Positions 1 to 50,177 of a stretch of DNA of 50,177 nucleotides are shown here, one piece after another (the stretch's first letter is position 1; each line of letters begins with the position of its first letter). The DNA is from Nemertoderma westbladi (Eukaryota; Animalia; Xenacoelomorpha): contig JAUCBJ010006108.1 of the NCBI GenBank assembly GCA_032718475.1, positions 1 to 50,177 of the forward strand. Direction: 5' to 3'. The notes beneath the pieces were generated by a model that ran no database searches, had not been told where the DNA came from, and was given only the letters and a program-made list of their open reading frames with translations. A program made the position numbers and the translations under genes.

Positions 1-2
1 TT

Positions 3-218
3 AAGGTTAATAAGTCATTTCCAGAAGCAGTTTCATCCACATTTAATCCAAAGACATACATCAAAGAGATATCGAGTGATAGAAAGCGCAGATCTACATC
101 TCGAACATCTTCCAATCCCAACAATGATTCTATACCTATAAAGAAAAGAAAAGTTACAAAAGCAAGTGAAGAGGTAGCAGATTACAACAAGGAACATATA
201 AAAGCAGTATCAGATTGA
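3..218 (+). CDS. 3' end of an unidentified ORF (basic/Ser-rich, NLS-like PIKKRK), probably Polinton
   Basis: Frame 3 is open from the window edge to TGA at 216-218; no recognisable domain. Confidence 0.3.
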   Translation, partial: KVNKSFPEAVSSTFNPKTYIKEISSDRKRRSTSRTSSNPNNDSIPIKKRKVTKASEEVADYNKEHIKAVSD

Positions 219-773
219 TTTATTATTAACTAGAGACTTTTTTTTCAGTTTCACACTGACTAGTAAAGGTAACTTTTTAACACAAAGCATGATTATTATA
301 AAGTATTTGCATGTAAACGTGACTTTATTGAGTAAATATTGGTGATAGTTTATATTTAATGTGAGCATGGGATTAGGTATAAAACATTCGCATATAAATG
401 TGTGAGTTTATACCTGATATTATAATAAAACATTAGCATGTAAAACTTACTTTATCAATGAAAATTCAAAACGCATTATGCACATCTTGGTTTAGACTTG
501 ATTTTATTGTAAAGAATTCAGTTGTAAAAGCAACTTTATTTATGATATTAGTTTCCAATGTAACTGTTATTTATGATTGGTTGGTATAAGTAGAAACTTG
601 AAATATATATAAAGAGCTCAACTGATTCAATCGAGCTCATTCTGAAAATATTAAATTAATTAAAGTTTAGATATTATATTTTATTTGTGTTGAGTAGGTT
701 ATGAATTTTTTTTGATTATATATATATAACAATATTCATATTAATTTTAAATTGTCTTTAGGATAATAAAGAG

Positions 774-3700
774 ATGGATAAACAATTGAAATGTCCATTT
801 TGTCCACTTCAAATTTCTAAATGTAATTATTTAACTCATTTGAAGTCGCATTTTCAAGAATACAATTGTTTTAATTGTCAAGTGAAATGTTCACGTGAAG
901 AAATATGCAAACGACATGAATCAACTATGGGATGTAAAGAAATGAAGTTTTGCGTGTATGAAAAAACTTGCCCTACTTGTAATAAAGAGTATTTATATGA
1001 GAATTATTTACATCACAACTGTCACCAACGTTATTATCATGTTAGACCACGACCGAACCAAAATAATACTGTTGCATCTAGAAAAAGACTGAAATCTGGT
1101 CAAGGTCCATCAATTTTTAGCCTCGAACGAGCTGCACATGATAACCGTTTAGAAATCTATGTTTACAATCTTCCGAAAGATGAAGATTTCCCAGATATTC
1201 ATTCATCGATAGTAAAAATTCTCCCTTATATTGAAAAGTTATTATTAGGAAAACTTAGCAAAATGAATGTACTTAGACCCTGGCTAGGTGTGAATATACT
1301 CATGTATCGATCACATTTTTCAGAGGGTGACCAAGAAGAAACTTTCTATTTTAGTTCTTCAGGTGGTGCAGTTAATACCGTAGATTCACATGAAAGTTTC
1401 TATATTTGGTTTGAGTATGTACTAGAAAAATTAATGCAAAAAATAGCCGTATTTAACACTCGTGGCTCAGGGTGGCGCATTAAATCTCTATTAAGAGTGG
1501 AAATTAAAGTAGCTGAATCCAAGTCTAAGTCACTGGAATATAAAGGTCACGTTTATATGGAGTTACCTAAGGCTCTATCAGTTAAAAAATGTGTTATAAA
1601 TATACAAACGGTTGATAATGACTGTTTCAAATGGGCTATTATAGCCACAAAAATTAGTAGCAAAGTGAAAGATAACAAAAACCGTACTTCGCAGTACACA
1701 GATTATATGAATCATTTTATTTTTGACAACGGGAACAAAGATTATCCAACAGAATGGCAGCTTGCAATTAAACTTTTTGAAAAACAGAATTCAGCATATA
1801 TAATTAATTTATTACTCTACGACAACAATCGAGTATCTATATTAAGACAGGCACCATTTAGTATAATCACTCCAGATAAAGAGTTATTGAATATATTACT
1901 TGTAAAAAATAAGAATACGAGTAAACAATCACATTATGTTTGCATAACTAACTTGAATCGCTTGATGAATACAAGAGGATGTAAGAAATATTGTGAACGG
2001 TGTTTGTCACATTTCTACAGCAAGGATGTTCTAGAATTTCACCGTCTTGCTTGTTATCAAGGAAAAAGTCAAGTTGAGAAGCTACCGTCTGAAAAAAGAA
2101 CTCACATTAGCTTTAGAAATTTAGACAGAACATTACCAATTTGTAATATATTTTGACATAGAATCTATTTTGGAGCCAGCCAGCAATCGTAAATCTGCAA
2201 TAGTAAATTTATTCAGAATCATATTCCATGCGCTGTAAGTTATTTATTTGTCCCTAGTAGCGAATTAATCAATCCACCAAAATTTTATTTGAAGACCTTT
2301 ACAAAAACAATCGACAACAACTGTATTCAAGACTTTTTAGACTCTGTATATAATGACATCACTCAATTATATAAGTGGTCAGAAACCCACATAAGAGAGA
2401 ATATGATACTTAATGATGTAGATAAGTTAAGTTTTTGGAAAGCTAAAGCTTGCTTTTATTACAATGTTTTATTTAAGGATAAGTCTGAGAAAAACAAACA
2501 TCACTCACATATTACTGGTAACTATATAGCAGCCGCTTGTAACGCATGTAACCGCTCTTTATCGTTGAAACGACACATGTATATACTCGCTGCACACAAC
2601 TGCAATCACTACAATTTGCATTTTCTTTTACAAGTTGGTTTTTGTAATAACAGATATTCCGATTATGATATAAAGGTAATCCCTAAAAATTCTGAAAGGT
2701 ATATTTCACTAAGTATGCATATACCGGTGAAAGATCAAAAAACAAAAATCGAGCTACGTGTCTTAGACACATATCAATTTTTATCCTTTTCCCTAAGTAC
2801 TTTAGTTGATTGTTCAACAAAGGATATAGACAGCGAGGATATAACATCAGTTCTACCAATTACTGTACAGCAAATGAAATATTTTTATCCAAATTTAAAT
2901 AATGCAACAATTAAACGAAAAGGTATATTTCCCTACGAGTATCTGACAGATTTAAATAAATTCAATGATTCGAAATTACCATCAATAGACAAATTTTATA
3001 GTAAATTAACACAAAATACCTGTACACCCGAGGATTATAGTTTTGCCAACGCATCATGGAGTCAGTTTGACTGTTCAAATCTCAAGGATTATCTTTTAGC
3101 ATACTTAAAACTCGATGTTTGTCTCCTCGCTGATATATTTGAGAACTTTAGGAGAGTATGTAGACAAAACTACGAATTAGAAGTAGTTTATTATTGCAGT
3201 ATCACAGCTTTCACTTATGATTGTGCCCTGAAATACAATAAATGTAAGTTAGCATTAATAAAAGATTACCAAACATATAGAGATTTTGAAGCATCTATTA
3301 GAGGAGGGGTTTCATTCTGTCGAAAACATTACATAGAATCAAATATACCAGATACTGATAATTATGATCCAAGCAAGGAAGAGTGTCATATTTTCAATAT
3401 AGATTTTAATTCCTTGAATTCGGGTAATTTAAGTAAAAAGCTACCTGTTTAAGGTTTTGAACAACTCAACGTTACATATTTAGAGAATGCTGCTCCAGAA
3501 GAACTAATAAACTATTTAACAAATCTTGATACTGAAGGGGATATTGGGTTTTTCATAATTTGCGATTTGAAATATCCCAAAGATATTCATGATCGTACAT
3601 TAGAACTACCCTTAGCCCCAGAACATTTAAGCATAAATGAAACAATGCTTTCACCATATATGAAAGATCAATTTAATAATGTATGTAAACAAAGAGGTAC

Positions 3701-4819
3701 TAATAGCAAGTATAAGATGTGTGCACCAAAACTTATGTTGACATAATTCGATAAAGAATTCTATCATGTAAATTTAAAACTGTTAAAATTTTGTATACAA
3801 CAAGGTTTAATTGTTACTAAGCTCTATAAATTGTATTCTTTCCATCAAGACTTTGTATTTAAACCCTATATAGATTTTAATATTAATCAAAGACGTTTAG
3901 CAAAAACTTATATTGAAACAGCTGTTGCAAAGCTGCTGAATAACTCGTTATTTGGTAAAACAATAGAGAAGATACGAGATCGCTGTAATTTCCGTATTGC
4001 TAATAGCAATGAGAAATGCGATCAATTGGTGAAACGTATAAATCACGAAAATTTCATGATTTATAACAATTCCTTATCGGGACACTTATTAGTGAAAGAC
4101 AGCGTGACACTAGATAAACCAGTCTATGTAGGTAGTACTGTCTTGGATTTAGCCAAACTTGATATGTATGAGATGTACTACGATAAATTAGTACCTATTG
4201 AGAAAGAATTAAACTGCCGAATTGAAATTGTAGCATCAGATACAGACTCATTAATAGGTTGTTATTATAATACATCGCAGAGTAATTTCTTAAAAGCCTT
4301 AATTCAAAATAATATTCTAGATACCTCTAATTACCCCAAGGATCACCCTCTCTACAGCGATAAAAATAAATCCAGACTCTATTACTGTAAAGACGAGTTG
4401 TGCTCACAAGAGATTAAGGAAGCTGTATTTTTACGTCCAAAGTTATATTCAATTTTGGAATGGAATGAAACGAATATACGACGGGTGAAAGGAATAAAAA
4501 GAGCTGTCGTGGATAAAAAAATTAAGAAGATTATAAAATTATAAAATAAAATAAAAAAATTATAAAATAAGAAGATTATTTAAGAGCATATAACGAAGAA
4601 ATTTCCAAGGAAACGCATCAATTTCAGAGTCAATTACACAAAGTGTACACTGTAGCACGAGATAAGTTTGCTCTCAGCGCATTTGACGATAAACTTTATT
4701 GGGTTAATAAAAATCATTCACTTCCCTGGGGTCACTATCAAACAAAGGTTGTAAAACCACTAAAAAAAATAAATATACCTATTTATCGGGAACCAAACAA
4801 TGAACTATCAGATAGTTAA
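774..4819 (+). pseudogene. Protein-primed family B DNA polymerase (pPolB), frameshifted into at least 4 pieces
   Basis: N-terminal Zn-finger-like motifs, GSGW, NDCFKWA...SHY (OTU-like region), ExoI DIES just after the frameshift at ~2155, HNH-like HHSHITGNY..ACNACN, ExoIII YLKLDV, motif A IDFNSL, motif B KLLNNSLFGK, motif C SDTDSL, C-terminal LSAFDDK...LPWGHY. Confidence 0.93.
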
Positions 4820-5279
4820 TAAGAATGTAAGTTGCCAGCAAGTGTCAGCGATTAATTTGAAAGAATTAAAAAATCAATTATCTGGTAAACACATACTCAA
4901 ACCAAATCAGTTTATATATATGATATTTGGTGCCACATTATTAATATTTAAAAATGGTCGTATTACATTATTAGGTAGTAAGTATAATTTCCAAAAAGTA
5001 AAAAAGCATATATTTGATAAAACAAGTATTAATTTGATTTTAAAATCTGTTAATTTATGTACTTATATTTTTAGTATTAACTCTGTAGTCTATAGGTTAT
5101 TGATAAACAATACCGGGTTTTATGTTGTCTTTGATAATGTACAACTTCAAGTTATATATGAACCTGAAATTTTTAATAATTGCAAAATAAGAATAAATAA
5201 TACCGTAGTCATTTGCTGCTTTCATACCGGTAAATGTACTTTAATGTGTTCATCTAGCAAATTTCACATTTATTACTAG
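4800..5279 (+). CDS. TATA-binding-protein (TBP)-like protein, divergent
   Basis: Two pseudo-repeats resembling the TBP core: INLKEL...PNQF...ATLLIFKNGRITLLG and IYEPEIF...CCFHTGKCTLM (compare YEPE.F...LIFxSGK). Confidence 0.6.
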   Translation: MNYQIVNKNVSCQQVSAINLKELKNQLSGKHILKPNQFIYMIFGATLLIFKNGRITLLGSKYNFQKVKKHIFDKTSINLILKSVNLCTYIFSINSVVYRLLINNTGFYVVFDNVQLQVIYEPEIFNNCKIRINNTVVICCFHTGKCTLMCSSSKFHIYY

Positions 5280-5454
5280 CCTATATTTAGTAAACTGGTT
5301 AATTATTTATTAATGTTTGGTGTTGTGACTTTAGGTGTAGAATATATTGGTAATTGAAGGTGAAAAGAAGAAGGTGAAAATTAAACATTATTATTTTTCA
5401 ATCGACAGATCGATAGTTAGGGAAAACTAACCTCGTTTGAATAAGCATGACTCT

Positions 5455-5715
5455 CGCAGGCTGACTGCATGCCTAGCTGGCAGTAGCTGCGTGGCTGGCT
5501 GCGTGGCTGGCTGCGAGGCTGGCTGTGAGGCTGACTGCGTGACTAGCTGCGAGGCTGGCTGCGTGGTGGGCTGCGAGGCTGGCTGCGAGGCTGACTGCGT
5601 GACTAGCTGCGAGGCTGGCTGTGTGGTTGGCTGCGAGGCTGACTGCGTGACTAGCTGCGAGGCTGGCTGTGAGGCTGGCTGCGAGGTTGAGTGCATCCCA
5701 GCAGCGTGGCTGACT
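5455..5715. repeat. GC-rich 12-bp-unit minisatellite built from GGCT/GACT 4-mers
   Basis: Units such as GGCTGGCTGCGA and GACTAGCTGCGA repeated about 18 times; lies between the convergent Polinton gene blocks. Confidence 0.9.
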
Positions 5716-6294
5716 GCACACACATCTGATTGTAACTGGCTCACGATATTGTATACATTGGCTTAGTTTGTTACTGCAGGTACTGTTACATTAATACTGT
5801 AGTACTGCAGTACAATGCTAATCGAAGGAAATCAGTATGCTCTATCTGACTATACTGTTACAACAACAGTGACAGTACTGCAGTACTGTCACTATTTGGG
5901 TAGGGGATCTAATCCCTGTATGTGAGGCCCATGCGAGCAATCCAGGTCATGACTGCAGTATGCTTGCCTGACTGCAGTATGCTTATAGGTTGAAAAAAAA
6001 CAAATGCTATTGACAGATTGAACTAGATTACTGATACCGGTAGACCGCGACTGCAGTGTTGGAAGAGTAAAACACTACCGGTACTGATAAAGTGGATGAC
6101 AGTTGTGGATAGGCCTATACTAAATTATTGAATTAAACAGTACCGGTACCAACAGGTTAACATTATATCCTGTACAGATTATGTTGCATTTCTGACTAAT
6201 ATTACTAAAGTTATATCTCTGGTCAACTACTGTATGTGTTATTAGTTTGCGACGTAAAGGATGTTTCGTGATACCGGTACAACTATATTAGAAT

Positions 6295-7590
6295 ACTACT
6301 ACTACTACTAGGATCGGCATGCTGCATTGCAGCTGCATTTTTAAGAATGCTGTGCCGGCTTGTCAACAAAATTGCACCGCCACAACTCCCTATCACCCAT
6401 GACATTTGCTAGATCATCCGCATCTTTAAGGCCAGTGTCCTTTAAGATGCGTCTCAAGAAAGTCATGGGCTGTCCACCATGCTTATTCACTCCATGAGGC
6501 TGCCAAAGTACAAGATTATGCACTGGCTGGTCCTCACGGCGAAAGCAATGTCCTGCAAAGCGGAGGCGATTTTGTTCTAGTGTCAAGCTTGGGGGAACCA
6601 ATGAGACACCTCCAATGTTATATAGTGTCTGGTTGGAGATGTGTGCATTGTACTTGACACAATGAACCCGGCGTAGCATTCTTGTGAATGTGCCATCCAG
6701 AGATTTGGTGTCCTCAGCAGTTAGAGCCCAGCATGGACTCCCATAGAGGAGTACTGGAACTACTGCTGCTCTAAATAATCGGACCTTAAGTTTCCGATTA
6801 ATTCTCGGTGACTTCCAAATCCTGGAAAGCCTATTCAAGGCTGCCCATGCCTTTCCCTTACGTATTCGAAGGTCCTCACCTGACTTCCGGATCCAAGATC
6901 CCAGGTAACAGAAGTCGTCCACATGCTCAAGCATACCATCCTTTGAGCTTATGCTCATCCGATCAGAGACTTGCTGAGGACTTTCAAAGTTAACTGTCAG
7001 AATTTTGGTCTTTCTGGAGTTAATAAAAAGACCAACACTAGAAGCAGCATGTTCTAATGAGCTGAGGAGCCGTTGGGCTGAGGATCAGTTAGGTACTTGG
7101 CAGGATTTCCTCGACTTCTGGAGCCAGTAGGTGGAGTTATCATCACCCCATCATCATTATGATGATCTAAGGACATGCGTAGAACATAGTCAACCACAAT
7201 AATGAACAAGAATGGTGCAAGTGTGTCTCCTTGGAGGACGCCCCATAACACTTCAAATGGTTCTGTGTCACCGTCAACAGTAGACACAAATGTTGTCGAA
7301 CCATCGTATACTATTCTGATTGCTGTAATAATTTCATCAGGAATCCCATATAATGAAAGTATGCTGAACATACGTGAGCGAGAGACTGAATCAAAGGCCT
7401 TGAAGAAGTCAACAAAGATAACAGCCAGATGCCTGTCTTTCTTTTTTGATAATTCTTCAATTATCCTTCTAAGTGCCAAAATGGGCTCCATGGTTCCACG
7501 ACCTTTGCGGAACCCATTCGGAATATTATATATATTATATTATATATTATATATATATATTATATATATATTATATATATATATTATATA
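6295..7590 (-). mobile_element. 5'-truncated RTE-like non-LTR retrotransposon (RT remnant)
   Basis: RT motifs FVDFFKAFDSV and GVLQGDTLAPFLF; the YADD segment is deleted. C-terminal FCYLGS...LYGSPCW...RLRFAGH. (TAG)n 3' tail. 11-bp TSD TATATTAGAAT at 6284-6294 and 7591-7601. Confidence 0.88.
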
Positions 7591-7801
7591 TATATTAGAA
7601 TGATATCGGGAATACTTACTGTATATGTTACGTCTACGTCATATTGTTAAATGTGTATGTTAACCTAGCGCAATTGATTCTTTTTTAGAGAACTTGTTGT
7701 AAAAAAAAAAAAAAATTTTATTATATTTTTATATTAACATCAAGACCATCACCAAAATAAAATTATATTATATCCCATCATATTACAAGCTTAGAGTAAA
7801 C

Positions 7802-8161
7802 CTACTGTACATCATTCACCGCAGTTATTTCTTTCTGTTTATCACCTGTCTCAGTTAATTGCTTCGTTACATACCCTCCAATCCTTTTCGCTGAGCAGTA
7901 ATTCAAGCAGCTATCACCATCTTTGTGAAAACTACATTTATCTTCTACAGTAGTTAATTTATCGTGGAAGGGACACGGAGTTAAATAATTGTAATATAGT
8001 CGAAATATTTGTCTTTATTTTGTCTTTACTTTGTCTGTATTTGTCTTTATATTAGTTTTACTGTATTTAGAATCGAATATAGCAAATTTTTTTAATACTA
8101 CCGGATATTCCTTATTGTCTATCTTATAATATTGAAAATCAATAAAAATAACATCATCCAT
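7802..8161 (-). pseudogene. Degenerate small Polinton ORF (MDDVIFIDFQYY...KKFAIFDS...CPFH)
   Basis: ATG at 8161 directly downstream of the protease; interrupted by stop/frameshift. N-terminus resembles DEDD-like small Polinton ORFs, by recollection only. Confidence 0.3.
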
Positions 8162-8205
8162 TTTATCAAATAATATTTTTAAATAAACAAAAGTTAAATG
8201 ATTAA

Positions 8206-8670
8206 TTACAACGCCTGTTGGTTTATTTTATAATAATTAACAAGCCATTTATATAATGTTATTTCATTTATTTCTACATTATTTGTAAATGCTCTCATTG
8301 GATAGTTTGTGTGAATTCGATTTACCAAGTAATAAAGACAGTATAACCCGCATGATATAACCCGTATGATCCTTCTAGGGTCTTGAAATTGCCTGCGAGT
8401 AGTACACCACTTTGTTGAATTTTTCTCAAGCCATTTTTCAATACATCTGTTTGGATATTTTGGACCAAACGAATTAAATAATTCAGCTTCATTATCTCGT
8501 ATATATATAGCCACCCAATGAACACCAGGTAGATGCGCTTTATCGGTATTTACTATTAACCCATAGTCTCTTCGCATATTATTATCTAATTTAGGTAATT
8601 TATTAGACGGAAATGCCCCCAAATAGTGACCACCCACTGGAAACATATCAAGGTCCTCTGTAGATAACAT
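8206..8670 (-). CDS. Adenain-like (Polinton PRO) cysteine maturation protease
   Basis: VNTD...PGVHWVA (His), FNSFG (usual Asp replaced by Asn), FQ....SCGLYC (Gln, Cys). Confidence 0.9.
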   Translation of the reverse strand: MLSTEDLDMFPVGGHYLGAFPSNKLPKLDNNMRRDYGLIVNTDKAHLPGVHWVAIYIRDNEAELFNSFGPKYPNRCIEKWLEKNSTKWCTTRRQFQDPRRIIRVISCGLYCLYYLVNRIHTNYPMRAFTNNVEINEITLYKWLVNYYKINQQAL

Positions 8671-8672
8671 AC

Positions 8673-9923
8673 TTAATCGATATGTATTTCTTTCCTGCTA
8701 TTTAAGCTTAATGATTGATCATAAATATTAAAAACGATTACATTTATGGTCTCAACCAACGGTTCGGCAAATCTTAATTTTAATTATCCGTTAGTATATT
8801 GATGGCTGGGGATCCCTAACATAGCCGTCGGCAGTTAGGTCCCAGGAAATGAGTGGGCAGTTACCTAAGTAGGTTTCATGGCCTTTATTATTACCTCCAT
8901 AACCGTTAATATATGTATTAATGTTCTTCATTAATTGAGTATACTCAAAAATGTATGTTCCATCTGTAAAATTAGGCTCGTATATGACACCACCTACTGG
9001 AAGACCGTCTACAATCAGTTCCGTGCGTCTAAGGTTAAAATGTTCAAATTTCAACGGATTACTAGTTAATTCACCCGAATATGAATTATTTGTTATAAAA
9101 TCGATAATAACCAATTTGGGTTTTTTACCATCAAATATGTTTGTTTGGGTGTAATTTATGGTTTGAGCGGGAATAGTAAATGTAGTAACCTCTTTTTTTT
9201 GAAATTGATATTCAATATCGTAGCTCTCTAAACCTTTTAGATGGCTGCTTTCTATTACTGGATTAACCTCCATTCTAGGGATTAGGATCTTTACTTGATC
9301 TAATTCTAGCCGAAGATTTGTCACAGCGTTTGCGTTTGGAGTGATTTTAAAAATAAACGAATTTGATACTTTTCTAAAATGCATTCTTAAATCATACCCG
9401 GGTTGTATTATTTTACTTTCAGTATCAAAATCAATCGTCAATCCACTTACAAATTGCATTTGTTTACTGAAGGCATCGGCAATAGGATGCGCGCCGGGAT
9501 TGATTTCATTTCCGTGTTCGGATAAAGGCTGACGAAAGCCACCTGCCCCCAGTAGCCCATTTTTTGTTTCATATGTAGTAAAAAGTAAATTGGATAAGTA
9601 CGACTTGTAGAAATAATGGTTATTGCTATTTTCAACCTGCTTCTCATCTATTTTAATATCACTCCACATAGTCCAGAGGGGTAATTAAACATATAAATAT
9701 GTGAGTTTTCAAGCCGTCTATCCCACCGTACAGTACATTTTGTAATTAATAACGCATCTTGCAGTTTCGTATAGAATTCATTGGATCTCGGTACAAGAAA
9801 TGTGACTTCCCTAGACTCGCTTCTGAGACTAGATACCGGGTAAATTGTTTCATAATGCTTTGCTTTAAATTCAGTCTGTATTGGCTGTGTAGAAAATAAA
9901 TCTAATTCCTTAATAATTGACAT
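8673..9923 (-). pseudogene. Major capsid protein (double jelly-roll, hexon-like), frameshifted
   Basis: N-terminus ELDLFSTQPIQTE..YETIYP; YFYKSYLSNLL; SNPLKFEHFNL; WDLTAD; C-terminal KFAEPLVETINVIVF in a shifted frame ending at 8673. Confidence 0.88.
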
Positions 9924-9925
9924 TA

Positions 9926-10488
9926 TTAAAAAATACTTTTTTCGCAGTGTTTGAGTTTGCCTTTTTTTATTTTTCTATTTTTACTATGACGATGATGCAT
10001 GTTCATAGACATTGGTTTAGACGGTCGCTTTAAATCTCTATAAACTTTTTCTACAACCGATCTTGTTGATGGTTTCATTTTATTTAATGCTTTATTAATA
10101 ACCGTATTAGCCTGCTGATGTAAGACCCGCTTACCTTTTGGTATTACGTGTTGTCTCATAAATTTTGTGGTTAATGGTAAAGCTTTTTGTAAAACTTTTT
10201 TTGCTAATGGCTTTCCAAATTTTTCAATGTAGATAAAGCATCTGTAAATATACCTTCCCTGTATTGATTTGTCTGCATACCTCTGCGATAATGTTGAAAA
10301 CGATATTGTTTTAAGTTTGGACCAAATGCACCAATTTGTTGACCGTAAGGGTCAATATACGAACCACCTCGAAAAACAGGAACTTGCGTCGAGCCTCTCG
10401 TACTTCTACCACCTTTAAAAACAGCAAGATTAGAGTCTGCACCACCATATTGAGGTTTACTGTATCTTTGAAATAAATCGGAATCCAT
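9926..10488 (-). pseudogene. Polinton PZ-like basic core/membrane-active virion protein, one frameshift
   Basis: Lies between penton and MCP. xxGG adenain-type sites (QYGG, FKGG, FRGG), an amphipathic segment and a basic tail ending ..SIF. ORFs 10204-10488 and 9926-10159 are parts of one gene. Confidence 0.65.
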
Positions 10489-10489
10489 T

Positions 10490-11334
10490 TTAATTTATTT
10501 TTTTAAAGTGTAAGGTAATAGAAGTTGTGCCGTATTCAAAATTCAAATCTTTTCCTTCTTTGTCTGTTATTTCAATATGAATGTATGTTATCTTATCTGA
10601 TTTTTTTACAGGGATATAATGAATTGTATCCTTGGCAAATTCTTTATTTATTACACTGCCATATCTCATGTCATCAGGTATCACCACGTGACGAAGTAAA
10701 GCTAAGCCAAAATCATTAATATATTCATTTTCAATTATATTAGTAGTCACGTACATGTTCGACTTAGGTTCTGGAATAGAATTGGGTGGTTGAGGACATA
10801 AAAATACCATTTGGTAAGTTTTTTCTTCATTTCCGAGAATCTTTATTAAATATCCCTTTATATTATTTTTCGACTTCAAAATAATTTTAAAATTTGGATT
10901 TAAATTCACAACGAGATTATTTCCAGTAATTCCAAAATAATAGGCTAATTGTTGACCTATAAATAACTCTCGTACAGTTTTCCCTAAAATAAATTGCAAT
11001 CTATTTTGCTGAGTATTTTCAACTATTTGTAATTTATCTTTCAACGCCCCAGTGTTAAAACAATCTATAATGTCATTAATACTGTAGAACAAACCGGATG
11101 GAAGTGTATCCTCAAAATTTTTTTCCCTTTTTTTAATAAAATAACATTCTCTACATTGTTATACATGGATGGTAACGTGGCTAAGTAAAATATACTTTTT
11201 ATACCAACCACCCAGTTTTCGTTTGGATTTATAGGTAAGGCACCATGAAAATTGATCTGATAATTACTATTAGTATTACGAGGAAAATCAATTGGACACG
11301 AGTTACTTGGTAGTCTAACATAGAATTCATCCAT
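10490..11334 (-). pseudogene. Minor capsid protein (penton) paralogue B, one frameshift near 11090
   Basis: FYVRLPSNS..FPRNTNSNY...WVVGIKSIFY; C-terminal MYVTTNII...LLRHV...NFEYGTTSITLHFKK. Confidence 0.85.
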
Positions 11335-11637
11335 CACCACCACGTATTAACTTAAGTGTTATAACAGTGCGACCATCGTTGAAATTAATTAATTCACCTT
11401 GACCGTCATGTAAAGTAATTAAGATTGTTTTTAGTTTTTTATTCAACAATGAGTAATAGCAAATGCTCTCGTATTCGTGATTAATATATTTTCGATTTAA
11501 TTGTGTTAAAGGACAGGTTCTTAAGAGCGGAGCTAAAGCGTCACCAACAAAAGAGCTTTCAATAATATCTGTATATATGAAGATCGTATCTTTATTATGA
11601 GTAATATTCGTGGGATCTGGAAAATCTAAAATACCAA
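11327..11637 (-). pseudogene. Penton paralogue A, 3' half (separated from its 5' half by the BEL insertion)
   Basis: Reads ILDFPDP...IFIYTDIIESSFVGDALAPLLR...DGQGELINFNDGRTVITLKL, in frame with 33238-33783 once the BEL element and one ACCAA copy are removed. Confidence 0.88.
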
Positions 11638-13760
11638 TGTAAGGTCCAGTAGTATACCGCTTACCGGATCCTAGTAACGATGTATCTTACTGTAAGATCT
11701 AGTAATGTATACGGGCTCGTACAGTATCTGACAACAAATCCCAGTCCAGGATATCTAAACAAACAGATACAATACACAAACTACTACTGGCGAGGAGCAG
11801 AGCCTAGTGTCTATTCTATGTACGTGAGCGGGTCTAATGCCTACGAACTAGACAAAAGGATACCTGTCCTCTAACCGGTATGGCAGATGTACAGTTACAG
11901 TAACAGACCAAACTCACGGGAAAACAATCCCCGCGCAGCGAATCCTAACTATCGCTGACAGTCCTAAATACCGTAACTTGCCGCGGTGTGATTTATATGG
12001 TTTATATACGAGCTAGTGGGTTAACAGACCTAGCGTAACAACACTGATTCAGTCCTAAATCAGTCGAAAGAGGGTCGTGCCTAATGTAACAATACTGCTG
12101 AGCAGAAAACAACAGTTTAATAACGAAAATGAAATACTCTCTTTTTGCCGTAACTAAATATCAGATCCTAAATTTACAAATACAGATAAATTCTGCCTAA
12201 AAGTAATCTAAAGTATGCTATAACTAGTAGAACTCTAAGGGTAAATATGTTTTAGGGCGTGTGTGTGTGGGTGTGTTACAATAAAACAATTTTGGTGTAT
12301 ACCTTTTCACTAGGTTTTAGTGATTTTCTGACCGAAATGATACCGTGCGCTAGCTACTAAAATAAGCTAGTCGCGTTTTGTAGAACTTTATACTTACAAA
12401 TGACGTCAAAGCACTCTCCTTCCTATCCACAACTCAATGGGCAACCACGGTGTTAGTAACTACACCCGTGATCGGCACTAATACCAGATTCTGGTTGTAA
12501 GATAAGAAATAGGGGTTAATCGCTACCGTACGTTAGCTGATCTGGTATACAAATTTGATTCTAGAACTTTGTTGCCGCGGTAGTTAGCAGCAATACCTAT
12601 CAGTACGTGGCAAGGCACGGTAGGATATTAATAAAACCTCCCTAGGCCAAGCGGTGTGCCGGTAGCAGAAATACTCCTTGCCTGATCAAATAACTAACTT
12701 CAGGCAGGGGGGGGGGAGTACTAATGTATGTTCTACAAAGCGAACCGGTACCAAACAGTCAGTACTACGAATCACTAAATTATGGAACATATGCTGTCCG
12801 TACCTATGTACTCGCGTACTGACGAACGGCAATAGTTCGCACCTGTGAGAAATACAGGTTAACCCAGGGGTTCGCAGGACTGACAAAGGGGGTTTCTGCC
12901 TAAATATAATTATTTGATCCTAAATTTTGCGGCGTCCAGGACGGCGTCACGCTTACCCTGATCTATAGGTCTTGCGTCGGGCAAGGGCGTCGAACAAAGT
13001 CTTAACTTCCTCGGAAGTCGGGCGCTGCATGGCAAGTTGGAGTATTTCGTAGGGCGAAGGGGGTACGCGGTCAAATCTAATGTGGGCCCTAGCGTGTTGT
13101 GGACATCTTTCCCCTGCGTTGCTGACGGCCTAACGGTCTAGGCTGCCATCTTCCCGATGTTTGGCTGTCCCAAAGTTGGACCAAAAGAAAACATGTTCAG
13201 GAGTTTGCAGTGTATTTACAGTTTAGCAAAGATTTATCAAACAGAATTACAAAATAGTTTCAACAAGAAACAAATAACTAAGAAGTAAGTCAAGCGAAAT
13301 TTTGAGACAAGTGAAGTACAATTGGTTTACAAGAGTGATAACCGAAGGCAAACCAGCCCTTTATATACTAAATCTGGGACATAGAATCCACTAGAATCTT
13401 CTAGAGTATTCCATGGCCTCACATTGGAGCAATAAGATATTCCATGCCCTATGATTGGCCCAACTCATCGTTCGATACGTTGTACGCACCTCATTGGCTT
13501 ACCAATCTGTACCAAATGAAAATAAATGGCCCCAAAATACAAATTTCCCAACCGGGATTCGAACTCGTAACCTATCTGTAATGTAACCAACGCCTTAACC
13601 ATCTGACCACTACGCCACGAGAGTAACTAGGGGTTTTATGTATTCAAATATGAATAGGCATATTACATTACTGTAACTTAATCAAAATGCGTCGGATTTT
13701 CAAAAGTTTTTACGTTAAAGTTAAACTACAAATGCTATCTTATAGTGAAATAATTCATCA
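11638..13760 (-). repeat. 3' LTR of the BEL element (2123 bp)
   Basis: Direct repeat of 31108-33237; roughly 30 differences by manual count (~98.5% identical), including a poly-G length difference. Confidence 0.97.
13545..13616 (-). other. tRNA-derived sequence with Pol III A/B boxes inside the 3' LTR
   Basis: GGCGTAG-TGGTCAGATGG(A box)-TTAAGGCG...GAGTTCGAATCCC(B box)GGTTGGGAA. tRNA spacing, but acceptor and anticodon stems do not pair. Confidence 0.6.
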
Positions 13761-14287
13761 CCGCTCCATGAAAACAGTAAGTAAGACTGTTTTCACCAAT
13801 CGAAATACAAAACATTTACAAACTACTTCTAAATCTACTGGTGGGGCCTAAAATATAAAATAATCACTATCTAATTATTGCATACTTAATATTGCAGATA
13901 CGGCGTAAATACAATCGATCATACATACAAAATACAAATTTACAAATTAACTTTAGTGCCTAAAATACAAAAAAGGCTTTCGGTTATCAAGATAAACAAA
14001 TTAAACAAATCAGAACAAAATAAATCAAAACAAATCGAACAAATAATTGTAACTCCTTCAATAAATCTTTATATATTGTAAATATACATAATAAATTCAC
14101 CAAATTAAATCAGTTCAAATATAAAATAAACATAAGGCGCTAATAACTTCCAAATAAGTCTTAAAGTGTCCCTTTGACGATATGAAAGTTCGTCCTGCTG
14201 GTCTGGATATCTTCTCCTGAGCACTAATTGCTAACGGTAGGCTCGCAAGCCTTCCTTCTCTCGCTCCTCCAAAACCAACGTCTGACA

Positions 14288-14391
14288 TAAATACCCAAAT
14301 ATAATATCCAAATATAATATCCAAATATAATATCCAATATAAATATCCAATATAACATCCAAATATAATATCCGAATATAAATATCCAAAT
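14288..14391. repeat. ~12-13-bp tandem array (ATCCAAATATAAT-like) in the BEL 3' non-coding region
   Basis: About 8 imperfect units, flanked by two copies of the 20-nt motif. Confidence 0.85.
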
Positions 14392-15353
14392 CGGTAGGCT
14401 CGCAAGCCTTCATTCTTCTCGCTTTCCTATTCCTTCACTGAGCGGGCTCGTCCACGTCCTCTATTGCGATTGGGTTATGGTCGAGGTCGAACTGGGCTCG
14501 GACTTCGGCGTCGAGTTGTCGGTGGTTCCAAAACGCTAGGAAAGGGGACAACGGGAGTTTCGCACATCCGTCGTGCGCTCAATCATCTAAATCCTCGTCC
14601 GATTCCAATGGTCGACTTAGTATCGGATCGAGTCTCCACAATGCTAGGAGGAAGTCGAAAAGGTGGGACTGTTCCGTCCGCTGACACCTCGCTCTCTGAC
14701 GTCGTTTGGGTTCTAATGGGTTCAGGCAAAGCGTATCCTGTCCCTCCGCGTGGTTCTCTAGCAAGGGAAACCGTGCCCCAAGTCATCCGGATTTGCGACT
14801 TCGATGTCATCCTCTCGGCGACATTTACTACCTTCTTTATCTCTTGTCCGGCCTTCTGGGCTTTGAGTATACGAAATTGCTGATCATCCTGTGGGTGACG
14901 CGTCTTCTATGCTAACGACGTGGCCTTGAAGCCAGTCTCACGCAAAACGTCGGTCTCGTCCAGAATACACGAGGTTACGCGTTTGTGATAAAATGCGCTC
15001 CGGTATGCCCAAGCTATCGAATGCCAGGCTCCTCGATTCCGCTGTTCAACTTGCAGTTTATCGAATTCTCCGGCGGTAATCTTGTTCACCACAGTTTGAA
15101 AGTTCCAAGTATTCTTGTTGTCGGGGTGCACCTGTAAGAAATAGTCCCGCACAACTTTGAATCCGCTGTCCAATGGCAATATATCCAGCACCTCCAACAA
15201 TTCATCATACTGAGGCATAGCCGATACATATCCTTCCTTTGACATTATGAGAGGGTTTACGGCCCAAAATCCCAAATGTGCTCTCATAGGGAAACGGCGT
15301 CGCTGCGTCGATACATGCTCGTCTGCTAGATCCTCCCAATGGTCGAATAGCTG

Positions 15354-18173
15354 TCAAACGATTTTAACTGACATGTGCTCATAGGGGACGTCTCTAAGTT
15401 GACATTCGGATGCCCTATGGCCCTTAATATTACAATAAGTGCACTGCGCCACGAAACGCCAGCAAGTGTAGAAAGTGTGCGAACGTTGATCCCCGCACCA
15501 GTTGCATACTAATTCTGGTAGAGATATGTGCTTCGCCCCGCATTTCTTTGCGTGATGGCCAGTTGCCCCGCATCTGCCACAAATAGTGTTGGCAGGGTAC
15601 CAAACTCGCTCATAGATGAGATCTCCGATGGGGCAAGCGCTACCGTCCACGTGATAATTCTCATCATCCGGGTCAGTCGGTATGTTCGTCTCCGTAGGTT
15701 GTACACAAACCATGGCATCGCTTTTCTCCAACTCGCGTATCTCAGTTCGCGTCTTCCTCGGAAGGTTCTCCTCTATCTCTATGAGTTGCCGCAACGGTTC
15801 ATCTATTAGCACCAACTCGGTCAGATCCACATCGTCGTGATGGGCGGTAGGCTCGCGAGCCTTCCAGGATCCTTCCGGGCGTTCGAATTCCGCGTGGCGT
15901 TCCCCGTCGTAGGGTACTAATGTTAACATCGACGGTCTGTCGACTAGACTTCCCGTGTGAGTGAGATAGACGTCCCTGAAAACGCTAAGTCGCGCTTGCG
16001 TGAAAACTTCGCAGTGCGCATCGGTGTTATAAAAGGGTTGGAGAAATCGTCGGAATACATCAGTATGCATCCTTCCTCCATCGTAAAAGGTATGTCCTTC
16101 GCCGAGACATAACGGGTGTCGCTTTAGGGTTCTGGATACTACATCCACGATGAAACAAACGTTAACCGAAGATTCTATCGCTAAATAGTATTGCAAGATT
16201 ATTCGCGGAGGTGAAGTAATCGCCCAATACACGCAACCTCGCCACTTCAACTGTGACTCGAACTCGTTTACGCCGGGGGTATCTCCCTCTCCGTATACGT
16301 CCGTGTATTTGCTCCTCTTACTCTCCTTGTAATCCCAACTGAACATTAGATATGAGATATAACCCGTCCCAGTTTTTAGCGTGTTATATTCCCTAAAGTA
16401 TCCTTGCTCGATAGCCCAAAGCAACAATGGTCTAGTATCCACGTATGGCGTAGGCAATCGGTCCTCTTCCGTGGGCATTCCCGCAAAATCGCTAATAAGG
16501 TCATCCCGTACACCGGATCCGATCTTGACGATGCTCTTGTCCAACACAACGTCTCGCACGGTCTTTGGCAACATCCTAGCTTCTATGCTACAAGCCAGGT
16601 CCATGGATTTAACTATCCGTTTTATCATCGCGTGTCTTTGCGTCGTTCCTTCCGGCATAGGCATCTTTCTATCACTCCTCTGTCGGCTGAAGACATGTAA
16701 CACGCCATCTGGTGCTCTAATCTGTATAGTCTTTGAAGTGAGGCTTTGCTGATGGCTTCCTCCTTCATTATCGTAAAACATATAACCATTCTCCTTTAGA
16801 GATCGGCTAGTCACGTCCCAATCGTCGAGTAAATCGTCGGTAGGGTTCCAAATTCTCCCAATCGACTTTTCATCATCGAAACTAATAAGTTTACCAGTCC
16901 AATTGGTCGCGATATCGGTGTCGGTCTCAAACGTTCCAACTCCGATCCATAATCGAATCGTTCTCGTCAGATATCCTCGCAAGATACAAGGTGCGATATC
17001 CGTCCCCGCACGATCCACTTCCTTAAAGTCCGTAATATGTGGAGGCACGTTGCGTACGATTTTTTGAACTATTACTTTACGCAACTCGGCTGACTCTAAC
17101 ACATCACCAAAGGTAACCGATGGGAGGAAATCCAGGTTCGAAATGATCTCCAGGTGTTCAACTATAGGGATCTCGTAAGTTGTCTCCTTCCGGGTCGGTA
17201 TACTAATAGGAAAACTAGTTGGTCTCGCAACCAGTACTATCGCTCCAGTAGAATGGGGCTGAGGTTCTCGCGTCATCTCGATATGAGGTATCTGTAGTCT
17301 CTGCGACAAACGCTGAGCAAAGGTGATACTATCGAAGAGCTCGGGTGTCATCTCCTTGGGTTCGGTTTGATCGTGGGATATCCAATAGAATGGTAGGCTC
17401 GCGAGCCTTCCGCCGAACTCCTCGATATCGCCTTTCTCGTACGCCCTGTAGAGGCTCAAAGCTTCCCGTTTCTCTTGTGTCGACTTATTAGACTCGTCCA
17501 CTACCATGCTGTAGACGTCTGGTTCGACTAATTTAGGTTCGTAAATAACGATCTCACCCGCATTCGGTCCACTCATTTTAAACGAATGGTACGGATTTGT
17601 CAAAGGGTATCCGCCTTCTTGGTAACGTAGACTTTGGTGGTGTGAACATCGCGCTAATATCGGCTCGGGGTTCTCCGAGTTCAACCGCATAGGAATCGCG
17701 TTGTCTTGCTCACGCATACACGCTCCACATTTATAAAACAGTTTGTATATGGAGAACGCGTCCTTTGTCTCTGGATCCGCTCCTCGAGCGCGTCTATAAA
17801 GATGCATTCCTTCGAATTCGTCTCTAGCTGCAGGTAAAGGTTCATTTACCGTCAAATATTGCAGCGTATGATACAATCGGCGTATCTCCGTGTCTGGATC
17901 CTCGCAAATGTCGCTAGCGTCGCATAACGCATCGTAGGGATATAACGCATTGAACTCCGCACGTAATTCCTCCGTTCTTTTGTTATATGCGTCCAACCGC
18001 TGTCGCGTAACATTCGGGTCCGCCTTGGATTTAGCGAGCGTGGCTGTACTCCTAGCCATACTCTCCACTCCAAACACACTAAAGTTTTTAGCTCCATAAC
18101 GATTAAATGGCGCCTGGTGCTCTTGTTCCTGCGTAAACCCTTGACGTAACTCCTTATACATCTTCTCCACCAT
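15354..18173 (-). CDS. BEL accessory ORF2: DEDDy (WRN/EXD2/MUT-7-like) 3'-5' exonuclease plus three CCHC zinc knuckles; same frame continues through two stops to ~14583
   Basis: ExoI FYDNEG; IQIRAPDG; LPKTVRDVVLDKSIVKIGSGVRDD (ExoII); YVDTR; ExoIII-like W....PRIILQYYLAIE. Knuckles CGRCGATGHHAKKC, CNWCGDQRSHTFYTC and CTYCNIKGHRASEC. ORFs 14907-15287 and 14583-14810 are in the same frame. Confidence 0.78.
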   Translation of the reverse strand: MVEKMYKELRQGFTQEQEHQAPFNRYGAKNFSVFGVESMARSTATLAKSKADPNVTRQRLDAYNKRTEELRAEFNALYPYDALCDASDICEDPDTEIRRLYHTLQYLTVNEPLPAARDEFEGMHLYRRARGADPETKDAFSIYKLFYKCGACMREQDNAIPMRLNSENPEPILARCSHHQSLRYQEGGYPLTNPYHSFKMSGPNAGEIVIYEPKLVEPDVYSMVVDESNKSTQEKREALSLYRAYEKGDIEEFGGRLASLPFYWISHDQTEPKEMTPELFDSITFAQRLSQRLQIPHIEMTREPQPHSTGAIVLVARPTSFPISIPTRKETTYEIPIVEHLEIISNLDFLPSVTFGDVLESAELRKVIVQKIVRNVPPHITDFKEVDRAGTDIAPCILRGYLTRTIRLWIGVGTFETDTDIATNWTGKLISFDDEKSIGRIWNPTDDLLDDWDVTSRSLKENGYMFYDNEGGSHQQSLTSKTIQIRAPDGVLHVFSRQRSDRKMPMPEGTTQRHAMIKRIVKSMDLACSIEARMLPKTVRDVVLDKSIVKIGSGVRDDLISDFAGMPTEEDRLPTPYVDTRPLLLWAIEQGYFREYNTLKTGTGYISYLMFSWDYKESKRSKYTDVYGEGDTPGVNEFESQLKWRGCVYWAITSPPRIILQYYLAIESSVNVCFIVDVVSRTLKRHPLCLGEGHTFYDGGRMHTDVFRRFLQPFYNTDAHCEVFTQARLSVFRDVYLTHTGSLVDRPSMLTLVPYDGERHAEFERPEGSWKAREPTAHHDDVDLTELVLIDEPLRQLIEIEENLPRKTRTEIRELEKSDAMVCVQPTETNIPTDPDDENYHVDGSACPIGDLIYERVWYPANTICGRCGATGHHAKKCGAKHISLPELVCNWCGDQRSHTFYTCWRFVAQCTYCNIKGHRASECQLRDVPYEHMSVKIV

Positions 18174-18914
18174 CGTATACGCATATATATGGTTACATAT
18201 CGTTACGTTTCTACTAGATGAAGCACAAAATAGAGGTTAGATGTGAGGTGACTTAGAGTTTGTCGGCTTTTGGCTCAACTCTGCTCTAAACCCCAACCCA
18301 TTTGCCTAATGACTTCGGGTTCGTGTGATTTCGCACTGGCTCCTAATCCAAAAAAATAGTGCCGATAAAAAACGAATTCCGGGTAAACTAGCCGTGAGTC
18401 TAAAATACTCACCTTTTAATTTCCCACGCTACATTCCCAAAAGAAAATAGTGCAGTCGAGAATTAATTTGGTCTAAATAATAGTAGACACGACTACGTAG
18501 AACAAGGCCGGTTTTCTTTTTCCAAAAAAAAAATTTATCGGTAGGCTCGCAAGCCTTCCATCCGCTCTTGTCCTCCCCAATTTTAATTTTTATCTAGCTG
18601 TATTCTAGAATTTGCATTCACTGGAGAATCATTTTTCTTAAATTTAAATCCAAATAAATGGATTTGTCTAATAATTTTTGAAAAATTGTCTCACTTGTGG
18701 GTTCCAAGTGGAATTCCATTCCTACTGTACACACAATCCCGCTCCTATGTGATACATAAGGGTACTACCCTCCATGTTAACATATAAAGACAATGGAATT
18801 CCACCGCTGTCTCTATCTACAGTGAAGAGGATTACAAATGCACATACAGTAATACAAAATATAAAATTACTAAAATACGGTAAAGCTATGTGGCGGCCAT
18901 CAAAGGTCCCACAT

Positions 18915-21070
18915 CTATTTACTAATATTGGGTGGAGATTTGTAGTCTCCTGTCTCGTTTCTAGTTTCCTCTAGGAGTACGAGACGTTGTACAGGCCTAT
19001 CTACAGTACGCCCGTCGATAGTCCTTACAGTAACGGTCCTTACTACACCAGATGTAGGGTGTGTGGTCAAAATGACTCCAGTCAGCCAAAACCGTCTTTT
19101 CAGATTAGCTTCAGCCAATAAAACGTGGTCACCACGTCTCAAACATCGTGTATTTAGATACCAAGAGGTTCTGGTCGAAATAGAGGGCAAATAATATTTC
19201 TGCCATATTTCCCAGAATTTATTTGCAAGTAGTTGAGTGATTTTCCAAGCCTTGTTGCCGTATCCGTCACTATCAACGGGTACCGAAATGGGCAACAATG
19301 TCGTCGGCGCCTGCATAAGCAGGTACGCTGGTGTCAAGGCAAACTGTACGTCGTTATTGTCTGGGATCAAAGCGATTGGTCTAGTGTTTAAGATCGCTTC
19401 GATTTCTATTAGTAACGTCGTCAGTTGGTCGTCTGTCATAATGTGTTGCGTCGGTATCACTTTAGCCATAGCTGTTTTTATTGAGCCAATCAGCCTTTCC
19501 CAAACGCCGCCTCTCCACGGACTGTCTGGAGTATTAAAATTCCAAACAATACGGTGAGGACGTAGTTCCTCGGAAATCTGGTTTTGGTCCAACTTTCTCA
19601 AAGCTCTGGTTATCTCGTTCCATGCACCCACAAAGTTTGTCCCTTGGTCACAGTAAATGGATTTGACCAATCCACGTCTAGCGATAAATCGCCGTAAGGC
19701 TAGGATAAAGGCATTGGTGGTTAAATCTGTCACACGCTCAATATGGACAGCTCTGCTGGCCATGCAAGTGAAGATCAATCCCCAACGTTTTACCTGTACC
19801 CTTCCGCGTTTCGCGATTATGGGTCCAAAACAGTCTATCCCCGTCTCAGTGAAAGGGGGTCTAAACGCCTGTAATCTAGCTAGTGGTAGTTCACTCATTT
19901 CCTGGTGTCCTATCCTCGCGTGCACCTTCTTACAAATCATACAGTTCCGTGTTACCGAACTCAGTGCCTTACTAGGTCTAATCAGTACAAACCTCGAGCG
20001 TAAGTGTGATAGACAGTGGTGTCTACCCACGTGTTTGAGTTGTACATGTACGTCCAGTATCATAGCGCGCTGTAATTCGTGGTGTTGCGGTATGATGATA
20101 GGATACCTAAAGTCAAGTGCGAAGTCGATGTTTTGGAGTCTGGACTTGTGACAAAGTAAGCCCCGGTAAATAATCGGACTCCAACTCAAAATCGGTGAAG
20201 ACTTGATCTGTTTACCTTGGTTGATCGCTGTGAATTCTCGTGCGAAATATCGCAATTGATAATGTCTAATGATATCAACTTCACAATGAACAACTTCCTT
20301 TAAGGTAAGTCTTCTAGGAAAGTCGCGTTTGCCTCTGGCATATTGTCTCAATCGTTTGAGCCATGCTAACTTGCGGCACGCGTCAGTCCATGATCTAGTT
20401 AGGTTTACTATCCGGTCAACGTAAGTGTTAGTGACGTCATCAGGTAAGGTGTAGTCGTAGTATGGATACTTGTCTGGACTTGGTAGGCCCACGGGCCTTC
20501 CGGTAGGTTTGTCTGAGTCCCAAAGTACGTCAATCTTTACGGTCTTACCTTTACCGTCCGCACCTAATGTGTCGATTGGCAGTAACGGTTTCAACTCTAC
20601 AGTACCAGTGTGTTCCTGTGAGCCTGTAAGCTTCCTAACCTTAGTCACACGTTTAACTGTAGGTGGTAAGTCAAGTACTTTCTTTGAGCGGAGTGTGATC
20701 GCTGTGGCCACACCTTTGTCGTCCAAAGAAGTCAAATTTGGTAAGTTTCTAAATGTCCGCTCCAATGGGTCTTTTAGTGGAGTGTCTGGTAGACAGTCTG
20801 GTGAAGCGTCCGGTGAACAGTCTGGTGAGACGTCTGGTGAGACATAGCGCGGAACTTCCAGCGAAATGTCCTGTTGTCGGCCCCAAAGTCTGTCTGGCGT
20901 AACTTCTGTCAGAAAGTCTGGTTCAAAGTCTGGTGGACAGTCTGTCGAGATGTCTGGTGGAAAGTCTGGTGAGACGTCCGGTAGACAATCTGTCGAGAGT
21001 TCCATAAAACAATCTGGCGAACAATCCGGAGAACAATCTGGTGTCGCTTCTGGTGAATAATCTGGTGAGT
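18915..21070 (-). pseudogene. pol: BEL pol C-terminal part: SPDx linker and integrase
   Basis: HHCC finger (HVQLKH...CMIC), GIDCFGP, IYCDQGTNF, GGVWERLIG, C-terminal GVVRTVTV..RPVQRL. Joined to the upstream frame by an apparent 1-bp deletion near 21071 (GAT[T]ACTCA). Confidence 0.93.
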
Positions 21071-24000
21071 ATCTGGTGAACAATCCGGCGAAACGTCTGG
21101 TGAAATCTCCCGCGGAACATCCGGCGAAGGATTCATACAAGCGTCTGGTCGAGTGTCTGGTGAGACGTCTGGCGTAATGTCAGGTCTGGCGTCCAGGTCA
21201 TCAGATTTCGTCCGTCCTTGTTTCCTCTTGACCTTGGCGTTGGCTTTCGCTTTGGACTTGACAACCTTGTCGATTTTTATCTCGGCACCTTCTGGTATGG
21301 TGTTGGTTGTCGCGTCGAATAACGGTGGCCATTCGTCTGATGGTCGCTGTAGGAAATCGGGTCCTCTAAACCAAAAGGATTTATTGTCCGGTTTACAAAA
21401 GTCAAGCGGTTGCATCCCCCGCGACGCGATGTCAGCTGGGTTCAGCTTTCCTGGACAGTGACGCCAATCTTGTTTGAGCGACCGGTCTAGTATTTCAGCC
21501 TGTCTGTTGGCTACGAAAGTCTTGAACTCAAATGCTTCGTTGTTTATGTACCAAAGTACCAACGTCGCATCCGTCCAATATGTGACCTTCAAGTTAGCCT
21601 CCAGCTCGCGTTGAACTAGACTGACAATATCTGTGGATATCGTCCTGGCTTGCAGCTCTCCACGAGGTACAGTCATATACTTCAATGGCATTGTTCTAGC
21701 CTTTGAAGTAACGAAAGACACATCGTAGCTGTCCGATGTCACTTGTCGTCTAAGGTATAAGGTAACCCCCAATCCATCCTTGCTAGCGTCACTAAAGCTG
21801 TGAAGCTCTAAATCGGCTGGAAAGGTGGTTTGTAAAGGAAAGTATACCCTCGGTATGGTATAGTCTTGTAGGAACGTCAGTTGGGCTTCCCAGTCCCTCC
21901 ATCGCTCAGCTAACTTTTCTGGGATGGGATCATAAAATTCCAGTCCGGCTTGCCAAATGCTGCGGAGTATGATCCTAGCATGTAGGATCACTGGACTAAT
22001 GAAACACAATGGGTCATACAATCGACTCATGGTCGATAAGCAAGTCCTCTTTGTGAGAGGTCTAGTCTGGTCGTTGGACCTTACACGTACCCTAAAATTG
22101 TCGGTGTTAGGGTCCCAACTAAGTCCTAATAATTTGGTCGTCGGCAGAGGTTCTAGGTCTAAGTCCAAGTCACCTCCACTGCGATCCGTCGAGTCAAATG
22201 AGTTCACCAGCTTGGGTTCGTTGGAAGCGAACTTCGTCAGGTGGAATCCGCCCTCAGCGAGACAATCCTGGAGTTGGTGTGCTACGGTTGTAGCGCGCTC
22301 CAAGGTGTCACAACTCTTGAGGCCGTCATCCACGTAGAAATCTCGTTCCACTGTCCGAACTACTTCTGGGTCAAATTGGTCTCGTCTGTCCAATGCGGTC
22401 TGCTTTAAGGCGTACATGGTGCAGTTGGGGCTGTCCCTGGCTCCGAATACTCTTACCTGCATTTGGTAAGTTTCTGGCGGAAGTTGAAAGTTTCCGTCCG
22501 GATACCAAAGAAATCTCAAGCTGTCCCTGTCCCGCTCCAAAGCCTTAACCTGGTGAAACATGGCCTCTACGTCACAGGTGAAAGCCACTTTGCGTTGTCT
22601 AAAACGCATTAGGACTCCCATGAGGTAATTGTTCATATTCGGCCCGTCCATCAGTTCGCTGTTCATAGACATCCCTTGGTAAAGCGCAGCGCAGTCGTTG
22701 ACTACACGCACCTTGCCAGGTTTGTCCGGGTGTCGAACAAAATGATGTGGCAGGTAATATGTCTGGTCTGTGGTTACCTCGGGATTTAACATCCTAATGG
22801 CGTATCCCTTTTGGAGATACGTCTGAAGTTGTGCATTGTATTGCATATGGGCCGTCTCGTCTCGCAACAATCGCTGCCTTATTGATTTGAGTCGCCTCAA
22901 AGCAAGCGGGTAATTGTTAACGAGCTTAGGTTGTCCATTGCGCCACAACATACCAACCTCATAGTGGCCATTCGCGGTCTGGCGAATGGTATCTCTCATA
23001 ATATTTAATGACCGTTTTTCCTGTTCTGACATAGCGGTCTCGTAACTACCGGGTTCTGCTGAATCCTGTTCCAACCATTGAATGGTCCGTTCAGTCAGCA
23101 GTCGGTCTAGCGCTGCTTGCACTGCGCCATGGTCCTCGTCCACGTCTTCGTCCGCTGCGGTGGCTAGTGTCAATGCGTCTGGTAGGCTCGCAAGCCTTCC
23201 GGTGTCACTAGTCGGCGTCGAATCGTCGTGCGGCGGTTTGACAACTTCTTGATCTATCGGTAGGCTCGCAAGCCTTCCAAGATCAACGACCGGAGTCGAA
23301 GCCTGGTGGGTGGGGTCAATGACCTTTGGATTTTTCGGTAGGCTCGCAAGCCTTCCAAAATCCTCGTTCATCGAGTCATCCACGGCAACAACCCTTTGGT
23401 CTTCAGTAGTCAATACAACCTGGTTTGCTGCAAGTAGTTGTAAGTCAGAGGTCCGTGTGGTCGTGTCCAGATCAGTTACGTCAGTATCGGTGGCATCTAC
23501 GTTGGTGACGCAAGTCTGTCGTAGTGCCGTCCGTACAATTGGACCACGGGAGTGTGAAGGAGAATTATCTATATTGTTAGTCAATAAACTACACGTACTC
23601 AAAACGTCGTCCTCCTGGTCATATACCTCTAGTGAACGTATTGGAGCTCTAGTATACCAACCTATGGGAGTTCTACATGCGTAGGGGTTGCCCGCTGTAA
23701 TAACAGATGGGCGTGTCTCCCATACCTGATGTAAGTTAAACTGGTCTGTCCCAATTAACATCGCAATTGAACGATAATTAACAGGACATTCCGGTATTCC
23801 AAGGTGTCGGAAATACTTATGATCTTCCGGTGATTGCTCTGGCACAGGGCCGAGCAAGTTACTAAAGTCCTTCGTAGCTGCAAAGGTCAAATTTCTTACC
23901 GGAAGTAATGAGCGCTCCTCCTTGCTGTGTTCCGCTTTGGAAAGAAGAGTGTCTAAGGTTAGTTTTACTCTTGTCACAGGGATCGCTCTCTTTCCATGCA

Positions 24001-24106
24001 TGCTGCTTACAGTATACTGAGCAGTCTTACCTTGACTCATGTCCGTAACCATGTCGGCTACTTGTTCGTCGACATAACTATGCGATGACGCAGAGTCTAA
24101 GATAGC
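21071..24106 (-). pseudogene. pol: BEL pol: aspartic protease, reverse transcriptase, RNase H
   Basis: AILDSASSHSY right after the in-frame TAA at 24107; RT YYLPHH, KVRVVND, DVEAMFHQV, FGARDSP, FYVDD; Pao RNase H FSDAS, VPRGELQA, WTDA, NPADIASRG. Confidence 0.95.
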
Positions 24107-25570
24107 TTATATACGCTTGCTCCCTCGGGTTCCGGTAATCTTTATAGGAATCACGCTAAACCCTTTCAATTGGTTCTGTGTGAGGAGCGTTATCGATGGC
24201 TGTTCCTCACCCACATGCACGTAGAAAGTGTCATCTTCCTCCTCGTCCTCGTCCGATGATCCTGACTGATCCATACAGTCTGCATAAAAGGTACGGATCT
24301 CGCGCGGCGCATGCTCCTTGTAAAGCGCGTCGCATCTAGCCGCTTTATCTGGATGCTCTCGTCGAAAGCGTTTGGTCGGAGTATGACTGGTTGTGTGGAG
24401 CAACGCGTCATGGTTACGTCCACACTGAGGACATGTATCGTCGCTCGGGCAATCCTTCCGGACGTGTCCTGGCGTCATACATCTCCAGCAGGAATCTAAC
24501 GATCGAATTTGGAGTCTCCTTTCTTCAATCCCTAACTCCTTAAAAGCGCGACATCCACGAAGTTTATTTCCGCTGTAGTTTCTGCCGTTCCGCTCGCAGT
24601 ACGAGCATCCCACAAAGTCCGCCGGCAACTGTTGTCATGGCTGCGTGGTGCCGATAGGCGTCAGAAGTTTAGAAGTCTCAGTAGGGGTGGCGTAGGTAAC
24701 GGCTTTCGCGTTCGTCGGAAATGGTTTGGTCCGAGTCGGCGCAGAAATAGCTATCCCTTCCGCCGCGATATGGTGATCGGTATAGTTCGATCGAGTCTCG
24801 ATCACGGCCTCCCGTGAAATCAGTTGGTAGACGTCGGTGAGTTTTAATAACCCTCCGGCCTCTTCACGCTGGTACTCGATGCGTCGCCATTCTCGTCGGA
24901 GTCGATGATGAAGTCGACCGATTATCCTGATGAGAACCGTCGGTGCGTTAGCATACTCGAGTTGTCCAATGGACCGTAAAGTCCCTATAGCGTTTTTTAT
25001 TTCGTCTGCGAGTCGTAGAAGGTCGATCAGTTTCGAAATGCTGCCTCCTCTACAGAGGTCTTCGATAATGGATTTAGCCATGGCGACGTTACCTCCGTAA
25101 ATCGAATACAAATGGTCGTACGCCAACTCAAAGGCATCAGGAACACCAATGAAGGTTTCCGCTAATCGTTTCGGCTCACCAGACAGGACTAAGAGCAAGT
25201 AATTAAACTTCTCCGTCAAGGTGAAAGCAAACTTAGCGATCTGGGACTCTACGTAGTCTACCAGTGTGCGCCAGTGTTTCGCATTGCCAGAGAACTTCGG
25301 CGGTTGCTGTGCCGGTAATCCGTGTCTAGCCGCGAATTTCGCAATCTCGCTAACTAAGTCCAACTGTCCGTGTCCCTGTTCGGTGGCGTCGTCCAGTCGT
25401 TCCCTTCCGCGCGTTGTTCGTCGGTAGGAATTATTAACGGGATCTTCTTCTCGATGTGTCGGAGTCTGTCTAGTCTCCTGTTCTCTCCTTGGTGGTCGAT
25501 GTTGTCTAGGTTGTTCCAACTCCACACTGGTTCGTGATCGATCCGACGGTTGCGCTTCGAGTCGTTCTTC
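24107..25570 (-). pseudogene. gag: BEL gag 3' part (capsid-like region and zinc knuckles), in-frame stops at 24635 and 24107
   Basis: PKFSGNAKHW...EKFNYLL..LSGEP...LYSIYG; CWRCMTPGHVRKDC; CPQCGRNHDALLH. Confidence 0.9.
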
Positions 25571-26215
25571 GAGTTTGTTAGCTTATCCAATTCCGCTAAC
25601 ACGAACCCATAAAGTCAACCGTTAGGCAATATTGGGGGCCACGAAATTGGGTAATCAACCAACTCGTGTCACCTCAACAAAATGGGAAGGAGAAACACAA
25701 TGAGGGTCAGGGGCCAAACCCCTAACAGAGAGAGAACAGGTGGAGTGAACGGGAACACTCCAAAGGGCGCCAACAAGGGTATCAACCAATCAGAGGGGGG
25801 AAAGGCATCGATTAGGTAGAGTAACAAGGCCAACCCGTGCAATATAGCCAGTTGGCAGTAATCATTTCACTCAGTTATATCAGTGTTAGTTATTGGTGTT
25901 ACTGTAGTTTACAATAGTTTAGTTAGGGAAGTACCGGGACTTCAATTACCGTATCCCGGCTTCCATGTACAACAACATTATTATTATATCATATCTATAT
26001 CTATATACCCAAGTATTATACACATCGAACAACCGAAACTCTTTTACTCTTCACACACGGCGGGGACGCGTGAACTGACAAACCGGATAAACCGGGATCC
26101 TCCCTGGATCCCGTCACAGTAATTGAAACCTAGCAGCCACCTGACAGTAATTGAATCAGAGCTGCCGCCCTAGTTAAACTCAGTTACCTCAACTAAACAC
26201 CACATCCCAGCGAAG

Positions 26216-26761
26216 ATGAGTCAGTCAAGAAAGACGACACCGCCGCGGACCCCAGACGGCGATCTAACGATTTGCGAGGCCGCGACGAGATGGTATGCAC
26301 CCACAACGCCGAACCCATCGAGAACGGGCCATCCGGCGATCCAAGACGAGGGGGGCCATCTACAGCGAGAGGACGAGACGGGAAGGGAGAAAGATGAGTC
26401 GACGCGGAGCGAGGGTCGACCTACCGATGTCGCCGGCCAGCCACAGGCCGAGGGCGACGGACGACCCACCGGAATGGCGACGGTGGGGCCGCCGGTACGA
26501 CGTCGGGCCCGGAGAGACGGAGGAGAGGTCGGCGATGAGGACGTCGGGGTTTCTGATCGACTTCGACGAGCCTACCTCGCGACCCGGAAGCAACTGAGAG
26601 ATGCCAGAGGAAGGGCGAAGATAGACAAGGTGAAATTGACAAGAGGACTAGGTGAGTCGAGCAGATACTTTGATTACCTAATGCGTTTTGGGCAGAGAGA
26701 ACTAGCCATAGTAGAAGGGCACATAGGGTGCCAGATAGTAGAGTGGTCGTGGGCACCGTAA
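26216..26761 (+). CDS. 181-aa ORF of unknown function in the nested LTR element
   Basis: ATG-initiated, sense to the element, just after the 5' LTR; disordered N-half and basic helical C-half; no domain recognised. Confidence 0.45.
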   Translation: MSQSRKTTPPRTPDGDLTICEAATRWYAPTTPNPSRTGHPAIQDEGGHLQREDETGREKDESTRSEGRPTDVAGQPQAEGDGRPTGMATVGPPVRRRARRDGGEVGDEDVGVSDRLRRAYLATRKQLRDARGRAKIDKVKLTRGLGESSRYFDYLMRFGQRELAIVEGHIGCQIVEWSWAP

Positions 26762-26961
26762 GCGCCACGTAGTTAGAAGAGTCGGTAAGAGTTAGAGAGA
26801 GTTAGTAGAAGTAGAGAGTTAGTAGGAGTTAGTTAGACTTAGTAGAGCTAGTTAGAGTCGGAGAGTTAGTAGAAAGTAAGATAGTCAGATAGTTAGCAAG
26901 TAAGTAGTAGGTAGATAGTATGATAGCACAGGGGTAGCATTAGAAATTAGGGCCTTAAGGG

Positions 26962-27246
26962 GTGACAGAGAGTAGAGAAGTGATAGTGCGGAGTGCGAAG
27001 AGAGCGTGGGCGCAATTAAAGTGTGGGGGAGGAGAAGTGAGAGGAAGAGTGTGGGACGAGGAGGTCCGGGAGTATGCGAGAGTTAGGGTGAGAGTGGTGA
27101 GAGTGCCGGGGAAACAAAAATTGTGTGAGAGAAGCGCACGATCGGCCCGACACGAGACGCCAGAGGGTAGTGACATCATACCCATAGGGAGCAACCTGGA
27201 AAGCCGGCTCCGAAAGAAAATAGACCCACCCCACACCCGATACTAG
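26962..27246 (+). pseudogene. Possible degenerate Gypsy-type RNase H C-terminal remnant
   Basis: VIVRS..AWAQL...RVWDEEVREY..RVVRVPGKQ resembles the pattern F.lrTDH..L.wl....RW...LqeYdf.i.y.pGk.N; catalytic Asp residues absent. Confidence 0.3.
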
Positions 27247-27864
27247 ATCGGGATCCAGCGGAATTGTAGCGCACTTTAGGTGGATGCTATCTTCTCACCG
27301 GGAAGATAGCATGGGGGGGAGTGTTAGCTTATCCAATTCCGCTAACACGAACCCATAAAGTCAACCGTTAGGCAATATTGGGGGCCACGAAATTGGGTAA
27401 TCAACCAACTCGTGTCACCCCAACAAAATGGGAAGGAGAAACACAATGAGGGTCAGGGACCAAACCCCTAACAGAGAGAGAACAGGTGGAGTGAACGGGA
27501 ACACTCCAAAGGGCGCCAACAAGGGTATCAACCAATCAGAGGGGGGAAAGGCATCGATTAGGTAGAGTAACAAGGCCAACCCGTGCAATATAGCCAGTTG
27601 GCAGTAATCATTTCACTCAGTTATATCAGTGTTAGTTATTGGTGTTACTGTAGTTTACAATAGTTTAGTTAGGGAAGTACCGGGACTTCAATTACCGTAT
27701 CCCGCCTTCCTTGTACAACAACATTATTATTATATCATATCTATATCTATATACCCAAGTATTATACACATCGAACAACCGAAACTCTTTTACTCTTCAC
27801 ACACGGCGGGGACGCGTGAACTGACAAACCGGATAAACCGGGATCCTCCCTGGATCCCGTCACA

Positions 27865-30003
27865 GAGTTGAGCTATTCGGTCCGTCATCTCGGTGAACTG
27901 TTTGGCGCTGATCGTTTCCGCTGGTTTCAATGTGGGTTTCTGTTGGGGTGTTTCTCGTGGAGGATTATCGTTATAGGTGTTCGTCGATCGTTCCTCTCGT
28001 TTGTAATCATCCGCCGCTCCAGTACGGAATATTTCCTGTTCCGTCGACTCCGAGTCGCTAGATGAGTCGCTGTCGTCCGGATAAGGTGGTTGGCGGGTTC
28101 GCGTCCGGCGTATTATTCTTGGTCTCGTCCGTTGTGGTCTGGGATCTACGGCTCTCCGTTGTTCGGTAGGCTCGCAAGCCTTCCACGAAGTCGTAGGTCT
28201 CGTTATACGTTGTTTGATCCCGTGGGTACTACCCACATCCATCCTCCTCCGTTGTTCGGTAGGCTCGCAAGCCTTCCACGAAGTCGTAGGTCGCATCGAA
28301 CATTGTGTCAAAGGTCGAGTAAAATAGTCGGGTTTCGTAGTCGGTCTATAAATAACTGGGTTCGCACAGCACGTCACAGGTTTAACTTGTAATGGTTTAC
28401 TCACCTGTTTAATTGTCATAAACGCAGGTTCCTCTCTTCCTACAAGTAGACTACGACTTACTGTAGGTGGACTAGTTATGTTACCTGCTAAAATTGGCGA
28501 TGAAGTCGCCCTAGGTTGCGGTATTTCCTTCACAACAAACCTGTTGCCTTGTGTCGAACGCACAGGCGTTATTTCCTTAGGTTTCGTAACAAAGACCGGT
28601 TTTATCGGAGTCGTGGGTTTGAGCATAGGAATAACTTGGGGAAAACGTTTACAGTAATCCTCGACGAACTCCTCTCCTCGATCTATCGCTCCCATACTTC
28701 CTTCCTCGATTCGCTTCTGAATTCCGCGATATCGAGCTTCCATGCGATCCAGGGCAGACAAGTCGTGTCCAGCTCGCGATCTTATAGATCTATCTCTCGC
28801 GTCGAGTTCAAGGTCCGCTTGCGCGTTCGCTGCCTCGCGCGATCTACGATTCAATTCAAACTGTAGTTGCATCTCCCTTTCGCGTCGATCCGCTACTTGT
28901 TGTTGTGCCGCTAACTCCGCTTCCTGTATAGCCAAACGTGATTTTATTTGCCGTGCCTCCAACTGAGCACGCGCGTCAGATGCCTCTTTCTGTCGTGCTA
29001 AGTCCTCCTCTAATCTTCTCAACTCCGAGGCTTCGACTTCGGCTTGCGCCTTGAGTTGCGCAATTCTCGTCTCGTCTTCTCTACGTTGTTTCTCTCCCTC
29101 GATAGCAATCTGTGCCATCTGGTGTTGCGCTTCTTCCTCGGCGACTTGTTGTCGGCGTGCAACCTCCTGTTGTTGTCGAGTAATTACAGACGCTGTCCTA
29201 CTAACGTCGCCAACGTCGCTCCGCATGCTAACGAACGATCTATCCATTGGTGGAATTTGGTAGGCTCGCGAGCCTTCCGTAGTAAGAACTTCCGTCGTCC
29301 TTTGCGGTTCGACTTCCGGTTCGTCAATCGGTACGCCGCATCTACGAAGAAAATTGGTGAGCGTTTCCAACCTCCCGCCCAGGCAGTAGAGTTCTTCTTC
29401 CTCTTTGGGTTGTAACAACGCGTCCGAAACTGACTCACCTAGCAGTTGGTCGAACTGCTCCTGTTGAGCCAATCTTATCACTGACTTAAACTGGATAAGG
29501 CTTTCTCTCGCACTTACCAACTTATCTATTATCTTTACCTGAGTAAAGTTATCGCCACGCAACTCTGCAAGTTCGTGTAAACCTTTAAGTTTATCTACGG
29601 AGGCATGTACCCTACTTTCTATCCTTACCTGTAAGGTGTAGAACTCGTATCTCGACATCGGGGCGGTTAACTCACGTAAAACGCGAAAACCTTCTCCGAG
29701 GTTCCGAGTAATCTGGGCCATGTGTACTCCTATACTCCTAATAACGTTCTCCTGGCTTCCAGTCGAACTTACCATGTCCGGTTCCTGCGATCTAGTCTGC
29801 GGGACAGTAAGGAAATCTTCGATTCTGCCGTCGCCACGCGTTGCGGCTTCCGGTATTTCCGTTCGGGGTACCGGCAACGCAAGCGGTGTGACATCGGTGG
29901 AATCTCGGGTTCTCCTTCTCGGTTCGTCTACTGTCGATCTGTCCGGGTCGCACGAGTCATAGTCGGTAGGTGGGTATCGAGTCGAATGTGGTGTGTCACT
30001 CAT
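27865..30003 (-). pseudogene. gag: BEL gag 5' part (long coiled-coil and low-complexity N-terminus)
   Basis: ATG at 30003. Removing the nested element and one GAGTT gives ...RIAQL|EERLEAQ... in frame with 25570. Confidence 0.88.
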
Positions 30004-32804
30004 GTCTTATTATATACGTCAAGTACGGGTAATAAAATGTCAAAGTATCTGAATGTTGAAATGTCAAACTTACCTTGGTATATAGGGTATATATATACCG
30101 TAACCGGTACAAATAAATCAACAAAGTCAGAATGTCGAAATGTCAAAATGTCGAAATGTCGAAATGTCAAACTTACCTTGATATATATATATATCATATA
30201 TATACCCTAACCGGTACAAATAAAACTAACAAAGTATATAATAAAATAAGTAATAATCTAGCCTACCGGCTAAATTTGTACGAATAAATGAGATAACGGT
30301 ATACGTTACCAAAATGTAGATCAACAAGTACAAATAATAGGCAAAACAGCAACGTCTAACGGGAAAATAAGTACCAACAACACTACTAATAGACAGTGAA
30401 ACCCACAAATTTTGAGTACTACTGTGTTTTCTTAAGTTTGAATGACGCGAGTCGTAAAACTTACGTTCCTTTGATCTTCCAGTTGTGCAAATTCCCAAAT
30501 ACACACCGGACGTGGGTCGTTCCGTTTTTCGGCGGCGCGGACGAATTTATTGTCTCCCAAACTTTGCGAAAAGCGGTCTAATCCTCGAAGCGGTCCAGAA
30601 ATGAGTCCTTGAGTCCTGAAAGGTCGAAGGTGAGAGTTTTACTTCTACGCTACGAAAATTTCTTCCTAGGTACCGATACAACTTGGTCTTTAAACCCTAT
30701 GTACCTTTTCAAGTACCGAAAAGTAACACCGCACACACACAGCGTAAAACAAAATGCTACAAACTAACTATTAGCTAGTCAAATATTAAATACGAAACTA
30801 GTAGCTACCCTAAAAGCCTACTGAAGCAGGGGACGTTCTACAAATTACTAAATTTACGAACCTTAAATTTTAAATATCTCCTACTTACAATAGCTAACAG
30901 TATGTGAGAGACCTCACGGTTGGATATATATTTCCTACTTTCGTAAGAGAAAATATTTCTCACTGTAAAGTGCGCACGCACTTTACAGAGCGTACATATC
31001 TAAACAATACTATACACTAATTTATATAGTATTTCTCACTGTAAGGTGAGAATACTATACACTACGGTAGAAATACTATACACTAATTTATATAAAATAT
31101 TTCTCACTGTAAGGTCCAGTAGTATACCGCTTACCGGATCCTAGTAACGATGTATCTTACCATAAGATCTAGTAATGTATACGGGCTCGTACAGTATCTG
31201 ATAACAAATCCCAGTCCAGGATATCTAAACAAACAGATACAATACACAAACTACTACTGGCGAGGAGCAGAGCCTAGTGTCTATTCTATGTACGTGAGCG
31301 GGTCTAATGCCTACGAACTAGACAAAAGGATACCTGTCCTCTAACCGGTATGGCAGATGTACAGTTACAGTAACAGACCAAACTCACGGGAAAACAATCC
31401 CCGCGCAGCTAATCCTAACTATCGCTGACAGTCCTAAATACCGTAACTTGCCGCGGTATGATTTATATGGTTTATATACGAGCTAGTGGGTTAACAGACC
31501 TAGCGTAACAACACTGATTCAGTCCTAAATCAGTCGAAAGAGGGTCGTGCCTAATGTAACAATACTGCTGAGCAGAAAACAACAGTTTAATAACGAAAAT
31601 GAAATACTCTCTTTTTGCCGTAACTAAATATCAGATCCTAAATTTACAAATACAGATAAATTCTGCCTAAAAGTAATCTAAAGTATGCTATAACTAGTAG
31701 AACTCTAAGGGTAAATATGTTTTAGGGCGTGTGTGTGTGGGTGTGTTACAATAAAACAATTTTGGTGTATACCTTTTCACTAGGTTTTAGTGATTTTCTG
31801 ACCGAAATGATACCGTGCGCTAGCTACTAAAATAAGCTAGTCGCGTTTTGTAGAACTTTATACTTACAAATGACGTCAAAGCTCTCTCCTTCCTATCCAC
31901 AACTCAATGGGCAACCATGGTGTTAGTAACTACACCCGTGATCGGCACTAATACCAGATTCTGGTTGTAAGATAAGAAATAGGGGTTAATCGCTACCGTA
32001 CGTTAGCTGATCTGGTATACAAATTTGATTCTAGAACTTTGTTGCCGCGGTAGTTAGCAGCAATACCTATCAGTACGTGGCAAGGCGCGGTAGGATATTA
32101 ATAAAACCTCCCTAGGCCAAGCGGTGTGCCGGTAGCAGAAATACTCCTTGCCTGATCAAATAACTAACTTCAGGCAGGGGGGGGGGGGGGGGGGTACTAA
32201 TGTATGTTCTACAAAGCGAACCGGTACCAAACAGTCAGTACTACGTATCACTAAATTATGGAACATATGCTGTCCGTACCTATGTACTCGCGTACTGACG
32301 AACGGCAATAGTTCGCACCTGTGAGAAATACAGGTTAACCCAGGGGTTCGCAGGACTGACAAAGGGGGTTTCTGCCTAAATATAATTATTTGATCCTAAA
32401 TTTTGCGGCGTCCAGGACAGCGTCACGCTTACCCTGATCTATAGGTCTTACGTCGGGCAAGGGCGTCGAACAAAGTCATACCTTCCTCGGAAGTCGGGCG
32501 CTGCATGGCAAGTTGGAGTATTTCGTAGGGCGAAGGGGGTGCGCGGTCAAATCTAATATGGGCGCTAGCGTGTTGTGGACATCTTTCTCCTGCGTTGCTG
32601 ACAGCCTAACGGTCTAGGCTGCCATCTTCCCGATGTTTGGCTGTCCCAAAGTTGGACCAAAAGAAAACATGTTCAGGAGTTTGCAGTGTATTTACAGTTT
32701 AGCAAAGATTTATCAAACAGAATTACAAAATAGTTTCAACAAGAAACAAATAACTAAGAAGTAAGTCAAGCAAAAGTTTGAGACAAGTGAAGTACAATTG
32801 GTTT

Positions 32805-32985
32805 ATAAGAGTGATAACCGAAGGCAAACCAGCCCTTTATATACTAAATCTGGGACATAGAATCCACTAGAATCTTCTAGAGTATTCCATGGCCTCACAT
32901 TGGAGCAATAAGATATTCCATGCCCTATGATTGGCCCAACTCATCGTTCAATACGTTGTACGCACCTCATTGGCTTACCAATCTG
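32805..32985 (-). promoter_or_regulatory. Putative LTR Pol II promoter (CCAAT boxes and TATA)
   Basis: Several CCAAT/ATTGG boxes at ~32900-32985; TATATAAA on the minus strand at ~32836-32843; Inr-like TCACT about 30 nt downstream. Confidence 0.55.
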
Positions 32986-33020
32986 TACCAAATGAAAATA
33001 AATGGCCCCAAAATACAAAT

Positions 33021-33092
33021 TTCCCAACCGGGATTCGAACTCGTAACCTATCTGTAATGTAACCAACGCCTTAACCATCTGACCACTACGCC
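33021..33092 (-). other. tRNA-derived sequence with Pol III A/B boxes inside the 5' LTR (U3)
   Basis: Same as 13545-13616; followed by TTTT about 10 nt downstream. Confidence 0.6.
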
Positions 33093-33237
33093 ACGAGAGT
33101 AACTAGGGGTTTTATGTATACAAATATGAATAGGCATATTACATTACTGTAACTTAATCAAAATTTCTTCGGATTTTCGAAAGTTTTTACGTTACAGTTA
33201 AACTACAAATGCTATCTTATAGTGAAATAATTCATCA

Positions 33238-33783
33238 ACCAATTTCTGAAATTTTTGCTCCACTATAATTTAAAATTAATATCGGCTGTTCTATATTGCT
33301 TAATTCATCCACTGTAGTGGTACTGTATATATCCCAATTCGGAATACCCGGATGATTCTGATCCAATAATTGTTTTAAGCCTAGAATTTGTATTAAATCA
33401 CCACGTAGACTTAATTGTATTTTTTTCAACTTTTTTGGAAATTTAAATTTAGAATTCTAGAATTCGAAATCTTTATATTTCGCTTCAGAATTAAACAGTT
33501 TATTTATATCATCAATAATGACTTGAATAGAGCTATGCATACCTGGAAATAAACTGTATAATTTGGCATCTTTTGCATCTACCCCGATTGACAGCGAGAT
33601 TTGAGTTTGTAGAGTAATATTGCTGTACGTTGCTTGGTATTGAATCTCGGCAAGCCCAATTTTAGCGTTTGGACCAATATATAATTCTTCGGCTAAATCA
33701 ACAGTAAACTCGCTAGGGTTATTATTAGGATATGTGTTTAATGAGCTATCTGAAACTAGAGTGATATATGTATCTATGGCCAT
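33238..33783 (-). pseudogene. Penton paralogue A, 5' half
   Basis: TYITLVSDSSLNTYPNNNPSEFTVDL..LYIG..KIGLAEIQY; one in-frame TAG at 33457; truncated by the BEL LTR. Confidence 0.88.
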
Positions 33784-33792
33784 TATTATTAT

Positions 33793-34218
33793 TTAAGCTC
33801 TCTCTGCTTGACTCCATTGTACATACTGTACTGTATAATGTTAAACTATAGACATCTGTGACCACGTTCATTGTTTCTACAGTATATGCGAGAGATCAAT
33901 ATTTAAAGCGAATGAACTATAGATATTAGACTTACAGCATAGTAATATCATTCAAGTTAATATTGATTAATTATGTCCATATGTGACCATTATTCGCTTA
34001 AGCTCTCTCTACTTGACTCCTTATACATACTGTATAATGTTAAATTATAGACATTTGTCACCACGTTCATTACTGCTTCTACAGTATATGCGAGGGATCA
34101 ATATTTTACTGGCTTTATTTAAAGCTAATGAACTATAGATATTAGACTTACAGTATAGTATAGTAATATCATTCGAGTTAATATTGATTAATTGCGGTCA
34201 TATGTGAGCATTATTCGC
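33793..34218. repeat. Two diverged ~205-220-bp tandem copies between integrase and penton A
   Basis: TTAAGCTCTCTCT...CATTATTCGC at 33793-33997 and 33998-34218. Confidence 0.85.
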
Positions 34219-34250
34219 ACAATGAACTAATATACAGTATAAACCTAAAC

Positions 34251-35327
34251 TTATTGAATATGCTGTACCCACGACTGTTTTTTGGATCCAATGACTCTGA
34301 TTAAATACTCTTTTTTCCCATTACGCACATGTTCTTTAAGTTTGCCAATATTTTTGTCAATCGGAAGATAAATATTACTACTCGGGTGGACCTTTTGGAG
34401 TTCATATGAATAAAATGATCCATTTATTATAGCACCAGCGCTGTCCTTAATATCAAACATTACCGCTGGTACTCTATCCAATCTGACCCGATGAATAATA
34501 AATAATTCACGTGTCCATTGTTCTCGATAGCCTTTAGCAAAAGCAGTACGCGCGATAGATAATCGTACTGTATCTCCAACTTTAAATTTTATTTTCTTGT
34601 GATTAATCTGTCTATATTTCCCATATAATCTATTAATTAATTCAGTTTCATTAAATTTATTAACTTCAATGGGCGTCATTTGTATAGTCCTATGAAATGA
34701 CCTATTATAAGCGAAAATAAGCTTTGGTAAAATTTTTATCCAAACATTATTTCCCCATTGCGTGAAAATTTTGAACATCTTTGTTTTTAATGTTCTATTG
34801 AATCTCTCGACAATAGCTGCCTTATTCACAGAGTACATTACGTAATAACGTACACCAATAGTATCTAAATATTTCCCTTGATCAGTCGCGATTCTGTTTG
34901 GTTTACCCTTCTGGAATATTTTTTGCAATATACTAATAATTTCAATACCTGTTTTCGTTTTCATACCATAGGCAAAAGCAAGCCGGCTAAAGGCATCAAT
35001 ACATGTTAATATATAGTTATAATTATTATTTTGTGATTTATATTGCTGCATATCCACCAGATCTATCATATATATATCTTTTAACCCTCCCGTAAATATT
35101 TTAGATGTTGGATAATGATGTCTATGTGGTGCCTGAAGGGAGTATGTCTTTTGCCCACTCAACCATTTCTGGGCATGAGCTGGTTTGATGTTTGCGGCTT
35201 TTGCTAATTTTGCGATACTTGCAAAACCCGCAGGTGATGAAGGATCTAAATAAATTCTTAACAGTTTTTTGTCTAAGCTTCGGCTTAAAATCGGTCTCAT
35301 CTTGCGTGGCATCTTTTCGACAACCAC
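34251..35327 (-). CDS. Polinton retroviral-like (rve) integrase with C-terminal chromo-like remnant
   Basis: YLDPSSPAGF, DLVDM (D), TDQGK (D; small deletion after it), VERFNRTLK (E), FKVGDTVR..FAKGY..W, KEYLIRV.G..QSWV. Confidence 0.93.
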   Translation of the reverse strand: MVVEKMPRKMRPILSRSLDKKLLRIYLDPSSPAGFASIAKLAKAANIKPAHAQKWLSGQKTYSLQAPHRHHYPTSKIFTGGLKDIYMIDLVDMQQYKSQNNNYNYILTCIDAFSRLAFAYGMKTKTGIEIISILQKIFQKGKPNRIATDQGKYLDTIGVRYYVMYSVNKAAIVERFNRTLKTKMFKIFTQWGNNVWIKILPKLIFAYNRSFHRTIQMTPIEVNKFNETELINRLYGKYRQINHKKIKFKVGDTVRLSIARTAFAKGYREQWTRELFIIHRVRLDRVPAVMFDIKDSAGAIINGSFYSYELQKVHPSSNIYLPIDKNIGKLKEHVRNGKKEYLIRVIGSKKQSWVQHIQ

Positions 35328-35532
35328 AAGTAATATGTATATTCAAATCTCTTATAAAGGGCATCACCGTAAAAACAGCTGAAATTTTTTTATTTTTTTG
35401 AAGTTGATGTTTTGAAGGGTTTTCTTTTTGTAGTATTTACTCTAGGTATATCTTGAGGTTTTAAATCAGTAGCTAACGGTTTACTCGATACTAAATATAA
35501 TTTTCTAAATGTTACTCCCGTTTTAACCATTA

Positions 35533-35916
35533 TTACCGTCCATGGTTAATTCTTTTCGCAATAGCCGCTCCAGCGGCGGCGGCACCAGCTCCCGCAGCGA
35601 GTTTCGCGCCAGTGCCAAGTAAGGGTATTAGAAACGGTAGTATACCACCAGATTGATTGGTTAACTTTTTTCTGTAACTTGATATATTTTTTGTTTTGCG
35701 GTTGAGTGATTTTAATACCTTTTTATAACGACGAATATTTCTAAATGAATGAGGGGTCAATTGTACGTTACCTTTTAGAACATTTAATGCAGTATTTACA
35801 ATGAGCTGTATTAATTCGTTACTCGCGGTATGGTTAATAAAATAAGTTCTTTGTTGAGGGGTAGCGCTGCCTATAAATTCAAATTCGTTACGATATTTCT
35901 GCACAAGTCTATTCAT
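35533..35916 (-). CDS. Adenovirus pX-like virion protein (Polinton PX-type)
   Basis: Basic region, then QSGG|ILPFLIPLL and an Ala-rich tail, matching the adenovirus pX GGILPLLIP motif with an adenain-type cleavage site. Confidence 0.75.
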   Translation of the reverse strand: MNRLVQKYRNEFEFIGSATPQQRTYFINHTASNELIQLIVNTALNVLKGNVQLTPHSFRNIRRYKKVLKSLNRKTKNISSYRKKLTNQSGGILPFLIPLLGTGAKLAAGAGAAAAGAAIAKRINHGR

Positions 35917-35946
35917 TATTGCAACATTATATATTGTTACAAAATA

Positions 35947-36680
35947 TTAATTATTATTATTATTATTATTTTCGCTACGTTTATAGTCAATGTAATTTTT
36001 AATGTAACAATTATGATTACGAAATATATCCGATCTAAATCTTAAATGTTCGGGTGTTTCTTGTCGTAAATCAATTAAGAAATGTGAAAATGGTTCAATT
36101 GTCGTATCTTGATAGGAATCTACTAAAAATTTGGTCTGCCCTGGTAACATCTGCTTCGCGAAATTTAAAACCGATAAACTGTCTCGTGGATTTTTCATTA
36201 ATACTAATTGATTATAATAATATTATTATAATCATAATAATATTATTATAATATAATAATATTATAATAATACTTAATTGATCTTGTACGGTTATGCTTC
36301 CCTCCGTAAAACATGTTTTGCGTTATAAAACAAATAAATATATTGGAATGATGAGCAACCTTAGTAAACAATACAGTTAAGGCTGTACTAGACTCAGTTT
36401 CTGTTAATAAATCATTTATAATTAATAAATCTCGGCTATTTACTAAACTATCTATATTTTCAGGCAAACCTTTGTAAAGGTGAGTAATACCAGGAATAGT
36501 CGGGGGATTGCTCCCGTAACAATACAATACTCGTAAGGGGGGTTCGTTGAAGCAACCATTCTTGTGTTTAATTAAATTACCAACAAATGTAGACTTTCCG
36601 GAACCAGACGGGCCAGAAATTATCATACTCGTTCCCATTTGAAAGTTTAAATTATATGGACCTGAATTAAAGTCAGCCAT
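35947..36680 (-). pseudogene. A32/FtsK-like genome packaging ATPase, broken by an AT-repeat expansion at ~36205-36275
   Basis: Walker A GPSGSGKS; Walker B LIINDL; HHSNI..ITQNMF; LMKNPRD; HFLIDL..TPEHLRFRSDIF. Confidence 0.9.
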
Positions 36681-36877
36681 TTATTATTATTATTAAGATA
36701 TATCAACAATACAATATAATATAATATAATATAATATACTATAACATAAAGAACCATCATCACCATTACTATGTATATATGTAACAATTCACAAAAAACA
36801 GCATTTTACAACAAACAGTATGTACAACTGTAGTATTAGTATATTTATCATGGCAATCTTTCGTTCTGCATATTACC

Positions 36878-37486
36878 TTAAGTGAAAAGATTGTGTAATC
36901 GTATACCAGCAATCAACAGACATTGTTTTCGATTTAAATAATGTCCATACGAAGTGAGATAGCAGTGACATCGTATTACGTGAATTACTCTCATACACAA
37001 ATCATTGCAAAGAATACCTTCATCAAGTTTCAAATAATACTTTTTTGGTTTTATACCTCTTGAAGATGATTCATCTTTATATGTCTTAAAGTAAATATCA
37101 AAACTACGTAAATTCTTATTTAATTTTACTGTGATATTTTTATGTTCTTCATCAAACAACCAAGGTACCATAAAGCCGCCTTTTTTCACTATATATCGAT
37201 AAAAAATATTCTGTGATATTGTAAATAACTTGTTAGGTTTGTTACTTTTTCCTGAAATGTAGATAGAATTCCGGAGCTCTTTCCAATAATATGGATTATA
37301 TAACTTGTTTACTCTGCAAAGTGTCTGTACTCTACAAATTGGGCAAATTTTAGTACAATCATTAATTTCAACATATTGATCAATACATGTCACGCAAGTT
37401 CCATGCTTATTAACACATATGTAACAATCAAGATGTTTTAAATTAGAATAACAAATACTACAATTTGTGTTTATTAATATATCCAT
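36878..37486 (-). CDS. RING-finger (C3HC4-type) protein, Polinton accessory gene
   Basis: CSIC-x9-CVNKHGTCVTC-x13-CPICR at the N-terminus. Confidence 0.75.
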   Translation of the reverse strand: MDILINTNCSICYSNLKHLDCYICVNKHGTCVTCIDQYVEINDCTKICPICRVQTLCRVNKLYNPYYWKELRNSIYISGKSNKPNKLFTISQNIFYRYIVKKGGFMVPWLFDEEHKNITVKLNKNLRSFDIYFKTYKDESSSRGIKPKKYYLKLDEGILCNDLCMRVIHVIRCHCYLTSYGHYLNRKQCLLIAGIRLHNLFT

Positions 37487-37553
37487 TTTTCTTAAATAAC
37501 CAAACCAAAATCGTTAAAATGTTGATAAAATATTTATAATATAGCTGAAAGAG

Positions 37554-37979
37554 TCAAGAATCATCTTCATTGTCATCGGTTTCATCAGTGGTTACAAGGG
37601 TTTCTTTCGAAATAATAACTATAAACAAAGCCAAAATTTCATAAGCATTTTTACGATCTAATTTGATCACAAACTTTTCACATATATTGCTCGCTATATT
37701 ACCACTATATTGAGTAATAACAATAATGTTATCTGACATTGATAAAATTGTGAATTTATCTAAATCATCTTCTTCTTTGTAATCTAAAAGGTAATTAGTA
37801 GAATCTACCTCACCGAAAATATCAATAGATCGTAGTTCTTTTCTTGCTTGTTCAGAAATATCTATTTTAAAATTAGGTTGTGAAGGACAATAAATAGTGT
37901 TACCAATAACAATACAAGTAAGATTATCTACAGTATTAAATGTATGTCTTATTACAGGCGTAGGTGTATCAGAAGACAT
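37554..37979 (-). CDS. Hypothetical acidic protein (Polinton accessory ORFan)
   Basis: Intact ORF; real ATG at 37979 after an (AAT)n run (the track's TTG start includes the microsatellite). Confidence 0.55.
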   Translation of the reverse strand: MSSDTPTPVIRHTFNTVDNLTCIVIGNTIYCPSQPNFKIDISEQARKELRSIDIFGEVDSTNYLLDYKEEDDLDKFTILSMSDNIIVITQYSGNIASNICEKFVIKLDRKNAYEILALFIVIISKETLVTTDETDDNEDDS

Positions 37980-38336
37980 TATTATTATTATTATTATTAT
38001 TTTATGTAATAACAATTAAATAACAGCGACAAGATAGATAAATAAATATTAATAATATTTTTTCTATTCTATTCATATATTTATATAGATCATTTTATAT
38101 ATATATACAACCAATCAACTAAGAACACATGTCACATGTAACCAATAGAAAGTAAATAATAACAGTAAATGAAGCAAAATAGGTCAGGCTACGGTATAAC
38201 TCAGATATTTATCGCCTTTTTCTTTTGAGGTTGGATGGAAGAGTGAGTGGAGAATTGTGGCGAATCATATTGGTCCCGAGTTCGAACCCGGTTGAATATT
38301 TTGTTATCTGAAAAATTGCAAAATTAAATTTAGTTA

Positions 38337-38612
38337 CTGGTGAAAAATTACGAAATGAAAAATAGTAGAAGTTACCTGTAGACACTCCTAGTGCCTGTAA
38401 AATAAAGGTTGGTGAATATGAAAATACTGGTTGCTGAAAAATTGCGATTTGAAAAATAGTAGAAGTTACCTGTAGACACTCCTAGCGTCTGTAAAATAAA
38501 GGTTGGTGAATATGAAAATACTGGTTGCTGAAAAATAGCGATTTGAAAAATAGTAGAAGTTACCTGATGCTAAGTGTAGACACCCGAACACCTGTAAAAT
38601 AAAGGTTGGTGA
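38337..38612. repeat. Three 94-bp tandem repeats in the putative Polinton terminal region
   Basis: AATAGTAGAAGTTACCTG at 38361, 38455 and 38549. Confidence 0.9.
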
Positions 38613-38844
38613 TTGGATGCAGTACTAGCGTTGGGTGACTAATAACGCCTCTAGCGGAATAAGCGGGAACATGAGAAGTTACCATGGTTACGGATGAAAT
38701 GCTGGCATCTGATTGGATGAAATAATAACGACCACTGGTAAAGGTTGAAATGGTGGCTTCTGATTGGATGCAGTACTAAAAATGGATGGTAATACTGGAC
38801 TATGGGTAACCTTGACGCAGTGTCATACAAACATATACTACTAC

Positions 38845-39012
38845 AGTACCAGTAGAAGTACCGGTACAAGTACCAGTACCAGTACAAGTACCGGTACAAG
38901 TACAGCAGTACCGGTACCAGTACAAGACCAGTATAAGTACAAGTAAAATTACAAGTACCGGTACCAGTACAAGTACAATAACAAGTACCGGTACCAATAC
39001 AAGTACCAGTAA
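38845..39012. repeat. 6-bp-unit microsatellite (GTACCA/GTACAA/GTACCG)
   Basis: Visible directly; abuts the putative Polinton terminus. Confidence 0.9.
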
Positions 39013-39083
39013 CAAATTTGCAAACAGATTTGTCCAAGTTTACATTAAAGTGTATTCCTGAACATAATGTGTACAGTACTTAC

Positions 39084-39238
39084 TGTCCGCATCTGACCTT
39101 CAATGATGATATCTTGTTATCCATTTCGTAAGTATGGAGGACAAACCAACCAACAGGACCATTAATGGTTAAAGAATCTCCACCGTAGTCAGTGTCAGCG
39201 TACATAGTCATCTCTGGGGAAACGCAGTCTCCAGGCAC
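39084..39238 (-). CDS. Host exon, beta/gamma-crystallin (Greek key) domain protein
   Basis: TTTAG acceptor and GTAAGT donor; VPGDCVSPEMTMYADTDYGGDSLTINGP...MDNKISSLKVRCG; starts in phase 0, matching the end of exon 46830-46947. Confidence 0.7.
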
Positions 39239-40351
39239 CTAAATATAAATACATTATGAAGGGTAAGATAAGAGATATGATTGTATCTTAAGGGGTTAGT
39301 GCTACTTTAACACAGTCAATGAAAACCAATAGTAGCACAACAGGGCTTGGCTTTGTCCAAAATGAATAATTTTTGGTATAAGATTCAATCGATAACTGAA
39401 GGTTGTTTTAAAAGATTTAAAAGAAAGTTTTTGAAATATAGTTATAATAATTTAGTGCCATTTAGTAGCATAAAATTATTACTATCTAAATTATTACAAC
39501 TCTTTTACAAACATTAGTTATATAACTAGTTATTTCGTATAAATAATTAGGATATACTGTTGAATGAAAATATTTGTCTAAATTTTTTGATATTGATTAT
39601 TTCAAATTTGATTACCAAATAAATTAATTATTTTTAGATTTTTTTCAAAAAATTAGCATTTTCCATACTTCGATCCAAAGAGTTAGGATCAAAATATTAA
39701 AATTTTGATCTCTGCTTGTCAATTTTAACATTTAATGACTTACAAAGTGTATGTTTGGGTGTCAGACTGTCTGTTATATTTTGACAGACAGCCAGACAGG
39801 GATACAGGTTGAACCGACAAGGCCAAATTTGATTAATGACATCATAGATGAAGTCACCGAACACGAAAACCCATGCAGGGAATTTTTTAGAGAGATAGTT
39901 TGCTTTTTAATGACGGACAACAAACATATAGAGCTATATCTCGAGAAGTAAGACAGATCTTGCTAAACGGTTTTTAAATTTGGAATCTTGATAAAAATCT
40001 CTAGATGAAACAGAAAAAAAATATATAAAAAAAAATTTGAATGCCTGTACTAATGTGTAATCTGTAAACCTTAAATACCATTCAACCTCCATCAATCTTC
40101 CCTACTCCAATTGAAATATTATAGTAAGATTGTATGATAGGTTTATTTATAGCTTGCCTATATGACGTATTTAACAACTACTTCAGTTTGGGAGCGGACG
40201 CTGAAATAGCTTTGCAGTTCCATCAATCCCGAGAGAAGAGACCGGAAAAATTAACTCGCGACTCTACAATAAATTCTATTACGCGAAACTTGGCGCTAAA
40301 TTTCAAAATAAAAACTACAGCAACCCAATAAGGAACACACTTAGAGGAGCT

Positions 40352-40702
40352 ATGTCAACCAAACGGGAACGCCAACCCATGCCACACAATCCAAATCCGA
40401 CACAAAGGTACACCAAGTACACCACCAACGCAAAGCACCCAAATATCTCTGTACTTTATATCGATGGTGTGAACATCGCCAATTCAGAGGAGGAAGTCAT
40501 CGACTATCTGCAATCCAAGCAAATCACAATCCACCGTATCACCACCCGTATTAATAGACACAGGAACTCAAAAAACGTGGAAGTTTCATTGGATTCTAAT
40601 GCTGCGGACTTCGTGACTGGGACTAACTTCTGGCCAGAAGGAATTACATGTCGGTACTGGGTGTACAAAGAAGGACACAGATACTGTATAACAAGCAGCT
40701 AA
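40352..40702 (+). CDS. LINE ORF1 RRM-like remnant
   Basis: LYIDGVN...EEVIDYL...FWPEGITCRYW motif typical of CR1/L2-group ORF1. Confidence 0.65.
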   Translation: MSTKRERQPMPHNPNPTQRYTKYTTNAKHPNISVLYIDGVNIANSEEEVIDYLQSKQITIHRITTRINRHRNSKNVEVSLDSNAADFVTGTNFWPEGITCRYWVYKEGHRYCITSS

Positions 40703-40931
40703 GCTACAACCATCCGGTGACCTCAGTGAGCAGGCCAACTGACCACCACACCCACCCACAACAGAGACCCACCAGCAGACAGTATGTTTAACCCCAACAT
40801 ACCCACGGAGAGCCAACAGGAATTACCAAAACCAATGCATAATAAACCACCAGAATGTTCTATTAAACTGCAAACCAGTAGCAAATTGTCAAACTCAAAT
40901 TATATATATTATATATATATATATTATTATA

Positions 40932-42060
40932 TTAGAAACAATGTGATCCAGGTGGAGAGCGCAAATGGAGCATTTGCGCCGTGCGAGCGCATGGCCGACG
41001 GCGTTGGCCATGTGGTATTGTATTAAATTGGTATTGTATTACAGTATTAGTAATCCCATGTAAAGTTAAAAGTTAAAGCCCATGTTGCTGATGGAAAATA
41101 ACAAATGCCTACCTTGATTTTGTTAAGGTCAGTTTTGTTTATACTTGAAGGCTTACATATATAAATATACATGGGCATAATATTCCAAATACTTTTGTTG
41201 CGCCTGTCGATTCGTATAAATCGACAGGCGCATAGACCCCCCCCCCCCCCCCCCCCCAATTTATATTACTTGTGTATTATTATTTGTGGAAGTAACACAT
41301 AACCCTAAGCTGGTGGAAGTGGAGGTCTTTTGGAACACACTAGAGATACCAGAGAACATTATATAAATTATAATTATTTGCACTAAAGTGAATTATTCTT
41401 GAAATTAAGTGCAAAATTTTCAACCATGCATATGAATCAGTAGTCATCAATAATAATACATACAGTATTCCACAACAATTAGTTATTGTAAATATATGTT
41501 AAATAAAACATTTTTTGGGGGACGGTGGGGCAAAGCCCCCCCCCCCCCCCCCCCGCCAATTAGGTAATTAAGTAATTAGTTAATTACTAATTAACGGTAG
41601 GAGATACGGCATCGGTGCCAGAGACTTTTTTGTGTAGAATAAAATTCCGAACAACTTTGTGATGTTACGTTTTTTCATAACTCTTAGTGTTTTCGAGTTC
41701 CGACGCTAATTAGTTTTCGGCTAATTAGTACTAATTAACAGTAATAGGAGGGCCATAGCGATGACTGAACTTTTTTTAGATCTTACCGAGATGAACAAAA
41801 AAAACACCGTTGCTAGGGGAAAAACCAAATACTTTTCGAGAAAAATCAATTAAAAATCTTTAATCGCTAATTACTAATTAATTAATTAACAGATTTTTGC
41901 CAAATATTTCTCTGCTGTGCGCGCTCGGGCCATCTATAAGATCGCGCAAACAGAATCGTTCTAGCTTTCGCCGTTCTCCTGGAAAAATCCTTTAAAAAAC
42001 CACCTAAAAAAGATCAAAGCAAAGTGCCTACTTCCGAGGGGGTTCTATATAATGCTATCT
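40932..42060. mobile_element. Possible non-autonomous Helitron/Helentron-like insertion within the LINE
   Basis: Non-coding insert in AT-only flanks, with GC hairpins near its left end (GCGCAAATG-gag-CATTTGCGC at 40959-40979; second stem at 40990-41012) and TTCTAA at the minus-strand end; right end uncertain. Confidence 0.3.
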
Positions 42061-42667
42061 TATGAGGTTTTACTTTGGTGTTTATTTTAGTTTGCTAAGT
42101 TCCATTAAAAAGGCTGCATTATTTATTCCTCATAAGACTCTGTCGAGCCTTTGGCTCTCCAGTGGCAGCCTATTGCTCCAGTCTCCTATCAAAAATGAAA
42201 CCTAACTACAAATAAACACTTTAATAACTGCACGAATAACTATCCTATATATTAGAAAATACAGGACTTTTAGTCCGCCGAAAGGGGTAAGTCTACATAC
42301 TAAATTTGATAAAAATAAAGGGTTTCAGGATTTAAACACTGTACCCGGGGAAACACAGCTCCATCATCAGCAGTGTACTGTGAGTCCCTACCCTATCTAA
42401 ATACAGCACAGTACCAATTGACCAATACAATACAGGAAATGAAAACAAATACTGAAATAGAGAAATAAACAAATCAGACCGGTAGTAAATAGATGAAACC
42501 CAAAAACTGATACCACTAAAGCCTAAATAAAATACATGAAACCAAAATAAGAATGAACCCAAATGAGAATAGTGACCAAATAGTGAAAATTTATTATATT
42601 TTTATATTATTTATTTTATATTATTATTATGAACATTATATTATTATTATATTATATTATATATATA

Positions 42668-44710
42668 TTAGGATGGCCACATTAAACACCAGGGGATTTT
42701 CTTAAAACACTTACTACATACAGCAACGTCTCAAATCTTGTGACATCGTCGCCATACAGGAACACTGGCTTGATGATATCGAGTGCAGGACTACTCTACG
42801 ACCATTGGACGGTCGCTTCCACTGCGTAAGTACAGTAACTAGTGAACTTATGAGTAACCCCAACAGACGTAGAGGAGCCGGTGGTGCGGTGGATCCGCTT
42901 TATACATTAAGAAGAGAATCCTGAAATCCGAGCCAGTAAAAATTACTTCAGGAGATGAAACTGTTGGAGTACTGGCTCATCTGGTAGGTAGCAACTCATA
43001 CTACAGTACCTCATACTGTCTTCCTACGCCCCAGATTCCGGTAAAGAGATATACTTATATCATGAGTTCCTGGGACGCCTCCGAGCCCTTATTAGCTTGT
43101 ATCCTATGGCAACCCCAACCATCCTCACTGACTTCAATGCAGATCTAGGCGATCTACTGTACAAGGACCCAGAACAAGTCAACATGGATGCTCCGAAAGG
43201 GGCCACCTCTTCAATAACTTTTTACGTACAAACAGCTTAGTGGCAGCTGACACTCATGCACCCTTCCAAGGACCATGTGTAACATTTAAAGGGGCACACG
43301 GCGAATCTTACCTCGATCACATAGTCACCTCCAGTAACTGTCTAAACTCTTTCACCAATGGCCGGGTTTACGAGCACGACCCTTCCAACAACCTATCCGA
43401 TCACGCACCTACCACTGCCCATTTCAAGATATGCCAACCTATAACCAACCCAACAGAAAACCCACACGAGAAGGTACGGCAACATAAATTTGCTTGGACA
43501 CAGAACTGCGCAACGGGACTTATACAAATCAGCCATGGATGAAGGACTATCAGTATTTCAAAAAGATCTGAATCACCTTCTAGAGTGTAGCTCCCCCAAG
43601 TCAGAACTTGATAATGTTTGTGATACATCGAAAGGATCGCCAGTATATGTTTGCCAACTTGACATTGAGGCTGCTTTCGATAACGTTGACCACACTATCT
43701 TAGTAGAAAAGAGCTGAACAACAATGTTAATCCTTACATAATTTGCCTTATATCAGCTTACTTTGGATCGAGCAAAATCTTCCTAAAATTCGGCGATCTA
43801 GTCGACCCAACTCCAATAAAGTCTCGCGGGGATTAAAACAGGGATCACTCATTTCACACATCCTCTACAATCTTTACACCTCCAACATCTTAAGCGGAAT
43901 AGAACATAGTAACCTCGGATGCCGAATTGACACATCCTGGCTTGGTACAGTGGCCTATGCTGACGATTACCTACTCCTGGGAACCTCGCTTAACTCCATC
44001 GAGAAGATGTGCGACATACTCATACAGGAAGCCGCTCAGGTATCCCTCCAAATCGACATGAAGAAAACAAAATGGTAAAACAAAACCGTAACTCTATGAC
44101 CCACAAGGAATGTTTCATTACAGTCAACGGATCACTAATCCAAATGTCGGACCATCTGAAATTCCTCGGACACAAACTGGGAAATTCTAACCCTGCTAGC
44201 AACCTCCACGATGTTATCCAGACAATAGCCATGATGTCGCAAGTTTTCCATACCAAAGGATGGACAGCAAGGTGGCTCAACCTAGAGACCATCTTTAAGA
44301 TGTGGAACACACTCGCCGTCCCTGTTATAATCTACAGATTAACTCTGACTATTGGATCCCTACGCCGAAAGGATATCGACAAACTCGACGCCTACCAACG
44401 AAAGGTGCAATGCGGTCTCTTTCTTCTTGGGAACTATTTGGAGAATAATACACTATATCTACTCTCCGGGACCCCACCATTATCGATCATTGCCTATCGG
44501 AGTTGCTATAGAACCTTAGTTAGAACACTTGATTGCCCCAGTTTCGAGCTACAGTTACCTTTCCGCATTGCCTCACAACTCAACTTGGGTAACTCCCACT
44601 TACATAAGGGAATTTCAAGTGGATATCACAAAGCAATGGCAACATACCCCCTGCCACAGACAGCTACGTTCAATTATATACTTCAAATACAGAACTACAT
44701 CCATCACTAA
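42668..44710 (+). pseudogene. LINE ORF2 remnant (APE endonuclease and RT) with frameshifts and an internal deletion
   Basis: ATLNTRG, IQEHWL, TDFNAD, YLDHI, LSDHAP; LDIEAAFDNVDH, GLKQGSLIS, AYADD, KFLG. Confidence 0.85.
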
Positions 44711-46829
44711 ACGTATCTGCACTGCCAGCCCCTCACAAAATGATTTCCATAATGCAAACTTCATACATAACTGCTTCCGACTACAAAACACTAACATCAA
44801 ACAAAAACGCGCCCGCATCATGGAATTCTATAATGTCAAATGAAAATGACATGTCATATATTACCACCCACCTACTATCATGGCTCGCCCCACCACACTT
44901 TCCTGTACTCAGATTCTAACAGCTACCCTAGTCCATATATATTGCTATGTAATTAACTATCTGTGCTTCGATTCCTTTTTATTTATTGCTTACTTACAGT
45001 TGTACTGTACAATTGTGCAACTTTACTTATCAATTTAATTGATTAAAACAAATGAAATGAATGTTTGATTCATATATGTCAATCTTCAGAAACATTTACT
45101 TGTATGATAATCTGTAAATAACTTGTAAATAAAGAATATATACGATCGAAAGTCTCCTGTTAAATTGATACTAATATAATTTTCGACTTCATAGAGTCAC
45201 TTCGACAAAATACACGTTGCTAAACAATTTTTGTGTAGAAGTGTCAGTGCTGTGAAGTAAAAGTAAAGGCCGTTAGGCCAGGGGAATTACGCACGAAGTC
45301 TGACGACTTATTTCCAGTGCGGTCCCCCCCGGAACTATACTCCCCAGAGGAAACCACTACAATAATGCGACCACTACACCAAGATGGTACCTATACCGAT
45401 TACGATTCAACTTGAAAAACAGAATGTTTGAAAACAAAAAAAAATATGTTTCTGAATCATAATCCTAATCCTAAAAGTCTTCAATCAATGTGTTATATCC
45501 ACTATGGAATACTAATAGTTTCGATGTAGGTGAATTGGAGTTTAAAGCCCTGTGGTATAAAACCTAATATACTTAAAAATAAAACTTAATATTTACATAT
45601 TTTCGCAAACAACCGTACAAATTAATTTTCTAGTTGAACAATAAATGTTCGCGCTTTTAGACCTTTAGCAGTTTAACCTGCTAATTTAAATGTCTTTTAA
45701 TTGTAAATCGACTATTGCCCTTACCAATTACTGAATTTACATCCGCCGAAGCCAGCCCGTGCGCGGCGTATGACTCACTGTGTGGGAGACTGGATTCGGG
45801 TCCAGAGAAGGTTATTGCAGTGTAGGCTACTTTGTATTATTCGATTGATTGCTACTATATAATCTCCGACAACTATATTTACTTTCGGGGAAATATTAAC
45901 AGTTCCTTTGGGACGTGGCGCTTTAAGTATAAAAACAGAGTTATGACTTACACTAATCACAACTGGAGGCTATAGAATCTCGCAAATAGCGCATTCTTTA
46001 GGAAATGCTTTATTAACCTTCACACTAATTCACTAATTTGCCGACCGTCACTGATTTTGATCATATATAAGGAGGATTGCAACTGACATAAGTAGGGATT
46101 ATGAAATAGCATTTAATTCACATAAAAACCACTACAATTTGAGTCGCAGTTGCTACCGGTACACCCTTCTGCTTACCTCAGTAATTAAGAAAGTTGAGGG
46201 GTTTACGATTATTTATCGGTATTCTCCAAATATAACATCCATTAATATAAACAGCAATTAACAATATAAAACAGCATTAAGACAGTGCGGTGAACAGAGT
46301 CAGTATGTGTTGTTATGATCGTGTTACTTTACGTATGTGCGAAGATTTGCGTTCTTATGACTCTAGCCATCACATGTTCTTGGGTAAAGTCTGAAACGTT
46401 AAAACTTCTGACTGAATCCAGAATGAAATAGGATTGTAGGAACAACTGCCGCATTACGCCATTTTCCATAGGGCTCTATTGGCATAACCAGGAAGGTTGC
46501 TCTGATTGGCTGAAATATGTCCAAACAAAGAAACCTCCACCTACACAAAGAATCAGCTGGCAGATTTCGTCATCTCAGTTCATTTTCTGACAGACACGTA
46601 GCAGAACAATTCCAGGCCCTTTTAGAGTATTCAGCGCATTGCGTAAAAATGACTTGTTATGTCCGGAAAAGCTTTTACAATAAACTCAACAAAATAATAT
46701 GATATATATATATATATATATTTGCAATCAATCTACTTAGTGATATATGCGTTGTTTTGTTGTGCTTGTATATTGTTAGATGCTGTTCTATTGATCGATA
46801 ATAATAATAACAATATGTTTTTTTCTTAC

Positions 46830-46947
46830 AGTTTCTAATTGCCGAGTCATTGAGGTAGCGGTTTTGTAAAGGGCAGGTAGGAAAGTATGTCGGCCAGGGT
46901 AGAATCCTGGGTTTAAAGTAACCATTAAACCCTTGTATTCTGCATCT
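46830..46947 (-). CDS. Host exon, beta/gamma-crystallin domain protein
   Basis: TTTCAG acceptor and GTAAGA donor; (T)DAEYKGLMVTLNPGFYPG...ATSMTR; completes the split codon from exon 47922-48070. Confidence 0.75.
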
Positions 46948-47921
46948 CTGAAAATAAATATATTAAACATGAAATCATTTCAATTTCTGAAAATGAATCT
47001 TTTTCAGGAATATACTACAGAACAGGGTTGTGATGGGATCCGAGTTGGCAAAAGATCCCGACTGGTGTGCGTGTTTGCGTCATATGGAGAATACGCGTCG
47101 CCGAGTTTGCTAGGCTACTGAAAGGCTGTAGTTGGAACTGAAAGGCCGAAGGCTGTTGAAATAACTGAGTTTGTAGTTATTGCTGTTCGTAATATCTGAT
47201 AAGCACAATCAGTCTAACATAACAATAGCAGTAATATTGATTGACAGCGACGACGACGGTTAAAAACCGTCTGACTTCTACACTCAATGTAGCCAACTGA
47301 GGCACAATTAACAGAGTAAGGGTTACATATATTACATGGGATATACATTCCTACCTAGGTTTGGCCTACCAGTGAATGCACGATAATTGATGGTGATCCG
47401 CCCTATCATTGGTTGATCTATTCTCTGGCCAATCCCATTTTCCCCTGGCCTTATGCTAGCCTCCCCCTGAGATAAGCTAATGTGCTGGCATCTCTATCTC
47501 TAGCTGGCAGTTTATAATGCCCTGGTGTCTTCGGTATGCCATATTATATTGGTAATATCGCATATCCAAATATGATTCGTAAATTATGCCTTTCCCCATT
47601 TTCCGCTGGGTGGTGCAGCGAATTGGATCCGCTGACAAGGGTGGGTATCCAAGAGAAAATGATACTTAAAGATAAAATTATAAATTTAGTGAAATATTAA
47701 GATACAGCGGCACATTATTGTAAACACAACAATAAATTAAAGTCGATGAATGTAACAGATTTATAAATTTAACAATTATATATTTGAGAGTAATCAGCTG
47801 TTATTTGCGTCGATTTTCCCATGGAGAATGTCGAATTACCTTGAAATTTGTTGCTTGTTTGGCATCCGTCCGGCAAAATAAGAAATGTCCCCTTCCAAAC
47901 TCATTTCAAATAAATACTCAC

Positions 47922-48070
47922 GTAAAAACTTTCCACTGTCCATCTGCTACTATAGCACTTGAAGCCTTGTTGTTGAATGTCGGAGTATAAGCTGCTAAAT
48001 TCGGTGTATCGCTGTCATGTCTAAAAACTAGACCCTCGAAAGCCTGATCACCGAATAAACTGATTGTATT
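47922..48070 (-). CDS. Host exon, beta/gamma-crystallin domain protein
   Basis: TTTCAG acceptor and GTGAGT donor; NTISLFGDQAFEG...FNNKASSAIVADGQWKVF; phase-2 end joins the next exon as WKVFTDAEYKG. Confidence 0.78.
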
Positions 48071-48180
48071 CTGAAATAATATATTAAATTTTAAATTATT
48101 TCAAATTATCTAGGAAAATTATTAAAGCACTGGCAATGGCAAAATATATGTGACTTCCAGCTGGGCATTCTATCAACCAT

Positions 48181-48740
48181 ACTACTACTAGAATTGGCAT
48201 GCTGCATTGCAACTGCATATTTAGAATACTGTGCCGGTCTGTCGACAAAATTGCGTCGCCACAACTCCTTATCACCAATGACATTTGCTAGATCATCCGC
48301 ACCTTCAAGGCCGGTGTACGTTAAGATGCATCTCAAGAAAGTCATGGCCTGTCCACCATACCATGCTTATTCTCTCCATGAGGCTGCCAAAGTACAAGAT
48401 TATCACGGCGAACTCAATGTCCTGCAAAGCGGAGGCGGCTTTGTTCAAGTGTCAAGCTTGGGGGAACAAATGAGACACCTCCAATGTTATATAGTGTCTA
48501 GTTGGAGATGTGTGTATTGTACTTAACACAGTGAACCCGGCGTAGCATTCTTGTGAATGTGCCATCCAGAGATTTGGTGTCCTCAGCAGTTAGAGCCCAG
48601 CATGGACTCCCATAGAGGAGTACTGGAACTACTGCTGCTCTAAATAATCGGACCTTAAGTTTCCGATTAATTCTATGTGACTTCCAAATCCTGTAAAGCC
48701 AGTTCAAGGCTGCCCATGCCTTTCCCTTACGTTTCTTTCA
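48181..48740 (-). mobile_element. Second, shorter 5'-truncated copy of the RTE-like LINE at 6295-7590
   Basis: Highly similar to ~6300-6863; (TAG)n tail; 11-bp TSD CTATCAACCAT at 48170-48180 and 48741-48751. Confidence 0.9.
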
Positions 48741-50177
48741 CTATCAACCATGGGTAACTGTAGAAGATAATATATTTATTAGTTCCCCTTTAGGGGAAAC
48801 GTATTTTCACTTTATAAGACTATATTTAGGACAATACTTAATCATGATACTGTTAAAATTAAAGGCTTCGCTTGAATCATTTTGAAATATTGTTATAATG
48901 TATGGTAATTATTCAATGGGTTAGGGTGTGATTCAATGGCCGGCAAACACGGGTCTAAACACGATTGTCCAGATTATCAGTGGTGCTAAATTATAGAGAG
49001 GAACCTGGGTTCGGTGTCATAATAAAATTTCGGTTCGACGTAACAGCGATATTATTAATCCTAAGCTCAGCAATGCGAATAAAGCAAATAAATCAATTAA
49101 CAATATTCAATAACATGTACACTACAATGTGAGTAATAATCAAATTAATGTATAATATGATTTTATATGTATAATATTGCAATAATTTATATTATAATAT
49201 AATAATTCCAGTCAATAAAAGCTTGACTGGGTCTTACAATGACCATAGCTTAGCATTGGATACAAACTAAAGTGCCAGTCTATGCACTAGTTGGAGTTTA
49301 TATACGAATGGGCTGAAAGTGGCAACTAACGACATCCAGCATCACCATGTGGTTTAAGGAGGCACCTGCTACAGTACTATAGAACAAATGTGAGGACAAT
49401 GACGCTAGGTGGTGTCTCCATCAACTAAATCAGGCCTGGGTGTAGCTTTTTAATAGAAATTAATTATTAACCAGTAACACAGATATGGGCAATAAAAATC
49501 TAGATTACTCAAAATAAGTAAAATAAAACTGCAGAGAACACCTATGCAGCAACAGGTTTGGCATCATACTCACAGCTGAGATTGTTAGTGACATTTGTGG
49601 GAGTGTACCTGTACATAGTTGAGGTGTAAACATTAGAACAGTCAGATCAATTTATATTTTAATTGATATTTCTGTTGATATTGATTAAGAAAAAATTAAA
49701 TTGGTAATTTTAGTTAATTCATTGTTCGATTCAAATGAAGGAGGACAGTTTACAGAAATATCCAAACATATTTAGCTTAATATACTACTCGTTTATACAG
49801 GTTAGAGTTATAGCTGGAAGCACATTTTATACCTGCCTTTATTGGATGTTTGTACATTATAAAATGTAAGTACAGTACAACAGTAAATTATTAATAACCT
49901 AATAACTCACTGCAGTACAGTAGGCCTACTATTGTATGTATTTTTACAGTGTGATATGAAACAATCTACACTACAGAAGTATGGTCTCCTACCCCCCTTG
50001 AAATAACCGTTTATCCACAAAGTCGCACGTAGATTGCAGATTCAACATAGAATACAGAGGTCTTCACTATTCCCATAACCAACCACTATAGAAATAATAT
50101 TTCATACAATTGCGCAAGGCCAAATTCTATGAAAGTACATAGCTAGAATGAATATGAATAACATGAATAAGATACAA

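Follow-up and report, generated by a model that had tools for sequence, protein, structure and literature searches.

LTR retrotransposon RNA recognition is currently modelled on the 5′-leader signals of retroviruses and Ty1. The window analysed here, a 50,177-nt stretch of Nemertoderma westbladi DNA, contains a BEL/Pao retrotransposon in which a 20-nt near-palindrome recurs through the internal region, and several described systems share part of this arrangement. In the dispersed packaging signals of single-stranded RNA viruses and the HBV pregenome, as set out in PMC6281560, many small stem-loops with a common loop motif are distributed along the genome, coding regions included, and a coronavirus preprint (10.64898/2026.06.18.733228) is grouped with these. 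The BEL element likewise has multiple predicted stem-loops dispersed along its genomic RNA with a shared loop motif. The viral signals, in the same account, vary around a sparse loop motif with graded affinities and bind the capsid protein of non-LTR viruses, whereas the BEL motif is nearly invariant over 20 nt, belongs to an LTR retrotransposon, and is only predicted to be bound.

A second likeness is with tetraloops recognised by retroviral nucleocapsid (NC) proteins. HIV-1 NC is described as binding the second and fourth loop bases, both G, in GGAG (SL3) and GGUG (SL2) (PMC7599994), and RSV NC as binding the UGCG tetraloop of SL-C (PMC5035970). All 12 BEL loops read Y-G-Y-G and keep G2 and G4, sharing this feature as a sequence pattern; the commonest, UGCG, is the RSV SL-C loop, and the BEL element also encodes CCHC knuckles. 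The retroviral tetraloops are presented in these sources as single hairpins in a folded 5′ leader, whereas none of the twelve BEL copies lies in the leader. Ty1 PAL1/PAL2 and the retroviral DIS are hairpins convertible to an intermolecular extended duplex (PMC6844567), as we compute below for the BEL motif, but they are described as few, mutually different 5′-end sites rather than many identical ones across an internal region.

Two further systems act on DNA. Sirevirus RM boxes are, like the BEL motif, element-specific, CpG-containing palindromes, 10-20 bp long and present in 8-32 highly similar copies (PMC2829016; see also PMC4728375). As described in PMC2829016, they cluster ahead of env and, within the LTRs, ahead of the TATA box; almost none is coding, and they are symmetric with a CGG-CCG core taken as a DNA regulatory site. 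The BEL motif, in contrast, avoids the LTRs, has most of its copies in coding frames, and keeps one asymmetry throughout. The VANC targets of VANDAL elements (PMC5735166) are family-specific, occur in one orientation, are multiplied in tandem, and accompany an element accessory protein, all as in the BEL case. They are reported there as 8-9-bp non-palindromic, non-coding double-stranded DNA motifs of DNA transposons, whereas 9 of the 12 BEL copies fall within ORFs. VANC targets are bound as double-stranded DNA by the element's protein, with loss of methylation as the effect, and nothing in the data marks ORF2 as VANC-like. Our literature search returned no description of an equivalent to the BEL motif, and none that combined BEL/Pao with a packaging signal and stem-loop.

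A repeated near-palindrome in a BEL/Pao retrotransposon

The carrier is a BEL/Pao element inserted on the minus strand of the window (Table 1). Its TG...CA LTRs, which are ~98% identical, its bounding 5-bp target duplication (11633-11637 and 33238-33242), its domain order, and its closest relatives, BEL polyproteins at ~40% identity, all fit this assignment. The order is gag (DUF1759), knuckles, RT/RNase H (Peptidase_A17) and integrase (DUF5641), with the three named domains found as Pfam matches. Reading of this copy is interrupted by the nested element, two stops, and one frame change, and a search of viral contigs found no relative of its RT region. BEL/Pao NC is described with three zinc knuckles (10.64898/2026.03.22.711591); a pattern scan of the NC segment gave two matches, and a third, degenerate knuckle may lie upstream.

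Table 1. Features of the BEL/Pao element and coordinates of the motif copies in the window
Feature	Positions	Strand	Remarks
Full-length BEL/Pao LTR retrotransposon insertion	11638..33237	(-)	21.6 kb including nested element; copy broken
5′ LTR (TG...CA)	31108..33237	(-)	motif-free
3′ LTR	11638..13760	(-)	motif-free
Gag nucleocapsid segment	24107..24634	(-)	one CCHC knuckle and one CCHH-type knuckle; candidate binder
ORF2	15354..18236	(-)	960 codons stop to stop; three C-terminal CCHC knuckles; candidate binder
Motif copy, loop CGCG	29259..29278	(-)	gag N-terminal ORF, EGSRAYQ frame
Motif copy, loop UGCG	28258..28277	(-)	gag ORF, WKACEPT frame; 93-nt local repeat
Motif copy, loop UGCG	28165..28184	(-)	gag ORF, WKACEPT frame
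Motif copy 23337-23356, loop UGCG	23328..23363	(-)	GRLASLP frame, linker before RT; predicted 7-bp lower stem with 2-nt bulge
Motif copy 23259-23278, loop UGCG	23250..23285	(-)	GRLASLP frame; predicted 7-bp lower stem as at 23337
Motif copy, loop UGCG	23181..23200	(-)	GRLASLP frame; third 78-nt tandem unit; without the lower stem of 23259/23337
Variant motif copy, loop CGUG	20482..20501	(-)	closing pair C-G, not U-A; linker before integrase, GRPVGLP
Motif copy, loop UGCG	18540..18559	(-)	spacer between integrase and ORF2
Motif copy, loop CGCG	17392..17411	(-)	ORF2, GRLASLP frame
Motif copy, loop CGCG	15846..15865	(-)	ORF2, WKAREPT frame
Motif copy, loop UGCG	14393..14412	(-)	3′ non-coding; position 1 mismatch in window copy only
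Motif copy, loop UGCG	14236..14255	(-)	3′ non-coding

Rescanning found 12 copies in eight clusters on the sense strand of the element, and all twelve coordinates in the initial annotation proved correct. The scan gave 12 minus-strand matches at 0-3 mismatches, compared with 0 in 100 shuffles, and no 13th copy appeared in the 50,177 bases at up to 6 mismatches. The restriction to one orientation and to the internal region, as first noted, is borne out within the window: no copy occurs in the LTRs, in the leader (none in 30007-33237), or in the 28.6 kb outside the element. The use of three reading frames was also recovered as described, with WKA[C/R]EPT at 15846, 28165 and 28258, GRLASLP at 17392, 23181, 23259 and 23337, and EGSRAYQ at 29259; GRPVGLP at 20482 uses the GRLASLP frame, and the copies at 14236, 14393 and 18540 lie outside long sense ORFs. 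The 14393 copy, which had been listed with the sense motif form, is in the place given but is mismatched at motif position 1 in the window; at this place (14412), nearly all family depth carries another letter.

Fifteen of the 20 motif positions are constant and four more differ in one copy only, and the A.A mismatch reported for every copy was seen in 12/12. The first copy lies ~750 nt into gag, beyond the 5′ leader and gag start in which retroviral NC-binding tetraloops are placed, and five lie downstream of integrase. Cluster spacing has a CV of 0.43, more even than expected by chance (post-hoc P=0.016). All six copies in the gag and pol-integrase ORFs occupy places where alignments of BEL relatives cover 0-8 of 120 proteins.

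Predicted fold and constraint on the motif

On the sense RNA, the motif is predicted to form a hairpin whose stem contains the A.A mismatch and whose tetraloop reads Y-G-Y-G, a structure supported by compensatory changes and changes that keep pairing through G.U. With 10-nt flanks, energy minimisation gives this hairpin for 11 of the 12 copies and its upper stem for the twelfth; with flanks of 15-40 nt, pairing probability drops for the two 3′ non-coding copies (0.02-0.7). An extended lower stem is predicted in just two of the twelve copies, those at 23259 and 23337, where 7/7 pairs are kept with two double changes (P ~0.004 under a post-hoc null). Frequent polymorphisms at 23256 (20-45% of depth) and 23334 (7-14%) share one bulge position of this stem, and the sole variant inside the motif turns a G-C pair into G.U on the sense strand. 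Of four variants at paired positions near these copies, half preserve pairing on the sense strand and the other half disrupt it. The compensatory lower stem and the bulge-sited polymorphisms favour a folded RNA. Covariation inside the 20-mer is not significant across the 12 copies, as 261 of 500 column shuffles reach the same level; the compensatory U-A to C-G change first noted at 20482 is present, but as covariation it amounts to one pair in one copy, not above shuffles.

These features bear on the alternative that the motif is a double-stranded DNA site for a dimeric element or host factor, with an anti-silencing role (as for VANC) or a regulatory one (as proposed for Sirevirus RM boxes). 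The inverted half-sites around a 4-bp CpG-containing spacer, the single orientation with local tandem growth, as in VANC targets (PMC5735166), and the resemblance to RM boxes in palindrome length and copy number (PMC2829016) would suit such a site. Compensatory lower-stem changes outside the 20-mer and bulge-sited polymorphisms make no sense in double-stranded DNA, however; the LTR promoter region has no copies, and most copies are coding. We regard a DNA site as improbable.

In family contigs over 23181-23359, the 60 motif bases hold only 1 of the 20 polymorphic places, against 6.7 expected (P=0.002). In these data, depth over the motif copies may be inflated, and variant shares diluted, by cross-mapping. 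None of nine third-position variants in this interval falls within motif bases (P=0.03), and across the three tandem units the motif is identical at 20/20 positions versus 32/58 for the spacers. In some family contigs, the aligned part is limited to two motif copies and the 1-4 bases beside them, and what lies between does not align (joints 18561>23333 and 23279>23333). This pattern points to selection acting on the motif nucleotides. Polymorphism depletion, spacer divergence, and the compensatory lower-stem changes together support the proposal of a nucleic-acid signal in the form of a nucleotide-level, cis-acting one, and among the roles suggested for it (packaging or kissing-loop dimerisation sites, binding sites for Gag or ORF2, a mobile palindrome), protein docking fits best.

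Mobile palindromes of the REP, RPE and MITE types spread beyond one element, occur in both orientations, or carry target duplications. Within the window, the BEL motif does not fit this class, with 0 copies in the 28.6-kb flank and no duplications. A micro-palindrome without function, whether selfish or neutral, that template switching had spread and conversion homogenised could account for the single orientation and the linker positions, and the purine found at position +21 in 12/12 copies makes a 21-nt in-frame unit conceivable. We nevertheless judge it very unlikely: polymorphism is depleted, third codon positions included, the motif edges are sharp with no flanking target duplication found, and self-correction would erase the A.A mismatch that every copy retains. 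The tiny mobile palindrome entertained earlier is disfavoured, as its neutral form fails to explain the constraint. CpG decay, raised previously as a source of the loop variants, is not favoured either, with an internal CpG o/e of 1.15 and G-to-A loops in 0/12 copies, although seven LTR transitions touch CpG context and leave some room for it.

Candidate readers of the predicted hairpin

Our preferred explanation, held tentatively, is that the motif copies are dispersed RNA sites on which CCHC knuckles encoded by the element itself dock, in packaging or RNP assembly. The knuckles of Gag nucleocapsid, and perhaps those of ORF2 too, would dock on the hairpin and, by analogy with HIV-1 and RSV, would recognise loop G2 and G4. 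Placed at intervals of 1-3 kb, the hairpins would then mark the ~17-19 kb RNA so that it is captured and assembled into particles. Template jumps by reverse transcriptase, together with local tandem duplication, may have carried the copies into linkers that tolerate insertions.

Several points weigh against docking. Some RSV assays are reported in which loop changes caused no loss of Gag selectivity or packaging (PMC5035970), and Atlas belpaovirus capsids without NC are described as binding nucleic acid non-selectively by sequence (10.64898/2026.03.22.711591). The 5′ leader and R/U5 are motif-free, yet are the home of retroviral and Ty1 packaging and dimerisation signals. The five copies downstream of integrase would also be part of a subgenomic ORF2 RNA.

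The same distribution, absent from the leader yet running through ORF2 and the 3′ region, would suit ORF2 as the main reader, docking on the hairpins of all element transcripts to protect, export or trim them in counter-silencing rather than packaging. ORF2 carries three CCHC knuckles, its Atlas feature match to DNA_pol_A_exo1 plus zf-CCHC proteins scores 0.85, and DEDDy extra ORFs are described in rotifer LTR elements (PMC5408684). That score is below the tool's lead threshold of 0.9, however, no Pfam exonuclease match was obtained, and the single-sequence structure model has a pLDDT of 32. Homology searches found no ORF2 homologues, and Atlas matches to its N-terminal part were all <0.8. Of the "CCHC-exonuclease ORF2" named in the initial annotation, the three knuckles are there in the sequence, and a DEDDy 3′-5′ exonuclease is a lead only. 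We consider ORF2 a doubtful candidate for the main reader. Similarly doubtful is the related conception of a 20-nt, copy-pasted RNA barcode, its cost borne in three frames, that the element's own triple-knuckle, exonuclease-like ORF2 would read, much as VANC serves self-recognition but at the level of RNA. Were this true, a giant LTR element could distinguish its own transcripts from those of the host and then shield or chaperone them, and large retrotransposons in general may have such barcodes, so far overlooked.

Computed energies also allow for pairing between RNAs. The motif self-duplex reaches -33.7 to -37.9 kcal/mol, versus about -9 to -11 kcal/mol per hairpin. The sense-strand advantage claimed for the asymmetric loops is confirmed by these calculations, the sense self-duplex being stronger than the antisense one for UGCG (-33.7 vs -25.9 kcal/mol) and CGUG (-35.4 vs -31.9 kcal/mol) and equal for CGCG. 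Within the docking model, thermodynamics would allow the hairpins, chaperoned by Gag, to convert secondarily into intermolecular duplexes, which may aid dimerisation. As the principal function, multivalent RNA-RNA pairing would turn the hairpins into intermolecular duplexes with a 14-bp core that zip up a genome dimer or cluster element RNAs. Besides the energies, Ty1 PAL1/PAL2, described as folding into a hairpin in monomeric RNA and pairing as an extended duplex on dimerisation (PMC6844567), and the proposal that palindromes drive homotypic clustering (PMC13079385) speak for it. But in-register pairing requires self-complementarity, not cross-site identity; for kissing or duplex formation alone, the sites would not have to agree in all 20 letters, down to the A.A mismatch and the outer GG/CC, and the constant mismatch weakens the duplex. 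Identical sites would, moreover, promote out-of-register pairing and deletions, and a clean motif-to-motif deletion occurs in none of the 15 joints listed of 139. Pairing as the main role therefore appears unlikely.

We give scant credence to a role in reverse transcription, in which the copies would be pause or internal plus-strand priming sites of a very long genome. Even spacing, a purine-rich 5′ arm, and the failure to find a canonical tRNA primer site downstream of the 5′ LTR agree with it, but the purine run is just 6 nt in coding copies and no other data suggest priming.

Distribution beyond the element and flanking nucleotides

If the docking signal is real, a nearly invariant hairpin running through coding sequence would mean distributed, multivalent self-recognition in a very long LTR element. 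The motif offers a 20-nt ligand with two candidate readers, Gag NC and ORF2, and a computational handle, as family-specific repeated hairpins may be sought in other giant LTR elements. It has so far been seen in one BEL family only: searching 120 BEL proteins (28-49% identity) for its peptide signatures gave six one-mismatch matches, none repeated. A scan of viral contigs yielded 4 loci with one shared context, and a looser pattern in metagenome contigs yielded 96 loci with one exact match each; none of these 100 loci showed tblastn or blastn similarity to the BEL element. Two single exact matches were found in GTDB genomes.

Rfam gave four weak matches in the window, none of them at gathering score and none over a motif copy. 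The histone 3′ stem-loop and bacterial GTAG REPs resemble the motif, but both likenesses were set aside: they differ from it in loop, stem length, context and pattern of orientation, and Rfam offers no match.

A minor regularity concerns the nucleotides just outside the motif. Positions -1 and +21 form the combinations U.G (six copies), C.A (four) and A.G (two), and never a Watson-Crick pair (Fisher P=0.03, 8 sites). Such combinations would suit isosteric wobble pairs, a lead that shared ancestry of two flank types explains equally well.

A repeated hairpin motif and its carrier element

A pattern scan with GGAAGGCTYGCGAGCCTACC, a 20-nt near-palindrome, matched the minus strand of the window at exactly 12 places, the same 12 reported in the initial annotation, with no mismatch in 10 copies, one in the copy at 14393 and three in that at 20482. 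No match to this pattern arose in 100 shuffles of the sequence, and a scan allowing up to 6 mismatches revealed no further copies elsewhere in the window. The motif is the sole clearly over-represented dispersed word of the internal region of its carrier element. Its copies group into 8 clusters, in agreement with the approximately eight independent sites estimated earlier, and the arithmetic chance of a single orientation for all 8 is about 0.008. The 12 copies agree at 15 of 20 positions, among them the A.A mismatch previously described in every copy, and their loops are UGCG (n = 8), CGCG (n = 3) or CGUG (n = 1). Among contigs of the same retrotransposon family from public runs, most of the depth lacks the window's mismatch at 14412 (copy 14393). 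A 5-letter insertion also listed there, behind 14251, is compatible with an intact motif, as it can be positioned immediately beyond the motif's edge.

The carrier is a minus-strand BEL/Pao retrotransposon bounded by LTRs that are about 98% identical, with TG...CA ends and a 5-bp target duplication. Its Pfam domains are DUF1759, zinc knuckle, Peptidase_A17, integrase zinc domain and DUF5641, and, of 140 relatives, those with the highest scores are BEL polyproteins of about 40% identity, the named ones being from marine invertebrates and fish; an animal host is therefore likely. The window copy is disrupted: a nested element interrupts gag, and there are two stops and one frame change. In public runs of one organism the family reaches a very high summed depth, which does not represent a copy number. 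Knuckles are encoded in both Gag and ORF2, the extra ORF after integrase, which had been annotated as a CCHC-exonuclease. Three CCHC knuckles are indeed present in ORF2 (Pfam score 19.4, cut-off 20.8), whereas the exonuclease, of putative DEDDy type and suggested by an Atlas match of 0.85, is a lead only. Extra ORFs of this type are known in rotifer LTR elements (PMC5408684).

Constraint on the nucleotide sequence

The motif is used in three reading frames, confirmed here for the coding copies, and conservation at the protein level is therefore ruled out, as had been proposed. In the 78-nt tandem units carrying copies 23181, 23259 and 23337, the two spacers are alike at 32 of 58 bases and the three motifs are identical; at the spacer rate, identity of one motif pair has P of about 7e-6. 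The complete list of variants among family contigs covering 23150-23390 (80% likeness, 1% share) has 21 rows for 20 places. Only one of these 20 polymorphic places lies in the motif, against 6.7 expected from 60 motif bases among 179 testable (P = 0.002; P = 0.018 with the first copy left out), as do none of nine third-position variants, in a survey for which contigs lose rare variants and cross-mapping may raise depth over motifs. The full test covers one of eight clusters, and one run, X4, gave nothing. The motif is real and constrained, and that it represents a neutral palindrome is very improbable.

Predicted fold of the motif

The predicted hairpin comprises two G-C pairs, the A.A mismatch, five pairs and a tetraloop. 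Folding with 10-nt flanks gives it as the lowest-energy structure for 11 of the 12 copies, most z-scores being unremarkable. Of the covariation claimed initially, one compensatory pair in one copy stands within the 20-mer, but it does not exceed shuffles. Stronger evidence comes from the adjoining bases. Around copies 23259 and 23337 the predicted fold continues as a lower stem of 7 bp with a 2-nt bulge (z -4.3 and -3.6, respectively); the remaining 10 have no extension beyond that of shuffled flanks. Comparison of these two lower stems shows two double changes, U-A/C-G and G-C/U-A (P about 0.004 under a post-hoc null), and the two frequent polymorphisms beside the copies share one position in the bulge. 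Four rare variants alter paired bases: two of them retain a sense-strand G.U, one fits the antisense only and one fits neither. The two asymmetric loops, like the one variant inside the motif, represent C-to-U types that retain G.U in the sense RNA; as all three would do so with a chance of 1 in 8, this is a weak indication. Together, the modelled fold, lower stem, bulge polymorphisms and C-to-U types favour RNA structure, short of proof. The motif is probably an RNA signal, and the alternative that it acts as a DNA site is improbable.

Candidate readers and likeness to known signals

All copies carry G at loop positions 2 and 4, the same guanosines that HIV-1 nucleocapsid (NC) binds in GGAG and GGUG loops (PMC7599994). 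RSV NC binds a UGCG loop, and loop changes are not always harmful to packaging or Gag selectivity (PMC5035970). By analogy, hairpins along the element RNA might be docked by the element-encoded knuckles of Gag and ORF2, and our preferred reading of the motif, at somewhat below even chances, is a dispersed docking signal through which a very long RNA would be captured and assembled. That the hairpins mark the element RNA mainly for ORF2 itself is unlikely. Each site could, by computation, form a strong self-duplex, as Ty1 PAL1/PAL2 do (PMC6844567); RNA-RNA zipping is nevertheless improbable, and we infer recognition by a protein, not just base pairing, because the sites are identical even in features that weaken a duplex.

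Knuckle docking would place the motif closest in working to dispersed packaging signals (PMC6281560), here with a retroviral-type tetraloop, although it is too invariant for that class, and its absence from the leader separates it from retroviral-type tetraloop signals. Sirevirus RM boxes (PMC2829016) are closest in look, and VANC targets (PMC5735166) share one orientation and tandem growth, but the motif is absent from the LTRs and most of its copies are in coding frames. The likeness is partial, and the motif fits no named class fully. Rfam returned no family match, no copy occurs in relatives outside the family among viral contigs, metagenome contigs, GTDB and 120 BEL proteins, and a literature search reaching few subscription journals gave no paper that describes such an element, the listed hits being judged by title and abstract opening.

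Where the six copies in the gag and pol-integrase ORFs lie, 0-8 of 120 BEL proteins align; because of this placement, linkers may have acquired the motif through template jumps and local duplication. ORF2 has no relatives found with which to compare its copies. Joints 18561>23333 and 23279>23333 (sides 21-24 letters) come from contigs matching only at two motif copies; short joints can stem from repeats, as these do by construction.

Coordinates of the carrier element's parts and of other features in the window
Feature	Coordinates	Strand	Remarks
LTRs	11638-13760; 31108-33237	-	2.1 kb, unusually long
13-nt AT-rich tandem array	14290-14391		separates two 3' motif copies
12-nt tandem array, degenerate	20760-21200		between RNase H and integrase; SPD/SPE-type peptide repeats; frame of window copy changes here
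Nested element	25576-27864	-	2.3 kb, inside gag; 550-bp TG...CA direct repeats, 99% identical; 5-bp target duplication
ORF in nested element	26174-26761	+	195 codons, no Pfam match
LTR-end junction 17-mer	31111, 31043, 30967		strong hairpins predicted in this region
10-nt complement of first post-LTR bases	near 32330		in LTR
TATA-like box	about 32843		in LTR
tRNA-like segment	~33025-33100		A-box and B-box look-alikes; also at matching 3' LTR place; upstream of TATA-like box
AT-rich ORF	762-5279	+	no clear Pfam match
AT-rich ORF	10490-11158	-	no clear Pfam match; may resemble Polinton or adintovirus minor capsid protein
rve integrase ORF, separate	34251-35342	-
RING-like ORF	36878-37513	-
570-bp repeat pair	6300-6867 with 48180-48735		90% identity, weak DUF6451 match

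The nested element is TRIM-like and holds no motif copy. Downstream of the 5' LTR (30950-31111, minus strand) there is no primer-binding site of the canonical TGG type; the 10-nt complement could serve self-priming or as a splice acceptor, and a priming role for the motif is scarcely credible. ARAGORN matched the tRNA-like segment at a lowered threshold only, with none by default; the segment could represent the head of a captured SINE, a Pol III unit or a primer encoded by the element itself. Some family contigs have only 30-32 letters between the 3' motif copies, far fewer than the window.
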